DNA from: Promethearchaeota archaeon Loki_b32 | GTDB lineage: Archaea; Asgardarchaeota; Lokiarchaeia; Sigyniarchaeales; SOKP01 | Direction: 5' to 3' | Length of the DNA: 64,000 bases | Assembly (NCBI GenBank): GCA_005223125.1 | Contig: NJBH01000018.1 | Span: 1 to 64,000 of the forward strand | The notes under the pieces: generated by a model | The model's database searches: none | What the model was told of the DNA's origin: nothing | What the model saw: only the letters and a program-made list of their open reading frames with translations | Shown: positions 1 to 64,000 of the stretch, piece after piece | Numbering within the stretch: the stretch's first letter is position 1 | Layout: each line of letters begins with the position of its first letter | Made by a program: the position numbers and the translations under genes

Positions 1-140
1 GTTTAATCGTAGGAATTTTAGGGATACTTTTTTTAGGGCAATTTAAGCGTCATAAAATGGTAGGAGTTATTGTTGTTTCGATAGTTCTCTTGGCTGTGTG
101 TGGCCTTCATACAGGGATTAGATACTTTCGGATTTATTAA
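1..140 (+). CDS. 3' end of a small hydrophobic membrane protein (partial, runs off the window)
   Basis: Open frame from base 3: LIVGILGILFLGQFKRHKMVGVIVVSIVLLAVCGLHTGIRYFRIY, then TAA at 138-140; two hydrophobic segments. Confidence 0.5.
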   Translation, partial: LIVGILGILFLGQFKRHKMVGVIVVSIVLLAVCGLHTGIRYFRIY

Positions 141-167
141 AAGATAGAAAGAATAGAATTTCTAAGT

Positions 168-464
168 TTAATAGTATCCACTATTTCCAGAGTTCGCGCC
201 CTCTCCGATAGTGATTCCCATTATTTCTAGAGTTGCTCCTGAACACCAGCATCCACCCCATAATAACACAATTGCAGTCATAAACCAACTAACTTTTATT
301 GATCTTCCTGTAAAAATCGACATGATACAAAGTATCATTAAAAATCCACCAAATGTAAAGCACATATTTCCAATATAATTAAAAATAATAGAGAAAATAG
401 ACCCAAGCTGATATCGTAGGTTCACAGCAAAAAACGGAAAAACTAATAAGAAAATTACAATCAC
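168..464 (-). CDS. small membrane protein, loosely VirB2/TrbC pilin-like
   Basis: 98 aa with 2-3 hydrophobic helices and a short basic loop (TGRSIK); family call is weak. Confidence 0.45.
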   Translation of the reverse strand: MIVIFLLVFPFFAVNLRYQLGSIFSIIFNYIGNMCFTFGGFLMILCIMSIFTGRSIKVSWFMTAIVLLWGGCWCSGATLEIMGITIGEGANSGNSGYY

Positions 465-620
465 AAAGAAGACGTTCGCATATCTCCTCCATATCTTATT
501 CTGAATAAAAAATTAGCAAAATATAAGAGCGTTAAATTAAGAGAATGTTTAGATCATTTATATTTAAATAATAAAAGAAATATTCTGGTATCAAAAATAC
601 TTTTTTCAATATCTTTATTA

Positions 621-1838
621 TTGATTATATTATTAGTTTTTTTATTAAGAGTAGAAAATACTATCTTTTCATTTGTAATCTTACCTTTATTTATAATTAT
701 TGACGCAACATTACTTATATGGAGTTATTTTGATTATATTTCCTTTTACACAGGAGTAAAATTAATTTTTTTTATGAAGCTATTTCACCAAGATAATAAA
801 ATGTTAAAGGAAGTTAATGAACTAAAAAATTATATCAAGAATAATCAATGGTTTGAAGCAAAATCTGAATTTTTACTTTTCTTAAGAAAGAATCTTAAGG
901 AAATATATTACCCAATTTCTCAAAAATTAAGATACCATAGGATAATAGAAGAATTTAGGGAATTTTGTGTTAATATTTTTGACACGCATAAAAGTAGTGG
1001 ATATAATGAAAAGATCGAATTATTTTTTATTAGTTTAAATAGAGTATTAAAATATGAATCTAAAAATCTATATGAAGAGGATTTTGTAACTCCTCTTTTA
1101 GAATCATTAAAATACTTCTCAGATCTTAAAAGAAAAATTAATAGATGGGATAAATGGATAAAACATTATGTCTTTAATAATGAAGATTTTGAACTTCTAA
1201 TTGATGATCAAATTATCCAAGAAATCGAAGTATTGAAAAATAAATTGGATATTAATAAATTTAGAAATATTCTTAAAGCAGAATACTCATCAGAAAAAGA
1301 GAAGGATGAAATATATAGATTTTATGAAATATTTATTAAAGAAATAAAGAAAATTCAAAGTGAATATTTCAGCATATTTTTAAGTGTTTTAAATTTATCT
1401 GACTTTAAAAAACTTCTAGGATTAATTAAAAATTATACAACTTCTTTAGAGAATCTGTTTATGAAGAAATTAAGCAAAAAAGAATGCAAAAAAATATATA
1501 ATAACTATAAAAATCTTTTAGATAATATATTTGAAACAGATAAAAGAGAAATTCTTAAAGAAAATCTAAAATCTTTAAGAAAATATAAAGATGATTTGGA
1601 TAGATTAGAAATTTATATAGATTTTTCTAAAAAATATAAGATTCTTATTTTTTTAGATTTCTCAGTTATAAATAAACAGTATTATCCAATAATTACTTTA
1701 AAATTAAGAACTAATAGACTTTTTGAATTTGAAGTCTCAGAAATTTTTCCTATAATGAGATCAGAGGAAATAAGAGAAGATATTAATCAATATTTAAAAA
1801 AAATTGCTGAAAAGAATAAAATGAAGTCAAATAATTAA
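621..1838 (+). CDS. hypothetical protein with N-terminal TM segment(s) and a helical K/E-rich body
   Basis: 405-aa ORF; no recognisable motif. Confidence 0.55.
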   Translation: MIILLVFLLRVENTIFSFVILPLFIIIDATLLIWSYFDYISFYTGVKLIFFMKLFHQDNKMLKEVNELKNYIKNNQWFEAKSEFLLFLRKNLKEIYYPISQKLRYHRIIEEFREFCVNIFDTHKSSGYNEKIELFFISLNRVLKYESKNLYEEDFVTPLLESLKYFSDLKRKINRWDKWIKHYVFNNEDFELLIDDQIIQEIEVLKNKLDINKFRNILKAEYSSEKEKDEIYRFYEIFIKEIKKIQSEYFSIFLSVLNLSDFKKLLGLIKNYTTSLENLFMKKLSKKECKKIYNNYKNLLDNIFETDKREILKENLKSLRKYKDDLDRLEIYIDFSKKYKILIFLDFSVINKQYYPIITLKLRTNRLFEFEVSEIFPIMRSEEIREDINQYLKKIAEKNKMKSNN

Positions 1839-1916
1839 TGCAATGCTCTTCTCATAGTAGCAATTTATTTAATCATAGGGTAGTACTTATATGTATAAGA
1901 TTCTAAATTTAATAAC

Positions 1917-2327
1917 TTGCTTTTATTATGGTTTACTCTCAATGATGAGGACTATGAAGTCAAATTAAATTTTAAAGAATATTATCGAGATCATTTTTTA
2001 TTTCAGACTTTAAGGAATTTAACACGTATAAAGATCGGCAATAAAATCTTTAGGTTAATAAAACTTCCCAAGAAGGATATGAAGAAGCATGTTCACTATA
2101 AGAATCCCGACTTGTATCCTTTATTACTTCAAGGGAGGCGTATCTATGATGCGTGGAAAGAGGATGGTTTGTTCGATGCTTTCATTTCAATACCAAGTGA
2201 GATTCTTAGATCTCATAAACTTTTTATTAATTATTTTTATAAGTATTGCAAGCTTGAGCCTGAAGAAAATTATTGTGAATCTACGAATACAAAAGAATTG
2301 GAATTTAATATTTTTCCAGATATATAA
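1917..2327 (+). CDS. hypothetical protein
   Basis: 136-aa ORF with natural composition; start uncertain. Confidence 0.45.
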   Translation: MLLLWFTLNDEDYEVKLNFKEYYRDHFLFQTLRNLTRIKIGNKIFRLIKLPKKDMKKHVHYKNPDLYPLLLQGRRIYDAWKEDGLFDAFISIPSEILRSHKLFINYFYKYCKLEPEENYCESTNTKELEFNIFPDI

Positions 2328-2562
2328 TTTATTAGCTATAATTTTAAGAATAATTTTTATACAAAAATTTCAGTTTTCAGGAAATTGTGTAAAGATTATT
2401 TCAAATTAATGAAGAATTAGCGATTAAAAACCATTCCAGAATTTTTTCATGGAGTTTTTTAAGGTATCTTCAATTTCCTTTTCAAAATCATAAAAGATGC
2501 TAATATTATAAAGAGTATATTAATAAAGAGTATATTTTATAATTATAAGGGATACAATTTGT

Positions 2563-3435
2563 TCAATGATTTTCAGAAGAACTTTGAATTGCTTTCGACA
2601 TTTTTACGAACTCAAATAATTGTGGAGTAACATCATGTGTACGAACAATATGAGCTCCATTAAAAATTGCAATTGCTGTAGCCGCAAGAGTTCCATTTAA
2701 TCTTTTTTCGGGGTCAGGTATATTAAGAGTCATTCCTATGAAGGATTTTCTTGAAATAGCTACTAGTATTGGTTTATTTAACTCTTTAAGTTTATATAAA
2801 TTCCCTATTATCTTTAAATCGAATATGTGAGTTTTTTCCTCAATCCAATGCCCTATTCCAGGATCTAAAATGATTTTATTTTCATCATAACCTTTTTTTA
2901 TCAAACTTTCAATGGTTTTTTTAAACTCTTCTATAATTTCTTCAATGGTACATAGATCTCCTGGTATTTTTTTCGAAGCCATAATAATTAATGGAAGATC
3001 TTTTTCAATGATAAAATCAGCTAATGTTGAATCTGTTTTTAGGCAACTTACATCATTAATTATTATTCTTATGTTTGTTTTAGTGGCAATTTTAAATGCA
3101 ATTTCAGCAACTTCGCGATATTGAGTATCAACAGATATTATTACTGAATCTGGTATTATTTCGCACACATTTTCCATAGCAATTTTCATACGATTTACTT
3201 CTTCTTCTACAGAGATTTTTTCAGACCATGGTGCAGTAGAACGTCCACCAATATCAAGAATATGAGCACCATTTTTTATCATGTCACTAGCAGCCTCTTT
3301 AATTTTTCCGGGTTCTTTATATACAGAGCCTTTATAAAAAGATTCTGGGCTAAGATTGATAACTCCCATAACAATAGTTGGGAAATCATCACCAATTTCT
3401 AAAAAACCGTACAATTTAGTGTATATTTTCTTCAA
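2563..3435 (-). CDS. folP: dihydropteroate synthase
   Basis: MGVINLSPESF, DIGGRST, ISVDT, INDVS, ILDPGIG, SRKSFIG and IVRTHDV motifs. Confidence 0.93.
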   Translation of the reverse strand: MKKIYTKLYGFLEIGDDFPTIVMGVINLSPESFYKGSVYKEPGKIKEAASDMIKNGAHILDIGGRSTAPWSEKISVEEEVNRMKIAMENVCEIIPDSVIISVDTQYREVAEIAFKIATKTNIRIIINDVSCLKTDSTLADFIIEKDLPLIIMASKKIPGDLCTIEEIIEEFKKTIESLIKKGYDENKIILDPGIGHWIEEKTHIFDLKIIGNLYKLKELNKPILVAISRKSFIGMTLNIPDPEKRLNGTLAATAIAIFNGAHIVRTHDVTPQLFEFVKMSKAIQSSSENH

Positions 3436-3466
3436 AGCTTATCTATAAAATGAAAAAAATATATCA

Positions 3467-3540
3467 AATAAGTATTATTCTTTTATGTTATATGGAGTTA
3501 TTTTCGATTAGACTTCCTATTATTAAGAAAAATTCCATTA
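3467..3540 (+). repeat. degenerate direct repeat of the cofE leader and first codons (copy 1, gene remnant)
   Basis: Aligns with 4518-4593; ATG at 3492 encodes MELFSIRLPIIKKN versus MELFSIRLPLIKKN, followed by a 2-bp deletion. Confidence 0.85.
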
Positions 3541-3836
3541 CATCTTCATATTTACTAAAAATATTAGCCTTTAATCTCTCTTCTTGTTCCATTAAGAATT
3601 CTATTATAATTTCCTTTATATTTCTCCATTATGGCTCACATAATTACAATATTTTTATTAAAAACATTAATTATATTATTAAATTGAAACAAATTTATTC
3701 TTGAAATGAATTTAAATTTCTTAATTAGGACTTAGCAAGTTTTGCAGAAAAAAGGACAATAATTTAAGTATAAATTTCTAATAATATATTGAATTTATTA
3801 AATTCTTTATAACTCCAGTTTAGTGAGGTTAAAAAA

Positions 3837-4106
3837 ATGGATATTATAATTTCAAAAGAAGAGATAATAGAGTATGAAAAGTTAAAAGTTATTAGTGAAA
3901 TCACTTTGACAAAGGAAAAAACAACCCTTTTTGAAAAGAAATACGGGTGCTCTATAGACGCTTTTAGAAAGAGAATGGAAGAGACTGACGAGGATTTTGA
4001 AGAATGGGATGATTATATCGAATGGAAGGCTAATTTCGAATTATTAAAGGATTTAGAAAACAAATTAATTGAACTAGACAATGCAAAAAACATTAAAATT
4101 GTTTAA
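3837..4106 (+). CDS. putative antitoxin (TumA-like partner of a DUF6516 toxin)
   Basis: FEKKYG...F...EEWDDYIEW pattern; overlaps the downstream toxin gene. Confidence 0.7.
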   Translation: MDIIISKEEIIEYEKLKVISEITLTKEKTTLFEKKYGCSIDAFRKRMEETDEDFEEWDDYIEWKANFELLKDLENKLIELDNAKNIKIV

Positions 4107-4428
4107 AAAGAGTCGAATAATTAAAAAACACACGATTCTTGATTATAAATCTAGTTCTAAAGCACAATACTTAAAAGCTAAAGTGGAAATAAAAAATGGA
4201 GATTTATTATTTCTAAAAGAATATATTTCTTCGACTGAACATTTATATTCATATCATTGGCAAAAAGCAAATGGAGATTTAATAATTAGATGGGATAATT
4301 CACCACACCATAAGTCTCTAACAACTTTTCCTCATCATAAGCATAGTCCAGATTTGGAAGAATCTTATGAAACAACTTTTAAAGATATAATTAAAGTTAT
4401 TAAAAAGATTATGAAAAAGGGAAAATAA
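4081..4428 (+). CDS. DUF6516/TumE-family toxin
   Basis: YSYHWQ...LIIRWDNSPHH...TFPHHKH signature. Confidence 0.8.
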   Translation: MQKTLKLFKKSRIIKKHTILDYKSSSKAQYLKAKVEIKNGDLLFLKEYISSTEHLYSYHWQKANGDLIIRWDNSPHHKSLTTFPHHKHSPDLEESYETTFKDIIKVIKKIMKKGK

Positions 4429-4517
4429 ATGTCAGAGATGTACCTATTTCTTATTTGAATAAATTAGAATTTTAAAGATGCAAATCTATACAATAGTATA
4501 GACAAAAATAGATTTAT

Positions 4518-4593
4518 AATAAGTATTATTCTATTACGTGCTATGGAATTATTTTCTATAAGACTTCCTCTCATTAAGAAAAATGATCCATTA
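4518..4593 (+). repeat. direct repeat copy 2 (intact cofE leader and 5' end)
   Basis: Matches 3467-3540. Confidence 0.85.
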
Positions 4594-5328
4594 TTAGAGA
4601 TTATTGTTCAGAACATTAAGGATCAAGGAAAATCTTTGAATGAGGGAGATATCATTGTTATTGCTGAAAAGATTGTCGCTACATCTCAAGGCAGAGTAAT
4701 CAAGTTATCTGAAGTTAAAAAAATTTCAGAACAAGCAATTACGCTAGCAAAAGAATATGATATGGATGAAAGATATGTTGAATTGATTTTACGAGAAGCA
4801 TCCATGATTCTTGGAGGAATGACACATGTCATATTGGCAAAAGTGAATGATTTTCTTATTGCTAATGCTGGAATCGATCAATCCAATGCAGGTTTAGGTA
4901 ATGTAGTTCTATTGCCAAAAGATTTGAAAGAAGTTGTATGGTATTATTGGAGAGAATTAAGAAAAGAATTTAAAGTAAATGATCTTGGAGTTATTATAGC
5001 AGATTCGAGAGTTCAGCCTCTCAGAAAAGGAACTATTGGGATAGCAATAGCTACAGCGGGATTTGAACCCATTGAGGATTTAAAAGGTCAGCCAGATCTA
5101 TTTAATAGACCCATGGAGATAACTATGAGAGCAATTGCAGATGATCTTGTAAGTGCTGCCCAGTTTCTACTGGGTGAAGCTGATAATCAAACACCAATAG
5201 TAATAATAAGAGGGAGCAAAGTTGATTTTACAGAGAATCCTACAATGACACCTGAAATGCCTCCCGAGGAATGTCTCTATATGAACATTTTTTCTAAATA
5301 TCTTTTAAAAAAGCAAAAAGATCTCTAA
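4543..5328 (+). CDS. cofE: CofE-family gamma-glutamyl ligase (F420-0:glutamate ligase or FolC2-like)
   Basis: GDIIVIAEKIVATSQGR, ANAGIDQSN, GVIIADS.V.PLR.G, DLKG.PDLF.R and GEAD.QTPIVIIRG motifs. Confidence 0.88.
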   Translation: MELFSIRLPLIKKNDPLLEIIVQNIKDQGKSLNEGDIIVIAEKIVATSQGRVIKLSEVKKISEQAITLAKEYDMDERYVELILREASMILGGMTHVILAKVNDFLIANAGIDQSNAGLGNVVLLPKDLKEVVWYYWRELRKEFKVNDLGVIIADSRVQPLRKGTIGIAIATAGFEPIEDLKGQPDLFNRPMEITMRAIADDLVSAAQFLLGEADNQTPIVIIRGSKVDFTENPTMTPEMPPEECLYMNIFSKYLLKKQKDL

Positions 5329-5510
5329 ATTAAATTGCTTTACAATGTGGTTTTTAAGCCATTATTGTTGGTTTGCACTTTTTGAGGTTTTAAGTGATAT
5401 TCCTCAATTAAAATTATAAAATTATCTGGTATTTTTAAATTTATCAGTTAGATTTTTTTGACATCTTTAATAAATATAGTTATATCAATTGCTAAAATAT
5501 TGATACTAAA

Positions 5511-6812
5511 ATGAAGGAAGTAAAATATACAACAATTTCTGAAGCTGTAAAGGCAGGTTCTACAAATGTAAATTTTAGAGGTTGGGTTTATAGAGAAAGA
5601 AAATCGAACAAATTTGTATTTATTGTTTTAAGGGATGAATCTGACATAATACAGTGCGTTATTTCTAAAGATAAAAATCCTGAAGTTTTTGAGGAGGCTG
5701 AAAAGTTAACTATTGAATCATCTGTCAAGGTCTCAGGTGAACTAAAGAAGGATGATAGAGCACCCACTGGTTATGAAGTTTCTGTATCTGATTTGGAAAT
5801 TTTCCAGATTTCCGAACCCTTTCCAATTACCGAACATCAATCACCTGAGCTTCTATATGACAACAGGCATTTATGGATAAGATCCCGAAAATTAAATGCA
5901 ATTCTAAAAATACGACATACAATAGTTGGGGCTATTCATGAATTTTTTAGAAGTCATGGTTATTATGAATTTGATGCCCCAATTTTTCAACCTAGCCAAT
6001 CTGAAGGAGGTGCAACTTTATTCGAGGTGAAATATTTTAATGATATAACGTATCTTAGCCAAACATGGCAACTATATGCTGAAGCAGGTATTTTTTCATT
6101 AGGAAAAATATATAATATGGGACCAACTTTCAGAGCAGAAAAATCAAAAACTTCAAGACATTTATCAGAATTTTGGATGGCTGAAATGGAAGCTGCTTGG
6201 ATGAAACTTGGTGAAATTACTGAGGTTGCTAAAGACGAAATTAGGTTTATTGTAAAGCAAGTTTTAAAACATAATAGAAAAGAACTTGAAATTTTAAAGA
6301 GAGATATAAAACTAATTGAAAATTATGCCGAAGCAGAATATCCAACCATAAAATATTCTGAAGCTTTAGATATTCTTAATACAAAATATAATATGAATGT
6401 TCCATGGGGTAAGGATTTAAGAACAATTGAAGAAGCTAAAATTGCTGATCACTTTAAAGTACCTGTGGTTGTCACACATTATCCTACAGAAATCATGGGA
6501 TTTTACAAACCTCCAAGTGAAGAAAATCCTAAGGAAGCATTATGTTTTGATATGTTAGCTCCAGAGGGATATTGTGAACTCATTGGAGGATCTGAAAGAA
6601 GTTTATTAGTCGATGATATGATAAAAAGATTAGAAGCAGGTGGTGAAGATCCAAAGAATTATGATTGGTATTTTGAATTAAGACGCTATGGTAGTGTTCC
6701 TCATTCTGGATATGGTGTAGGTGTTGAAAGAGTTGTTATGTGGTTATGTGGAATAGATAATATAAAAGATGCAATTCCGTTCCCGCGAACTATGCTCCGA
6801 AAAACGCCCTAA
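5511..6812 (+). CDS. asnS: asparaginyl-tRNA synthetase, archaeal type
   Basis: OB fold (RGWVYRER...FIVLRD), EGGATLF, motif 2 FRAEKSKTSRHLSEFW, APEGYCELIGGSER, motif 3 GSVPHSGYGVGVER. Confidence 0.9.
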   Translation: MKEVKYTTISEAVKAGSTNVNFRGWVYRERKSNKFVFIVLRDESDIIQCVISKDKNPEVFEEAEKLTIESSVKVSGELKKDDRAPTGYEVSVSDLEIFQISEPFPITEHQSPELLYDNRHLWIRSRKLNAILKIRHTIVGAIHEFFRSHGYYEFDAPIFQPSQSEGGATLFEVKYFNDITYLSQTWQLYAEAGIFSLGKIYNMGPTFRAEKSKTSRHLSEFWMAEMEAAWMKLGEITEVAKDEIRFIVKQVLKHNRKELEILKRDIKLIENYAEAEYPTIKYSEALDILNTKYNMNVPWGKDLRTIEEAKIADHFKVPVVVTHYPTEIMGFYKPPSEENPKEALCFDMLAPEGYCELIGGSERSLLVDDMIKRLEAGGEDPKNYDWYFELRRYGSVPHSGYGVGVERVVMWLCGIDNIKDAIPFPRTMLRKTP

Positions 6813-6967
6813 GATATTGACAATATTTAATTGATAACTCTTTTAATCATAATTCTAAAATTTGGATAATAAGTTTAGTGAAATTTTTTAGAAGTCAAGC
6901 CTTTAAATGATTTAAGAAATTAGCAATGACTTCTCGTAAATAAATTCCCATTTTTAATTCGGTCCTT

Positions 6968-8446
6968 ATGAGACTCCATAAATTTATGGCACATGAATTA
7001 TTTGAAAAGATTAGGAGTAAAGAAATTTCAATCCTAGAATTAATAGAATCTTGTTTTGAAAGGATAGAAGAAACTGATCATCTTTTACACTCATTTGTTA
7101 ATTTATCTAAAGAGAAAGCTATAAAAAAAGCTAAACTGCTTGATAATAATTTAAAAAAAGGTAAAAAAATTGGCAAACTATATGGGTTACCAATAGCTAA
7201 TAAAGACCTTATATGTGTTAAAGATTTTCCAACAACTTGTAGTTCAAAAATATTGAAAGATTATCGTCCTCCTTATAATGCATTTGTAATTGAACACCTA
7301 ATTGAACAAGAAGGAGCAATTCATATTGGTAATACAAATATGGATGAATTTGCGATGGGGAGTTCCACAGAAAATAGTTGTTATGGCCCTACTAATAATC
7401 CTTGGGATCTTACACATGTTCCAGGAGGATCAAGTGGTGGTTCTGCCGCTAGTATCGCATCAGGACAAGCGATATTAGCTTTAGGAAGTGATACAGGAGG
7501 TAGTATTCGTTGTCCTGCTTCTTTTTGTGGGGTTGTTGGATTAAAACCTACTTATGGTAGGGTTTCTAGATATGGTTTAGTTGCATTTGCAAATTCATTA
7601 GATCAGATTGGTCCCATTACTAAATGTGTTTATGATTCAGCATTAATGCTTGAAATTATGTCAGGTAAAGATCCACTCGATTCCACATCAGTAGATATTA
7701 GAGTTGACAAATATACACAAGAATTAAAAAAGCCAATAGATAAAAAGATTTTAGGAATTCCAGAGGAATTTTTTGGAGATGGTATTGATAGTGAAGTACA
7801 TCGAGCTGTTAAAGATGCTATTAATAAATTAGAAAACTTAGGAGCTAAAATTATGGAGGTTTCAATACCGCATCTTGAATATACAGTGGCAACCTATTAT
7901 TTACTCTGTATGAGCGAAGCAAGTTCAAATTTAGCAAGATACGATGGCTTAAGATATGGTATTATGAGTGATAATCTATCAGGCGATGTTTACGACGTTT
8001 TTAGCAGGACAAGATCAGAAAATTTTGGACCTGAAGTGAGAAGGAGGATTTTCTTAGGAACATATGCTTTATCGGCAGGATACTACGATATGTTCTATAT
8101 AAAAGCCTTGAAGGTTAGATCATTAATTAAAAATGATTTCGATGAAGCGTTTAAGAGATGTGATTCTATTGTGTGTCCTACAATGCCTACTACTGCATTC
8201 AAACTTGGTCAATTTATAGATGATCCTTTACAAATGTATATAGCTGATATTTTAACTTGTCCTGTTAACCTCGCGGGTATCCCAGCGTTGAGTATCCCAT
8301 GTGGTTTTGACAATAATGGTTTACCTATAGGATTTCAAATTATTGGAAATTTTTTTGATGAGAAAGGAATCCTAAATATCGGATATCAACTTGAACAAGA
8401 ATTAAATATATATCGAAAAATTGCTCCAGTAACAAAAGGGGGGTAA
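6968..8446 (+). CDS. gatA: Asp/Glu-tRNA amidotransferase subunit A
   Basis: Amidase signature NMDEFAMGSSTE, GGSSGGSAA, GSDTGGSIR; NLARYDG; EVRRRIFLGTY. Confidence 0.96.
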   Translation: MRLHKFMAHELFEKIRSKEISILELIESCFERIEETDHLLHSFVNLSKEKAIKKAKLLDNNLKKGKKIGKLYGLPIANKDLICVKDFPTTCSSKILKDYRPPYNAFVIEHLIEQEGAIHIGNTNMDEFAMGSSTENSCYGPTNNPWDLTHVPGGSSGGSAASIASGQAILALGSDTGGSIRCPASFCGVVGLKPTYGRVSRYGLVAFANSLDQIGPITKCVYDSALMLEIMSGKDPLDSTSVDIRVDKYTQELKKPIDKKILGIPEEFFGDGIDSEVHRAVKDAINKLENLGAKIMEVSIPHLEYTVATYYLLCMSEASSNLARYDGLRYGIMSDNLSGDVYDVFSRTRSENFGPEVRRRIFLGTYALSAGYYDMFYIKALKVRSLIKNDFDEAFKRCDSIVCPTMPTTAFKLGQFIDDPLQMYIADILTCPVNLAGIPALSIPCGFDNNGLPIGFQIIGNFFDEKGILNIGYQLEQELNIYRKIAPVTKGG

Positions 8447-8452
8447 AATAAA

Positions 8453-9919
8453 TTGAGCCTACAAAAAGATGTTATAATTGGATTAGAAGTTCACATTCAA
8501 TTAACAAATCTTAAAACAAAACTCTTTTGTAGCTGTAGTAATGATTATCGTGGTACAGAGCCAAATTCCCATGTTTGCCCTATATGTATAGGATTACCAG
8601 GGTCCCTTCCAGTAGTAAATAAAAAAGCAATAGAATTTGCAACTCGAATAGCAATTGCGTTAAATTGTAAAATCAATAAATCTATGTATTTTTTTAGAAA
8701 GAATTATTTCTATGTAGATTTACCAAAAGGGTTCCAAATAAGTCAATATAACAGAGCAGGGGGAAGAGCTTTCGCAGATGGAGGGCAAATTACCTTAAAA
8801 TTAAATTCACATAAGAAAGATATAATTCTTAATCGGATACATTTAGAAGAAGACCCCGCCAGATTAGTACATAAAGGAAGTATAGCAACCTCACCTTATA
8901 CACTAGTAGACTATAATCGATCAGGAGTTACCTTGATAGAGATAGTGACAGAACCAGTGATAGGCTCACCCGAAGAAGCTCGTGAATTCTTAAAACAAGT
9001 AAAATCAATTGTTCAATATTCAGGAATTTCAAGTTTAGATCTTGAAGGTTCTGTAAGAGTGGATGCAAATATCTCGATTAAAGGTCATGAACGTAGTGAA
9101 GTTAAAAATATCAATAGTTTTAAAGAAGTAGAGAGAGCTTTAAGACATGAAATAGTAAGACAAAAGAATCAACTCAAGAGAGGAAAAGAATTAATACAAG
9201 AAACGAGACATTGGGATGATAAAAGAAGAATCACAATTTCCCTGCGAACTAAAGAGTTTGAAGCAGACTATCGCTATTTTCCTGAGCAAGATTTAGTTCC
9301 AATAGAAATTGATAATAATTTTATCCAAAAAGTTAAAGATGAATTACCCGAAATGCCAAGTGAGAGATCATTAAGACTTCGTAGAGATTACAATTTATCG
9401 GATTTTGATTCAGATAATCTAGTATTAGATAAAGATATTGCTGATTTTTACGAGGAAGGTGTAAATTCTGACGCTTTGTTCGGAACAAATGAATATAAGC
9501 AATATTGTAATTGGTTAATGAATGATGTTTCAAGAGTATTAAATGAACAAAACAAAACGATTAAAGATACTAAACTACACCCACATCAGATAGTCGACAT
9601 AATTAGACACATCAATGAAGGAAAAATAACAACCAAAATTGCTAAAAACATAATAGATGATATGATAGATGGTTTTTCAATTTCGGAGATTCTTGAAATG
9701 AAAGGTAAAAAAAGAATTTCTGATGAAAATCTCCTTGAGAAATTAGGTATTGAAGTTATAGAAGAAAATTCTAAGATTGTAAAAGATTGCCGTGTAAATC
9801 CAAAAGCAATAGAGGCGTTAATTGGAAGAGTAATGCAAAAAACTAAAGGACAAGCTGATCCCCATATTACTAGGACCATAATACTTGAACTTCTAAAAGA
9901 GAAAGGAATAACTGAGTGA
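8453..9919 (+). CDS. gatB: Asp/Glu-tRNA amidotransferase subunit B
   Basis: IGLEVHIQL, CPICIGLPG, RKNYFY.DLPKGFQISQ, HLEED, EVKNINSF, DYRYFPE. Confidence 0.96.
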   Translation: MSLQKDVIIGLEVHIQLTNLKTKLFCSCSNDYRGTEPNSHVCPICIGLPGSLPVVNKKAIEFATRIAIALNCKINKSMYFFRKNYFYVDLPKGFQISQYNRAGGRAFADGGQITLKLNSHKKDIILNRIHLEEDPARLVHKGSIATSPYTLVDYNRSGVTLIEIVTEPVIGSPEEAREFLKQVKSIVQYSGISSLDLEGSVRVDANISIKGHERSEVKNINSFKEVERALRHEIVRQKNQLKRGKELIQETRHWDDKRRITISLRTKEFEADYRYFPEQDLVPIEIDNNFIQKVKDELPEMPSERSLRLRRDYNLSDFDSDNLVLDKDIADFYEEGVNSDALFGTNEYKQYCNWLMNDVSRVLNEQNKTIKDTKLHPHQIVDIIRHINEGKITTKIAKNIIDDMIDGFSISEILEMKGKKRISDENLLEKLGIEVIEENSKIVKDCRVNPKAIEALIGRVMQKTKGQADPHITRTIILELLKEKGITE

Positions 9920-9948
9920 AATATTTTTAAAAAAAATAAATAAAAAAA

Positions 9949-10302
9949 TTATATCAATGAGCCCAATGCTGAACTCGCAGCATCTAATTTTAAGTTTATT
10001 ATACCTAATTTTGCTTCACGAGTGGTAATTATAGTCAAGATATTCCCCTTAATTTCGCTAAAAAGGATTTTTCCTTTTTCAGATTCTATAATTGCACTAT
10101 AAAATTGGCCTTGTTCTAGTTCTTTAGTTGCTCTCTGACTAGCCTTCAAGATTAATGTAACCATTGCTGCTACGGCTTCTGGATCAACCCAACCAGGTAA
10201 GGCACTTCCTTTTAATAATCCAAATTTCTCAATTAAGGCTGCCCCGTGAACTCCTTTTATACTCTTCAAACTATCGAGAATTCCAGTTATTCTTTCACTC
10301 AT
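9949..10302 (-). CDS. roadblock/LC7 domain protein
   Basis: 117 aa; GV.GAALI...GLL....LP...DPE.VAAM and AKLGII pattern. Confidence 0.85.
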   Translation of the reverse strand: MSERITGILDSLKSIKGVHGAALIEKFGLLKGSALPGWVDPEAVAAMVTLILKASQRATKELEQGQFYSAIIESEKGKILFSEIKGNILTIITTREAKLGIINLKLDAASSALGSLI

Positions 10303-10451
10303 TTAACTCAATTTACATTTATGTTATGAGAATGTTAATTCTTTAATTATTATGTAATTTTTAATTATATTTAAGTATAGGAATCTTGTTTAAAAAAGCT
10401 AATTTTTCCTAATTTGTAATTATAAAAATAATAAAATAAGAAAAGGATTTA

Positions 10452-11597
10452 ATGGAAAACATAATATTTAGAAATTATGAAGAAGGGGATGAGAGGCGAT
10501 TAGCAGATTTATTTAACACAGCTTTCCTACAAAATGGCAGTGGGTTTGTAAGAACTCCTAATAATTGGATCTGGAGATATGTTGATTCTCCGGGATTTGA
10601 ACCAGAGATGTGTCAAATTGCTGAAGATATCGATAAAAAGAAGATTGTAGGTGCTGTAATTGTTAATTTAATAGAAACGGTACCTATTAGTCAGAACACC
10701 TATTTAATGGGTGATGTTAATGATGTATCAACTCTTCCAGATTGCACAAATAGGGGAATAGCAACAAAATTAATGGAAATGTCAATTGAATATATGAAAC
10801 AGAAAAAATGCGATTTTTCAATACTTTCTGCAGGATTTAAGGGTTTTGCGAGAAAAAAGATTTATCAAAGATTAGGGTATTTTGATGTTGATCTTGGAGC
10901 TCATTTTATACAATTTCCAAACATAATACAACTTATTAAGAATGTTTATGCGCTTGCTCTTTTTTTTCCGGTTTTTTTTGCTTTTTCATATATACCTAGA
11001 TTTTTAAATAGAATAAAAATGAAATTTTATCGCGTTTTTAAAGAATTTTCATATGAAATTAATCACAATAAGAAACACTTTGAATACATGAATGCAATAA
11101 ATAAGATCAATCCAAAGTATTATGAGGGATATCCAAGATATAATAAAAGAAAATTTTCATGGGCAAGAATAAAAGTTCCAGCGGCGCAGCAAAAACCAAC
11201 TTATATAATTATTAGAAAAAAGGGAAAGATAATAGGAGGTTCTGTACTCACCCAACAGAATATTTATTCTTTTAAATTTAGTATAAAGATAAGAATAGGA
11301 GTAATCCATGAAATATTTCTGGAGAAAAATATATATGATAATTCTAAAAATCTGGTTCTTGGATATATTTATCTATTAGACAAAATTATGAAAGCTGCAA
11401 CACGAAGATCTTTAGCTGTTTTAATGTATGTATCACCTTTAAAAGATAAAGATTTAAATAGAGCGTTTAATGGGATGAATTTCTTAAAAATCAAGGCTAA
11501 TGTAACGATGATTAAAGAATTGAAAGCAAATTTAAAATTCCCTCAAATTAAACTACCACTATTTGTTGGAACTTATGTGACTCTAGGCTTTCCTTAG
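10452..11597 (+). CDS. GNAT-family N-acetyltransferase
   Basis: VSTLPDCTNRGIATKLM (motif A), IYQRLGY. Confidence 0.8.
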   Translation: MENIIFRNYEEGDERRLADLFNTAFLQNGSGFVRTPNNWIWRYVDSPGFEPEMCQIAEDIDKKKIVGAVIVNLIETVPISQNTYLMGDVNDVSTLPDCTNRGIATKLMEMSIEYMKQKKCDFSILSAGFKGFARKKIYQRLGYFDVDLGAHFIQFPNIIQLIKNVYALALFFPVFFAFSYIPRFLNRIKMKFYRVFKEFSYEINHNKKHFEYMNAINKINPKYYEGYPRYNKRKFSWARIKVPAAQQKPTYIIIRKKGKIIGGSVLTQQNIYSFKFSIKIRIGVIHEIFLEKNIYDNSKNLVLGYIYLLDKIMKAATRRSLAVLMYVSPLKDKDLNRAFNGMNFLKIKANVTMIKELKANLKFPQIKLPLFVGTYVTLGFP

Positions 11598-11813
11598 AAA
11601 GACATAAACATAAATATTTTAGTTTTAACATTTATTCTAACTAAGATTCATCTAAAATATTATCAGTATAGGAGTGGATTTTATGGGAAAAGAAGTAGAT
11701 AAAGCCATAACAAAAGGGAAAGACATACCAGATGCTAACAAATAACTAAAATAATAGCAACTTTCTTATATTATAGTTTTTTTATTATCTAAATTTATGA
11801 AACGAAAAATTAA

Positions 11814-12317
11814 GTGATAAAAATTTCATATTATCTCACAAATTTGGTTAATAAAGCAAGAGAGCAGAATATTTACGCTGGTATTACAATTTCCGTTTTA
11901 ATTACAGTTATTTCTTATATAATTATTTCTCTTATATCTTTAAGTGTAGGGTTTGCTATTTTATTTCTACGCTTTTTCCTTTTTGCTGATCCGGAATATA
12001 TATTAGGAACTCTTTTTGGTGTGATTTTTTTTTTAAAAAATCGACGCCCAGATCAATCAATCTTAAAATATGGTGTAGTTGTAGGAATTGTAGGAGGAAT
12101 AATATCTTCATTTTTTATTAGTTTATACCAGTGGATTTTGCTTTTCTATTTTTCCGTTTTCATCGCATATCTTGTAACTACACTTATTACTGGAGTATTT
12201 ATTGGTTTATTGATTGGAGCAATTTTGAGTGCTTATTTCATGTATAAAGAAGTAAAAGGAGAGGGAAAAGAAGAGTATTATGATGATGAGTTCTTTAAAG
12301 ATTTAATAGAAGAATAA
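11814..12317 (+). CDS. membrane protein with about 4 TM segments and an acidic C-tail
   Basis: Hydrophobic GxxxG-rich helices. Confidence 0.65.
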   Translation: MIKISYYLTNLVNKAREQNIYAGITISVLITVISYIIISLISLSVGFAILFLRFFLFADPEYILGTLFGVIFFLKNRRPDQSILKYGVVVGIVGGIISSFFISLYQWILLFYFSVFIAYLVTTLITGVFIGLLIGAILSAYFMYKEVKGEGKEEYYDDEFFKDLIEE

Positions 12318-12483
12318 TTTCTATTGAATTCTACTATTTTATTTTTTTAAATAATTTAAGGTTAATCTAATTCCTTGTTATTGAAAATAAATGTATCACA
12401 CTCAATAATTGGACTATAAAAGAAATTAATTCAATCTTATTCTCATTTTAATTAAGAATGAAATTAATTTTGAGTTTAAAAAA

Positions 12484-12777
12484 ATGAGTAAAGCAATTTT
12501 TTGGCAGTATAATGAGTTTGTTCAATCAAGAAAAGAAAAGATAGTTAATATGCTTATAAGTGAGATAATATTTTTAAAAACACGTGTTAAAAGAGCAAAC
12601 AATAAGGATGAGATCTCTTATCTTAAAAATGCTTTAGACAAATTAGATTATCTCTTAAATCAGTTAAAAAACAATAGCTCTGATATGCCTGAAGGAGATT
12701 TCGACAAAATAATTATGATTATTTATAAAATTTTTAAAGAAATTGCTGATAATTTTGAGGGAGAAATTAGAGACTAA
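12484..12777 (+). CDS. hypothetical helical protein
   Basis: 97-aa ORF with ATG start. Confidence 0.55.
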   Translation: MSKAIFWQYNEFVQSRKEKIVNMLISEIIFLKTRVKRANNKDEISYLKNALDKLDYLLNQLKNNSSDMPEGDFDKIIMIIYKIFKEIADNFEGEIRD

Positions 12778-12934
12778 GATAATTTTACAATTTTTATGCT
12801 CTTAATGTTAAAAGAGTGGCATTTACTCTCTGTACATCTCCCTTTTATCCTTTAAAAGTAGACTGATTAATGTATTATTAAAGATCTTTAATTCTATAAA
12901 TTAAAAAAAGAGAAAAAAAATAATTATATATAAA

Positions 12935-13876
12935 TTACATCTTTACCATATCGCCTAATATGGCAAATAAATTTTCTTTTTTAGGTGCTCCTTTCATTAA
13001 TTCTTTAATCCTTTCGGATATTTGTTGTGGTGTAAATGATTTATGATCATTCGTAATTTGATTAACAGTATGCCATCCTTGGAATAACATTAATCGATCA
13101 CCTACTACTCTAAACACCTCTCCGGTGATTTTTACAGCTTTATCTGATGCTAAAAATACTACCATCGGTGCGACATTTGAAGGATCAAACACATCCATAC
13201 CTGTTTCATCGAGTTTTTTCATAAACTCTGCTGTTCGTGGAGTAGCATCTACAGTTAGACGAGTACGTGCTAATGGAACAATACAATTAACTGTAGCATA
13301 TTTTTTTAATTCCGCTGAAGCATTAATTGTAAAAGCAGCAATACCTGCTTTTGCTGCTCCATAATTAGTTTGCCCTACATTTCCAGTTAAACCCGCGTCA
13401 GACGCTGTATTAATAACTCTTCCAAAATTTCCTAAAGATTCATCAGCTTTTACAGTGTTCCTAAAATAAGCAGCTGCATGGCGTGTCATATTGAAAGTAC
13501 CTTTCAAATGTACTGCAATTACATCGTCAAATTCTTGTTCTGTCATATTGAAAAGCATTCTATCTCGGAGGATACCTGCGTTATTTACAAGAATATCCAA
13601 TTTTCCAAATTCAGAAACTGCTTGATCGATCATGGCTTTTGCTTTATTAAAATCTGTAACAGAATCATAATTAGCTACAGCTTTAACTCCCAATTTTTTA
13701 CATTCTTCTGCCACTTCATCAGCAACCTTTGTTTCAGCACCACTACCATCAAATCCCGCGCCTAGATCATTAATAACTAAATTACAGCCTTCTTTCGCCA
13801 GTGCCAAAGCTTCTTCACGTCCTAAGCCACGTCCAGCACCAGTAACTATAGCTACTTTTCCATCTAACATTCCCAT
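12935..13876 (-). CDS. short-chain dehydrogenase/reductase (3-hydroxyacyl-CoA / 3-oxoacyl reductase-like)
   Basis: [21 protein letters not shown]. Confidence 0.92.
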
Positions 13877-14029
13877 AATATTTTTCCCTTTACTAATTTT
13901 ATACTTTTTTTATACTAAATTTATTGTTCTAAATAATATGTACTAATAAAAAATTATTTCTAAAATTAAGGATTTTTATATTCATTCTTTTTTGCTGAAA
14001 ATATCATATTATTTACAATTGAAGAGATA

Positions 14030-14527
14030 ATGAATTTACAGACACATATCTTAACTGGTATATTAATTCAGATCTTTTGCTTTAGGGTTTTTATTCTTCC
14101 ATTTGACATTGTATTTACTATCTTGTTCGCGTTTTTATCTCATTTCATCATTGATGCATTTGTTCTTATTACTTATCATACCTCTGAACCCCAAAAAGGA
14201 GATTTATTCTGGATTTCATGGCAAATCATTTCTTACGGTTCTGGTACAATTCTTATATTATTTTTTCTTCCATATGCATTAGGAATGTTATTTGCAAATT
14301 TAATAGATATTATTGATTGGCTTATTTTAAGACAAATTCATAGAATAAAATTAAAAACTGAAAAACTTGATTGGACTAAGAACTATTTCTTTCATAATTT
14401 TGTTGCTAAAATAAGAAAATATACCCTTTTTTGGCTTCCTAATTGGAACTATAACAAAAAGGGTATAATACCAGAAATAATAATCAACATTATTTTGATC
14501 ATTGGAGTAATTCTTCTAAGGATTTGA
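14030..14527 (+). CDS. membrane protein, possible metal-dependent hydrolase
   Basis: N-terminal TH motif, LSHFIIDA (HxxxD) motif and TM helices. Confidence 0.55.
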   Translation: MNLQTHILTGILIQIFCFRVFILPFDIVFTILFAFLSHFIIDAFVLITYHTSEPQKGDLFWISWQIISYGSGTILILFFLPYALGMLFANLIDIIDWLILRQIHRIKLKTEKLDWTKNYFFHNFVAKIRKYTLFWLPNWNYNKKGIIPEIIINIILIIGVILLRI

Positions 14528-14903
14528 AATTTTTAAAATAGAGCAGATGGCTCTTACATTTGCAATCTGATGACCCCAAGTTACTTATGTAATCATCTGA
14601 TACGCTTAATAATTCATTTGCAATTAAGCATTCTAAATTCTGAAGGGAAGGAATTAAGTAAATGCACTATATAGAAGCATTCTTGTCGTTAAGTAAATAA
14701 TCAATATGCCAATGAATTTTTTTATTTTTTGAGGAAGATGTATGTCTTTTTACTCTATTGATTAATGTGGTTGCTCCCGAATGTCCCATGGCTGATCCTA
14801 CATATAAATAAAAACCTTTTTTAAATGTTATTTTACCAAGAGCGCCAATTATGAGATCAACATTTCTCTGTACAAAAACAACTAAAATATAAGAACCTTT
14901 CAT
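14499..14903 (-). pseudogene. DUF123/GIY-YIG (Uri-like) nuclease interrupted by an in-frame TAG at 14667-14669
   Basis: KGSYIL...YLYVGSA...RH...HWHIDYLL before the TAG; the same frame continues CIYLIP...EC...LGSSDCKCKSHL to TGA at 14499-14501. Confidence 0.8.
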
Positions 14904-15077
14904 TTATTTACATTTCTTCTTATGATCATGGTAACAGCCATCACATAGATATTTTCTGCATTTTTTACAAATATTAGCACACTCATCACATATTTGATTA
15001 AAACAATCCATACATTCATATAATTCTGTGGATGTATTTTCTCCACAATTCCTACATAGAACTTCTTCTTCACTCAT
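14904..15077 (-). CDS. 57-aa Cys-rich zinc-finger microprotein (not in the ORF track)
   Basis: MSEEEVLCRNCGENTSTELYECMDCFNQICDECANICKKCRKYLCDGCYHDHKKKCK; five CxxC motifs; stop abuts the next ATG (TAAATG). Confidence 0.8.
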   Translation of the reverse strand: MSEEEVLCRNCGENTSTELYECMDCFNQICDECANICKKCRKYLCDGCYHDHKKKCK

Positions 15078-15260
15078 ATTAACAGCTTTAGTTTTTCATT
15101 GTTAGTTATACTGAATAAATTATCTATCATAAAAACCTCTTTTATTATTCGATAAATAACCTTTTGCTTAACTTCTTCTATTTAATTATGTCATAACTAA
15201 AACTTTTTTATAACTCTTTAATTCAATATCAATAAGTAGTTTAGAGAGCGCTCGTGATTT

Positions 15261-17009
15261 ATGGGAATTACACCAGATAAAGAAAAGCTACAAATTGAAT
15301 TTGAAAGAGATCGCAAATTTTTTGAACGAGAAGGTAGTTCACGCGTAATCACTTCTGGCTCTCTCTATATGTTTTTCTCATTAATTAATGCGGGATGTAT
15401 CTGGATTTTTATTATTTTGGGGACACGTTCTGATCTATTATTATATTTTGGTTTAACGACTGCGATAAATGGGATAATAAGCTTAATTGGAATTGGAATT
15501 TCTCGATATTTCATAGCAGAAATTAAAGCTGCATTTATAATAAATGAAGAGCTTGGACGCATCAAAGCTACAACATATTCTAAGTTATTATTCTTAATTG
15601 GATTAGGATTGGGATCAGCGATGATTGCTACTCCTTTTATTTTTGGGTTTTTTCTGACTAATCTATTGCTTAGAGAATGCATATTCGCTTCTGGTTTTTC
15701 TTCGTTTTTAATATATGGTACTTTTGTATTTCAGATTGGATTAGAGATTAAAAATAGGTATGACATCATTGCTTTCACCACAATTTTTAACGGTATTTTT
15801 ATCCTACTTTTCGCGTTTATTTTTATTTCTTATAGCTTAAATCCATTTTGGTTTGCGTTTTATCCATTTTTCAATATCATCACATTAATACTCTTAATAT
15901 ACTACTTTAAACGGCTAGCTCCTTATTCAATTATTGAGATTTTTAAAGCAAGTTTGAGATCTCGGAATATGAGAAAGAGAGTTTCTCCTGAGATTAAAGA
16001 TTTTATTGAAAATCATCAAGTTCTGATATATCTGAAAAATTCTCTATATTCTATGATGACAAATATTCAGAATTCAAAATTTTTTGAAGATATTTTATTC
16101 TTTATAGCGGCAATTTATTTAGCAATTTTTACTGACACTTCCTATCAAAATTTTGGTTTGAGTTTATTAACTGTTTTGATGGCTTATGGTGCGGTAAAAT
16201 CAGTGATTCTCTACTACTCTGCTCCATTGAATATTGAAATTGCTGAAGCATGTGTTAAAGAGTGTCATGAAACAGTAGAAGAGTCGATAAATGCATCTAC
16301 ACGAATCTCAAGTATTTTAGCGTTAGGTTTTTTAACCGCAATGATAGCACTTTCAAGTGAATTACTATTTTATTTGCATCGTGATTTATTTATAGAAGGA
16401 ACAATTTTTAATTCAAATTTGTTTCTTATGGCACAAATCCTATTTATTCTTATTATTACAGGACAATTTATTTATGGGTATTCAACGCTATTTGGGAATG
16501 CTTTAATTGGATCGGGAAATCCTGATTTAGCAGCAAAAGGTTTTGGGATTACATTAATAATTATAGCAGTAACATCTCCACTTTTTATTTACTTTTATGG
16601 AATTGTAGGTATCGGAATTGTTATGTTAACATCTTCACTCTTTTTACTTCCTTATATTTTAATTCAACTTAAACGAAAATTAAACATTAACTATAGATTC
16701 AAATTATATAGGTTATTCCCGAATTTAGTGATTCTTTTCATAATTCTGTGGATGATTCCTTTTAATAGCGCAATAAGTTTACTTATTGGGATAATTATTA
16801 GTGCTACTATTTACCTATTTTTAAATCCTTTTTTTGGAGTATCAGTTCCAGAAGATCTCCAAATGATTAATGACTTATTCAACACCTTAAAACTAAAAAT
16901 TTTAGGGAATATCATAGTAAATACAATGAAAAATACGTATAATATTAGCCCTTTAAATAAAGATAAAATAATCCTTGAAGAAAATAAGCTTATTTTAGTA
17001 AAGAAGTAA
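15261..17009 (+). CDS. MOP-superfamily (MATE/flippase-like) polytopic membrane protein
   Basis: About 12-14 TM segments; NALIGSGNP and YGIVGIGI patterns typical of polysaccharide flippases. Confidence 0.65.
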   Translation: MGITPDKEKLQIEFERDRKFFEREGSSRVITSGSLYMFFSLINAGCIWIFIILGTRSDLLLYFGLTTAINGIISLIGIGISRYFIAEIKAAFIINEELGRIKATTYSKLLFLIGLGLGSAMIATPFIFGFFLTNLLLRECIFASGFSSFLIYGTFVFQIGLEIKNRYDIIAFTTIFNGIFILLFAFIFISYSLNPFWFAFYPFFNIITLILLIYYFKRLAPYSIIEIFKASLRSRNMRKRVSPEIKDFIENHQVLIYLKNSLYSMMTNIQNSKFFEDILFFIAAIYLAIFTDTSYQNFGLSLLTVLMAYGAVKSVILYYSAPLNIEIAEACVKECHETVEESINASTRISSILALGFLTAMIALSSELLFYLHRDLFIEGTIFNSNLFLMAQILFILIITGQFIYGYSTLFGNALIGSGNPDLAAKGFGITLIIIAVTSPLFIYFYGIVGIGIVMLTSSLFLLPYILIQLKRKLNINYRFKLYRLFPNLVILFIILWMIPFNSAISLLIGIIISATIYLFLNPFFGVSVPEDLQMINDLFNTLKLKILGNIIVNTMKNTYNISPLNKDKIILEENKLILVKK

Positions 17010-17013
17010 AAAA

Positions 17014-17514
17014 CTACTTATTTTTAACAAGTGTATTTCGGATTATTAAAACGATCAATATTACTTGTAGGAATATTAATGAATATAACATAATATCGAG
17101 AAATAAACTTGCGTGTAGATCAATTCCTAACCAACTTACAATCCAACTAGAAGGATCTCCATTATTATACATTAAACCGCTCGTAACAGCTAAGTATAAA
17201 ATATGAAATCCTAATGATAATACAATAACAGATATCCCTAATATTATTTGGATATACAGACTTTTTCCGATTTTTGGGAATTCTAAAACAGGATTTAGAA
17301 GATCTTTTTCGAATAATGAATTTTGGAATTCCTCCTTGTTGTTATCTACAACTATATCTTTTAATATGCTATTTTCTTGCTTAAGTTTATAGTTCTCTGT
17401 CTTTAATTCATTATATTTTATTTGTAAATCGATATAACCTATATCTAATTGTTCTAATCTGCCACTATTTATTTCAAGTTCCGAATTCTCCTTACTTAAC
17501 CCTGTATTACTCAT
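17014..17514 (-). CDS. protein with N-terminal coiled coil and 2 C-terminal TM segments
   Basis: LQIKYNELKTENYKLKQENSIL heptads, then two hydrophobic helices. Confidence 0.6.
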   Translation of the reverse strand: MSNTGLSKENSELEINSGRLEQLDIGYIDLQIKYNELKTENYKLKQENSILKDIVVDNNKEEFQNSLFEKDLLNPVLEFPKIGKSLYIQIILGISVIVLSLGFHILYLAVTSGLMYNNGDPSSWIVSWLGIDLHASLFLDIMLYSLIFLQVILIVLIIRNTLVKNK

Positions 17515-17760
17515 AATTATTAACTATAATATTATTTAGATTGAGAGATTATTAAGTGTAGAAAACCCTAATTTTATCCCAATTATCTTATATTACACAT
17601 AGTTAATCTAATTTTTTATATTAAATAATTAGTAAAATCTTACTTTTTCGTTCTAATAATACAAATAAATTATAGAAAATTTATCTGAAATAAGGAGAAT
17701 TTTATTATATCTAGTTTAAATGGAGATAAAAATAAAATTTAAAATGAAAAATTTCTATAC

Positions 17761-18552
17761 TTATTTCTTCCTGAATTGATTAAATTTAGGCTTACGTTTT
17801 TCTATAAAGGCATCTTTTCCTTCTACTGCTTCCTCGGTACCGTAGTAAAGGGATAACCCACCAACTCCTAGTTGAGTAATACCAGTCACCCCATCTGTTT
17901 CAGCTAAAAATGCATATTTCAGCATTTTAAGAGCAGTTGGACTTTTTTCTAACAATTCTTGACACCAAAGTTCTACCTCTTCGTCCAACTTTTCATAAGG
18001 GACAACAGCATTTACAAGTCCCATCTTTAAAGCTTCTTGGGCAGTGTATCGACGGCATAAATACCAAATTTCTTTAGCACGTTTAATTCCTATAGCTCGC
18101 ATTAAATCTCCTGTTCCATAACCAGGATCAAATGAACCTACGCGCGGTCCTGCTTGACCGAATTGTGCGTGCTCCGCTGCAATACTGAGGTCACAGTTCA
18201 CATGCCACACATGTCCTCCCCCAATTGCAAAACCATTCACTCGTGCAATTACCGGTTTAGGTAAAGTACGAATCAAAAATGTTATTCGTTGCCAACCAAC
18301 TTCAAGTGGTAAAACATATTCACCCTCATAACCACCCATTTCTCGTGTGCTCTGATCGCCACCAGTACAAAAGGCTTTTTCTCCAGTTCCAGTGAAAACT
18401 ACAACACCAATTTCATTGTCCCAACATAGGTTAAATGCATCAATCAATTCATGTACAGCTCTTAGATTGCACGCGTTATATCGTTGAGGTCGATTGATTG
18501 TTATACGAGCTACTCTATCCTTTTTCTCAAAAATAATTTCTTCAAAATCCAT
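17761..18552 (-). CDS. crotonase of the MenB/BadI clade (naphthoyl-CoA synthase or 2-ketocyclohexanecarboxyl-CoA hydrolase)
   Basis: AFCTGGDQ, AIGGGHV, GPRVGSFDPGYG, EIWYLCRRY, LYY.TEE..EG..AF.EKRKP. Confidence 0.85.
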   Translation of the reverse strand: MDFEEIIFEKKDRVARITINRPQRYNACNLRAVHELIDAFNLCWDNEIGVVVFTGTGEKAFCTGGDQSTREMGGYEGEYVLPLEVGWQRITFLIRTLPKPVIARVNGFAIGGGHVWHVNCDLSIAAEHAQFGQAGPRVGSFDPGYGTGDLMRAIGIKRAKEIWYLCRRYTAQEALKMGLVNAVVPYEKLDEEVELWCQELLEKSPTALKMLKYAFLAETDGVTGITQLGVGGLSLYYGTEEAVEGKDAFIEKRKPKFNQFRKK

Positions 18553-18661
18553 TTTACTAACTCCTGCATTTTTTTTTAGAATTTAATTTTTAATGATTAA
18601 TTACTTAAATGGATCTTAATATATTTTTTTTGGTTATTAAAGCTCTTAAACCGATAGATAC

Positions 18662-18702
18662 TCAGAAATCTGATTTTTGATCGTGAAACAAGAGTTTCAC
18701 GA
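18662..18702. promoter_or_regulatory. two adjacent inverted repeats (operator or terminator candidate)
   Basis: TCAGAAATC-T-GATTTTTGA (18662-18680) and TCGTGAAAC-AAGA-GTTTCACGA (18681-18702). Confidence 0.45.
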
Positions 18703-18771
18703 AATTCTTACAAAAATGAATTGTTATTTTAAATTGTATAAGGTGAACATATAGCGCTCATTGAAGAATTC

Positions 18772-19299
18772 CTAAAAAGCCATTTTTTGTTTAATTTCTT
18801 GAACCATTTTATGTCCTTCATCATTTATTTCTGTTAATATTTCTCTTAAAATCTCATTAATTGTCAATCCACGTAATTCACATGATATATATAATAAAGA
18901 GAGGATTTGTTTAGCTAAAACTCGAATATTTTTAATATCGTTAATTGGAATTCTAATCCCAAGAGCTTTCAGATCCATCTGTGTTTCTTTTTCTTGCTGT
19001 CTTATTGTAATTAGGACATCATTCTTTCTTCCCTTCCATTCTTCTGTTATTGCTCTTAAGGATAATAAATATCTTTTAGTAGGGCTTCCAATTCCCATGA
19101 CATCCCTAGCGAAATTTAACGGTTCAGAATTTCTGACAGACTTTAAGCCAAATGTTCTATTTACTTTATAATTTTTATCTAATTTTGTTTTCATTTTTGA
19201 AATTTCATCTGTTAACTGCTCAATCCTTAAAGCTAATTTTTCAAATTTATCAAGAAAGAGTTCCTCAGAGTTAATATCAAAATTACTCATATCAAACAC
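18772..19299 (-). CDS. hypothetical protein with a short N-terminal coiled coil
   Basis: 175-aa ORF. Confidence 0.65.
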   Translation of the reverse strand: MFDMSNFDINSEELFLDKFEKLALRIEQLTDEISKMKTKLDKNYKVNRTFGLKSVRNSEPLNFARDVMGIGSPTKRYLLSLRAITEEWKGRKNDVLITIRQQEKETQMDLKALGIRIPINDIKNIRVLAKQILSLLYISCELRGLTINEILREILTEINDEGHKMVQEIKQKMAF

Positions 19300-19460
19300 C
19301 TATTAGAAATTAAGTATGACACTCTTTGAATTAGTGTTTAATAAAACTAATTATTAAACTATTAATCTATGAGAAATTTTTAATTTATTTTAAATCGATG
19401 GTTTAAATATAAAAAAAAAGAGTTTTTGAAGATTTTGAGGGATTTTGACCGCTAATTTAT

Positions 19461-20717
19461 TTAATCATAATCTGTTTCATCATTATCGATATCATTTTCT
19501 TCATAAAATAAAGACTCATCTTCTTCATGTATTTCAGTTTCCTCTGCTACTGGCTCAGGTTCTTCCATAATTGGCTCGGGCTGTTCAACCGTAGGTTGTG
19601 GTGATGTCAATTCCATAATTTCAGCCTCAGGTTCTTCTATTGGTTTTAGCTGTTCTTCAGAAAATTTCCTGATTTCATATATACCTATTATAATTAAAAG
19701 CAAAACAAAAAATCCTAATACAGCAATATTTTTTATAAGATTAATTAATTCATTATCTAAATTTTCAAACCATTGAATCCAAGGAATAGAAACTATATTA
19801 AAAATTTCGTATGGAAAATAATGTACAAACTCATATGTTACCTTCGATAATATTAACCATATTATTACGGTATCAAGTCCAAATCTTTTTAATCTCTTGC
19901 TTAACAATTCTGCTTGCGAACCCATAAGAGTACTCAGAGAATAAAAAATGATAAAAAGATCAGGTATAATCATAGCAATATATGCCCAAATAGAACCAAT
20001 TGCTTCTGGTTCAGTATCAACTATACTAAGCCAGAGTTTAAGAACTAGGAATGCAGCATAAAATGAGACTAAGATTGCAAATATTCCAAACCAACCATTA
20101 AAGACCTTTTTAAATTTGTAGACTACAACAGTTATCGCGAGTCCAATCAGAATAGCTCCAACCAGAATATAAACCCCATTCAAATACCATGGCATAACGA
20201 AAGAAGTTTCAGTAATAACAGATAAGTCTATCAGAGTAGGCCAAATAATAAAAAAGTATAATAACGATAGAGCACCAGCCAATCCTCCAATAAAAATGAG
20301 AGTTCTGATAAAAGGTTTCGCTTTTGGAGTTTTAAATGCCTGTTTGTCCACTCTTTTCCCTATTAGAAAGGCTCCATATAAGATGAACCAAGATGTAAAT
20401 AAAAAATACGTTATAACTGAAATTATAAATAAAAGTATTAGAACTATTGAAATTAACGCCATAATTGGTAAGGAAATAAGTAAAAACACAATTACCTTCC
20501 ATGGAGGGTACTCAAAAATGTTCTTCTTAGATACAAGAGAAAGTAAAAATAAGAACATTAAAAAGACTAAAAATGGGAAATATAAGATTATACCGATTAC
20601 AGAAACAACAGGATTGGGATAAGGAATTGTTGCCACTCCTATTAATAGCCAAATCACTAAAGCTGTTAAACGCCAATTTTTGCTTAATTTCTTTAAATTA
20701 TCTATAAAATCAACCAT
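19461..20717 (-). CDS. polytopic membrane protein with an acidic, Pro/Glu-rich disordered tail
   Basis: About 9-10 TM segments; tail EEPEAE...ENDIDNDETDYD. Confidence 0.7.
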   Translation of the reverse strand: MVDFIDNLKKLSKNWRLTALVIWLLIGVATIPYPNPVVSVIGIILYFPFLVFLMFLFLLSLVSKKNIFEYPPWKVIVFLLISLPIMALISIVLILLFIISVITYFLFTSWFILYGAFLIGKRVDKQAFKTPKAKPFIRTLIFIGGLAGALSLLYFFIIWPTLIDLSVITETSFVMPWYLNGVYILVGAILIGLAITVVVYKFKKVFNGWFGIFAILVSFYAAFLVLKLWLSIVDTEPEAIGSIWAYIAMIIPDLFIIFYSLSTLMGSQAELLSKRLKRFGLDTVIIWLILSKVTYEFVHYFPYEIFNIVSIPWIQWFENLDNELINLIKNIAVLGFFVLLLIIIGIYEIRKFSEEQLKPIEEPEAEIMELTSPQPTVEQPEPIMEEPEPVAEETEIHEEDESLFYEENDIDNDETDYD

Positions 20718-20784
20718 AAAAAAATAGTTATATCAAATATATTTAAAATTTTCTTATTTAAGAGAGAGAATTGAGTAAATTTTA

Positions 20785-21585
20785 TTAAATAAAGTCAACT
20801 AAACTTTTCTGATCACTAAAACTATGATAAGATAATCCAAATTTTTGCTTTATCATATTAACTGAATCTGGAGCATGACCTTGGAAATGATTGTTGACAA
20901 TGATAAATATTTCATAGATACTAGGCTTCTTCAATAAATTTTGGACATTCTTAAAAAGATTTTTAATAGCTTCATTTTGGTTTCTTTGAATTCGGTTGAA
21001 AATGGTGAGCTCTCTATCCCCTATTAATCGGATATAATAATAATTTTGGTTTTGTTTATAGTAAGGTTTAATTCCCGGCATATAGGTTGTTCCTAGTATT
21101 GTTTTATTGCCGTCAATAAAGCTAGAAAGAATTTGAGGTGTAAACCATGAATTATCTCGTAATTCGATGATATATTTATACTCAGATGGTATCGTTTTAA
21201 TTAAGTAATTTAGTTGTTCTAAGTGTTTTTCTGAGTATTTAAACCAAGGGGGAAATTGTAGAAGGATTCCAAAGATCTTTTCTTTTAAAGGTCTTATTCT
21301 ACTAAAAAATTCAAGAATCCTGTTGTCAGTTTCAGAACTATTAAGTTTATGTGTTATATTTTGCCATAATTTAATAATAAAGCGAAATCCTTCTGGTACG
21401 CGATTATTCCAATTAATTACCATATCTTCAGAAGGTAAATTATAAAAAGTTGAATTGATTTCAACTATCGGGAAATAATTTGAAAAGAATTCCAAATGTT
21501 GGGATTTTTCTAATTTTTTGGGATAAAATGAACCCATCCAATCCTTATAAGAGAAGCCCGCAGTTCCGATCGTAATTTTAACCAT
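20785..21585 (-). CDS. DUF72 (YecE-like) protein
   Basis: IGTAGFSYKDW..FYP, VEINSTFY, LLQFPP, ELR..SW, VNNHFQG.A. Confidence 0.9.
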   Translation of the reverse strand: MVKITIGTAGFSYKDWMGSFYPKKLEKSQHLEFFSNYFPIVEINSTFYNLPSEDMVINWNNRVPEGFRFIIKLWQNITHKLNSSETDNRILEFFSRIRPLKEKIFGILLQFPPWFKYSEKHLEQLNYLIKTIPSEYKYIIELRDNSWFTPQILSSFIDGNKTILGTTYMPGIKPYYKQNQNYYYIRLIGDRELTIFNRIQRNQNEAIKNLFKNVQNLLKKPSIYEIFIIVNNHFQGHAPDSVNMIKQKFGLSYHSFSDQKSLVDFI

Positions 21586-21715
21586 TTATTGCAAATCTAA
21601 ACGTTATTTTATTTTAATGATTCAATATTTTCTTTTACTAAAATAATTATTTTTTATAAAAGATTATAATTAGTTTAAATAGTCACAAGAACTATCTTTA
21701 AAAGGTGATGGAAAA

Positions 21716-22438
21716 ATTTCTATCGACTGGGTACGTGCAGAGGAAAAACCAGATAAGAAAATTGCAGTTGAAGGAAAACTATTATTGGAACTTCGATCGA
21801 AAATAAAAGAATTAGAACATGAATTAGAGAAAAAACATGAGGAACTAAAGAAAACACAAAGTGAATTAAAAATAACAAAAGAAAAGTTGGGCGGTCGAGA
21901 AAGGAGTTTAACTGAACTTATAGAAAAAAAATCTTCTATAAGAAAATCTTCAGATCAAATCAAAGAGGAGAAATTACAAGCAGTTATTGAACTTACTAAA
22001 TTATCATCTGAAAAATCAAACTTAGAAGAAAAAATTACTGAGGCTTTAGTTAAAATCACCCATCTTGAAAACCAATTAAATTTAACAGTTAAAAAATCAA
22101 CTGAAATTGAACAAAAGATTCTGATTAAAGATAAAGAAATTCAGAAAAAAGAAGAAGAAATGTTAAACAAAACAAAAGAGCTTTTGAATAAAGATGAAGA
22201 AATTCAAGAGCTTAAAAACAATATAAATATCAAGAATGAAGAAATTGAGAATCTTAAAAAGAAATTAAATGATGAAATAAAGAACACAGATATACAAATA
22301 AAAAAATTACAAGATTTTGAAGTTCAAGTATCACAGGCTATTAAAGCTTCAGAAGTAATAAAAAAAATTAAAAAAAAAATAGAGTTAAAAGGCTTCTTAT
22401 CCGACAAGGAGCTCGAACCTTTACTAAAGGAAATATAA
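21716..22438 (+). CDS. coiled-coil protein paralog 1 (conserved head and tail); probable ATT start
   Basis: Track start is 21785, but SIDWVRAEEKPDKK upstream is in frame and conserved with paralog 2; GGTGA 7 nt before ATT; C-terminal KGFLSDKE. Confidence 0.75.
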   Translation: MSIDWVRAEEKPDKKIAVEGKLLLELRSKIKELEHELEKKHEELKKTQSELKITKEKLGGRERSLTELIEKKSSIRKSSDQIKEEKLQAVIELTKLSSEKSNLEEKITEALVKITHLENQLNLTVKKSTEIEQKILIKDKEIQKKEEEMLNKTKELLNKDEEIQELKNNINIKNEEIENLKKKLNDEIKNTDIQIKKLQDFEVQVSQAIKASEVIKKIKKKIELKGFLSDKELEPLLKEI

Positions 22439-22587
22439 AATTAATAATCTAATTAATCTTTAATTATGTTTAATTATTCTTTACCAAATACTTTAATGTA
22501 AAATTTATAAATAATCAATTTTAAGAAATTAAATATATAACAATATAAAAATTAAATTTTGAAAAAAATATAATAAGGTGAAAGGAA

Positions 22588-23286
22588 ATTTCAATCGACT
22601 GGGCTAAAGCAGAAGAGAAACCAGATAAAAAGCTATCTGTTGAAGGAAAAATTTTGTTAGATCTTAGATCCAAGATTAATAGTTTAGAAAAACAGTTAGC
22701 TCAAAAAATAAAAGAATTTGATAAAACTTCAAGCGAGTATATGACAACTAAAGAACAATTATCTGAAACTAGTAAGAAATTAGAAGATATTGAAGAAAAT
22801 TTTAGGAATATAAATAAGTCTTTTGAAAGAATAAAAGAAGAGAAGCTTTATGGGGATGCTGAAATTCTTAAACTGAAAACAGGAAAAGCTGATTTAGAAA
22901 CAAAATTATCTGAGACTAATTCTAAGGATACAGAATTGGAAAATAAACTAAAAGAAGCTTCTGTAAAAATTGAGAAGTTAGAAAAAGAAAAGGATGATAT
23001 TAAAGCAGAATTACAGCAACGTGAAAATGAAATCGAGAGTCTAAAGAAAGATTTACAAAAATCAATTTCAGATAAATATATAGAAACTGAAAGTCTTAAA
23101 GAGGAACGAGACACTAAGGAAAAACAAATCAAAGAGTTAAATCAAAAAATTACATCTCTAGAAGAAACAATCGGAGGGGCAAAAGGTACACCCCAACTCA
23201 TTGAAGCTATAAAAAACATCATGGTAACTAAGGGATTCTTGAGTGACAGAGAATTTGATAATCTCTTAGAAAATAAAGATATTTAG
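22588..23286 (+). CDS. coiled-coil protein paralog 2; probable ATT start
   Basis: SIDWAKAEEKPDKK upstream of track start 22654; GGTGA 6 nt before ATT; C-terminal KGFLSDRE. Confidence 0.75.
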   Translation: MSIDWAKAEEKPDKKLSVEGKILLDLRSKINSLEKQLAQKIKEFDKTSSEYMTTKEQLSETSKKLEDIEENFRNINKSFERIKEEKLYGDAEILKLKTGKADLETKLSETNSKDTELENKLKEASVKIEKLEKEKDDIKAELQQRENEIESLKKDLQKSISDKYIETESLKEERDTKEKQIKELNQKITSLEETIGGAKGTPQLIEAIKNIMVTKGFLSDREFDNLLENKDI

Positions 23287-23313
23287 TAAATTAAATTCTT
23301 TTTATTATTAGAA

Positions 23314-24408
23314 ATGGTTAAATTAATCTGGGAAAACAAAAAAAATAATACTCCTAAATTAGAAGATATAAAAAAATTCCATTCTAATTTCTTTAAATCT
23401 TTTGAACATCTCACCCATACCGGTAATACGAGAAGAAGGACTACTAACAACTCTACATTTTGGATGAATAAGTTATTCTGGGGAGACAATTTAGAGGTTT
23501 TATATTTTTTATTAAATAATCTTAAAGAAAAAATAGATTTAATTTACATAGATCCCCCTTTCTTTTCTGGTACCAACTATCAAATCAAGATAAAGGAAAA
23601 TGATAAAATCTATGAATCTATTGCATATTATGACCATTGGAATAGAGATTTAGATTCTTATTTACAAATGCTATATGAAAGGATAACGATATTTAAACTA
23701 ATGTTAGCGGAAACTGGTCTAATTTTTATCCATTCAGATTGGCACGCGAATCACTACATTCGTTTAATTTTAGACGAGATTTTCGGTGAAAAAAGATTTG
23801 TAAATAATATTATTTGGTATTATTATAACAAATATTCAGCTGGAAAGAAAACTTTACCAAGAGCTCATGATACAATTTTAGTTTACTCTAATTCTAATAA
23901 TTTTACTTTCAATCAAATAAGAATACCCCGCGAAAAACCACGAAAGCAATTAATGAGGGAAATGGTAAGCGGAGTTTTAAAGAACGTGAAGGATAAGGAT
24001 GGTCATGTTAAATATAGAATTGTTACTGACAAAAAAATGGATGATGTTTGGAAAATACCTTGTATGCAGCCAGCATCAAAAGAATGGACAGGTTTTCCTA
24101 CACAAAAACATCATAAATTACTTGAAAGAATTATTCAATTAGGGTCAAATGAAGGAGATTTAGTAGCTGATTTTTTTTGTGGTTCTGGGACGTCATTAAT
24201 AGTCGCTGAAAAATTAAAAAGGAGATGGATAGGATGTGATATTTCAGAGTATTCGATATATTTAACAAGAAATAGAATATTAGATTATCAAAAAAGGATA
24301 CAAAACTATAATCCATTTGAAATTCTTACAAATTTAAGCGAAACCAGAAGTAAAATTGTTGATTCCGGTTTTTTTGAAAAAAAATTTTCAATAACAAGAA
24401 AAAAATAG
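23314..24408 (+). CDS. N4/N6 DNA methyltransferase, beta class, no adjacent endonuclease
   Basis: IYIDPPF (motif IV) precedes DFFCGSGT (motif I); FPTQK. Confidence 0.9.
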   Translation: MVKLIWENKKNNTPKLEDIKKFHSNFFKSFEHLTHTGNTRRRTTNNSTFWMNKLFWGDNLEVLYFLLNNLKEKIDLIYIDPPFFSGTNYQIKIKENDKIYESIAYYDHWNRDLDSYLQMLYERITIFKLMLAETGLIFIHSDWHANHYIRLILDEIFGEKRFVNNIIWYYYNKYSAGKKTLPRAHDTILVYSNSNNFTFNQIRIPREKPRKQLMREMVSGVLKNVKDKDGHVKYRIVTDKKMDDVWKIPCMQPASKEWTGFPTQKHHKLLERIIQLGSNEGDLVADFFCGSGTSLIVAEKLKRRWIGCDISEYSIYLTRNRILDYQKRIQNYNPFEILTNLSETRSKIVDSGFFEKKFSITRKK

Positions 24409-24410
24409 AA

Positions 24411-25850
24411 TTAAATTTCTTTATTATGAAAATGTATGTTATAATCTAAATATTTTGACAAGGCCTCTTCTACAATATCCCCTACTTTATTTAATGTTGC
24501 TGCTACATGATGAGCAAAACCTCCAAAACATAGAGATTTCAACAAGTCTTGTAAATTAGAAATCTCAACTACACCATACCCACCAAATGTGTCTAATGGA
24601 TCTTCAGTATAATTCCCTTCTGCTAAAATAGCTTTTATCTCTCCAAAAAGATCATCGGTTTCAATCCTCAATAGAGTACAGTGTTTAGTTTTAATACGCC
24701 CTTGAATTGCACCAAAACTCACTTCTTCACCTTTTTGATCTGCAATTATTGGGTGAATAGTCATTCTTGTATCTTGAAAGAAGGATTTAGGGAGATTGCT
24801 ACAATGAAATAATACCATTTTATTTGGATCTTCACCATAATTATTATTCCAATCTAAAATAGCTGATGGAGTATCAGAGGCGATTTGTAATATTAACATC
24901 CCTATTAATCCAGAGATGTCAACTTCACAAGCAGCTGGAACAAGTCCTTCACTAAACATACTTAACACCGCGCATGGTACAATTCCAAAATTGTCTTGAA
25001 TGCTAGGCCAACATTGAAAAGCAAATCCATCTAAATCATTCTCAACAACCCAATTTTCAATTACAACTGCTAATTTTGCTAATTTAATTAGACTTTCTAT
25101 TGGAATTGTTGTAGTACTCGTATAGTTCTTTATGAATTCAATCTTTTCTTGTACTTTGGGGTCATCAGTCTTCAAATGATTAATAAAACCAAAAATCTCA
25201 GATAAATCTATAGGTTCTATGCTGATCCCGTTAAATTCTAAGATTTTTTCGCTATATCTAACAGTTTCAAAAGCATTTGGTCTAGTTCCGATTTGTCCTA
25301 ATCTTGCTGTTCTGAGCTTTTTTACGATTTTACATATTTTTTCAAATCTCTTTAAATCTTCTTTAAAAAGATCAGATTTTATAGGGCAAGTATGATATTT
25401 AGTTAGTGTAAATGGAATACCATATTGATACAATACACTTGTAACAGATATTTTTCCACAAAACGCATCTCTTCTATGAACTCGATCCATTTTATCAATA
25501 TCATCAGATGACGCTTGAATTAACACAGGAACATTAAGATTTGCCAATTTAAGAGTGTTAGCTACTCCTTTTTCATCTCCAAAATTTGGTAAAATAACAA
25601 CAATTCCACCAATTTTTTCACGGTTAACCTTAAATAATTCAGCGCATTTCTTAGCATCTTCATATAATTCTACGACACCAAATCTTGTGTCGTTTTCTCC
25701 TAAGATAACATAATCATAACCTAACTTATTCATAGCTTCGATAATCTCAATCCTTCCTTGTTTTGCTAGTTCACTTGGAAAGACATCTCTGTTTCCCACT
25801 ATTATACCAAACGTTATTTTTTCGTATTTTTTTTTAAGAAAAGACATCAT
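24411..25850 (-). CDS. L-fucose/L-arabinose isomerase family protein
   Basis: NFGDE, RRDAFCGKIS, QCWP, ACEVD, FHCSN, FAHHVA. Confidence 0.85.
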   Translation of the reverse strand: MMSFLKKKYEKITFGIIVGNRDVFPSELAKQGRIEIIEAMNKLGYDYVILGENDTRFGVVELYEDAKKCAELFKVNREKIGGIVVILPNFGDEKGVANTLKLANLNVPVLIQASSDDIDKMDRVHRRDAFCGKISVTSVLYQYGIPFTLTKYHTCPIKSDLFKEDLKRFEKICKIVKKLRTARLGQIGTRPNAFETVRYSEKILEFNGISIEPIDLSEIFGFINHLKTDDPKVQEKIEFIKNYTSTTTIPIESLIKLAKLAVVIENWVVENDLDGFAFQCWPSIQDNFGIVPCAVLSMFSEGLVPAACEVDISGLIGMLILQIASDTPSAILDWNNNYGEDPNKMVLFHCSNLPKSFFQDTRMTIHPIIADQKGEEVSFGAIQGRIKTKHCTLLRIETDDLFGEIKAILAEGNYTEDPLDTFGGYGVVEISNLQDLLKSLCFGGFAHHVAATLNKVGDIVEEALSKYLDYNIHFHNKEI

Positions 25851-25939
25851 ACTTCTCTCAATAAGAAATTTTAAAAAATTTAATTTTAGTAATTTAATTT
25901 AAGAATTTAAAATTAAAATAAAAATTTGTTAATTGTTCA

Positions 25940-27202
25940 ATGAATTTAAGTTCTAAAATCATTCAAAGAATTAAGGAGCTATGGGAACACAAAATATTTA
26001 GATATGCCCTGATCCTTCATAGTTTTTATTTTATACTCTCAATCATTCTATTTTTTGCCTATTATCAAGAAAAAAATGATTTTATTATTTTTTATAAGGT
26101 AGGAAACATATTTATCAATGATATTGAGAATCTCTATAATCAACCATATTATTTATGGGATTTCAGATATCTTCCATTGTCAGCATTGTTTTTTATTCCA
26201 TTTTCCATTTTAAATTTTCAAGTAGCATTTGTAATTTTTAATTTTTGTAATTTAATCCTTAATTTTCTCATTTGCATTATTCTTTTTAAAATAATAATGT
26301 TAATAAGAAACGAAAATCATGAAAAAGACGATAAAAGGATTATTCTATATATATCTATTTACTTAATGGGTTTGCCTCATGTATTGAATTATATTTATGG
26401 TCAGATAAATTTATATATCACTTTTTTTATTCTATTATCTCTTTACATTTTTCTTAAATATGATGAATTCAAATGGCAATTAATTGGAAGTATCTTTTTA
26501 GGAATAAGTATCATTATCAAACCTACTGCGTTTTTCTTAATCCCATTTTTGATTATATTAAATTTTGACTTAGAAAGAAAAAAGCTAAGTTTTAATTTTT
26601 TTAAAAGTGCTATTCGGATCATAGGAGTGATTATTCCTGTTCTGTTGAACTTTATAGTATTTTTATTATACCCTACGATATGGGAAGGTTTCTTAGATAC
26701 TAATTTTACAGGGAGTAATCCAATTGCTCTAAACTTTTCATTCAGTATTACTAAGTTAATTACTAATTTCTGTTATTTTTACAACATCCCTTTTAATCAA
26801 ATCTTTGTTTTACTTGGAGTAATTGGTATACTAGGAGGTTTAGGTTTTATAATTTTTATAATAAAAAGATTTGAAAAAGATTCTATTATTTATGGTTATG
26901 CATTTGGAATTATAATTATGTTACTGGTTTACTTTGACTCGTGGGATCATCATTTGCTCAATTTAACACCGATCTTAATATTAATTATTTTTAATTTACC
27001 TAGGGAATCAAAAGTTACAGGATCAATAAAATTAAGCTTATTCTTCTTTAATTTTTTTGATCTTGCTTTTGTGGGTATTTGGTACCTAATATATCCATTG
27101 TTTCCATACAATTTTACACCTACGTTTTTCTTAATTTTAACGTTCTATGGGATAAGTAAATATTGTTTATTTAAACAACATAATAGAAAAATGGAGGCGT
27201 AG
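25940..27202 (+). CDS. GT-C fold glycosyltransferase family 87 (DUF2029), copy 1
   Basis: DF.IFY..G, FRYLP...LFF.PF, GQINL, IKP, SWDHHL; multi-TM. Confidence 0.8.
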   Translation: MNLSSKIIQRIKELWEHKIFRYALILHSFYFILSIILFFAYYQEKNDFIIFYKVGNIFINDIENLYNQPYYLWDFRYLPLSALFFIPFSILNFQVAFVIFNFCNLILNFLICIILFKIIMLIRNENHEKDDKRIILYISIYLMGLPHVLNYIYGQINLYITFFILLSLYIFLKYDEFKWQLIGSIFLGISIIIKPTAFFLIPFLIILNFDLERKKLSFNFFKSAIRIIGVIIPVLLNFIVFLLYPTIWEGFLDTNFTGSNPIALNFSFSITKLITNFCYFYNIPFNQIFVLLGVIGILGGLGFIIFIIKRFEKDSIIYGYAFGIIIMLLVYFDSWDHHLLNLTPILILIIFNLPRESKVTGSIKLSLFFFNFFDLAFVGIWYLIYPLFPYNFTPTFFLILTFYGISKYCLFKQHNRKMEA

Positions 27203-27206
27203 TTAA

Positions 27207-27974
27207 TTGAAAAAGAAAGTCACTGTTTTGAGTTTTAGTTTCCTTTTCTTATTAGTTTGTAGTCTAATTTCAAATGTATATGCTAATGAGTATAGCATAG
27301 GGGTTAAAAGTGAACAAGAACTTATATGGAAATGTAATGTTTGTAATCAAATAGAGATGGATAATATTTTTGGTGAGGATTGGGATAGTTCTGGAATTTT
27401 CAAAAATTTAAGCAAAGGAAAAAAAATGAAATGGGAAATAGTAAATATAGAAGTTAATGAAACAACTGTAAAATTAAACTTTAGTATATGGGGGTGGACT
27501 AGCAGAAACATATGGGGAATTAAAGAAAATGATTCTCAAATAATCTTTTTTTCCAATCCAAAAGATTACTCTCAAATATTGAATTTTTCTAGTTATTCAT
27601 CTTTTGTGCCATTTTGGTTTCCTATTCCTGTGGGAGATTATATGGGAGGATTAAGTCTAAATGAGTGGTATGATGTAGACAATAGAGTTTTACCCACTTT
27701 GAATGTTGAGATTGAAGAAAACGCAATATTACCCGGATTTCCCTCAAAAGATATTAAAATTATCGCTATCTATAATGATCAAGGAATTCTAAATTCTTAT
27801 AAACTCTATACTAAGGGAAATGTAGTCATTCTAGATATTGTTTTTGATTTTTTACCGATTTATGTAATACCTACATTAATTGGATTAATGTGTTTTTTCG
27901 TTCTAAGTATAATAATATTTGTAATCAAGAAAAGAAAAACAAGAATTTTCTCAGAAGAAAATAATGGTAAATAG
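27207..27974 (+). CDS. secreted protein with a C-terminal membrane anchor
   Basis: Signal peptide (MKKK-hydrophobic-VYA), several NxS/T sequons, C-terminal TM followed by KKRKTR. Confidence 0.75.
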   Translation: MKKKVTVLSFSFLFLLVCSLISNVYANEYSIGVKSEQELIWKCNVCNQIEMDNIFGEDWDSSGIFKNLSKGKKMKWEIVNIEVNETTVKLNFSIWGWTSRNIWGIKENDSQIIFFSNPKDYSQILNFSSYSSFVPFWFPIPVGDYMGGLSLNEWYDVDNRVLPTLNVEIEENAILPGFPSKDIKIIAIYNDQGILNSYKLYTKGNVVILDIVFDFLPIYVIPTLIGLMCFFVLSIIIFVIKKRKTRIFSEENNGK

Positions 27975-27977
27975 AGC

Positions 27978-29240
27978 ATGAATCTGAATACTTACTTTAT
28001 TAAAATAAAAAGAAGATTTAGGGAGTTATGGGAATTTAAGATCTTTCGATATGCCGTATTAATTCATGGATTTTACTTTATATTATCAATGATTCTAACT
28101 CTTATTTTTTTCAGAGATCAAAATGATTTCTTAGTTTATTATGAGGTAGGAGAAGTCTTTATCACAGACATAAATAATCTCTACAGCACAGAATATTTGT
28201 GGCCATTTAGATATTTTCCAATTTCAGCAGCTTTTTTTGTTCCATTTTACTTATTAGGGTTTGATTTAGGTTTTGTGTTGTTCAATTTCATAAATTTAAT
28301 TCTTAACATTTTAAGCTGTATTCTTTTATATAAAATAATAATTCTAATTAAAGGGAAACATCATGAAAGAGAGGACAATAGAATTATCTTATATATAAGT
28401 TTATTTTTGATAGGTTTACCTAATTTGTTTAATTATATTTTAGGACAAATAAATTTGTATATCACCTTCTTAATTTTACTTTCACTTTATTTATTTCTAA
28501 AATATGAAACCCTCAAATGGGACTTTATATCAAGTTTAATTCTTGGAATAAGTGTAATTATAAAGCCAATTACAATTTTCATGATTCCATTCTTATTAGT
28601 TGTAAATTTCAAGTTTGAACAAAGAAAATTTAAATTCAATATTAAAAGAAGTTATATTAGATTGATTGGAGTGCTGATACCTCTCTCAATGAATATTATA
28701 TTCTTTTCAATTTATCCTGCATTATTAAGAGGTTTTATAACGACAAATTTTACGGGCGATGAGCCAATCATCGTAAATCATTCCTTTAGTATATCTAAGT
28801 TAATCCTAAACTTTTGTATATTTTTTAATATACCCTATAACTCTTTATTGATAATTCTGCTAATTTTATTCATTATTGGTGGAATAGGTTTTCTTACTTA
28901 TGTTTTCAGAAGGTTTAATAATAATTCGATTGTGCTTGCTTATCTTTTTGGTATATTAATTATGTTGCTTGCTTATTATGATTCTTGGACTCATCATCTT
29001 TTAGCATTAACCCCCATTTTAATAATTCTGATTTTTATTATACCAAGAAATTCAGACATAACTAAAATATATATAAAACCGAGCTTTTTCTTTTTGAATT
29101 TTATTGATTTAGGATTTATGGGAATTTGGTTTATTATTAAAAATTGGTTTCCTTTTAATTTCGTCAGTACTATTTTTTTATTATTAATTTTTTTTGGATT
29201 AATTAAATATTGTTTGAGAGAAGATTTAAAAAATTATTAA
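27978..29240 (+). CDS. GT-C fold glycosyltransferase family 87, copy 2
   Basis: Paralog of 25940-27202 with the same 420-aa length; FRYFP, GQINL, IKP, SWTHHL. Confidence 0.8.
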   Translation: MNLNTYFIKIKRRFRELWEFKIFRYAVLIHGFYFILSMILTLIFFRDQNDFLVYYEVGEVFITDINNLYSTEYLWPFRYFPISAAFFVPFYLLGFDLGFVLFNFINLILNILSCILLYKIIILIKGKHHEREDNRIILYISLFLIGLPNLFNYILGQINLYITFLILLSLYLFLKYETLKWDFISSLILGISVIIKPITIFMIPFLLVVNFKFEQRKFKFNIKRSYIRLIGVLIPLSMNIIFFSIYPALLRGFITTNFTGDEPIIVNHSFSISKLILNFCIFFNIPYNSLLIILLILFIIGGIGFLTYVFRRFNNNSIVLAYLFGILIMLLAYYDSWTHHLLALTPILIILIFIIPRNSDITKIYIKPSFFFLNFIDLGFMGIWFIIKNWFPFNFVSTIFLLLIFFGLIKYCLREDLKNY

Positions 29241-29410
29241 AACGGATATATTATTCCAGATATTTTCATACTTTGGTGTTTAATGTTCTCTTTTATGATT
29301 AAAAACTTCCATTTTCCTATAACAACAAATTCTAAATATGATAATTCAAAATATATAAACAGATAAGAAAATCCTATATTTTAATAACTAATTAAAAATT
29401 CAAAAGAAAA

Positions 29411-30142
29411 ATGTTGGAATTTTACCCTCCCCCATTACTTCTGATCTTTGCTCCCGCTTTTACTTTAGGAATTCTTCATACGTTCATTCCATGTGAAGAT
29501 AAAGCGATATTCTTTTTTTGGTCATTTGGGATTTCCAAAACAGCAAAAAGAAGCGTTTTTATTTTGATACTTTATGGATTGGGATTAATGTCTTCGAATA
29601 TGATAATCGCTACAGGAACTATTCTAATTAGTTTTATTCCACAGATCTTAATTCCAGGAATCCAAAATTTAGAACCTTACACGATTAACTTTTTTGGAGC
29701 TCTTACTTCTATGTTTGCAGGAATTATTTTATTGTTTTTTATTACAAGAAAAGGGTATATTCCACACTCGAAAATAAAAGAGGAGATATTTCAATTTAAT
29801 TGGGAAAAAAAGAAAACTCCATACTTATTCGGAATTGTAGCAGGATTTGCTCCTTGTATTTTTGAATTTCTCATATATTCTCAATGTTTAACATATGCAT
29901 TAGCAGGTGGTTTGAATTTTCTTGACGGTATTTTTACAGTATTCTATTTTTCGCTAGGTACATTTATTGGATTATTTCCTTTAGCTTTAGCAAAGCACGG
30001 TACCTCTCAAATTATTAAATCTGATCGATTGAAAAGGACAGGTATCTTAATAGCTATGATTTTTATTATAATCATATTTAATACCGTGATTATGGTTTTA
30101 TCATTTCTAGGAATACATGTCTTCCCGGAAGTATCAATCTAG
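29411..30142 (+). CDS. DsbD_2/CcdA- or NicO-like membrane protein
   Basis: About 6 TM segments; GILHTFIPCED and GFAPC motifs. Confidence 0.6.
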   Translation: MLEFYPPPLLLIFAPAFTLGILHTFIPCEDKAIFFFWSFGISKTAKRSVFILILYGLGLMSSNMIIATGTILISFIPQILIPGIQNLEPYTINFFGALTSMFAGIILLFFITRKGYIPHSKIKEEIFQFNWEKKKTPYLFGIVAGFAPCIFEFLIYSQCLTYALAGGLNFLDGIFTVFYFSLGTFIGLFPLALAKHGTSQIIKSDRLKRTGILIAMIFIIIIFNTVIMVLSFLGIHVFPEVSI

Positions 30143-30233
30143 GGAATTTTAGAATTTTCCAAAATAAAATTGGTCTCCCATTAAAATATTAAGCGAGAAT
30201 TTTCTTAAATATAATATAGATTCAAAAAATAAA

Positions 30234-32621
30234 ATGATCTTTCAAACTATGAAATGCTTATTCTGTGAAAACCAAAGAATCGATTTTACGTGTGAAAAAT
30301 GCAAATCCAGTTTTTGTATTAACCATATAGCAACAACAGAAACTCATGAGTGCCGTAAACACAACCTTTTTTATTCAAAAGTAAAAGCTATAGAAAGGAA
30401 TTACAAATGTACGGTTGTAGAAAACAGCGAATGTCCTGTATGTAAACACCTTTTAAGATTAGAAAGGTTATCTTCTGGTCAATACTTTTTAGAATGTACT
30501 AACCCTGATTGTCCAGAAGCATGGAATTCATACCTTAAAACCCCAGGATTATTCTTTCCTTCAAAGGAAAAACTAGCAAGAGAAGCACTAAGATACAACC
30601 TCATAAGAGGGAATAGGTTAATATTATGTAGTAAGAAGTTAAGACATATTGTAGGAAGGGAAGTTTGTCCTAAATGTTTTTTGGATTTATTAAAAAGAGC
30701 ACCGATCACTAACTTTACAACCATTATGAATTCCTTCAATATCTCTGCGGAGCAAATGATTAAATTTATAAATAAATATATGGAAGAAGAACGAATTTAT
30801 GGAATCATTGATCAAAGAAATCAGATGTTCTATTATATTTCTTCTGAGATGCGTGAAAAAATATTAGCTAAATTTCAAGATGAAGGAATAATTCAAGTAG
30901 CAGATCTGGGTATAATGCTTGATATGAGTTCTGAGATTGCTACAAAGGTGATATACAAATTAATTAATCAGTTTCAAATAAAAGGTTCGTTTTCCTTAGA
31001 TAAAAAGACATACTATACTCAAAAATATATATTGGATAATTTAGTTAAAGAAATTAGTAAAAAAGGCAGGATTTCCTTGAAAAATCTTGCCAATAGCTTT
31101 CACATTCCAAAAGAACTTGTTAAGTCTTTTTGTGTTAATTTAATGAGAACAAAATCTGTTAACGGGTTTTTTGCGGATCGTGGAAATGAAATTATTACCG
31201 CAGATCAGATTTATAAGGATATAAAAGCTTATTCTAAAGAAATGGGATTATTTGAGCTTTCAAAGCTTGCTGCTAAATTAAAAATAGCTGTAGAATTAGC
31301 AAGAAAAAGCCTTCATGAGTTGATTAAAACCGGAAATATCAAAGGAATCTTTACTCAAAGAAGAGAATTCATGACGTATAAACACATGGAGAAAAAAATT
31401 AAAGACCTTGCTCGAGCATATAGAACTATGCCCTTAAGAGAGCTCTCCAATAGATTAGGAGTAACAGAAACAAGCATAGAAGAGAATTTAGCACAAATTA
31501 TAGCCCGAGGTGATATTGATGGATATATTGACATGTCAAAAAGAACATTTGTTGCCTATAGCGTACCAATGGAGGGAAAATCTCATGCAAAACCTAAAGC
31601 AACTAAAAAGGCTACTGATGTTGGGAAAATTGAAGTAGTTCGTGAATATGATTTCATTGGCGGACAATTACACTTTAAGTGCGTTGTCAAGAATAAAAGT
31701 AGTATGGCGATAAATTCAGTAAAAGTCCTTTTAGATGTTCCTTCTAGTTATAAGACTAAAAATCCACTCATAACTATACCCGTTATTGAAGCTAAGAATT
31801 CTAGGGGTGTAGATTTCTATTTAGAGCCAAAAGAATGTGGAATATCGAATATCGGTGGGGATGTCATCTACAAAACTGCTTCAGGAGAAAAAAGAACCAT
31901 ACATATACGAAAAAAATCTGTTCAAATCAAATGTCCCTTAGTCGTATCATGTTTAGCCACAATCGAGGATATTCAAATCACAATTGCAGATCTTCCGAAT
32001 GACGCTAGAGCATTTTTAATTGCAGATATAGATCCACGCTTGGCTTTTAGAGCTGCAATCAGAACAATAAAACGTTTTGAAGTAAGCACAGTAACTTCTC
32101 ATGAAGGAAGTGATGCTAAAGGAAAATATGAAGCCGAAAGTTGGCACTGTTCAGAAGCGAAGGTCGGGGGAGGTAGAATTGTGACAAGAGTATATGTCTC
32201 TGAGGTTAATCAGTCATTAGAGGTTAGAGTTTGGTGTAACCATGCTGGACAGCTAACAGGATTCCTTGCTAAGATAATTGAGTTGTTATTTGAAGAAATC
32301 AATATTATAAGGAAGATTAAATCGGAGGAAAGAGAAAAAACAATTGATATAATGGCAATCACTCAAAATTTAGCAGAAATGTCTGATTATTGCATGTTAA
32401 GATGGAAAGCTCAAAACATAAGAACTAAGCTGCATGATACATTTGTCAGAGTAAGAAAGATTTTAGGAGATAATGAAGTCATTCTTGGGAGAATAGAGTT
32501 CTGGCTTACCCAATTGAATAAATACGGTAAAGATGATAAGATAAGCGATGAGGACGCAGATAAATTGGTAAATGATGTAGAAAATTTTAGGAATGTAATT
32601 GCCAGATCTATTAGATTATAA
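30234..32621 (+). CDS. multidomain protein: AN1-like Zn finger, Zn ribbon, tandem winged-helix (PCI/DDRGK-like) repeats, Ig-like sandwich and platform-like domain
   Basis: CxxC...CxxC...CxxH...HxC; CPVC...CTNPDC; wing motifs IYGIID, IKGSFS, VNGFFA, IKGIFT, IDGYID. Confidence 0.65.
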   Translation: MIFQTMKCLFCENQRIDFTCEKCKSSFCINHIATTETHECRKHNLFYSKVKAIERNYKCTVVENSECPVCKHLLRLERLSSGQYFLECTNPDCPEAWNSYLKTPGLFFPSKEKLAREALRYNLIRGNRLILCSKKLRHIVGREVCPKCFLDLLKRAPITNFTTIMNSFNISAEQMIKFINKYMEEERIYGIIDQRNQMFYYISSEMREKILAKFQDEGIIQVADLGIMLDMSSEIATKVIYKLINQFQIKGSFSLDKKTYYTQKYILDNLVKEISKKGRISLKNLANSFHIPKELVKSFCVNLMRTKSVNGFFADRGNEIITADQIYKDIKAYSKEMGLFELSKLAAKLKIAVELARKSLHELIKTGNIKGIFTQRREFMTYKHMEKKIKDLARAYRTMPLRELSNRLGVTETSIEENLAQIIARGDIDGYIDMSKRTFVAYSVPMEGKSHAKPKATKKATDVGKIEVVREYDFIGGQLHFKCVVKNKSSMAINSVKVLLDVPSSYKTKNPLITIPVIEAKNSRGVDFYLEPKECGISNIGGDVIYKTASGEKRTIHIRKKSVQIKCPLVVSCLATIEDIQITIADLPNDARAFLIADIDPRLAFRAAIRTIKRFEVSTVTSHEGSDAKGKYEAESWHCSEAKVGGGRIVTRVYVSEVNQSLEVRVWCNHAGQLTGFLAKIIELLFEEINIIRKIKSEEREKTIDIMAITQNLAEMSDYCMLRWKAQNIRTKLHDTFVRVRKILGDNEVILGRIEFWLTQLNKYGKDDKISDEDADKLVNDVENFRNVIARSIRL

Positions 32622-32696
32622 AAATATTTTATCAAAAAAAGATTTATAAATTTTTAAATCTAATATAATATTAATAGGAAAAAAGAGGAAAAAAAA

Positions 32697-33113
32697 TTGC
32701 CCATTATCAGCATTAGTATTAATGAAAGTCTTAAGAAATTTATAAATAAACTTGTCTCTAAAAATCAGTATGATAACAAATCTAAATTGATTAGAGACGC
32801 TTTACTACGTTTAATGTCTACAGAAGATATAGCTACTAGTCTTGATACGTCAAGTGATTTAATCCCAATAACAAAAAATATAATTGGTAATATGATCATT
32901 GTTACTCCTATTGATTATAATATTCAAAAGAAATTGAACCGAATTGAAAGTAAGTATAAAGACCAGATTATTAGTAAAAACCAAAATTTTGTGAATCCAA
33001 ATTTTATCAGTTTCATGGTTTATGATGGGAATCTTCAAGATTTCCAAAAACTTGTTGTAGAAATAAATAGTATTAAAGAGATTAAGAATTTCAGGTATCT
33101 TATTATAAATTAA
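32697..33113 (+). CDS. ribbon-helix-helix transcriptional regulator, NikR-like architecture
   Basis: IISISINESL...Y.NKS.LIRDAL plus an ACT-like C-terminal domain; contains no His or Cys. Confidence 0.75.
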   Translation: MPIISISINESLKKFINKLVSKNQYDNKSKLIRDALLRLMSTEDIATSLDTSSDLIPITKNIIGNMIIVTPIDYNIQKKLNRIESKYKDQIISKNQNFVNPNFISFMVYDGNLQDFQKLVVEINSIKEIKNFRYLIIN

Positions 33114-33193
33114 ATTATTTAACTTTTTTTTTGAGCTACGAAAATTATTTCATGAAATATTGAATTTAATATATTCAATTTTGGTGTAGTTCT

Positions 33194-33553
33194 ATGGGAA
33201 AAAATAAATATGGAAAAGGATTTCAAAAAGGAACACAATCAAAGAGGGGGAGTTCAAAAATGGGAGGGGCACCCATCCGTGGCGGAAAGATAAAGGCAAG
33301 CCACATTCTGGTTGAGAAGCTCAGTAAAGCTCAAGAGATTTATGAAGATCTAAAGGCAGGAGAAAAATTTGAACAACTGGCAAACCAATATTCCACATGT
33401 TCGAGTAAGAAAAGAGGGGGTAATTTAGGGGAATTCGCTAAAGGTGATATGGTTCCTGAATTCTGGAATGCGTGCACTAAATTAAATATCGGTGAAATTT
33501 CACAACCTGTAAAATCCAAATTTGGATATCATATTATTAAGCGTACTGGTTAA
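33194..33553 (+). CDS. parvulin-type peptidyl-prolyl isomerase with a basic N-terminal extension
   Basis: ASHILV, F..LA..YS.C.S...GG.LG.F..G.MV.EF, PVKSKFGYHII. Confidence 0.93.
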   Translation: MGKNKYGKGFQKGTQSKRGSSKMGGAPIRGGKIKASHILVEKLSKAQEIYEDLKAGEKFEQLANQYSTCSSKKRGGNLGEFAKGDMVPEFWNACTKLNIGEISQPVKSKFGYHIIKRTG

Positions 33554-33804
33554 ATTGAATAAATTTAAGTTTATTCCGAATCCCTTACGAGGATAATCAT
33601 CCTATAATTAGAATTTATTTTATTGGAATCATCATTCTCGGGTTACAAATAAATTTTAAATGTTTTAAACAGGGTGATTTTGGAAAAAGTATGTTCTTCA
33701 ATGATATATTCTAAATCTAATTGAAGGAACTGAAATAGTTAATCCCATAAAAGTAAAGAATAATCTTAATATTTCTAATCGACAACAATTTAAAAAAGGA
33801 GTTA

Positions 33805-33935
33805 TAGCCCAGCACGGAATTCCGATACACGATAAATTCGTTAATTTTTCGAACCGTGGTCTAGGGGTATCTCCAAGATCGTAGATGTTTAGACTTATCA
33901 GGGCCCCCGATGCTTGACCGCTACACCACTGGGCT
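33805..33935 (-). tRNA. tRNA-Gln: tRNA-Gln(CUG) with two 29-nt BHB introns (37/38 at 33869-33897; 59/60 at 33819-33847)
   Basis: Acceptor stem AGCCCAG/CTGGGCT (A1-U72), D arm GTGTAGCGGTCAAGCAT, anticodon stem GGGGG/CCCCT, T arm CACGG-TTCGAA|T-CCGTG; both introns fold as bulge-helix-bulge. Confidence 0.88.
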
Positions 33936-34096
33936 ATATTTGATTATTAATAATTTGATAACTCTAAAAAACTTTCTTAATCAAAATAAAAATTAGTCTA
34001 TTTTGAAAAAGAACTTGTTTTTTATAAAAAGTTTTGATTTAATATTTTTTTGTTAAATAAGATAGATTTTTATTTATTATACTCTATATATATACT

Positions 34097-34233
34097 GGAT
34101 TACACACACTTGATCGGAGGACTCAAAAAGATATCAGTTTAAAAAACTAGTTTTTAAAAAACCCCGTGTGACTGAAAAAAAAAAAACAGTAAACTGAAAA
34201 TACTTTTTTACCTATTTCCTCCTAGTGTAATCC
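34097..34233. ncRNA. candidate rod-like structured RNA (nested inverted repeats)
   Basis: GGATTACAC/GTGTAATCC, GGAGGA/TCCTCC, AAAAAG/CTTTTT and TCAGTTTA/TAAACTGA pair in nested order. Confidence 0.45.
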
Positions 34234-34339
34234 TCTTTTATAGTCTATATTATTGCTATATTATAATTATGGTTCTACCATCTTGGTTCAAATTTAAAGA
34301 AACTTTATGTTAAAAAAACCTATCTTTTTAAAAAAAAGA

Positions 34340-35539
34340 TCATTTATTTTTCTGAAATCCTTCAAAAATTTCATTGAAATATTTATCAGACATACCAGCA
34401 ATGTAATCCCTAACAATAAGGGTTAATTGGTTTTTCTTTTTGAGGGGTTCAAAATAAGTGCTATAATTTTGATTATCGATATATTCAATGTGATCTTTAA
34501 AGACGGGGGCATCATATTTTTCTTGTTTTAAATCAGCTAAAGATCTTTCAAAAATTAATAAAAATTTATCCTTTAATATGTCTAAAAATGTTTTTTCAGA
34601 TGAGAACGTTTCTAAATCTCTTCTAATATAGATTTTTTCATAATTAAAAGCTTTCAATTCTTTTAGAGCGTGGAAGATTTCATCGCTATACCCTATGACA
34701 TCATTATCTAGGCTAAAATTAAGTAAATCTGTTATCAATGTGTCTATTATCTTAGGATTTGTATCTCCTAGAACTTTTTTACTTATTTCAGGGATTTCCT
34801 TCCTACTGATGAATTTTAAAAGGATAGCATCTTCAATATCTCTTCCAATATAGGAAATCGTGTCGCTAAACTTTACAACAATTGCTTCAGAACTCATTGG
34901 GACTCGTTTAATTCTGTTTTCATTAAAACAATCTTCAAATTCTTTAAAATGGTCTTCCCAAGTCTTTCCATTTCTTTTATTTGGTTTTAATTTTTGTTCA
35001 TTTACCTCTCCATCATGGCAAAGTATACCGTCTAGAACTTGTAAAGTTAAGTTGAGTCCATTTGCAGGTTCTTCCGGAAATCGTTTCTCAAGATGAGAAA
35101 GCCATCTTATTCCTTGTGCATTATGACTAAATGTACCTAAATCATAGTCTCTACTAATATTACTTAATATTTCTTCCCCTAAGTGACCATAAGGAGCATG
35201 ACCGATATCGTGTCCTAGGGCTATTGCTTCTATCAAATCAGTATTTAATCTTAAAACTCGACCTATTTGACGTGCAATTCTTGAAACAATGTGAACGTGG
35301 AGTGAACGGTGTGTAATGTTTGCATTATTTACCTCAAAAAAGACTTGAGTTTTATCTATATAACGAGCATAAGCTTTAGAATGAACAATTCGATCAACAT
35401 CTCTAAAGAAAGGGGGTCTAATTTCTTCGCCTTGTTCTTTATAATATCTAATCGCTTCAGAATCTAAAATTCCATGAATTCCAACATTCACATCCCTCTT
35501 CATACGAGTTTGTAGAAGATCAATTGTTCGTTTATCCAT
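34340..35539 (-). CDS. dgt: HD-domain dNTP triphosphohydrolase (dGTPase-like)
   Basis: FFRD.DRI.HS.AY.R..DKTQV, HRSLH, LGHDIGH.PYGH.GE, DTISY...DIED, DYIAGMSD. Confidence 0.9.
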   Translation of the reverse strand: MDKRTIDLLQTRMKRDVNVGIHGILDSEAIRYYKEQGEEIRPPFFRDVDRIVHSKAYARYIDKTQVFFEVNNANITHRSLHVHIVSRIARQIGRVLRLNTDLIEAIALGHDIGHAPYGHLGEEILSNISRDYDLGTFSHNAQGIRWLSHLEKRFPEEPANGLNLTLQVLDGILCHDGEVNEQKLKPNKRNGKTWEDHFKEFEDCFNENRIKRVPMSSEAIVVKFSDTISYIGRDIEDAILLKFISRKEIPEISKKVLGDTNPKIIDTLITDLLNFSLDNDVIGYSDEIFHALKELKAFNYEKIYIRRDLETFSSEKTFLDILKDKFLLIFERSLADLKQEKYDAPVFKDHIEYIDNQNYSTYFEPLKKKNQLTLIVRDYIAGMSDKYFNEIFEGFQKNK

Positions 35540-35699
35540 GACTTCAAAAAACCTATCATTTTGTATTTATATCGAAGATAATAATGATATAAGAAAGAAT
35601 TGACTCTTAAGAAGATTATACCACTTCAGTATTAAAATTTATCGGATTTAAGTCGGAAGGTGTCAAAACTGATTTTTTATTTTTTATAATTAAGGATTT

Positions 35700-36650
35700 T
35701 CATCCTATTTTTATATCAATTGCTTTATATGGGCAAGCCTCTTTACATTTCAAGCAGTAGTTACATTCACCTTTTCCCGTAAAAAACTCAAAAGGTTCAT
35801 CTAATATCCTTATTTGCTTTGGGCATACTTTTTCGCATATTCCACACTCTGTTCTCCCCACACATCTAACCGGACTTCTTGATAATTTCAAGAAGGAATA
35901 TTCACCAATAACTGAAGCACATGCACCAAACGGACAAAAATATCTACAATAAGCTCGTGGATACCACACTGATAAAACTATAAGAATTAAAAAGAAGATA
36001 GAAATAAAAAATACTAATAGATTGGAAAAAATTGGACCTAAACTACTTGTTTGAAATATCTCCTTAATCATATTTGGGAAAAATACAAAAACATATTCAG
36101 ATAGGGAGAAATAAGATAATGGTTTATCTCCAAAATCACCTAGGTTATTTTTATAATCTATGTAAAATGATATATTTGTAGAATAGGTAATACCTAATGG
36201 AATTAGAAGAATTATCAAAAAGATAATTGTAACATACTTTATTTTCAATAATGATTTATGCGTACTAATCTTCAATACTTTTTTATTTGTTGGAATCGCG
36301 GCAAGGGCATCTTGGATTGTACCAATAGGGCATATCCATCCACAGAAGAATCTATTTGTGAATAATACAACTAAAATTAAAACACCTATAAGAAATATAG
36401 GAATTACACCTACAGTGATTGAAAAGAAGATATATTCTAAAATTCCCGCTCCATTTGATAGTGGATTTCGAGGAGAATTCAAAACAGGTAGTATTTTAAA
36501 AAGGCTCTCAAAACCAATTAAATTAACAGAAAAGATTAATTCTAAGATAACGTAATTAATGAGGATGAAAGCGATAATTTGGACTATGCGTCTAAATATA
36601 GTTATGAGATGATCTTTTATCTTGAAGTCTTTTAAATTCAAATATTTCAC
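35700..36650 (-). CDS. NapH/MauN-type membrane 4Fe-4S protein
   Basis: RFFCGWICPIG, YCRYFCPFG, C..C..VCP and CNYCLKCKEACP. Confidence 0.88.
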   Translation of the reverse strand: MKYLNLKDFKIKDHLITIFRRIVQIIAFILINYVILELIFSVNLIGFESLFKILPVLNSPRNPLSNGAGILEYIFFSITVGVIPIFLIGVLILVVLFTNRFFCGWICPIGTIQDALAAIPTNKKVLKISTHKSLLKIKYVTIIFLIILLIPLGITYSTNISFYIDYKNNLGDFGDKPLSYFSLSEYVFVFFPNMIKEIFQTSSLGPIFSNLLVFFISIFFLILIVLSVWYPRAYCRYFCPFGACASVIGEYSFLKLSRSPVRCVGRTECGICEKVCPKQIRILDEPFEFFTGKGECNYCLKCKEACPYKAIDIKIG

Positions 36651-36858
36651 AAAACACTATTTAAAAAGATTAATTAATACTGTTTAAAAAAATTAATTTT
36701 TCTCTAAAAAAATAATCACAAGAAATTTCTTCTTGGACTTTTAAATTCTGGAATTCGAAAGATTTTGATATTAATTTTTGGTTTAGAAAATTTTTTAATT
36801 TATATATTATGGGAGATTGCCAAGATTCGTGAGATCCTATATCACCTTAAAGTTTTAC

Positions 36859-38769
36859 CTATTTTAGAAAAAGAGTCTCCAAATTTTTTGGAGCTCTTGT
36901 TGATTTTCTAAGTTTTTTATGTATCATCGTTGATAAGCTTATGGCCTTAGATTCTTCTCCATGGTTTACTATGATAGATTTCGGTCGTGGTTGGATCCTT
37001 CTCAAGAATTGAGATATTTGACTACGAGATGAATGTCCACTAAATCCTTCAAGAATAAATACTTTCAAGTTCATTTTTACTAGCTGGGTTCGACCTTTCG
37101 CGTTTATGTACTGGAATTCCCGAAATCCACGTAGAATACGATTTCCAAGAGTACCTGAAACTTGATAAGACACAAAAATCAAGGAATTTTTAGAGTCGCT
37201 TGCTAACGCCCTTAAATATTGTACCGATGGACCACCAATAAGCATTCCACTAGTAGCCATAATGATACAGGGTCCCCCTTTGATAATATCTAATCTTTCT
37301 TCTTTTGCTGATACCGTTTCAAAATAATCGCTTAGGAAGGGATTTTTCCCTTGATGTAAGATCTTTTCCCGCAAATCATTGCTGAGAAAATCGGGATTAG
37401 CAGTATGAATAGCTGTCGCTTCACTAATTAATCCATCGATAAAAATAGGAACTTTATCGATAAATCCTTTTGAAATATACTCTTCTAAAACAATTAATAA
37501 TTCTTGAGCTCTCCCAACAGCTAACACAGGAATTAAAACCTTTCCACCTCTCTTAAGGGTAGAGTTTAAGATCTGTTTTAATTCTTTTTCAGATTCTTGT
37601 CTGCTAGGAATTCGATCTTGTGGACCACCATAAGTAGATTCTATTAAAAGACTTTCTACTCTTGGGAATTTAACAGCTGCTTTTTCTAGTAATCTTGTTT
37701 TTTGAAATTTAAAGTCTCCCGTATACACAAAATTATAATCTCCTTTTCCAAAATGTAAGTGTATCATAGATGATCCTAAAATATGTCCAGAATTATGAAG
37801 AGTTAACTTAATATCTGGTGCGATATCTGTTACTTTCCCCCAAGAAAGAGGAATAGTATGAAGTACCGTTGATTTAACATCTCTTTTCGAATATGGTGAT
37901 GGTGATCCTTCTTTATCACAAATCTGAATGAAATCTAATTGGAGCATTGTGGAGAGATTACGTGTTGGTAATGTAGAATAAACGGGTCCGCGATATCCAT
38001 ACTTATAGAGAAATGGGACAAGACCAGAATGATCTAAATGTGCATGTGAAATAATAACCGCATCAAGATCTCTTATAGAAAATTCTGGTATGTAGAAATA
38101 GGGAAATCTATCATTAGGATTCCCCACGTTTAATCCACAATCTAGTAATACATTACTATCTCTTGTCTGCATTAATATGCATGATCTACCTACTTCCCGA
38201 AAACCGCCTAATGCAGTCATTCTGATATTTAAATCTTTAAAGAGAGCAGGTCTATGGATTCTTTTACCTATTTTCAGTAGAATATCTTTTTGAGTCTGTC
38301 GTTCTTTTGTAAGCATACCTCTGATCAATTGAATTGTTCTTGAAGGTAATGGAGGTGTTCGAATGGTCCTGGGCTGCCAAAAAGTGTTTGTTCTTATATC
38401 TTTTAAATTAACTCCTTTTTTCCCAATAACAAGCCCTGGTTTCCCAGACTCAATAATAACTTCACCTCTAGTGTGATCAAATTCAATATTGGAAATCTCA
38501 GCATCTTCGTTTATTAAATTTCTAATATAGCTCTCAGTTTCTGCTGGATCTTTGCGTTTATCTACATTCCAACGAAAGACAACACGCTTTCGCATGGTTT
38601 TTGCTAAATCCTTTAATACTGTTGAACTTTCAATAGCCTCCACATCTGAATTCTCAGAATAAACAGCTATCTCGGGCCCCTCAAACTCTATCTTCTTTAC
38701 GATAATTTCTGGGGGAAGGATTTGGACAATTTCATTCTTAATTCGTTTTAATTCAGTTTCAAAACTCAT
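36859..38769 (-). CDS. fttA: archaeal beta-CASP ribonuclease aCPSF1 / termination factor FttA
   Basis: KH domains (KPGLVIGKKG), LGGFREVGRS, SHAHLDH, GHILGS, ESTYG, FSGHS. Confidence 0.96.
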   Translation of the reverse strand: MSFETELKRIKNEIVQILPPEIIVKKIEFEGPEIAVYSENSDVEAIESSTVLKDLAKTMRKRVVFRWNVDKRKDPAETESYIRNLINEDAEISNIEFDHTRGEVIIESGKPGLVIGKKGVNLKDIRTNTFWQPRTIRTPPLPSRTIQLIRGMLTKERQTQKDILLKIGKRIHRPALFKDLNIRMTALGGFREVGRSCILMQTRDSNVLLDCGLNVGNPNDRFPYFYIPEFSIRDLDAVIISHAHLDHSGLVPFLYKYGYRGPVYSTLPTRNLSTMLQLDFIQICDKEGSPSPYSKRDVKSTVLHTIPLSWGKVTDIAPDIKLTLHNSGHILGSSMIHLHFGKGDYNFVYTGDFKFQKTRLLEKAAVKFPRVESLLIESTYGGPQDRIPSRQESEKELKQILNSTLKRGGKVLIPVLAVGRAQELLIVLEEYISKGFIDKVPIFIDGLISEATAIHTANPDFLSNDLREKILHQGKNPFLSDYFETVSAKEERLDIIKGGPCIIMATSGMLIGGPSVQYLRALASDSKNSLIFVSYQVSGTLGNRILRGFREFQYINAKGRTQLVKMNLKVFILEGFSGHSSRSQISQFLRRIQPRPKSIIVNHGEESKAISLSTMIHKKLRKSTRAPKNLETLFLK

Positions 38770-39185
38770 AAATCTTCATTACGCTGGTTAATTAATTTTT
38801 CTAATGGATGTCTTAATGATTTATTTAATTCGTAAAATTTAGATTCTTATTTCATGATTTCTTATTTTTTCTTAACATAGATATAATTCAATAATAACAC
38901 TCAATCTTTCACTTATCTGTAGAGATGGTTTGTTGATTTGTAAATGCTTCTTTTTAATAAATAGTATTAAATTCTCTTACATACAGTTTATTTTAGAAAG
39001 AGAATGATTTTTAGAATGAAATATTACTAAATTTCTAAGATAAATATGAATTAATCAAATAAAAACATTTTCATTATAAAACAACAAAAAACTTTTTATA
39101 TTCTATTTTTTTGAAAACTATTTTCTTCTTGATAATTCTTCATTAATAAGTTATATTTTTTTGAGAAAAAATCCTAGAGTTCATT

Positions 39186-39818
39186 ATGGGAAAACTAAAA
39201 ATAGGAGCAATTGCATCTGGGTCTGGCTCAAATTTTGAAGCAATTGTTAACGCATGTGAAAAAGGAATATTGAAGAAGAAAGCGACAGTAGAAGTTTTAA
39301 TTTGTAATAAAGCGAGAGCTTATTGTATGGAGAGAGCTAAAAATCATAATATACCTTATGTTTTAATTGAATCCAATATGGAAGATGAGACTAGAGAAGA
39401 ATTCGACCAAAAAATGATAGATGTACTTGACAAATATGATTGTGAACTCATCGTGCTTGTTGGCTATATGCTTTTTGTTAGCGAAATGTTCATAAACCGT
39501 TTTAATGGAAATATTATGAATATTCATCCTGCCCTCCTTCCTAGCTTTAAAGGTATGCATGCCCATGAAGACACATTAGCCTATGGTGTTAAAGTCTCGG
39601 GGGTTACTGTTCATTTTGTTGATATTCATGAAGATCATGGACCTATTATCATTCAGAAGTGTGTACCCGTTTATGATACAGATACTAAGGAGACTTTAGG
39701 GCCCAGAATTCTAAAGTGGGAACATAAAGCATTTCCAAAAGCAATAGAACTTTTTTGTGATAAAAGACTTCATATCGAAGATCGAATAGTAAAGATTGAC
39801 GGTGAAGTTAAATTATAA
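39186..39818 (+). CDS. purN: phosphoribosylglycinamide formyltransferase
   Basis: SGSGSNF, NIHPALLPSFKG, GVTVHFV...D.GPII.Q. Confidence 0.95.
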   Translation: MGKLKIGAIASGSGSNFEAIVNACEKGILKKKATVEVLICNKARAYCMERAKNHNIPYVLIESNMEDETREEFDQKMIDVLDKYDCELIVLVGYMLFVSEMFINRFNGNIMNIHPALLPSFKGMHAHEDTLAYGVKVSGVTVHFVDIHEDHGPIIIQKCVPVYDTDTKETLGPRILKWEHKAFPKAIELFCDKRLHIEDRIVKIDGEVKL

Positions 39819-39838
39819 CCTTTATTAATATTACTTAA

Positions 39839-39939
39839 GGGAAATGATTTTTTAATGTGCTATCTGACCCAGCTGAAATTGATAACTTTACCATCAATTA
39901 AATGAAGAAGATCTTGAGTAGCGAGAAAAATCATTTCCC
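39839..39939 (+). ncRNA. candidate structured RNA with a 14-bp closing stem and a kink-turn
   Basis: Perfect inverted repeat GGGAAATGATTTTT/AAAAATCATTTCCC; inner GCTA/TAGC; CTGA-AATTGAT...ATCAATT-AAATGAAG. Confidence 0.5.
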
Positions 39940-40027
39940 GCTAATTTTCCTTTTATTAAAATCCTAAAATTTTAATCAAATTATTTATAATTCTAAATAA
40001 GTTTATAGAAAAACTTTTCATTGGATT

Positions 40028-42217
40028 ATGCCTCGTAGAAAAGAAATCTCAGAAATACTAAATTTAATGGAAAAAACCCAGAATATCAGAAATTTTGGAT
40101 TAGTTGGTCATATAGACCACGGAAAAACCACGCTTTCTGATTCTTTACTAAGTGAAGCAGGGTTCCTATCTCCAGATTTAGCTGGTGAAGCACGAGCTTT
40201 AGACTTTCTTGAAGAAGAACAAAGGCGAGGAATCACAATGAAATCTGCAAATATTTCATTATATTATGAGAAATCTCTTGAGGATCATGATCCCTTTCTT
40301 ATTAATTTAGTTGATACTCCAGGTCATCTGGATTTTAGTGGAAAAGTAGCTCGTGCTTTAAGACTTGTCGATGGTGTTGTAGTAGTTGTTGATGCTGTTG
40401 AGGAAGTAATTACACAATCTGAAACCGTAATTAAGCAAGCCCTCCAAGAAGGAGTTAAACCAGTATTATTCATTAATAAAGTAGATCGTTTAATAAGAGA
40501 ATTGAAGCTTTCTGATGAAGAGATTAAGAAGAAATATATTCGTATAATTAAATCATTCAACACTCTAATTGAGAGATATGCTGAACATCCTTTCAATAAG
40601 AAATGGAAAGTATCTCCTTTATCTGGAAATGTTGCTTTTGGTTCTGCTCTTCATAAATGGGCTTTTACATTAAAAATTTTAGAAAAAAGTGATTTAAAAT
40701 TTAAAGATATTAGAGAACGATACAATAAAGAAACCTATACAAAAGAAACTTACGCGGATTTAGCTATATATTTTCCAATTCATAAAGCTATATTGGAAAT
40801 GGTTATAGAGCATCTACCAAATCCAATAAACGCGCAAAAGTATAGAATTGAAAAAATTTGGGATGGAGATATTAATTCTGAACTAGGAAAAACTATGGTT
40901 AATTGTGACCCACATGGTCCTTTAATTGTATGTTTAAGCAAAGTACAAGTAGATAAACATGGTCTAATCTCAACGGGAAGGATATTTTCAGGGAGCTGTA
41001 CAAACAAAAGGGAAATTTTTCTTTTAAATGAAAACAAATATGAAAGAATTCAACGAATTGCTATTTTTATGGGACAGAGAAGGGAACAAGTAGATAAAAT
41101 ACCTGCTGGGAATATAGTAGCTATAGAAGGCCTTAAAAATATAAAAAGTGGTGAAACCATAATAGATAGTAATAGTATTGATGAAATGGTGCCATTTGAA
41201 AGTGTGAAGTATGTTACAACACCTGTTATAACCGCTTCCCTTGAACCAGAATATCTAAGAGACCTAGATAAAATGAAAGAACTAATTGAAAATCTATTAA
41301 TTGAAGATCCAAATTTAAAATTTGAAATTAATGAAGAAAATGGAGAAAATTTATTGAGTGGTACGGGGCCACTCCACTTAGAGGTGAGTGCTGAAGAAAT
41401 AAGGAAAAGAGGTGTAAATGTCTCCGTTTCAGAACCCAGAGCTGTTTTCAAAGAGTCTTGTAGATACAGTTCTTCTATGATTTCCACAATTTCGCCTAAT
41501 AATCATTGTACATTAGAACTAAAGTTAGAAAGACTAGATAGTAAAACGGTTAGATTTTTTCAAAATATTGATTATAAGACAATAAAACCTTTTAGTACCT
41601 TAAAAGAAGTTTTAAAGGAAAAGACTAATTTAACTGATATTGAAATTGAAAATTTCTGGAAATGCGATGAGGATCAAAATATTTTAATTTATCAAGGAAA
41701 TCTAAAATTAGAGGATTTTTACATGAACACTATTTTAGAAATTTTTGAGAAAATCCATTTAAATGGTCCAATATGCGGAGAAAAGTTAACTGAGATAAAA
41801 ATAATCATTTCAGATTTAAAAATTGAAAATGTGAATGAAGATAATATTTTTTCCGAATTGTCTGCCATGTTTTATGAAGCCATTAAAAAGGGATTATCAG
41901 AAGCAGAATTAATTCTAATGGAACCAATTTATCATACAATAATACAACTTCCCCAAGAATATATAAAAATAGCAACAACCTTACCCTTAAAATATTCTGC
42001 TAAAATAAAAAGTATAGATCAAGAAAAGGAATATCAAGCGATCATAGAATTATTATTACCTGTAAGAAATTCAATAAAATTCGCTGAAGATATTAGATCA
42101 GCAACATCAGGAAAGGCTTTTTGGCAAAATGAATTTTATGCTTTTATGGAAGTACCCATACATGAATCTAAACAAATAATAGACAATTTACGATTTGTTA
42201 AAGGAATTTCCTGGTAA
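40028..42217 (+). CDS. elongation factor 2 paralog (aEF-2p type) lacking the diphthamide His
   Basis: GHIDHGKT, RGITMK, DTPGH and NKVD intact; domain IV tip reads KIENVNEDNIFSEL instead of LHED..HRG.AQ. Confidence 0.88.
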   Translation: MPRRKEISEILNLMEKTQNIRNFGLVGHIDHGKTTLSDSLLSEAGFLSPDLAGEARALDFLEEEQRRGITMKSANISLYYEKSLEDHDPFLINLVDTPGHLDFSGKVARALRLVDGVVVVVDAVEEVITQSETVIKQALQEGVKPVLFINKVDRLIRELKLSDEEIKKKYIRIIKSFNTLIERYAEHPFNKKWKVSPLSGNVAFGSALHKWAFTLKILEKSDLKFKDIRERYNKETYTKETYADLAIYFPIHKAILEMVIEHLPNPINAQKYRIEKIWDGDINSELGKTMVNCDPHGPLIVCLSKVQVDKHGLISTGRIFSGSCTNKREIFLLNENKYERIQRIAIFMGQRREQVDKIPAGNIVAIEGLKNIKSGETIIDSNSIDEMVPFESVKYVTTPVITASLEPEYLRDLDKMKELIENLLIEDPNLKFEINEENGENLLSGTGPLHLEVSAEEIRKRGVNVSVSEPRAVFKESCRYSSSMISTISPNNHCTLELKLERLDSKTVRFFQNIDYKTIKPFSTLKEVLKEKTNLTDIEIENFWKCDEDQNILIYQGNLKLEDFYMNTILEIFEKIHLNGPICGEKLTEIKIIISDLKIENVNEDNIFSELSAMFYEAIKKGLSEAELILMEPIYHTIIQLPQEYIKIATTLPLKYSAKIKSIDQEKEYQAIIELLLPVRNSIKFAEDIRSATSGKAFWQNEFYAFMEVPIHESKQIIDNLRFVKGISW

Positions 42218-42247
42218 AACAGAAAATTAATCTTAATTTATAATAAA

Positions 42248-43636
42248 CTAATTTTTAACGAATTTAATAATTTCATCTTTTATTTCATAATTTGGTAAGA
42301 CAAGATTAGTGAATCCTTTTTCTTTTGCGAATTTTGGCATAGCATAGAGGATACTTGTTTGTTCTGATTCGGCAATTGTCTTTCCGCCTACTCTTTTAAT
42401 TGCTCCTAATCCTTCAACGCCATCGGAACCCATACCTGTTAAAAGTATTCCCATAGCTCGATTTCTATAGATCTTAGCTGCAGAAAAAAACAAAACATCT
42501 ATAGATGGCATACAAAAATTAACTGGAGTTCCTTTATAGATTTTAATTAATGGCTTTTTGTTTTCTATAGAAATTTCCGTATGCATATCTCCAGGTGCTA
42601 TATAAACATAACCAGATTGAAGATAAACTCCATTTTGTGCTACTTTTACTTTTATATCGCATTCTATATTTAAATTATCTGCAAATGCCTCAGTAAAATG
42701 AGAAGATAAGTGTTGAACAATTAAAATTGGGGCATTAAAACCTCTAGGAATTTCTTTTAATATTGTAGTAAGTGTTCTTGGACCTCCTACACTTGCACCC
42801 ATAACAATTATATTTGAAGTTATTGTAGCTCCCTTAACAGGGGTAAGATCAGGAATATAAGCAGGTTTTTTCTTTTTAATTTGGACAGGAGAAATTGCTT
42901 TTTGCAATGTGGTTTTATCTTTCCTCTTTTTAAGTGATTTCGAAAGATTTATTGATTTTGCAGGCACTTTTAGACTATTATCATCCTCTTCTTTGACAGA
43001 AACTGTGCTTGTTTTACTTGAAGACTCATTTACGACTTCTGGTTTAGTTTCTTCCTTGAGAATTGCTTTAACTTTCATTAATTCAAATGAATCTTTTTCT
43101 TGTTCATCCTCAATTTCTTGAATAGGTTGTAATCGATTAAGGTATTGACCAAAATCAAAAATTCTATCAACTATTTCTTGGCGTAGAGTTCTACTCTTTT
43201 TTAATACACTTTCTTCTTTCCTGAAAATTCTTTTAATTTGAGATTGTGAAGCCAATAATACCTTAGCTAGCAATTCTTCACGAAACATAGGTAAATCTTT
43301 TGCACCTATTCCTCCAGGTTTTATAATATAATCAAATGCCCCCATTAAGAGAGCCTGAATGGAGGAATCTAAATTTTTAGGGCTGATAGCTGAAAGTATA
43401 ACTGTAGGAGTTGGGTGTTCTTCCATAATCAATTTGAATGCGTCAAGTCCGTTCATTTTAGGCATTACTAAATCTAAAACCAAGACATCTGGGCTATATT
43501 TTTTAACATATTCAACAGCTTCCTTTCCATCCTTTGCAAAGTCGACAATGTTAACTAAATCATGCTCTTTAAGAATATCTGCTATGTTTTTTCGTAAATA
43601 AGCAGAATCATCGGCAATAACTACATCAATCGTCAA
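42248..43636 (-). CDS. cheB: chemotaxis methylesterase CheB, long-linker copy
   Basis: Receiver DD...DLVMP...KP; esterase GASVGGP, VQH, LTGMGSDG. Confidence 0.93.
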   Translation of the reverse strand: MTIDVVIADDSAYLRKNIADILKEHDLVNIVDFAKDGKEAVEYVKKYSPDVLVLDLVMPKMNGLDAFKLIMEEHPTPTVILSAISPKNLDSSIQALLMGAFDYIIKPGGIGAKDLPMFREELLAKVLLASQSQIKRIFRKEESVLKKSRTLRQEIVDRIFDFGQYLNRLQPIQEIEDEQEKDSFELMKVKAILKEETKPEVVNESSSKTSTVSVKEEDDNSLKVPAKSINLSKSLKKRKDKTTLQKAISPVQIKKKKPAYIPDLTPVKGATITSNIIVMGASVGGPRTLTTILKEIPRGFNAPILIVQHLSSHFTEAFADNLNIECDIKVKVAQNGVYLQSGYVYIAPGDMHTEISIENKKPLIKIYKGTPVNFCMPSIDVLFFSAAKIYRNRAMGILLTGMGSDGVEGLGAIKRVGGKTIAESEQTSILYAMPKFAKEKGFTNLVLPNYEIKDEIIKFVKN

Positions 43637-43710
43637 ACAAAACTCCTATTTGTATTTAATTAATTATTCTTATAAATAGTAAAGTGAGGAAATTTATACG
43701 TTACTAAAAG

Positions 43711-44667
43711 CTAAAAAAGATTTGATATAAGAAAAGTAAACAATTCATCAATACCCTCTCCAGTAAATGCTGATGTCTCAAAAAAGGGTATATTGTATTG
43801 ATCTGCTAAATTTTGTGCTTTCATATTTATATCTTCAAGATTTTCAGCTAGATCTATTTTATTTCCCACAAGAATGTGAGGAATTGCTCTATTTCTTAAA
43901 GAGTGTTGTGATTCTTCGATCCAATCAGGGATTTTAGCTATAGTGTCTGATTGTGAGTAATCAAATAAAATTAGAACTGCATCTGAGTATTCGTAATAAA
44001 ATCTACGGATTTTAGCAAAACTTCTTGCACCACCTAAATCAAAAATATATAATTTTAAATTATAATCTTTTAAGATTTGTAGCTCTTTCTCTAGAATTGC
44101 AATTCCAATCGTGGGTTTGTAAACCCCATTTTCTTTAAAATTGTCCCCACAATACATTCTAGCTAATTTTGTTTTTCCCACCGTTTCAGATCCCACAAGT
44201 GTTATCTTTCTTACATTATTTTTATTATATTCCTCAGCAGGTAGAATTAGTTCCCCTTCATTATCCAATTTTGGAATTTGTAATGAGGTGTCATGATTAC
44301 TTAAAATTGATGAGATCTTTTCTGCTACTATATATGAATAGGGAATGAATTGATCAATATTGTTAGAATGATCTGCTACTAAAACGAAAATTGCGGGAAT
44401 ATTATTTCCTAATTCCATATAAAATAATTGAAAATCATTAGTATCAAAAGTACCACTTCCGAATGATGTTTCTGCATACCTCTTGATCTTATTTATGGTT
44501 TGATCTAAGATTGCCATAATTGCTCCAATTAATTCTTCATCAAATCCTTTTACTGAAGATCGAGCTATTATTAAACCATCTAAATCAACTACTAAAGCAG
44601 CTAGGAGATTTTGCGCTTCTTTTAGTAATTTATCTAATAATTCTTCTAACTTGGATACTTTTGACAT
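43711..44667 (-). CDS. roadblock domain fused to a Rab/Ras-like small GTPase
   Basis: N-terminal AALVVDLDGLIIA...DEELIGA; G1 GSETVGKT, G2 YKPTIG, G3 DLGG, G4 NKID, G5 ETSA. Confidence 0.88.
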   Translation of the reverse strand: MSKVSKLEELLDKLLKEAQNLLAALVVDLDGLIIARSSVKGFDEELIGAIMAILDQTINKIKRYAETSFGSGTFDTNDFQLFYMELGNNIPAIFVLVADHSNNIDQFIPYSYIVAEKISSILSNHDTSLQIPKLDNEGELILPAEEYNKNNVRKITLVGSETVGKTKLARMYCGDNFKENGVYKPTIGIAILEKELQILKDYNLKLYIFDLGGARSFAKIRRFYYEYSDAVLILFDYSQSDTIAKIPDWIEESQHSLRNRAIPHILVGNKIDLAENLEDINMKAQNLADQYNIPFFETSAFTGEGIDELFTFLISNLF

Positions 44668-44712
44668 ATATTATTCTTCTTTTTGTGCGGTTTTTAATTT
44701 AAATTATCTCAT

Positions 44713-45366
44713 TTAAAGATTGAGATCATATTTTAAGTTTAAAATATTAAATAGTCTTTTTAAGATATTAATAGAGGGGATAAGGCAAATAGTCCCTTCT
44801 AAATTTATATCTGAAACTGTTAATTTTGTATTTATTACTATCATTAAGTCCGATATTTGAGAATATTTTGCAATTATCCCTTCTAATATGGCATTTACTG
44901 TATCAATTGCAATTTTAGGAACATTTGGGACCAGTTTAGTGGATAATAAATCTGCTAAAGCATTTGTATAATGTCCTGATAAAATACTTCCTATTTCGGC
45001 TATGATGCTACAAGAAAAATCATCTAAATCATCAATAGATTTTAAATCTTCAATGGAAATTTTATTAAAGTCAGATAATATATTAATTAGATTAAGAATT
45101 GACTCTTTTGTAAAAATCTGAATAATTGCTAAATCTGAATTAAAGGGTATATCAGAAAAGATTCCTACCATATCAACATAAGGGTTGACAAAAAGATCTG
45201 GAACTTTCCAAAAGGAAATGATGTCTGCAGATGTTAATGAAACTTCAATTTTACCACTAATTAATTTTGAGAGTGCTGTGATAGCATGGCCAGACCCTAT
45301 ATTTCCAAGTTCTTTTAACATATCTAATTGATCTTGTGTTAATTTTATATTAACCGAATCATTCAT
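44713..45366 (-). CDS. cheC: CheY-P phosphatase CheC
   Basis: DMLKELGNIGSGHA.TALS; second site EIGS. Confidence 0.9.
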   Translation of the reverse strand: MNDSVNIKLTQDQLDMLKELGNIGSGHAITALSKLISGKIEVSLTSADIISFWKVPDLFVNPYVDMVGIFSDIPFNSDLAIIQIFTKESILNLINILSDFNKISIEDLKSIDDLDDFSCSIIAEIGSILSGHYTNALADLLSTKLVPNVPKIAIDTVNAILEGIIAKYSQISDLMIVINTKLTVSDINLEGTICLIPSINILKRLFNILNLKYDLNL

Positions 45367-45419
45367 GGTCCTTCTCCTCTTTTTTGATTCCTCTTTAAAT
45401 TTTTATATTAGTATAATTT

Positions 45420-45965
45420 TTAACTAGTTATTTTTTTAAAATTTGATTCTCTTGTTGATTTAACATAAACGGAGAAATCTTTAGTATCAAATATAACAGC
45501 TCTCCCCTCAGATCCTCCTGTATTCTCTCCTATAATTTTGATTTCTAATTTTTCTAATTCTTTTTTGATTGCTTCAGTGTTATTAATACCCATAAAATTC
45601 TCATCTAAATCAAAAATTTTTGAGCCTCCAACAATAATAGCCTTTATATTCTTCCTCATAGCTCCATGATTTATTAATTCTTGAATTAATAATTTTGCAG
45701 AGAGATCAGCATATTTGTGGGGAAAATTTATTGTTTTGTTTTGACGAGATTTAGGAAGTAATATATGAGACATTCCACTTACATTATTTTTGTTATCAAA
45801 AAGAATTAGAGCAATACAAGAACCTAATCCATAGATTGATATTTTTGGATCAACATTGTTAATCCTTTTTTTACAATTTATTATAGCATAATGCCCCATG
45901 GGTAAGAAAATTTCACCATTTTTATCTGATTTTTCAATACATCCATGGGGTTTTATCTTTTTCAC
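45420..45965 (-). CDS. cheD: chemoreceptor glutamine deamidase CheD
   Basis: GLGSC, GMSHILLP, KYAD, GGS..F, IGINN-like segment, TGG..GR. Confidence 0.9.
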   Translation of the reverse strand: MKKIKPHGCIEKSDKNGEIFLPMGHYAIINCKKRINNVDPKISIYGLGSCIALILFDNKNNVSGMSHILLPKSRQNKTINFPHKYADLSAKLLIQELINHGAMRKNIKAIIVGGSKIFDLDENFMGINNTEAIKKELEKLEIKIIGENTGGSEGRAVIFDTKDFSVYVKSTRESNFKKITS

Positions 45966-45989
45966 CTTTAAATTTAAAAAGTCTAATTA

Positions 45990-47135
45990 TTAATTTGATA
46001 TGTTAATTTCCTTTTTTCTTGCGTATTTTATCATGTGATCTTTAACTTCATAATTTGGGACTACTATATTCGCAGCTCCTCTTTTTACAGCTGCTTTAGG
46101 CATACCATAAACAACACATGTTTGCTCTGATTCTGCAATTGTTTTACCTCCCTCTTTTTTAATCGCTTCTAAGCCGGCAGCACCATCTTCTCCTAAACCA
46201 GTCAGTAAGATTCCTAGTATTTGATTTTTATATACTTCTGCTGCGGATAAAAATAATACATCAACCGAAGGCATACAAAAATTTACAGGTTCTCCTTTAA
46301 AGGTTTTTATACATGGTTTATTATTTCTTTGTATAACCTTCATATGTTTTCCTCCTGGACTAAGATAAGCAATTCCAGGAAGGATTTCTTCCCCATTAAC
46401 GGGAATTTTAATTTCGATATCGCAAACTTGATTTAAAGATTTTGAAAGTTCTTTCATAAAAAATGGATCTAAATGTTGAACGATTAATATTGGAATTGAA
46501 AAACCTTTCGGAATTTCTTTTAATATTGATTTTAAAGTTCTGGGACCACCAGTACTTGTTCCAATAACGATAACATTGGATTTTATTTTACTTTTTTTAA
46601 TAACTCTTTCTTTTTGAACCTTATCAATCTTTTGTTTTAGTCTTGTGCTTGTCTGATAATGTTCGATATTAGAATCGAATGAAGGAGGTTTCTTAACTGA
46701 TTTCTTAATTAATAAATTTCGCTTTTCATAAGTTTTTTTTATTTTTCCAGCATATAGGGTACTAGAAATTAATTTTTCTTTTAACTTCGGGAATTCTTCT
46801 TCCCACAATCCTTTTGGTTTTATAATAAAATCGAAAGCTCCTAAAAGCAAAGCTTGGATAGAATCATCTAATGTTTCTGGATTTTTAGCTGAAAATATTA
46901 TCGTAGGTATTGGATAGTGTTCTGAAAGGAATTTGAATACCGTTATCCCATCGACTTCGGGCATCATTAAATCTAAAATTAATACATCAGGATTAAATGT
47001 TTCAACTTTTTCAATTGCTTCTCTTCCATTCCTGGCAAGTTCTACACTTGCAATTTCATTGTTTGACAATAACATATCAGAGATTACTTTTCTTTGAAAG
47101 CTTGAATCTTCCGCCACAAGAACTTTAATTGATAT
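45990..47135 (-). CDS. cheB: chemotaxis methylesterase CheB, second copy; probable ATA start
   Basis: GTSTGGP, VQH, LTGLGEDG; the in-frame ISIKVL upstream of the track start (47117) completes receiver strand 1. Confidence 0.92.
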   Translation of the reverse strand: MSIKVLVAEDSSFQRKVISDMLLSNNEIASVELARNGREAIEKVETFNPDVLILDLMMPEVDGITVFKFLSEHYPIPTIIFSAKNPETLDDSIQALLLGAFDFIIKPKGLWEEEFPKLKEKLISSTLYAGKIKKTYEKRNLLIKKSVKKPPSFDSNIEHYQTSTRLKQKIDKVQKERVIKKSKIKSNVIVIGTSTGGPRTLKSILKEIPKGFSIPILIVQHLDPFFMKELSKSLNQVCDIEIKIPVNGEEILPGIAYLSPGGKHMKVIQRNNKPCIKTFKGEPVNFCMPSVDVLFLSAAEVYKNQILGILLTGLGEDGAAGLEAIKKEGGKTIAESEQTCVVYGMPKAAVKRGAANIVVPNYEVKDHMIKYARKKEINISN

Positions 47136-48156
47136 TTAAGTCCCCCTCTTTTATATATATACGATTATATGAATCTATCAGCTTTAAGTCTCCCTGAAAG
47201 TTATTTAAAGCTTCAGTTTTCCCTAAGATTAACAGACCACCTGGATTCAACCTGTTTCTAAGAATATTTGAAAATTCTTTACGTGTTCTTCTACTAAAGT
47301 AAATTAAAAGATATCGACAAAAGATTATATCATACGTTAAAGAAGTTTGATGCCCTCTCGTCACATCCTCTTCAATAAATTCAACCTGATTTTTAATTTG
47401 CTTATTTATTGAATAAGTATATCCAAAATTTTCATTTTCTTTATTAAAATATTTATTTTCATAAAATTTTGAAACACTTTTTGTGGAATCTTCATTATAT
47501 ATCCCTTTTTTTGCTCTATTTATAGCTTCTCTATCTATATCTGAAGCAATGATTCTAAATTGCGGAAATTTAGGAATTTGATTTTTGAGATTATCTAAAA
47601 TCATTGCAATCGAATAAGGTTCTTCACCATTAGCACATGGACATGACCATATATTAATATGTCTTTCAGATTCTGAAGGATTCCATATTTTTCTGTATAA
47701 TGAAGTTTGGTATAAGATTTGATTAATTGAATGTTTTCTAAATTTTTTTGGATTCTTATATCTATTTTGAGAATTCATAGAATCTTTTTTCGTTCTTACT
47801 CTATATTGTCTTTCTGGATTAGGAGTTAAATCACTTATAATATCTCCATTTTTTAGGTATAAAGCAGATAAAAATATCTTTTCAAATTGCCTAAAGACTT
47901 CCCAATTTCTAAAAAAAACAGAATAATTAATATTAAAACAATCAAAAAATTTATTGGTTTCTGAAGAGTTTTCTAACAGATAATTATAGTAAGATTCAAG
48001 AGTACCGCAATTAACACGAATCATTCTTGATTTGATTCTTTTTTCAATAAATTTTTTTCGATAATAATCCAAATTCAATCCAGTAGAATTCATTAAAAAG
48101 TGAATTAGAGGCTCATAATAATCCGAATCAAATCTAATATCATCAATTCGTATCAC
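47125..48156 (-). CDS. cheR: chemotaxis methyltransferase CheR, divergent, with a basic insertion
   Basis: FFRN, IWSCPCANGEEPYS, IIASDID, YDIIFCRYLLIYF, PGGLLILGKTE. Confidence 0.9.
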   Translation of the reverse strand: MIRIDDIRFDSDYYEPLIHFLMNSTGLNLDYYRKKFIEKRIKSRMIRVNCGTLESYYNYLLENSSETNKFFDCFNINYSVFFRNWEVFRQFEKIFLSALYLKNGDIISDLTPNPERQYRVRTKKDSMNSQNRYKNPKKFRKHSINQILYQTSLYRKIWNPSESERHINIWSCPCANGEEPYSIAMILDNLKNQIPKFPQFRIIASDIDREAINRAKKGIYNEDSTKSVSKFYENKYFNKENENFGYTYSINKQIKNQVEFIEEDVTRGHQTSLTYDIIFCRYLLIYFSRRTRKEFSNILRNRLNPGGLLILGKTEALNNFQGDLKLIDSYNRIYIKEGDLNIN

Positions 48157-48167
48157 TTCTAAACACT

Positions 48168-48713
48168 TTATTTTCCTAATAGTTTTTCAATTTCAGCAAA
48201 ACGTCGCTGCATATGATCCATTGAATACTTTATATGCATTTGTATTTCTTTAATCTCAGATAAAATCTTTCTAATATGAGATTTCGTAGATTTTGATAAC
48301 GCCAAATCACCTTCTGATATTTCTGATTCTATAATTTGGCTTGGCGTAAATTGCAACCCATAAGTTTGTGAAGATTCAGTTTTATATCTGGATTGTCCGG
48401 GATAATTCAGATTAACTCTATTTTCTTTAATTTCATTAAAAATCGGATGAAAATCTTCTGGTTCAATACCTTGTTTAATGACTTCATATTTGAAGTTATA
48501 AAATTTCTTTTTAGTTTTGAGTTTTCCCGCGAAGTTTGCTGCCATGTAGCGGTGAAATAAACGAGAATGACTACCTGCCCATATCCAAATAAGTTTTAAT
48601 TTCTTATCTACAATTAAATACACACCATTAGGATCAAATATTTTCTCAGGTCTAAGTTTAAGTGTTTCACCTTGCACTTCGTAAATATAGTCATAATAAC
48701 CGCTTTTTAACAT
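48168..48713 (-). CDS. single gelsolin-domain protein with a C-terminal helix/coiled coil
   Basis: FDPNGVYLIVD....IWIWAG..S....RYMA...A..L and VIKQGIEPEDF match the gelsolin repeat consensus. Confidence 0.78.
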   Translation of the reverse strand: MLKSGYYDYIYEVQGETLKLRPEKIFDPNGVYLIVDKKLKLIWIWAGSHSRLFHRYMAANFAGKLKTKKKFYNFKYEVIKQGIEPEDFHPIFNEIKENRVNLNYPGQSRYKTESSQTYGLQFTPSQIIESEISEGDLALSKSTKSHIRKILSEIKEIQMHIKYSMDHMQRRFAEIEKLLGK

Positions 48714-48835
48714 GGGTTTTTTAACCTATTGATTTTTGGTGTTTTATAAAGGTTTATATTTATTTTGGAGATTCTTGCTTTATTTTTGAAATATTTAAAA
48801 AAAATATTAAATATGGATTACTTTTAGTAGGTTTC

Positions 48836-50821
48836 TTATGAATAAAACTTTAAAAGTGCATCCAATAATTCATGTAAAGTTTCTAAGCTTGGAATAAATA
48901 AAAATGTACCAGTAATTTTTATATCTGTAATAAGAACACTTGTAGTGATTACCAGCGATAGCTTCTTAAGTAATCCAATTTCTTCTTTTAGGATCTTAAA
49001 CAACTGAGATCCCGTATCAACGGACATGTCTGGAGGCTCTGTCATTAGACGTAACCCTAATAGATCGCCTATTGCACTCACGTAATGACTACCTAAAATA
49101 TGACCCAGTTCAGAGATGGCACTGCGATAAAGTTCTGGAAAATCAGAAGACTTGTTAATTTTCTTTCTCATATCGATTTGTTTCTTGTCTCTATCATCTA
49201 CTATTATTGACGTTATATCTACTGCATCATTTATGTTAAATATTGTTAGGACAGTAGCTCGCGTTTTACCAACAACATTACTCCATGCGACCAAAAGTTT
49301 TTCATTCTTTTTACTAATGTTATTGGCATATTCATCTAATTCAACCATCTCTACTGTTGGAACATTTATATCTACTCTTTTATTGATCATTTGAGCTAAT
49401 GCATTTGCAGCATTTCCTGCACCAATATTACCGACTTCTTGTAAAGCATCTCTTTGAACTTCTGTAAGCTGTATTTTATCAATATCTAACATCTCTGGTA
49501 ACTCCTTAGGCTTCCTCGTCCCTATAGCTATTTCATGCTCTATTCCTAATTTATTAAAAAATGATTTTAAAGTTTGAAGATCTGGTATAAAGAAGAACAT
49601 ACCTTTTAGTTTCAAATCAGCTACTGAGATAGACGTTTTAATTACTATAAAGAATTCAGCAACCGATTTTAGTTCTTTAGAGAGAAATTCTCCAATTTCC
49701 CCAGCTTGACTCATTGTAAATTCAGGAACGTCAATCATTAATTTTGTACCTAATAAATCAGCCAATGCCGAAGCATAATGTCCTGCCATGATATTTCCCA
49801 TTTCAACAATAGTGGAAACTGCATAATCATCAAGATCCTTCTTAGATTTAACCTTATTTGGGTCTATTTTTGATTTATTTCCTGCTAAATCTGCAATCAT
49901 CTTCATTAATGGTTTCATTTCAAATATATTTAAGATAGTTGCTTGAGATGGTTTTTCTATATGGCAAAAGATCCCACACACTTTCTCTTTAGGTCCACCA
50001 AATTGTGCAGGTAATTCTTCTAGAGGTATAATTCCTACATCTGTAAGAGTAACATCAATTTTCTTTTTGACCAATCGAGATAAGGCTGTGACTGCATTTC
50101 CAGTACCAATATTTCCAATTTCTTTAAGCATATCTTGCTGTTCATCTGATAATTCAACCTCCCTTTGTTCCACTTCTTCTGGAATAGCCGTTAACTTCAT
50201 TGAAGGTTGGATTTTCTGAGGGATTATAACCGTTGAATCAACATCTGCTTTAGTTTTTGGTTTAGCTTTTGATTTAGGTTTTACTTTAGGTCGTTCAAGA
50301 ACTTTTGGTTTTAGATCTTCTTTTTTCTCTACTCTTGAGCCTAAAGATTTGATATAGGGTTTAATTAAAGCTTCCAAATCTAATAGTATTAGTGTTTCAT
50401 CCTGAAAAATACCAGTTAATTTTATTAATCTGAAATCAATATTGGTTTTTACAATAGTACCCTGTCTTTTGAAGATTGAGATTGGAAAATCTTTAACTCC
50501 TATTACAGCATCTACTAATAAAGCAATTTTTAAATCCTCATACTCTAAAACTAAAATTCGTGAAGTGCTAGTTAATCTATAATCAACATCATTACCATGA
50601 ATATTGTGTCTTAAAGAGATGATAGAATAAATCTCTCCTCTTATATTAATAATGCCAACTATAGATTTTTCTGCTAACGGAACTGGAATGATTTTTTCTC
50701 CAGGAACATAAATTTCCTTTACATATTCCACTTCAATGAGATGTCTTTCATTAAGAACTTGAATAATTACAACATTTACTGTTTCTCCAAAATCAATATT
50801 ATCAGATTCAGTTTCTAACAT
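48836..50821 (-). CDS. CheW-CheC-CheC fusion protein
   Basis: CheW (PVP.....IVGIINIRGEI), K/P-rich linker, two CheC units (DMLKEIGN/EMGN and DALQEVGN/ELGH). Confidence 0.88.
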   Translation of the reverse strand: MLETESDNIDFGETVNVVIIQVLNERHLIEVEYVKEIYVPGEKIIPVPLAEKSIVGIINIRGEIYSIISLRHNIHGNDVDYRLTSTSRILVLEYEDLKIALLVDAVIGVKDFPISIFKRQGTIVKTNIDFRLIKLTGIFQDETLILLDLEALIKPYIKSLGSRVEKKEDLKPKVLERPKVKPKSKAKPKTKADVDSTVIIPQKIQPSMKLTAIPEEVEQREVELSDEQQDMLKEIGNIGTGNAVTALSRLVKKKIDVTLTDVGIIPLEELPAQFGGPKEKVCGIFCHIEKPSQATILNIFEMKPLMKMIADLAGNKSKIDPNKVKSKKDLDDYAVSTIVEMGNIMAGHYASALADLLGTKLMIDVPEFTMSQAGEIGEFLSKELKSVAEFFIVIKTSISVADLKLKGMFFFIPDLQTLKSFFNKLGIEHEIAIGTRKPKELPEMLDIDKIQLTEVQRDALQEVGNIGAGNAANALAQMINKRVDINVPTVEMVELDEYANNISKKNEKLLVAWSNVVGKTRATVLTIFNINDAVDITSIIVDDRDKKQIDMRKKINKSSDFPELYRSAISELGHILGSHYVSAIGDLLGLRLMTEPPDMSVDTGSQLFKILKEEIGLLKKLSLVITTSVLITDIKITGTFLFIPSLETLHELLDALLKFYS

Positions 50822-50866
50822 TTTAATTTCCTCTTGTTTTTTCTCCTATTCCTTTTAAATAAATTA

Positions 50867-51715
50867 TTATTTTAACATAATTCCTTTCCAAATTAGTTCT
50901 ACTTCGGGTTCTTCCTCATTAACTTCTGTAAAAAAATCAATTTGTCTATAAACTGAAATTTGACCGCCTTTTGTATGTTTGAATGCATAATTTAACATAT
51001 CATCCGTCCTAGTAAAATTAAAACCCGCAAGTTTTAACTCTGAATCATTTACAATTATAAGATCTTCATTGTTAAAAGGACGATTTTCTTCAATCCATTC
51101 GACCCATATTTCAGGTGATAGTTCCTTGCTTATAATTTTGATTGGTTCGTCAAATGGTATATTACGGAATGATTTACCAGTTGCAAAAATAATTCTGTCA
51201 GGGATTAAGTTTTCTTTCTTAGCAAATTCATTCAATTTATTAAATGCCTTCTTATATTTACTCAATTCCAAAACATCATAGCATAGACATAAAATCACAT
51301 CTTTATCTTCCGTTTCAACAATAAAATCTATCACTTGATCTGGATTGGAATCTTGGTTAATTTTTATCGATTTTAATTTTAGATTTAACATGTATTTAAG
51401 GTATTGATAAAAACGCCATTTTAAACTTAATTTATCGGATTTTTCTCTACTTATGAAAATCTGAAACATATCTTTTAATTGTTTTATAGTTAATTTCGAT
51501 AAATCAGCTTTTTTTCCACTGTCATTCCCAATTACAACATATCCTTGATTTGACTTTACTTTTGAATTTTTCTTTTGCTTGGATGGTTCTGCTGCAACAT
51601 CTTGTAAAAACTTTTTCAGTTCGCTCACAGTGAAATGTGGTAAAACCTGCTCGATGAGATATAATAAATATTCCTTTGATTTATCATCCATCATTTCATA
51701 ATACTGTAGTTTCAT
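50867..51715 (-). CDS. hypothetical protein within the che cluster, possible degenerate PD-(D/E)xK-like fold
   Basis: 282 aa; VIDFIVETEDKDVILCLC; fold guess is weak. Confidence 0.55.
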   Translation of the reverse strand: MKLQYYEMMDDKSKEYLLYLIEQVLPHFTVSELKKFLQDVAAEPSKQKKNSKVKSNQGYVVIGNDSGKKADLSKLTIKQLKDMFQIFISREKSDKLSLKWRFYQYLKYMLNLKLKSIKINQDSNPDQVIDFIVETEDKDVILCLCYDVLELSKYKKAFNKLNEFAKKENLIPDRIIFATGKSFRNIPFDEPIKIISKELSPEIWVEWIEENRPFNNEDLIIVNDSELKLAGFNFTRTDDMLNYAFKHTKGGQISVYRQIDFFTEVNEEEPEVELIWKGIMLK

Positions 51716-51756
51716 TTTATTTCCTCCTTATTTTTTTTCTTAATTTTTTTAATTAA

Positions 51757-53784
51757 TTATCCGACGAAATATGATTCTAACTCTGAATATTTAGCTTCTT
51801 TTCCACTTATGCTTTTTAGATAATACATAATCTCTCTCTCTTGGTAGGGTAAAAGAGCATTAATTGTGAAAGAAATGTTTTGATCCCCATTCTTCTTTGA
51901 TTTACTAAGTTTATGTTCTATATTTGAGGAGATTAGTTCAAAAGACTCTGGAATAGTATCTGTAATATTCACGTCATTAAGTTTTATACTTGAACCATTT
52001 TTTGCTACAATGTAAATAGCAAATTCATTAGCACTCCTCCCTGGATATATTTGTTTTCCGACCATCACTTTCCGTCTTTTATGAGAAATGTTTATTGAAG
52101 ATTTCTCCTGATCAGAGAGATTATTCGTTATCATATAAAATTCTTTAATACCAGAATTTTTAAATCTTGAATAAAATGCAGAGACATTAAGTGGAAAATC
52201 ATAAGCTTTTTTATAATCGGGTGTCATAGCTTTGAGGGGATATTTCAATTCTAAGAAATCATCCACCTCAATCACTGATTTTAAAGCGCCATTTTTTAAA
52301 TTAATGTTAAGTTCGATAGTATGCTCATGAGTTGGATCTTCATCATCAGGCTTTAAATTCAATTCAATTTCTCCTATGTTTAGTTTACCAGATGATCTAG
52401 ACAATGTATAATCTGAAATATTTCTTGATGGTAAGAAATCTTCTGGTACCCTTTCTACAATTCGAAGACCGTTGATTGGAATAGTACCTTGATTATTTAT
52501 AATAATTTTAGAATTTAATACCGTTTCTTCAAATGATTTAATTTCTTCTTCTGATAATTTCTTTTTTAGAACAATATTAACTACTATAAAGAAACTATCA
52601 TCAAATCTCGAAGTAATCATTGAATTCTTTTCTGTTCTGTAATCAACTGAATATTCTACTTTTCTTGAAAATGTTGGTTCTTTTTCATCAACACAATCAA
52701 AAGATTCTGTCTTATATTTACCACGAGGATTAATTATTGCACTTCCTGAAGTTTTAAAATCTAAATCTAGGATTTTTGTAGTTTTAGATTTATCATATAC
52801 TAAAACTGAATTTAATTTCAATTTGAAATCACTATGATTCTCGAATATAAGTGAACATTGCCAATTATTTGGAGCGTGATTCTTCTCTGTTTTCTTAATA
52901 GCGTGCATTGCATGTGAATATGCTGAGAAATGGTTGATCTTTACTCCGGAAATTACTTTATTTGATAAGTTAAATGTTATTTCAATATTTCCAGTTTTAA
53001 TATTTTCTTTCTTTTTAGGGAATAATTTTGCTAGAATAGTAATTTCTACTTTTTCCCCAGGATTTAGATTATTTAAAGAGCAGTCTATAGAATTTCTAGT
53101 AACTTTAAATTCCTTACCTTTATTACTGTTAAATTCTAAATCGTAAAAATTTTCTGTAAATGATTTTTTAAACTTAATGTTTTCAAGTATAGAAGTTGAA
53201 ATATTTACAATATTAATTGAAAATTTCACCTTATTTTCTTTTCCTAATAATAGTAAATAATTCTTTTTATTACCTACTTTCAAGGTTTCATTTTCAATTA
53301 GATCCGACTCTTTATTATCATTTTTAAAGATTTTGATATCTTCACTAAGATTTTCTATATTTTCACTCACTTCTATTAAATCAGGTAAATCATCAGAATT
53401 GACAATTTCATATTTCAATACTTTATTTGAATTAGGCTCAAAAATCCCTAAATTTAGATTATTATCTGTCTTTTGATTATTAAATTGTGAGCCTGAAAAT
53501 TGTAAATTTGCATCCCAAATTCTGTCTTTAACAGAGTTATTAAAAATTGAAATATTTCCATTACCTGTGACTGCTTTTCTTGCTCCATCATTTTGATAAT
53601 GAAATTCCATAAACTCTTCATTTAATATCAATACTTCTGACATTGAACCTGTATAACTTGATTCAATTTTCTTTTCTCTGTGACTTTTTTGTATTAATTT
53701 ACCACCTTCCCTTATAGGGATACCAAGAAAATTTGGGCTAATTTTTGTCTTTAATTCGTCATGATCAATTTTTTTAAAACCCAT
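51757..53784 (-). CDS. beta-sandwich repeat protein (DUF11/Ig-like), apparently cytoplasmic
   Basis: Repeated N.G.....V.I.D.IP..F and I..L.P..... motifs; no signal peptide or TM segment. Confidence 0.6.
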   Translation of the reverse strand: MGFKKIDHDELKTKISPNFLGIPIREGGKLIQKSHREKKIESSYTGSMSEVLILNEEFMEFHYQNDGARKAVTGNGNISIFNNSVKDRIWDANLQFSGSQFNNQKTDNNLNLGIFEPNSNKVLKYEIVNSDDLPDLIEVSENIENLSEDIKIFKNDNKESDLIENETLKVGNKKNYLLLLGKENKVKFSINIVNISTSILENIKFKKSFTENFYDLEFNSNKGKEFKVTRNSIDCSLNNLNPGEKVEITILAKLFPKKKENIKTGNIEITFNLSNKVISGVKINHFSAYSHAMHAIKKTEKNHAPNNWQCSLIFENHSDFKLKLNSVLVYDKSKTTKILDLDFKTSGSAIINPRGKYKTESFDCVDEKEPTFSRKVEYSVDYRTEKNSMITSRFDDSFFIVVNIVLKKKLSEEEIKSFEETVLNSKIIINNQGTIPINGLRIVERVPEDFLPSRNISDYTLSRSSGKLNIGEIELNLKPDDEDPTHEHTIELNINLKNGALKSVIEVDDFLELKYPLKAMTPDYKKAYDFPLNVSAFYSRFKNSGIKEFYMITNNLSDQEKSSINISHKRRKVMVGKQIYPGRSANEFAIYIVAKNGSSIKLNDVNITDTIPESFELISSNIEHKLSKSKKNGDQNISFTINALLPYQEREIMYYLKSISGKEAKYSELESYFVG

Positions 53785-53840
53785 CTTATTTTTCCTCCAA
53801 GTTTTTCTTCATTTGATTCATTTATTATTTGTAAAAAAAA

Positions 53841-55913
53841 TTATTTTAACTTAGAAATTATATTTTCATTTAATTTATTTGAAATTATACTCAAAACATC
53901 GATTATTAGACATATTCCTCCTTCACCTGTAATTGAAGAGCCTAAAATATCTCGGGAATCAGAATAATTAGACTTGAAAGGTTTCACAACTACATCCAAT
54001 TGTTGAAGTTGTTTATCTGCGATAAATACTACCGAATTTTCCTCATCTCTTTGACACCATATAGCAATTTTTTTATAGGAATTCGTCGTGGATTTGTCTA
54101 CCATATTCAAATGTTCATCTAAATGAATTACTGGTAAAGATTTTGATTTAATTTTATAGTATTGTTCCCCTTCTATGTATTCAACCTGGTTTGGATTGTA
54201 AAAGTATATCTGTTTAATATTTTCAGTTGGAATCGCAAATAGGTCATCAGCAATCTGGATTAGTTGAGCTCTTAATATTGCTCTAGTAAATGGTACTTCT
54301 ATAGTAAATTTTGTACCGATATTTTTTTGTGATTGAATATTAAAATCACCACCTAATTCCTTTATTTTTTCTGCCATTATAGCTAAACCCATCCCTCTGC
54401 CTGAAAGAATATCCGCATCTGAAAGTGTAGAGAACCCAGGCATAAGAATAAATTGATGTAAATCCTCATCACTTAATTGTTTAGCATCCTCTGAGTTATA
54501 ATATCTTCTACTTACAACTTTTTCTCTTATTTTATCATAATTAATACCCATACCATCATCTTGCACCTCAATGAAAATTGATCCTGATCTTCGATATGTT
54601 CTTAATCTTAATGTTCCAAGTTCATTTTTCCCTTTTTTAACTCGTTCCCTTGGTGATTCGATTCCATGATAAATTGCATTCCGAATTAATTGGACTAATG
54701 GAGAATTGATTTCCTCTAAGATTTTTCTATCAATTTCAACATTAGTTCCTTCAAGAATTAGTCTCAATTTTTTACCAGTTTCATTTGCTACATCACGAAC
54801 TAGTCGTTTATATTTTCTAAAAGTAGATTCAACCCTAACTAATTTTAATTTGAAAAGTATTTCTTGAATATCTAGAAAAGGTTTATCCATTTTATCAATT
54901 AACCTTACTAATGTTCTGTCTTGTTTCTTCTTTAAAAGTTGATTGATGTGATTCTTCATTATTATTAGTTCTCCGAAATAGTTCATTAATTCCTCTAAAT
55001 GCTCGATGTTAACTTTAACACTCGTTATTTTAATATTGTCTTCTGAAAAGTCGCCTACAATTTCAGAAACTCTCTCAATTTCTTCAATGTCTTCTTCTTC
55101 ATCATAATCGTCTAAAAGTAACTCGCTACTCATAGATTCTGATTTTTCTGTTTCCCATTTTTCTTTAAGATCTGTAATAGTTTTTTTAAATTCTCCTGAA
55201 TTTAGTGGAGTAATAACTTTATTTTCTATTTCCAAAATCTCATCTAAAACCTGAGATATTTTATCTTTCTTATTTTGTGTGATATAATATATTTCAAACT
55301 CATTTCTAAGAGTAGCTTTTTCTAAATCTTCAGGCGCTGGATTGGTACAACAGATTTTACCATTTTCATTTAACGCTCTAAATATAATAAATAATCTTAC
55401 TTTTTTGAAAACACAGGTATCTTCAAGGCGAACATAAATCTTAAATGATTTATTTTGTTTTTGATTAAGAAGTTTAGTAATTTCTTCTTGGTTTAAAGAC
55501 TGAATAAAGGTGATATCATACACAGTCTCAAAACTCTCAAAACTATTTTTTATGTCTTCAACAAAATTTCCATCAATATCACTTAAATCTCCTTTTTTCA
55601 CTCGGTTTAAGAAATTTCTTAGCACATCAAGACTTTCAAATAACATACCAATGAAATTTTGTCTTTTGCTTTTAGATACTTTCTTCTCCTTAGCATTTTC
55701 CAAAAGAGATTCAAAATGATGGCAGAACTTAGACAGATTGTCAAAACCGGCCATTGCAGTTAATCCTTTCAATGTATGAAATGTGAAGAAAAGTTCTTTT
55801 ATTGGTTTAGAATTCTCTGGATTTTCTTCAAAAGATAGTATTTCTTCCTCTGTTTTCTGAATCAGATCTTCGGATTCACTTATAAAAAGTTTTATATCGT
55901 CTTTAGATGACAC
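53841..55913 (-). CDS. cheA: chemotaxis histidine kinase CheA (P1-P5)
   Basis: P1 FHTLKG, P2, dimerisation LMNYFGELII, RNAIYHGIE, DDGMGI, PGFST, SGRGMGL, CheW-like P5. Confidence 0.96.
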   Translation of the reverse strand: MSSKDDIKLFISESEDLIQKTEEEILSFEENPENSKPIKELFFTFHTLKGLTAMAGFDNLSKFCHHFESLLENAKEKKVSKSKRQNFIGMLFESLDVLRNFLNRVKKGDLSDIDGNFVEDIKNSFESFETVYDITFIQSLNQEEITKLLNQKQNKSFKIYVRLEDTCVFKKVRLFIIFRALNENGKICCTNPAPEDLEKATLRNEFEIYYITQNKKDKISQVLDEILEIENKVITPLNSGEFKKTITDLKEKWETEKSESMSSELLLDDYDEEEDIEEIERVSEIVGDFSEDNIKITSVKVNIEHLEELMNYFGELIIMKNHINQLLKKKQDRTLVRLIDKMDKPFLDIQEILFKLKLVRVESTFRKYKRLVRDVANETGKKLRLILEGTNVEIDRKILEEINSPLVQLIRNAIYHGIESPRERVKKGKNELGTLRLRTYRRSGSIFIEVQDDGMGINYDKIREKVVSRRYYNSEDAKQLSDEDLHQFILMPGFSTLSDADILSGRGMGLAIMAEKIKELGGDFNIQSQKNIGTKFTIEVPFTRAILRAQLIQIADDLFAIPTENIKQIYFYNPNQVEYIEGEQYYKIKSKSLPVIHLDEHLNMVDKSTTNSYKKIAIWCQRDEENSVVFIADKQLQQLDVVVKPFKSNYSDSRDILGSSITGEGGICLIIDVLSIISNKLNENIISKLK

Positions 55914-55942
55914 ATAATCACCTTATATCCTCATTATTTTAA

Positions 55943-56341
55943 TTAATTCTTCTCTGCTGTTTTAATTTTAAGTATACGGTCCATAACCTCTACAATTTGT
56001 TCAGTTTTGAATGGTTTTTGAATGAAATCTTTTGCCCCTTTTTTCGCTGCCTCAAGAACTAATGCCTCTTGACCTAGCGCAGAAACTACAACTATCAATG
56101 CTTTTGAGTTTATTTTTAGAATCTCCTCTGTTGCTTCAATGCCGCCCTTTTCTGGCATTACTAAATCCATAGTAACTAAATCAGGATTTAATTTTTTATA
56201 TAAGGAGATAGCCTCAACTCCATTTGAAGCTTCACCAATAACCTCAATTTGTTCGATTTTATTTATTATGTTTTTTAACATATTTCGTGTAAATTGGGCA
56301 TCATCAACAATCAAAACCTTTTTCTTTTCATTCTTTGTCAT
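55943..56341 (-). CDS. cheY: chemotaxis response regulator CheY
   Basis: VLIVDD, TMDLVMP, VSALGQ, FIQKPF. Confidence 0.93.
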   Translation of the reverse strand: MTKNEKKKVLIVDDAQFTRNMLKNIINKIEQIEVIGEASNGVEAISLYKKLNPDLVTMDLVMPEKGGIEATEEILKINSKALIVVVSALGQEALVLEAAKKGAKDFIQKPFKTEQIVEVMDRILKIKTAEKN

Positions 56342-56361
56342 ATTATCAACTCCTATTTATT

Positions 56362-56892
56362 TTATGTTAATGATGATAAATCTTGTTGGATTCTAAATTT
56401 ATCAACGTCACTAAAAATCTTGCTTAAATCAAGCATTACCCTTGGTCGTTCCTCAAAGTTAATAATTCCGTTAATAAATTCCATAGCAACACTCGTTTGA
56501 AAGATGGGACTCAATCCTACGATCTGAGTTGGGTCTACATGGTCTATACTAAGTATGGAATCGGTATAGAACCCAATTAAATCATTATCCATTTTAAGAA
56601 TTATGATAAAATTTTTCGAAGTACTTGAATCTTCTTCAAATGTGGAGTATTTTGAATGATATAGAACATACTGATCTAGATTCAATTTTTTCTTCAAGTT
56701 AATTACGTGAATAATTTCTCCTCGGTAATTATAGATGCCATCGATGTAGCCTAAGCTTTTGGGTAACTTTCTTATTAGACCTGCTTGAATTATTTCCTTT
56801 ACTTGATACAAATCAATGCAGAACTCTTCCCATCCAATCTGGAAAGATAGGATAGAAACTTGATCTTGTCCTTCATGTGCATTTATACTCAT
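56362..56892 (-). CDS. cheW: chemotaxis adaptor CheW
   Basis: F.IG.EEF.ID..QVKEII, LPKS..YIDGIYNYRGEII.VINL. Confidence 0.9.
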   Translation of the reverse strand: MSINAHEGQDQVSILSFQIGWEEFCIDLYQVKEIIQAGLIRKLPKSLGYIDGIYNYRGEIIHVINLKKKLNLDQYVLYHSKYSTFEEDSSTSKNFIIILKMDNDLIGFYTDSILSIDHVDPTQIVGLSPIFQTSVAMEFINGIINFEERPRVMLDLSKIFSDVDKFRIQQDLSSLT

Positions 56893-56912
56893 TTTTTTTA
56901 CCTACTTTTTCT

Positions 56913-57776
56913 TTAAATTATAAAATATTGGTTAATTTTACTTTCAAATTCGTTAAATGGAGTAACATCTCCATTAAATTCTTTTATATAATTGCGGAAA
57001 TCGAAAAGGAATTCGTCCGCGATAAGATACATATACCTTTGAAGTAATTGGTTCATATTTTCTACAAGAAAGGCAAAAATAACATTACTTTTTGATATAA
57101 CATAAAATTGTTGGTTCCCGAAGTTAATCTCTTTAAGTTTTGCTCCAGTTTCCTCTCCAATAATTGTATTTGAGAAGGATAATAAAGCTGAGATAAATCC
57201 CCCAATGTGAACTTCGTGATCAGCAATATTAGATCGTTTTTTATTAATTTTTGATATAAATGGACTTCCTGTAGAACCAATTATAAATATTGCAATAACT
57301 CCATCAGTTTTTGGAATCTCAATCTCTGATTCAAAAAATTTGGTTATTTCTGATATTGGAACGTTTGAAAGAATTTTTTTATTAATCTTTTTGGATAAAA
57401 AGTATAATTTTGGGAAATTCACCGGAACAGTCGGTTCTTTTTCTTCCATGTATATGAATACTGATATATTTTTCTCTCCATTTTTAAAATATTGAATATG
57501 AATCGTAAAAGCATCCAATGGAATAATTGAATTCCCTTGTCTTTTACTTATTATTTCTTTTTTATATAATTCGAAGATATTCTGAATGAGTGAAATTCCA
57601 ATACCATTTTGAAATAGAACATTAAGCTTCCCCCCAGAGTCAAGTTCTGAGATATTTAACAAACCATAACCTAGTATATATAATTTTTCAGATGCGTTAT
57701 TTGAGTTTTGAGCTGCGTTATTCATGGCTATCATATTGCCTTCATGCTTTTTTTTAAGAAATTTTTTATTAATCAA
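56913..57776 (-). CDS. longin-like domain protein, first gene of the che cluster; true start may be a downstream ATG
   Basis: C-terminal AIFII.STG.P...IGGFISALLSFS...LKEINFG...EF...F...I.EFNGDV..F.EF pattern typical of Asgard longin domains. Confidence 0.65.
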   Translation of the reverse strand: MINKKFLKKKHEGNMIAMNNAAQNSNNASEKLYILGYGLLNISELDSGGKLNVLFQNGIGISLIQNIFELYKKEIISKRQGNSIIPLDAFTIHIQYFKNGEKNISVFIYMEEKEPTVPVNFPKLYFLSKKINKKILSNVPISEITKFFESEIEIPKTDGVIAIFIIGSTGSPFISKINKKRSNIADHEVHIGGFISALLSFSNTIIGEETGAKLKEINFGNQQFYVISKSNVIFAFLVENMNQLLQRYMYLIADEFLFDFRNYIKEFNGDVTPFNEFESKINQYFII

Positions 57777-58340
57777 TAAAAATCATAATATCTGGGTGTT
57801 CCTGGCTTTTTCTCTGAGTATTCTTCATTATCCAGTAGTTAGAAATTTTTTACACCTTTTATCAAAATCATAAAATTTTTATGTAAAATTTTATCGAGTT
57901 TTTGCTTTTTTTGTAAAATTCATTATATTGAACTAAAAAACTTATATTAGAAAATATATATAAATTTAATGTTATAGAAAATTGTTATCCGTATACAAAC
58001 ACATCTTCTTTTAAACATTTGAAATTCTTAAAATTTAAGCTACCAACTTCAATTAAAACGACTTTATTTTAATATAAGGTCAAATTTGTAAATAGTATTT
58101 AGAGTTTAAGTTTGACAAAAATTTAAATAGCTCCAAAAAATTACATAGGTAAGTAGAATTTTGAATGTCAAATTATATTCAATTACTGGAAATAACATAC
58201 AAAGTATGGATTTGAACACACAAATTTAATATTATTCTGAGTTATATTTAATAATGTCTAAATAAAAATAGTAAAGAATATTATCAAAATTGAAATCAGG
58301 ATTAAACCTAAATGTTTTAAAATTTTGGAAAGAGATTATC

Positions 58341-58985
58341 ATGAATGCTCAAACTGGAATAAACCAAGGAAACGAAGAATTTTTAAAAGAGATTATAATT
58401 AGATGTCCACAATGCTCAACAAATAAAAAATTGAAGATTCCTAAAAAAGTTATTGATCAAAGTAAGCAATTAACTACAATATCTATTCCTTCAAATTTGT
58501 GCTGTGAACATAGTTTTCAAGCTTTTGTTGACAAAAATTTTATTGTTAGAGGTTATCAAAAAGTAGATTTTGAGTTTTCTCATATGGAATTTTATGAAAG
58601 CAGTGAGGGTTCTTATGATACGGAAGGTTTTACATCAAAACCAATTTTTCAACAAATAATCCAATTATTAAGAGATTGTATTGAAGATAAGGATATTCTA
58701 GGGTCGGGGATGTTTACAGTTGAAGGAAAAGTGTTGTATTCTTCACTGCCTCAAACAACTTTGTTTAATACAATTCGTGAATTTGAAGTCAGAAGCGAAC
58801 AACATTTGATTAGCTTAAAGAAAATGTATCTAGAGTTAGATAACAGTGAGAAGTTTATCTCAACTATAATTTCCTTTAATGGATTGAAATTCAATTTAGT
58901 GTTAATGTTTTCTTTTCGCACAAAATTTGGAATGGGCAATCTCCATATGCGCGATTTACTAAAAAAAATAGAGAAAATAAACTAA
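58341..58985 (+). CDS. Zn-ribbon plus roadblock/profilin-like domain protein
   Basis: CPQC...CCEHSFQAFVDKNF.VRGYQ, then ILGSGMFTVEGKVLYSSLP; ATG at 58341 preferred over TTG at 58290. Confidence 0.65.
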   Translation: MNAQTGINQGNEEFLKEIIIRCPQCSTNKKLKIPKKVIDQSKQLTTISIPSNLCCEHSFQAFVDKNFIVRGYQKVDFEFSHMEFYESSEGSYDTEGFTSKPIFQQIIQLLRDCIEDKDILGSGMFTVEGKVLYSSLPQTTLFNTIREFEVRSEQHLISLKKMYLELDNSEKFISTIISFNGLKFNLVLMFSFRTKFGMGNLHMRDLLKKIEKIN

Positions 58986-59288
58986 GGTTATTTTTTTTAT
59001 CTTTTCTTTATTGGATTAACCATAAATAATTAAATTTTTTGAAGATCATAAAGATTTAATTTCTCTTATATATACTAAGAAAACCCCATTAGTATTCAGT
59101 TTTTTTTGATTTTTTACTCACAAATAAATCTCATAAGGATATTTGCCACAAAAATAGTTTCAAATGAAATACCAAGATATTTTTGTATGTAAATATACAT
59201 TTTTAATAATTAAATAGAAAGGTTTAATTAGCTAAATATGTAAATATATATAATTAAAATAATCTGAATTTAATGGTGAAAAATAGAT

Positions 59289-59543
59289 ATGCTAACAAAG
59301 GAGGATGAAATTAATAAGAAAATACAACTTACTAAAAAAATCTTAGATAATGTGTATGAAATCTTAGAGTTGTTTAAACCCCTTTTAAGTAAAATGATTA
59401 AAATGCCCGATGCTAAAAAATTTAAGGAAAATGGAACATTTGAGAGAGCAGCATCATTATTTGGTAGAATATCTGATTTATGTGGAGAAATTGAAAATAG
59501 TTCTTTACCTTCGAATTCATTTCTTAAAAGTTTAAGCAACTAA
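59289..59543 (+). CDS. small helical hypothetical protein
   Basis: 84 aa; ATG preceded by GGTGA. Confidence 0.6.
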   Translation: MLTKEDEINKKIQLTKKILDNVYEILELFKPLLSKMIKMPDAKKFKENGTFERAASLFGRISDLCGEIENSSLPSNSFLKSLSN

Positions 59544-59642
59544 ATTTATTGTCAAATCTATACATTTTATCTAAGTTGTAATTATTTGAAAATTAAATTT
59601 CACCTGTTTATCGAAGTTGAGTTACCTAATAGTTTGTAAGAA

Positions 59643-59714
59643 TGCGCCCGCCGGGAATTGAACCCGGGTCGCGGAGTTGGGAACCCAGCATACTGACCAC
59701 TATACTACGAGCGC
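59643..59714 (-). tRNA. tRNA-Gly: tRNA-Gly(CCC), intronless
   Basis: Acceptor GCGCTCG/CGGGCGC, loop TT-CCC-AA, T arm CCGGG-TTCAATT-CCCGG; one U-C mismatch in the anticodon stem. Confidence 0.9.
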
Positions 59715-59813
59715 TATAAAATATAGAATTGTTGATTTATGGGTATTCTTATGAATATATATAACATTAATTAGGAATACCAATTAAAATTTTTTGAAAT
59801 ATAAGCTAAATCC

Positions 59814-59840
59814 TTTGTACTATACATTGTATAGTACAAA
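59814..59840. promoter_or_regulatory. 27-bp palindrome, candidate operator
   Basis: TTTGTACTATACA-T-TGTATAGTACAAA between the divergent tRNA-Gly and histidine kinase genes. Confidence 0.55.
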
Positions 59841-60026
59841 TATACAATGTCCATACAAATATAACTATAAAATATTATGTAATACATATTCTTTGCATTA
59901 GATAAAGATAGATTTATCGAGGACATAAATATTTACTCCTTAATGGAATAAATATGGGATTTTTTTCAGAAATCTAATATGAATAAAAAAATACCAAGTG
60001 ATAAATAAAGTATTGGAGAAAATATA

Positions 60027-61538
60027 GTGCCGAATGAATACAAGAGAAATGAAAAGCAATTGAGTGAATCAGAGGAAAAATACAAGTTAATTTTAGAAAA
60101 CGTAAATGATTTAATTACAATTATCAATGAGAATTTAGAACATGAGTATATCAATGAAAAGGCATATTTTGATTTATTAGGTTATTCAAAAGAAGATATA
60201 ATTGGAAAAACTCCACTCACTCCTTTACATCCAGATGATGTGAAAAAAGCCCTTAAAACTTTAAGAGAGGGATTTAAGTTCGGAGAAGGTAGGAATGAAA
60301 TGCGAGTAAGACACAAAGATGGTCATTATCTCTGGTTAGAAAATAAAGGAAAAACATTTATTGATATCGATGGAAAAAAGAAAGCAATTCTGATCTCTAG
60401 AGATATAACTGAACGGAAAACTGCTGAACAAAAATTAAAAGAATCAGAAACAAAGTACAGATTAATCTCTGAAAATGCTAATGATTTAATTTTAATACTT
60501 AAACAAAACTTAGATATCGAATATGTGAACGAACGACCTTTGTTAAAACTGACAGGTTATTCAATTGAAGAAGTTATTGGGAAAAGGGCCTTGAATTTTA
60601 TACATTTAGATGATGCTAATGAAGCTTTAAATAAATTTTATAAAGCATTTGACAAAGAAGGCCATGGAACTATAGAAGTACGAATAAAACATAAAAATGG
60701 TAATTTTGTATATGTAGAAATCAATGGAAGTTTATTTCATAATGAAAAGGGTGAACCAAGAGTTCTTTTAATTACTAGAGACATTACAGAGCGTAAAAAA
60801 GCGGAAAATGTTAAAATCGAAGAATACAAAAAATTAGAAGAATTAAGCCAAATAAAAAGTGAATCAATAATGAAAGCATCCCATGAACTTAAAACTCCTT
60901 TAAGTTCTGTTTATTTTGCATCTCAACTTCTACTGAAAAATTTCAAAGAACAACTAGGTGAGGAAGTACTAAGTTTTATTGAGATTATATACAGAGGAAG
61001 CCAAAAATTAAGGCATTTAATTGAAAATATGCTTGATGCATCAAGATTAGAATCAGATGAATTGAAATTGAACTTGAGAGATGAGAATCTTGTTGAAATT
61101 TTAAATGGTTGTATTAGTGATTTAAAACATTGGGCTGACAAGAGAAAAGTTAATATTAAAGCTGATTTACTTACCCCATTTATTTTAGAAGTTGATCGAA
61201 TTAGAATAGAACAACTAATTATTAATATCTTATCTAATGCAATAAAATTTACTCCCCCTAATGGAAATATTATAATAGAATTAAATGATAGTGAAAAATA
61301 TGTAGAAATCTCAATTAGAGATACCGGTATTGGATTAACAAAGAAAGAAAAAGGAAAATTATTTCAAAAATTTGGTAAAATTGAAAGAGTTGGGAAACAA
61401 CTAGATATTGAAACCGAAGGAACAGGTTTAGGCTTATATATATCTAAAGAGATTGTCGAACTTCATAAAGGGAAAATATTGGTTAAATCACAAGGAAGAA
61501 ATAAAGGATCCACTTTTCTTATAAGATTACCAAAATAA
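60027..61538 (+). CDS. soluble PAS-PAS sensor histidine kinase
   Basis: Two PAS/PAC repeats (HPDD/HLDD, RDITERK), SHELKTPL, NILSNAIKFT, DTGIG, GTGLGL. Confidence 0.93.
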   Translation: MPNEYKRNEKQLSESEEKYKLILENVNDLITIINENLEHEYINEKAYFDLLGYSKEDIIGKTPLTPLHPDDVKKALKTLREGFKFGEGRNEMRVRHKDGHYLWLENKGKTFIDIDGKKKAILISRDITERKTAEQKLKESETKYRLISENANDLILILKQNLDIEYVNERPLLKLTGYSIEEVIGKRALNFIHLDDANEALNKFYKAFDKEGHGTIEVRIKHKNGNFVYVEINGSLFHNEKGEPRVLLITRDITERKKAENVKIEEYKKLEELSQIKSESIMKASHELKTPLSSVYFASQLLLKNFKEQLGEEVLSFIEIIYRGSQKLRHLIENMLDASRLESDELKLNLRDENLVEILNGCISDLKHWADKRKVNIKADLLTPFILEVDRIRIEQLIINILSNAIKFTPPNGNIIIELNDSEKYVEISIRDTGIGLTKKEKGKLFQKFGKIERVGKQLDIETEGTGLGLYISKEIVELHKGKILVKSQGRNKGSTFLIRLPK

Positions 61539-61653
61539 CTTTTTTAAAAACTTAATTTTCAACTATAAATGGATTTTTAAGTAGTAATTCCTTTCTCTAT
61601 AAATCCATAGAAGTATATTTTAATATCTTAATTCATTTTGAAGACATTCTAAT

Positions 61654-62304
61654 ATGCGAAAATTAAAACTAATAAGTGACAAATTTACATTAAAAATCTT
61701 AACTGGCGTTTTTGGCTTATTATCTATTACATTTGGTATTATTGGAGATATAATTGCTTATTTAATGTATCCAGGATATGATTTCAGACGAGAAGTTGTA
61801 AGTTCACTTTGTAAAGGCCCAGGAGGTCTATTTTTCCAATCTGGAACAGTAATTTCGGGTTTATTTGCCTTTATATTTGTGATTTACCTTGTAAGAACAT
61901 TTGATGGAGATGAGATTAATGAGAATCTTAGAAAATTCGCTAAAATTATGGCAATAGTTTCTTGTGCAAGTTTCATCATGTTAGGCGTTTTTTGTGGTTC
62001 TAATCCTATAGTTGCTTATATACATGGTACTAGTGCTATGATCAGTTGGATTTCTGGTTTGTTATATATTACTCTTTATAATATTTTTTTTATTAGATCA
62101 TCTAATTATTCAAAATTCCTAGGATATTTTGGTTTTATTGAAACGGTTATTCTTGTATCAATGCTGATTTTCTTCTTTTTACATCTTCTTCCAGCTTTAA
62201 GTTTCTTAATGAAAATTTTACCAAATTTAGAGTGGTTAAATACATTATCACTAATATCTTGGTATCTAGTGGTATCCATTTATATTATCCATAAAAAAAA
62301 TTAA
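61654..62304 (+). CDS. DUF998-like membrane protein, copy 1
   Basis: YPGY......SSL...G..FF..G, internal HG, late EW; 5-6 TM segments. Confidence 0.7.
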   Translation: MRKLKLISDKFTLKILTGVFGLLSITFGIIGDIIAYLMYPGYDFRREVVSSLCKGPGGLFFQSGTVISGLFAFIFVIYLVRTFDGDEINENLRKFAKIMAIVSCASFIMLGVFCGSNPIVAYIHGTSAMISWISGLLYITLYNIFFIRSSNYSKFLGYFGFIETVILVSMLIFFFLHLLPALSFLMKILPNLEWLNTLSLISWYLVVSIYIIHKKN

Positions 62305-62387
62305 AAAACACTTTAGAGCTACTATCTCTAACGTAATTTTTAAGTTATTATAAAAATTCTTATAAATAAAAAAATTGACAGATTATT

Positions 62388-63069
62388 ATGAAAAAAATAA
62401 ATGGTTTTTTTTAATAAGGTTTTTTCCTCCATCCCAGGGTATGTTTTTGGCTTTTTAACGTTTTTGATTGGGATTTTAGGATACATAGTTGCGTTAATAT
62501 TATCACCTGAATATGTTATGTGGGAAAAATCAATTAGTATTTTAGCAAATCATCATCCTGGTGGTATATATTTAAGAATTGGGTTAATTATTTCTAATAT
62601 TATAGCGATTCCTTTCATTATATATATTGGTAGGGCTTTGAAAGATGAAAATGTAAACGAGATTTTAAGAAAGCTCACAATAGGTCATGGAATTTCTGTT
62701 TCAGTAGTAGCAATATTGACTGGAAGTGTTGTATGTGCAAATATATTAATGAAATACCTGCATGGTTTATTTGCACTAACTAGTTGGATTGGTGGAACAG
62801 TAGCTTGTCTACTCATTGGATTGTTGATGTTAAGAAATACTAAATTTACAAAATCTATAATGATTTTTAGTTTTATTGTGGCTTTGATTTTTGGTACATA
62901 TCTAATCCCATTTTTCATTACAAATTTTTGTAATTATTATCCGGAAATATAATATTCATTTGGAAGGCAAATATATACAATAATGCCCCTTTTCGAGTGG
63001 ATTGTTATGTATTCTATTTTATTTTGGTATTTAGTTAATTCAATTTATTTATTTTATAAAAAAATATAA
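62388..63069 (+). pseudogene. DUF998-like membrane protein, copy 2, disrupted
   Basis: In-frame TAA at 62950-62952, after which YSFGRQIYTIMPLFEW matches copy 3; a T8 run at 62405-62412 shifts the MKKINGFF start out of frame. Confidence 0.78.
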
Positions 63070-63113
63070 TCAAATCAAATAACCTATAAATTCAATAAAA
63101 TTTTATTTGTGCT

Positions 63114-63173
63114 TTATCACTAATTTTATGGTATCTAGTAGTATCGATTTACGTTATACATAAAAGAATCTAA
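63114..63173 (+). repeat. duplicated 3' end of DUF998 copy 1
   Basis: 60-bp match to 62245-62304 (LSLILWYLVVSIYVIHKRI* versus LSLISWYLVVSIYIIHKKN*). Confidence 0.8.
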
Positions 63174-63259
63174 AAATCCAATAGAACTCAACTTATTCTA
63201 TCATAATTTTTAAGTAGTTACAAAAATTTTTATAAGATAAAAAGAGAAGTGAGATTAAA

Positions 63260-63940
63260 ATGGAAAAGAATAATAGCTTCTTTGATAAATTTTTCAAGTT
63301 ATTCCCAGGATATATTTTTGGATTACTGGGATTCACGGTTGGCACTTTAGGTATAATTATTGCTCTACTTACATCACCAGAATATATAATGTGGAAGGAA
63401 TCAATAAGTCTTTTAGGTCATGACACTGGTGGAATATTTTTAAGAATTGGATTGGTAATATCTGGTTTGGTATCTATCCCTTTCTTTATTTATTTAGGGA
63501 GATCAGTTAAAGATGAGCACGTTAATGATCTATTAAGAAAAATTAGTACTGGTATAGGTATATTTTGTTCAATTTGCGTTTCACTTGCGGGCACTTTTTC
63601 TGGTGTCAATGAATTTATAAGCATGTTACATGGTCTTTTTGCTTTATGCAGTTGGTTGGGTAATGCCGCAATTTTTATTATATTTAGTTTTATTATGTCA
63701 AAGAACCCAAAATTTTCGAAGTATCCTGTATATGTAGGATATGTAGCTGCGGGGATTTTAATACTCTACTTAATACCCTTTTTCATGGTAAACTTTTGTA
63801 ATCTCTACGCAGATATTTGTTATGAATTTGGAAGAAAAGTATATACTACAATCATGCCATTGTTTGAATGGGTAGTGTACTTTTCTATATTATCATGGGT
63901 TTTGTTTAATTCATGCTATTTGTTGTATAATAAAATTTAA
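63260..63940 (+). CDS. DUF998-like membrane protein, copy 3
   Basis: Close paralog of copy 2 (PGY.FG.L, SPEY.MW..SIS.L, LHGLFAL.SW, MPLFEW). Confidence 0.75.
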   Translation: MEKNNSFFDKFFKLFPGYIFGLLGFTVGTLGIIIALLTSPEYIMWKESISLLGHDTGGIFLRIGLVISGLVSIPFFIYLGRSVKDEHVNDLLRKISTGIGIFCSICVSLAGTFSGVNEFISMLHGLFALCSWLGNAAIFIIFSFIMSKNPKFSKYPVYVGYVAAGILILYLIPFFMVNFCNLYADICYEFGRKVYTTIMPLFEWVVYFSILSWVLFNSCYLLYNKI

Positions 63941-64000
63941 TTATTACTGTGTTGTATAGAATTCAATGAAATAAAACTCATGATCTTATTATGGAACGTA

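Follow-up and report, generated by a model that had tools for sequence, protein, structure and literature searches.

A complete che operon kept without an archaellum in Lokiarchaeia is inherited together with gelsolin, vesicle-adaptor-like and other accessory genes

The archaeal F1-type chemosensory system comprises CheA, CheW, CheY, CheR, CheB, CheC and CheD, and acts on the ArlCDE switch of the archaellum via the adaptor CheF (PMC10117864, PMC6718144). Chemoreceptor arrays are present in some Asgard archaea; che genes were reported in 27 of 97 MAGs and suggested to serve communication and motility, and Ca. Lokiarchaeum ossiferum was described as having cheA/B/C/D/R/W/Y, 15 MCPs and putative chemoreceptor arrays (PMC9834061). 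That survey deals with presence and absence only. Asgard cells crawl by means of actin-filled protrusions, this crawling requires Lokiactin, with which gelsolins co-precipitate, although chemotaxis is unmentioned in the crawling study (PMC13716822). A search of the full-text literature, a scope outside which most subscription journals fall, revealed no paper on the gene linkage described here and none that assigns an output to CheF-less Loki Che systems. Here, a che operon was examined within a window of 64,000 nucleotides (the whole stretch of DNA analysed) from Promethearchaeota archaeon Loki_b32. This complete operon has been kept without an archaellum, and is inherited with genes for a gelsolin, a vesicle-adaptor-like protein and two other accessory proteins.

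The operon comprises 14 open reading frames in the order given by the original prediction, all on the minus strand between positions 42248 and 57776 (Table 1), with intergenic gaps of 7-122 nt. Pfam searches identified CheW, the receiver CheY, a five-domain CheA with P2, the CheW-CheC-CheC fusion, CheR, two receiver-CheB proteins, CheD, CheC and a roadblock plus Ras protein. No MCP, CheF or arl gene was detected by Pfam in the cluster or its flanks, as had been claimed for the window. DNA contigs from related strains cover most of the region, and one of them stretches over 12.8 kb between cheB2 and cheY; this coverage speaks against misassembly. A sigma-70 promoter and terminator scan, of a type ill-suited to archaea, returned chance-level results for the region, and two RNA runs located nothing on it, a result with no bearing on co-transcription.

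Table 1. Features of the Loki_b32 che operon, listed from the longin-like gene to cheB2, with positions counted in the window.
Feature	Position	Strand	Description
Longin-like protein	56913..57776	-	Two alpha/beta halves, C-terminal half longin-like; probable start ATG 57734
CheW	56362..56892	-	PF01584 E 5e-23
CheY	55943..56341	-	Thermotoga/Thermococcales-like; alpha4-beta5 output face nearly invariant
CheA	53841..55913	-	Hpt, P2, dimerisation, HATPase and CheW domains; genome's only copy
675-aa mu-like protein	51757..53784	-	MHD-like residues 45-396 plus two C-terminal Ig-like domains
282-aa protein	50867..51715	-	che-specific; core resembles PD-(D/E)xK nuclease fold
CheW-CheC-CheC fusion	48836..50821	-	Adaptor and CheY-P phosphatase domains
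Gelsolin protein	48168..48713	-	One gelsolin-homology domain, variable linker, conserved C-terminal amphipathic helix
CheR	47125..48156	-	Pfam; missing from operon in several relatives
CheB1	45990..47135	-	Receiver and methylesterase; probable ATA start 47135, overlaps cheR end
CheD	45420..45965	-	Pfam; residues C50/H67 present
CheC	44713..45366	-	Pfam; E-x-x-N motifs present
Roadblock-Rab-like GTPase fusion	43711..44667	-	Variable operon member
CheB2	42248..43636	-	Second CheB, long linker; residues D55/S282/H309/D405 present

The catalytic and phosphorelay residues of CheA, CheY, CheD and both CheB proteins were all present as originally described, among them the CheA phospho-histidine (H46), D13/D14/D59/S87/F106/K109 of CheY and D49/S188/H215/D311 of CheB1. 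With key residues intact, and with the adaptation set of CheR, CheB and CheD included, the gene set is complete for receptor-controlled CheA autophosphorylation, transfer to CheY and the two CheB proteins, adaptation, and termination by CheC domains. The pathway appears to be an F1-like (Bacillus/Thermotoga/archaeal-type) chemosensory system of Lokiarchaeia, without the CheF-archaellum output. A receiver domain is absent from CheA according to the Pfam domain scan, and the top NCBIfam match of the protein is CheA_Halo, though under the cut-off of that model. The solved structures nearest to CheY are the T. maritima and P. horikoshii proteins, and its dN/dS is 0.04; the invariant face of CheY invites an output reading, but may be held instead by CheA-P2 or CheC. 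E92 of CheY lies close to a proposed CheF-binding acidic patch, an argument that was set aside as the patch is weak even in P. horikoshii.

The genome is of Lokiarchaeia type, 95.5% complete, with a single CheA. Genome-wide searches detected no CheF, archaellin, ArlJ-like protein or A24 prepilin peptidase in it, and CheF was found in none of the 47 genomes carrying this CheA type. Among 161 Lokiarchaeia genomes CheF was matched once, in G145, by an incomplete domain joined to LRRs where the contig ends; that genome carries the other CheA type and lacks archaellin, and the match was not counted. The original prediction of a system with neither receptor nor motor genes has to be narrowed on both points. 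The first is true of the window only, since four MCPs with TM segments lie on two other contigs (C18 and C29) and none on the operon contig; elsewhere, an MCP gene directly precedes the operon in several genera, PAS kinases flank many of the che loci, and operon carriers have up to 20 receptors per genome. The second holds for archaellin and CheF, but a divergent type IV filament core, with ATPase, pilin-like and platform-like genes, is encoded on contig C61 (97487-101647). Its ATPase resembles FlaI/VirB11 (E 5e-29, falling far short of the FlaI cut-off) and the six-TM neighbour of the ATPase scores 0.95 with T2SSF clusters, and a reading of no pilus machinery was dropped on these grounds. The divergent platform gene escaped both Pfam PF00482 and an ArlJ query, so the class-wide PF00482 count of 5/161 underestimates type IV filament (T4F) cores, which have been reported, scattered, in 677 Asgard genomes (PMC13705601). 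The same three-gene locus, unlinked to che genes, was present in all three che-negative genomes tested, and so does not track the Che system. The genome also has an actin gene and, by ORF counts, at least seven gelsolin-like, about 14 longin-like and 61 small-GTPase genes.

This CheA type was found in 47 of the 161 Lokiarchaeia genomes, spread over 10 genera and 3 families, although 25 of the 47 belong to one genus and such kin are not independent; some 70% of the class is without this Che module. CheA-like matches in four further genomes were excluded as a different protein that matches the N-terminal part alone (just P2 repeats in the single case scanned). The block of cheA, 675-aa, 282-aa, cheW-C-C and gelsolin genes is almost invariant across relatives, with cheA followed by the mu-like gene in 36/36 loci, the mu-like gene by the 282-aa gene in 39/39, the latter by cheW-C-C in 38/39, and cheW-C-C by gelsolin in 31/32. 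Beyond gelsolin the next gene varies among five neighbours, and cheR/B/D/C and the GTPase gene shuffle or drop out between relatives. Indeed, at 47-60% CheA identity the accessory genes keep their position better than cheR, cheB, cheD and cheC. Four accessory genes, those for gelsolin, longin and the 675-aa and 282-aa proteins, keep their place across loci and are inherited along with cheA; set against what would refute the original prediction, what was found is conserved linkage with no CheF or archaellin, rather than a complete archaellum with CheF and no conserved linkage. Given the many gelsolin, longin and GTPase paralogs, one such gene near che could be there by chance, but a position conserved across 9-10 genera indicates that the linkage is not. 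In one genome (G047) the operon was lost as one block, an event that removes linked genes whatever their function and therefore weakens co-loss as evidence of coupling.

A second Loki Che type (type II), whose CheA proteins are only 24-30% identical to that studied here, retains the mu-like, 282-aa and longin genes, gelsolin being absent; in both types the mu-like and 282-aa genes lie between cheA and the CheW fusion. The two types are separate in the CheA tree, which, with no outgroups and with long-branch joins, is silent on origin or sisterhood. A putative L. ossiferum genome (G150) has three other CheA proteins (24-28% identical), archaellin-like genes and an arl-like cluster, the last known from the literature (PMC13705601); orthologs of the gelsolin and 282-aa genes are both missing from it, and no accessory genes lie beside its cheA genes. 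If the genome is that of L. ossiferum, a filmed crawler, crawling does not need the module.

The 675-aa protein has, as modelled, an adaptin mu-homology fold. Its AF2 model (pLDDT 82) aligned with AP2 mu2 over 228 residues (VIA Z 17.1, rmsd 3.6), and the top six structural matches were all mu-homology domains (MHDs; Z 11-17 over 210-228 residues, with Foldseek TM by target of 0.63-0.70). A PDB sequence search with the alignment returned no MHD, and one ortholog matched PF00928 (E 1.1e-5), so that the assignment rests on structure and one Pfam match. An Ig/DUF11 module is inserted within the MHD-like region, and the N-terminal 45 residues are of low confidence and too short for a fused longin of the AP-mu/delta-COP type; the longin of the operon is a separate gene. 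The protein has no TM segment, is cytoplasmic, and is a che-linked paralog of a pan-Lokiarchaeia family present in 154/161 genomes. The model of the 282-aa protein (pLDDT 88) looks like a dead nuclease fold: nearly all top structural rows were PD-(D/E)xK folds, but with a best Z of 8.1, Foldseek E of at least 0.01 and ESM Atlas matches all below 0.9, and no conserved catalytic (D/E)-x-K was found, D130 being invariant (in A2) and the next strand having no acid-x-Lys. Among 400 Asgard genomes searched, the 282-aa family is confined to cheA-positive Lokiarchaeia, and in every context read the gene adjoins a mu-like gene or sits in a che operon. The absence of this marker from 239 Asgard genomes of other classes suggests that the system is probably a Lokiarchaeia innovation. 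Co-folding of CheY with the 282-aa protein gave a score of 0.00, which counts neither for nor against interaction. Both fold assignments, mu-homology and nuclease-like, are new here, and the two proteins are candidate new dedicated chemosensory components.

The gelsolin protein alone falls below the Pfam cut-off (E 0.007). The label originally given to it is nevertheless borne out by a family profile, which matches Thor ProGel 7C2F (E 1.7e-7), 2DGel, villin and CapG, and PF00626 was found in 11 of 18 family members. W45 and G47 of the W-x-G motif are invariant in the family, and the long helix of the domain aligns with that of ProGel (invariant L52, F53, R55, Y56, L65 and K66); the C-terminal helix is conserved and amphipathic, with weak coiled-coil matches. 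Purifying selection was apparent on all accessory genes tested (dN/dS 0.12-0.27, from one pair), with a value of 0.20 for gelsolin. Orthologs occur in 41 genomes, every one carrying this CheA; the other 114 Lokiarchaeia genomes have none. The gelsolin tree follows the CheA tree, with 8 of 10 supported splits in common and a patristic r of 0.87 (0.93 for the cheW-C-C control). One genome (G140) has the operon without gelsolin.

The longin label fared less well, Fuz_longin_1 being matched in 5 of 21 orthologs (best E 5e-5). The longin gene precedes cheW in 28/28 loci, and at one locus was kept although the rest of the operon is deleted. A second double-longin paralog adjoins an MCP and a kinase-receiver gene; about nine relatives likewise pair an MCP with a longin. 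The GTPase, fused to a roadblock domain that scores about at the Pfam cut-off, has intact G1, G2, G4 and G5 motifs, but its G3 reads D-x-G-G-L/A, without the switch-II catalytic Gln, and it would therefore need a GAP. Pfam matches are to Ras/Roc/Arf; the best PDB matches are Ypt51, Rab33 and Rab30, the top 60 being Rab/Ral and none MglA. The gene directly follows gelsolin in four loci, is absent from most type II operons, and is gone from the operon in at least five genomes (G140 among them), three of the same genus as Loki_b32, losses being counted only where seen in loci. A short ortholog was found in 34 genomes, each of them with che genes (cheA in 33, an adjacent cheC in one); the search scored the best 14 candidates per genome, and absence from 14 genomes may include misses.

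Of the original proposal that a Che core was repurposed to steer actin, the lack of CheF and archaellin and the conserved, co-inherited accessory genes stand, whereas the GTPase switch and the absolute absence of receptors and motor do not. The reading preferred here, plausible though short of probable, is that the accessory module is dedicated, is co-inherited with the F1-like Che system in place of the CheF-archaellum output, and feeds an actin regulator; the coupling of Che to actin is itself suggested, tentatively, by genomic linkage. Membrane MCPs would form arrays with CheW and CheA, and the mu-homology and 282-aa proteins, common to both Loki Che types, would form a cortical scaffold or adaptor that takes over from CheF the role of receiving CheY-P, while the CheW-CheC-CheC fusion would reset CheY-P at the array. 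For the gelsolin-bearing type, the signal would pass to the gelsolin protein, which would bind or sever Lokiactin filaments and so bias protrusion growth or retraction, with longin and roadblock-Rab proteins as optional modulators rather than the core switch. That the phosphorelay is wired directly to eukaryote-type machinery along this whole route, from CheY-P through the 282-aa/mu scaffold to gelsolin, with longin/Rab modulation, to steer protrusions, is a more doubtful proposition.

The accessory proteins could feasibly serve instead to build, position or turn over receptor arrays, the mu-homology and longin proteins binding receptor tails or membrane and gelsolin anchoring arrays to actin or acting as a plain interaction module, while CheY-P acts elsewhere or on a non-motile output, for example adhesion, contact with partners or the regulation of genes. 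Mu-homology domains serve as scaffolds and as adaptors for cargo, and gelsolin-fold domains also have non-actin roles, e.g. in Sec23/Sec24; the mu-like fold, the shared position of its gene and the 282-aa gene in both Che types, the double-longin gene beside an MCP and the flanking PAS kinases all fit. This explanation, rather unlikely but a serious competitor, leaves a full gradient-sensing-type adaptation set with up to 20 receptors unexplained, and the gelsolin helix resembles that of actin-binding ProGel. Che systems usually control filaments, and the FlaI/VirB11-like ATPase, its T2SSF-like neighbour and the T4F cores of other Asgard genomes would suit Che control of the divergent filament, in which the 282-aa protein would be the analogue of CheF and gelsolin would be secondary. 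However, the filament locus is present in the che-negative genomes tested and is unlinked to che, archaellin, an ArlJ match and A24 peptidase were not found in the genome, and CheA is without the receiver fusion typical of pilus-class systems, which makes this account improbable.

An ordinary che operon might also have captured neighbours from abundant families once, their order being kept by inertia or shared expression without any coupling, as the many paralogs, the near-ubiquity of the mu-like family, the survival of longin after operon loss and the losses of GTPase and, once, gelsolin would allow. Against this, the accessory genes hold their place better than the adaptation genes and cheC, the 282-aa family is found only with che, the mu-like, 282-aa and longin genes recur with highly divergent CheA proteins, and the gelsolin ortholog is never kept without cheA; mere hitchhiking is accordingly judged improbable as well. 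Least likely is the Frz/Mgl-like switch of the original prediction, in which the roadblock-GTPase, acted on by CheY-P, would be an obligatory polarity switch that controls gelsolin, longin serving as its GEF and roadblock as its GAP. Despite the restriction of the short GTPase to che-positive genomes, its position after gelsolin in some loci and its presumed need for a GAP, the protein is Rab-like rather than MglA-like, most type II operons do without it, and at least five genomes have dropped it from operons that are intact in other respects, so that it is not an obligatory MglA/MglB-type switch.

The gelsolin, mu-like, 282-aa and longin proteins are, from their sequences and linkage, candidates for steering actin-based crawling, and the operon provides a short list that can be expressed and tested. 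Were the link true, a prokaryotic two-component pathway would steer the actin cytoskeleton via proteins of the adaptin-like, gelsolin and Rab-like kinds, and chemotaxis would have a class of output separate from flagella, archaella and pili; were it to fail, the mu-homology and 282-aa proteins would still be candidate new chemosensory components. The system is probably an analogy for the eukaryotic ancestor and not a record of it.

Compared with the F1-type systems of Halobacterium, Haloferax, Methanococcus and Pyrococcus, the Loki operon has the same core, with CheA-P2, CheC, CheD and receiver-CheB, but has no CheF or archaellin, carries a CheW-CheC-CheC fusion, and has mu-homology, dead-nuclease-fold, gelsolin, longin and roadblock-Rab genes embedded in it. 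Like the Myxococcus Frz-MglA/MglB/RomRX system, it is a Che-like pathway without a flagellum near a roadblock domain and small GTPase; unlike Frz, its GTPase is Rab-like, roadblock-fused and dispensable, its receptors are in the membrane, CheC and CheD are present, and CheA is not a receiver hybrid as in FrzE. Asgard mu C-terminal domains were already known (Eme et al. 2023, PMC10307638). The 675-aa protein shares the two-subdomain beta-sandwich of the MHDs of AP1-4 mu, delta-COP and Syp1/SGIP1, but differs in its inserted Ig, two extra Ig domains, lack of an N-terminal longin, 10-16% identity and gene position right after cheA. ProGel, the nearest relative of the gelsolin protein with a solved structure, binds actin only weakly (Kd ~337 uM), and 1DGelX, a gelsolin domain with a predicted coiled coil, severs actin without calcium (PMC7444086). 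Both Thor proteins have, as here, a single gelsolin domain with W-x-G and a similar long helix, and the conserved C-terminal helix of the Loki protein may correspond to the C-terminal extension of 1DGelX; the Loki che-linked gelsolins nevertheless form a separate clade, and their likeness to 1DGelX is architectural, as read from sequence.

Reading of the ORFs in the window placed 14 genes on one strand, in the order longin-like, cheW, cheY, cheA, a 675-aa mu-homology-like protein, a 282-aa protein, a cheW-cheC-cheC fusion, a 181-aa gelsolin, cheR, cheB, cheD, cheC, a roadblock-Rab GTPase and a second cheB (cheB2), in agreement with the original prediction. The Che genes were recognised by Pfam, and the phosphorelay and catalytic residues claimed for their products proved to be intact throughout; the signalling core would work by the established F1-type chemistry. 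For the first cheB, the probable start codon is an ATA overlapping the end of cheR. The GC content (29.1%) matches that of the genome (29.9%), and the zinc-ribbon-like protein encoded beside the operon has approximately 10 paralogs in the genome.

The CheA type encoded in the window was found in 47 of the 161 Lokiarchaeia genomes compared, representing 10 genera and 3 families, although the carriers are related to one another, with over half coming from a single genus; CheF is absent from all 47, and each encodes MCPs (chemoreceptors). Adjacency was counted over 41 loci, and was observed for longin and cheW (28/28), cheA and the 675-aa gene (36/36), the 675-aa and 282-aa genes (39/39), the 282-aa gene and the cheW-cheC-cheC fusion (38/39), and the fusion and gelsolin (31/32). 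The linkage of gelsolin and longin to che genes is conserved among carriers of this CheA. The downstream neighbour of the gelsolin gene differs between loci, and cheR, cheB, cheD, cheC and the GTPase gene are shuffled or lost. A gelsolin ortholog is present in 41 genomes, every one with this CheA, although such co-occurrence counts are inflated by block loss of the kind seen in genome G047. Among the six carriers of this CheA with no gelsolin match, the contig stops before its position in four, one has a partial cheA match only, and one (G140) is a true absence. The trees of the accessory proteins track that of CheA (patristic r 0.87 for gelsolin, 0.96 for the 282-aa and 0.97 for the 675-aa protein), and a single pairwise comparison indicates purifying selection on all three genes. 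In G047, cheW through cheB2 (13 genes) are cleanly absent, leaving longin alone, which shows that the operon was lost as a block and that longin is able to stand alone; the site is the same chromosomal one, with longin left beside EF-2, and the genome retains one orphan MCP. The single chromosome of G044 carries the operon in two distant parts (L039 and L136) that break between the 282-aa gene and the fusion, with longin and cheW missing and gelsolin staying with the fusion, reflecting either a rearrangement or an assembly artefact. The operon linkage is real and conserved and apparently unpublished, a literature search having found no paper on the linkage of a Che operon with these accessory genes; it represents a chemosensory system variant whose dedicated accessory proteins are eukaryote-like.

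Remote homologs of the 282-aa protein, whose family was detected in 46 of the 400 Asgard genomes searched, every one of them from the Lokiarchaeia, sit in operons of a second Loki Che type (MCP, cheW, cheY, cheB, cheA, cheD, mu-like, 282-like, cheW-cheC-cheC, cheR), which usually continue with a small longin and then a zinc-ribbon-like gene weakly similar to that adjoining the window operon. The two CheA types share 24-30% identity, and gelsolin was not found in the second-type loci searched. The deepest module common to both types is therefore made up of the mu-like and 282-aa proteins, the CheW-CheC-CheC fusion and a longin, whereas gelsolin and the roadblock-Rab GTPase are additions made in the type found in the window. 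Archaellum genes have been reported in L. ossiferum (PMC13705601), and the genome taken as this species (G150; a single contig of 6.04 Mb) has an arl-like cluster with ArlG/F-, ArlH-, ArlI- and ArlJ-like and three archaellin-like genes (L137, L129-L131), as well as three clusters of che genes and 18 matches to MCPs, with no CheF match by Pfam; its Che operons differ and are without these accessory genes. Asgard che genes and putative receptor arrays are already on record (PMC9834061). Actin-dependent Asgard crawling is known from work in which chemotaxis goes unmentioned (PMC13716822), and since G150 is without this operon, no filmed crawler is known to carry it. In genome G145, the C-terminal part of a CheF domain, cut by a contig end, is fused to leucine-rich repeats; there are no archaellins in that genome.

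The genome carrying the window (G000; 4.13 Mb, 95.5% complete, contamination 4.6%) encodes a single CheA, extra CheR, CheB and CheR-CheD genes, and four actin-family genes. The lack of receptor genes noted for the window did not extend to the whole genome, where four membrane MCPs lie on contigs other than the operon's. The noted lack of motor genes held in part: searching the whole genome, at this completeness, gave neither CheF nor archaellin and nothing matching ArlJ or an A24 peptidase, and hence there is no archaellum, but filament machinery exists in the form of a divergent type IV core on contig C61, beside ribosomal protein genes. Pfam T2SSF did not detect the platform-like protein of this core. 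Two ORFs with bacterial-type prepilin N-termini lie on a 5.4 kb contig (C17) that is probably a contaminant. The pairing of MCP and longin genes seen at locus L163 recurs in approximately 9 relatives, some without cheA.

Coordinates of the operon, its neighbours and other features in G000 and related genomes
Feature	Location	Strand	Remarks
Che operon, 14 ORFs	window 42248-57776	-	7-122 nt between ORFs
EF-2-like gene	window 40028-42217	+	converges on operon; lies where the operon ends in most members of this genus
Zinc-ribbon-like gene	window 58290-58985	+	divergent from operon; adjoins it in several genera
FlaI/VirB11-like ATPase	G000:C61:97487-101647 (trio)		type IV filament core
One-TM pilin-like ORF	G000:C61:97487-101647 (trio)		type IV filament core
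Six-TM platform-like protein	G000:C61:97487-101647 (trio)		nearest Atlas clusters T2SSF
CheR-like and CheD-like parts joined	G000:C51:5790-7811		stand-alone protein
MCP-longin row (L163)	G000:C29:30329-34159		small membrane gene, MCP, kinase-receiver hybrid, second double-longin paralog, roadblock-like gene
Site of operon loss (L139)	G047:C52:28000-47000
Partial CheF-leucine-rich repeat fusion	L134:4317-5573 (G145)
CheA-like protein, ~560 aa	L065:9862-11544		similar in G007, G019, G021

Mu domains are already known in Asgard archaea (PMC10307638). The 675-aa protein lacks TM segments, and residues 45-396 of its AlphaFold model (pLDDT 82) match mu-homology domains (MHDs), followed by two Ig-like domains. 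In a search of 48,161 chains, the best six matches were the MHDs of AP2, AP3 and AP4 mu and delta-COP (best match Z 17.1, rmsd 3.6, 228 aligned), and PF00928 matched one ortholog; the resemblance is supported by the modelled structure. Weaker paralogs occur in 154/161 genomes, and long variants of 970-1220 aa (L048-L053, L057) have an insertion of ~300-500 residues after residue 150. The 282-aa protein is modelled confidently (pLDDT 88). Its core resembles that of PD-(D/E)xK nucleases, with modest Z scores of 8.1 at most, but is devoid of the catalytic motif, which suggests an interaction module. The longin assignment of the first operon gene is weak, and a paralog also adjoins an MCP gene. 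Proteins of ~560 aa in several genomes are CheA-like in their N-terminal part only, and one that was scanned has two P2 domains and no kinase domain; they are candidates for stand-alone CheY binding.

The most likely reading, a tentative one, is that the 282-aa and mu-homology proteins would form a scaffold receiving CheY-P, and that gelsolin would hand the signal on to actin, the output being the part that we infer. This is preferred because CheF is absent, the output face of CheY is nearly invariant, and the accessory genes are more fixed than the adaptation genes; actin steering by this operon, as originally predicted, is plausible, if unproven. The main rival, itself rather unlikely, is that the accessory proteins organise receptor arrays and the output lies elsewhere.

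The other readings rank below these two. Control of the divergent pilus by the Che pathway is improbable; the filament trio is encoded in G000, and is present also in three che-negative genomes. A shade less probable is that the accessory genes are hitchhikers. Least probable is that the GTPase acts as an obligatory Mgl-like switch. The protein is Rab-like and keeps G1, G2, G4 and G5, and the switch-II Gln is missing in 15/15 aligned members.

With regard to the preferred route from scaffold through gelsolin to actin, the 181-aa protein consists of a gelsolin-homology domain, closest to ProGel, then a linker that varies and a C-terminal helix that is conserved. Its architecture resembles that of 1DGelX, which severs without needing calcium, whereas the actin binding of ProGel is weak (PMC7444086).

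Follow-up and report, generated by a model that had tools for sequence, protein, structure and literature searches.

In this study, we revisited a gene on the minus strand of a 64,000-nucleotide stretch of DNA (the window, meaning the whole of the stretch that was analysed), which a preliminary description had presented as a fusion of a roadblock domain and a small GTPase located inside a chemotaxis (che) operon. Its location in the operon is confirmed: cheC (44713-45366) lies upstream with a gap of 45 nt, and a second cheB gene (42248-43636) follows downstream after 74 nt. The features of the locus, with the evidence for their assignment, are as follows.

42248..57776, minus strand: che operon, 14 genes on one strand (Pfam scans; the gene order recurs at orthologous loci)
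43711..44667, minus strand: roadblock-GTPase fusion gene, 318 amino acids plus stop (open ORF, Pfam, homologues, AF2)
44299..44667, minus strand: roadblock/LC7 domain of the MglB type, residues 1-123 (AF2 secondary structure, Foldseek)
44215..44298, minus strand: structured linker, residues 124-151 (alignments, AF2)
43714..44214, minus strand: Rab/Ras-like G domain, residues 152-318 (PDB profile, Foldseek, VIA-align)
44170..44193, minus strand: G1/P-loop GSETVGKT; G159, G164 and K165 invariant in the family (translation)
44110..44112, minus strand: switch I Thr186 (G2), invariant (translation, alignments)
44026..44040, minus strand: G3 motif DLGGA; Asp210 and Gly213 kept, Ala214 at the position of Ras Gln61
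43852..43863, minus strand: G4 motif NKID, guanine specificity; N269, K270 and D272 invariant or nearly so
43768..43776, minus strand: G5 motif TSA; S299 invariant (translation, alignments)

The operon begins with a longin-like gene of 287 codons, which is followed by cheW, cheY, cheA, a DUF11/CLIPPER gene (675 amino acids) and an orphan gene (282 amino acids). It continues with a cheW-cheC-cheX fusion, a gelsolin-domain gene (181 amino acids), cheR, cheB, cheD and cheC, and it ends with the roadblock-GTPase gene and a cheB gene with a linker of approximately 165 amino acids, the product of which is referred to here as the long CheB or CheB2. The C-terminal half of the first protein resembles the Fuz/Mon1-type longins in an Atlas structure match (TM 0.79 by target), which serves as a lead only. 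The 181-amino-acid protein gave a profile match to the Asgard gelsolin 7C2F_B (E 2.9e-7), and Pfam Gelsolin was matched by 12 of 26 of its orthologues. Neither archaellin nor CheF was found in the source genome, which is 95.5% complete and contains four MCP genes and 63 small-GTPase matches. Two weak matches to T2SSE-family ATPases are also present in this genome. Among other ORFs of the window that had been taken for roadblock proteins, the one at 9949-10302 is indeed such a protein (Robl_LC7, 43.8 bits), whereas the one at 58341 is not detectably one.

We collected 329 homologues of the roadblock-GTPase; its orthologues are approximately 318 amino acids long, with lowest identities of 44-48%, and all close homologues come from Promethearchaeota/Lokiarchaeia records. 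With an alignment of 114 orthologues as input, AF2 returned a confident and compact model of the full-length protein (pLDDT 88.6, pTM 0.88), in which residues 3-122 form the roadblock-type domain and residues 152-317 the G domain, and this compactness suggests that the roadblock and G domains are probably in contact. The linker between them has a pLDDT of 84-89 in the same model and carries, in the orthologue alignments, an invariant Pro132 inside a conserved [LI]P[KR][LF] motif. The protein ends in ...LISNLF, without a Cys, and the orthologues end alike, so that a prenylation Cys motif is absent from the C-terminus in both the sequence and the orthologue alignment, as had been described; nor was a membrane anchor, an amphipathic helix or a prenylation site noticed anywhere in the sequence.

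The N-terminal domain is assigned as a roadblock domain because its fold matches, and the Pfam threshold is not the basis of this assignment. The Robl_LC7 profile (PF03259) scores 22.9 bits on residues 9-54, which is 0.1 bit short of the curated cut-off of 23, and a precomputed PF03259 match is present in several orthologues. When residues 1-130 were folded alone by AF2 (pLDDT 84), the roadblock topology of a helix, two strands, a helix, three strands and a helix was obtained, and Foldseek with the same residues placed MglB first (3T1S/1J3W; TM 0.71, E 2e-7, probability 1.0), followed by LAMTOR2/3 and then by Roadblock proteins of MK-D1. Sequence-profile searches of the PDB with the N-terminal domain matched roadblock proteins only weakly, namely CvnB5 and Rv3364c at E 0.3-0.8; the top match of that search, a designed repeat protein, was rejected as a repeat artefact. 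An Atlas feature search with residues 1-128, in which all scores were below 0.9, pointed to one archaeal cluster with Robl_LC7 in 11% of its members and is likewise no more than a lead. The order of the two domains, roadblock first and G domain second, is the reverse of that in Rag/Gtr proteins, as previously claimed, and is borne out by Pfam Ras, the AF2 model and the fold found by Foldseek.

The G domain matches Pfam Ras (PF00071) over residues 154-316 with 110.7 bits against a cut-off of 21.6 (7e-32). The PDB profile search returned Rab39B, Rab23, Rab26 and the Thorarchaeota Rab 7EZB (E 1e-34 to 1e-32), Foldseek returned Rab27/Rab1/Rab8, and the best VIA-align comparison was with Rab3C (Z 24.9, rmsd 2.1 over 167 residues), as compared with Z values of 19.4 for LokiRagO, 18.0 for RagD and 17.0 for MglA (5YMX); the VIA-align list for the full model was filled by G domains and is therefore informative for this domain only. 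The G domain is thus Rab/Ras-like and neither MglA-like nor Rag-like. In published trees, the Asgard RasL proteins group with Rab/Ras/Rho/Ran as a whole and are not sisters of the Rabs (bioRxiv 10.1101/2024.02.28.582541). The G1 motif, the G2 Thr, the G3 DxxG, G4 and G5 are invariant or nearly so across the 114 orthologues, which agrees with the earlier statement that G1, G2, G4 and G5 are canonical (GSETVGKT, T186, NKID and TSA in the translation). The domain keeps all residues for binding guanine nucleotide and Mg2+ and for sensing the gamma-phosphate (K165, T186, D210, G213, NKxD and SA); since the two residues that sense the gamma-phosphate, Thr186 and Gly213, do not vary, the conformational switch is probably functional.

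Switch II, which had been described as DLGGA without the catalytic Gln, is where this family departs from the pattern. The position of Ras Q61 is occupied by Ala214 in the present protein and by L, I, A, V, S, K, F or H across the clade; Gln is found in none of the 114 orthologues, and an HMM alignment to Rab39B/Rab23 places the family's Leu/Ala opposite the Gln of the Rabs. The position two before Thr186 is K, R, S, I, T or H in the alignments, and a conserved Arg finger is absent. Five paralogous roadblock-GTPase fusions are encoded in the same genome, with 29-36% identity; these keep WDxxGQ as well as a Rab-like GDGGVGKT P-loop and are not che-linked. The Gln and the Trp that precedes it have been lost in the che-linked clade only, so that the loss of the Gln is a derived trait of that clade; as the Gln persists in the five paralogues outside che operons, the clade changed when it joined the operon. 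In the tree, a long stem branch (0.76) leads to the clade, within which conservation is tight. On the evidence of the alignments, a hydrophobic residue has stood in place of the catalytic Gln since the clade arose. We considered the conserved roadblock loop G-x-G-T-F-D-T as a stand-in for the lost Gln and rejected it, as the Gln-bearing paralogues share this loop.

Eukaryotic GTPases offer a guide to what such a replacement may mean. Rap has a Thr at position 61 and relies on the Asn thumb of RapGAP, while Rnd/RhoH are constitutively GTP-bound. Like the present family, these proteins have a residue other than Gln at the position of Ras Gln61 with the other G motifs intact, and their hydrolysis is partner-dependent or absent; they differ in being eukaryotic, single-domain and lipid-anchored. 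From their behaviour and from that of Q61L-type mutants, we infer that the hydrolysis step of the roadblock-GTPase is slow or partner-dependent. We know of no GAP for the archaeal protein.

The linkage of the gene to che genes is conserved. The preliminary description had named a lack of che linkage in the orthologues as a ground for refutation, and this check did not refute it: all seven orthologues that were looked up on their contigs (50-73% identity) adjoin che genes, and in a scan of species-representative genomes, which gave 32 loci with 44-81% identity, che genes are adjacent and on the same strand at 30 of 30 loci of the approximately 318-amino-acid type with usable flanks. Two apparent exceptions were ruled out: L042 is a 430-amino-acid, long-type derivative, and the locus of L049 is cut by the contig end. 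Three arrangements are seen, in all of which the GTPase gene is at the 3' end of a che cluster. In the commonest, the full operon is present with the order cheC-GTPase-cheB; in the second, which is limited to a single clade, a GTPase-cheB pair is found approximately 20 kb from the core cluster; and in the third, the core cluster ends in gelsolin-GTPase and the long cheB lies approximately 9 kb upstream. The CheB pair and the gelsolin pair reflect about one rearrangement event each, and neither therefore names a partner of the GTPase. A specific partnership of the GTPase with CheB2, read from the pair-only arrangement, was rejected as weak, given that it concerns one clade and one event and that operons without the GTPase keep CheB2.

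A search of 400 genomes of the phylum confined the orthologues to the class of the source genome, where they occur in approximately ten genera. Among the 161 genomes of this class, presence of the gene tracks CheA. A Loki-type CheA is present in 33 of the 34 orthologue-bearing genomes, and the one without CheA is 69% complete and has cheC beside the GTPase gene. Conversely, the orthologue is present in 33 of the 47 CheA-positive genomes (14 are without it) and in 1 of the 114 CheA-negative genomes; related genomes are not independent, so that these counts overstate the signal. The GTPase gene has been inherited with the che cluster across approximately ten genera.

The gene is nevertheless dispensable to its che system. 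Three genus-mates have an operon that is identical gene for gene except that no GTPase is present between cheC and the long cheB, and in one of them the first 53 codons of the GTPase gene survive in the gap as a remnant (70% identical, E 5e-21), which indicates that the gene was deleted in that genome. These GTPase-less operons retain the longin-like gene and the long CheB. Copies of the gene have also left the operon: longer derivatives of 430-460 amino acids with a C-terminal extension are nested inside the che-linked clade of the tree and have unrelated gene surroundings outside che clusters, so that the fold can function without che neighbours. In a genome of another family, available as a single contig of 6,035,313 bp, two classical che clusters are present with none of the accessory genes.

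Fusions of this kind have been described before. RB-GTPase and GTPase-RB proteins were predicted with AF2 in Asgard archaea, namely MK-D1 and Thorarchaeota (Tran, Akil, Senju and Robinson, 2024, Commun Biol, PMC10933270), and the protein studied here resembles the RB-GTPases of that study in that a single Asgard chain carries a roadblock domain at its N-terminus and a small GTPase at its C-terminus, and in the absence of an insert in switch II. Unlike this clade, the published fusions were filed with Rag-like GTPases and no che context was reported for them (PMC10933270); the present clade is nearer to Rab/Ras (Z 24.9 versus 18-19), has no catalytic Gln and shares the inheritance of a che cluster. 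In this genome, it is probably the Gln-bearing paralogues that correspond to the published RB-GTPases. MK-D1 has no che genes, while Lokiarchaeum has been reported to possess che genes and putative chemoreceptor arrays (Rodrigues-Oliveira et al., 2022, PMC9834061), and a study of actin-dependent crawling in cultured Asgard archaea mentions neither che genes nor the roadblock-GTPase (2026, PMC13716822). In literature searches that covered part of the journals, we found no work linking a roadblock-GTPase to an Asgard che operon. What is known is thus the fusion architecture itself (Tran 2024), and what is new is a Gln-less RB-GTPase clade built into a che operon.

Three further systems combine similar parts. 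In Rag/Gtr proteins and the RagA-like LokiRagO (8YL2, 2Q3F; Ragulator 6B9X), a G domain and a roadblock domain are also joined in one polypeptide and the roadblock domain is a dimerization platform; these proteins differ in their reverse domain order, their Rag-type G domain with a catalytic Gln, their lower structural match (Z 18-19.4) and their role in nutrient signalling, with no che context. The actinobacterial conservons (PMC13343842, PMC4316618; 3LEQ) likewise join two-component-type proteins, a roadblock protein and a small GTPase in one operon, comprising the sensor kinase-like CvnA, the roadblock protein CvnB, CvnC and the MglA-type GTPase CvnD, and the conservon roadblock protein CvnB5 is among the only weak profile matches of our N-terminal domain. 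In contrast to the present system, conservons are bacterial, consist of separate genes with a GTPase of the MglA group, and have a membrane histidine kinase instead of CheA/MCP. Conservons, MglA/MglB and Response_reg-Robl_LC7 fusion proteins have been described by Wuichet and Sogaard-Andersen (PMC4316618). The third system is MglA/MglB under Frz (Myxococcus xanthus, Thermus thermophilus; 3T12, 3T1S, 6IZW), where a roadblock protein of the MglB fold acts with a GTPase of the Ras superfamily, and where there is also a tie to a Che-like pathway, which in the case of Frz-Mgl controls non-flagellar behaviour. MglA and MglB are two proteins that combine as one MglA with an MglB dimer, their genes lie outside the frz operon, and both the Gln and an Arg finger are provided by MglA itself; in our case there is one chain of archaeal origin, encoded inside the che operon, with a Rab-like G domain that has neither the Gln nor a conserved Arg finger.

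Based on these findings, we propose that the roadblock-GTPase is an accessory and dispensable signalling subunit of a lineage-specific chemosensory system of the Lokiarchaeia type, where it would act as a slow switch with a side-branch output to a non-motor target. We put the probability of this reading at about 0.4; a functional tie of some kind between the protein and the che system we regard as quite probable. According to this proposal, the GTPase would bind GTP and, when alone, hydrolyse it very slowly, in which case the off-switch would need a partner, and such a partner might supply the catalytic residues in trans in the manner of RapGAP or the TBC GAPs. The roadblock domain would serve as a docking or dimerization platform and not as an MglB-style GAP. 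The nucleotide state or the location of the protein would be under the control of the receptor array or of a phosphorylated receiver protein of the operon (CheY or CheB2), and the GTP form would recruit a non-motor effector. A side-branch, non-motor output fits a genome without archaellin and CheF whose che operon has a gelsolin-domain gene of its own. The Response_reg-Robl_LC7 fusion proteins known from elsewhere (PMC4316618) and the actin-dependent crawling shown in cultured Asgard archaea (PMC13716822) also speak for this proposal. Against an output role stands the gene order, as most genomes place the GTPase among cheR, cheB, cheD, cheC and cheB, and cheY is not adjacent.

This same gene order is consistent with a second idea, namely that the GTPase regulates the adaptation branch, where it would, depending on its nucleotide state, gate or localize its neighbours CheC/CheD and the long-linker CheB and so tune adaptation and not output. 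The commonest site of the gene is between cheC and the long cheB, in the block cheR-cheB-cheD-cheC-X-cheB; in one clade the GTPase-cheB pair has remained together at a distance of approximately 20 kb from the other che genes; parts of the adaptation branch are typically accessory and dispensable; and CheB2 retains its receiver Asp and the Ser-His-Asp motifs at the sequence level. However, in another clade the GTPase follows gelsolin at the end of the core, with the long cheB approximately 9 kb upstream, the pair-only arrangement again amounts to one clade and one event, and the long CheB persists in GTPase-less operons. To our knowledge, no CheB/CheC/CheD system uses a GTPase, which also counts against this idea, and overall we consider it unlikely.

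Ras-family GTPases with impaired hydrolysis are often long-lived localization marks, and this favours a role as a spatial organizer, in which a GTP-bound, roadblock-dimerized landmark places or clusters the receptor array, or marks a pole or protrusion, and carries no signal itself. Such a role could be likened to that of polar small GTPases and to ParC/ParP-type positioning of arrays; it is compatible with the dispensability of the gene, roadblock domains form dimeric membrane platforms in Ragulator and MglB (PMC10933270), and an Asgard cell bearing complex protrusions was found to contain putative chemoreceptor arrays (PMC9834061). On the other hand, the sequence offers no noticeable means of membrane attachment by an anchor, an amphipathic helix or prenylation, the operon is without a positioning ATPase partner, and the cellular observations were made in a species whose che clusters are apparently without the GTPase gene; we regard this role as rather improbable. 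We would place at a similarly low level the more far-reaching possibility that the Che phosphorelay directly sets the nucleotide state or location of the GTPase, which would then act with the gelsolin-domain protein to steer protrusion or crawling based on Lokiactin; the gelsolin-domain gene is kept in the operon and, in one arrangement, immediately precedes the GTPase gene. If true, a prokaryotic two-component chemosensory pathway would be wired into a eukaryote-style small-GTPase/actin module, and these archaea would provide a living model for the pre-eukaryotic control of directed, cytoskeleton-driven movement.

The original proposal for this protein is supported in part. It saw the single chain as a polarity switch of the MglB-MglA kind, controlled by Che as Mgl is by Frz, with the GAP/GEF role falling to the attached roadblock domain or to the longin-like protein. 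The N-terminal fold is nearest to MglB, the model is compact with domains that probably touch (pTM 0.88), the first gene of the operon encodes a protein with a longin-like C-terminal half, and Frz acts on MglA/MglB via response regulators (PMC3441718, PMC4316618). Against this switch, the GTPase is Rab/Ras-like and not MglA-like (Z 17.0). As cited in PMC10933270 from Miertzschke (2011), MglB works by positioning the Gln and Arg of MglA itself; with neither the Gln nor an Arg finger conserved here, an MglB-type GAP in cis cannot work in the same way, and the roadblock loop G-x-G-T-F-D-T, being common to the Gln-bearing paralogues, provides no replacement for the Gln. In addition, the longin-like gene remains where the GTPase has been lost. 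A one-chain switch of this type is, in our view, very unlikely. We hold it just as doubtful that there is no link to chemosensing at all and that the protein is either a trafficking or housekeeping GTPase hitch-hiking at the operon's end or a pseudo-GTPase scaffold that is static and does not cycle: the 63 small-GTPase matches make chance proximity common in Asgard genomes, loss of the GTPase leaves the operon visibly unaffected, derived copies function outside che clusters and, as is textbook knowledge for Rnd/RhoH, Gln-less GTPases can stay constitutively GTP-bound, but same-strand adjacency has survived three operon rearrangements and approximately ten genera, the orthologue hardly ever occurs in the absence of che genes, the invariant Thr186 and Gly213 seem to speak for a working switch, and it is the che-linked clade, and not the five unlinked paralogues with their Gln, that changed on joining the operon.

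Many Asgard genomes, that of the source organism included, encode receptors and a full Che phosphorelay without archaellin or the CheF adaptor, which raises the question of what the chemotaxis genes of these archaea control. The roadblock-GTPase, a GTPase of the Rab/Ras kind that was altered at its catalytic site on joining the che cluster, is a concrete protein on which this question can be asked, and we suggest it as a candidate for connecting the sensing of chemicals with cellular machinery other than motors. As one lineage of these proteins has been recruited into a bacterial-type signalling operon, the small-GTPase paralogues of Asgard archaea are not all parts of trafficking systems.

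Beyond its core chemotaxis genes, the operon that carries the roadblock-GTPase (a fusion of an N-terminal roadblock and a G domain in which the catalytic Gln is replaced) contains several accessory genes, which are listed here from the first gene onwards together with cheR, the second cheB, the flanking genes and a separate roadblock gene.

56913-57776, minus strand: longin-like gene, first in the operon, recognized by an Atlas structure match
50867-53784, minus strand: DUF11/CLIPPER-like protein (675 aa) and orphan (282 aa), directly 3' of cheA
48168-48713, minus strand: gelsolin-domain gene (181 aa), between the cheW-cheC fusion and cheR
47125-48156, minus strand: cheR
42248-43636, minus strand: second CheB, with receiver and Ser-His-Asp motifs
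39186-42217, plus strand, and 36859-38769, minus strand: purN, EF-2-like paralogue and FttA
9949-10302, minus strand: stand-alone Roadblock/LC7 protein (117 aa)

The first gene of the operon had no match in Pfam; residues 154-287 of its product, in the Atlas model, resemble the longin cluster of the Fuz/Mon1/HPS1 type (TM 0.79 by target). In its orthologues the alignment begins no earlier than residue 8-15, and on this ground Met15 may be the real start. The 675 aa DUF11/CLIPPER-like protein and the orphan are kept in all versions of this che cluster, down to approximately 40% identity. The 181 aa protein consists of one gelsolin domain followed by a helix at the C-terminus; a profile comparison gave matches to the Asgard gelsolin 7C2F_B (E 2.9e-7) as well as to 2DGel, villin and CapG, Pfam Gelsolin is matched by 12 of its 26 orthologues, and the gene is retained in all forms of the operon, including those lacking the GTPase. 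In the second CheB both the receiver and the Ser-His-Asp motifs are intact, and its two domains are separated by a linker of about 165 aa rich in Lys, Glu and Ser; such a long CheB is present in all related che clusters (frames of 430-566 aa). At the operon locus cheR is absent from many otherwise identical operons of related genomes (L021, L024, L026, L029, L032, L088, L092 and L095), where cheB directly follows the gelsolin gene. The 729 aa EF-2-like paralogue is convergent with the operon end, and the order of purN, this paralogue and FttA beside the che cluster is unchanged in most related genomes.

In one genome (G206) the space separating cheC from the long cheB contains no more of the roadblock-GTPase than codons 1-53 (L088:7650-7808); the gene has undergone a clean internal deletion, and the rest of the operon is intact. 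Derived 'long' roadblock-GTPases of 430-460 aa (L066:7939-9300, plus strand; others at L042 and L067), which also lack the Gln and have about 120 extra C-terminal residues, branch from inside the che-linked clade, and their neighbours, a TPP enzyme and radical SAM, are unrelated to che. The Loki_b32 genome itself, with 63 small-GTPase matches in total, encodes five further fusions that retain the catalytic Gln, two of them in tandem (520-530 aa):

C48:50195-51145
C37:37779-38723
C21:40174-41115
C37:81844-82803
C37:83572-84537

The roadblock loop G-x-G-T-F-D-T is common to all the roadblock-GTPase fusions of this genome. Of two other ORFs called roadblock proteins in the preliminary description, the one at 9949-10302 is borne out by Pfam (43.8 bits), whereas that at 58341-58985 gave no roadblock match, its sole match being a weak zinc-ribbon.

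A genome of another family of the same order (G138, one contig of 6,035,313 bp) carries two classical che clusters (L116 and L117; CheA 26-28% identical). Both clusters are without the longin-like, DUF11, orphan, gelsolin and roadblock-GTPase genes, and therefore the che systems of this order fall into two or more kinds.
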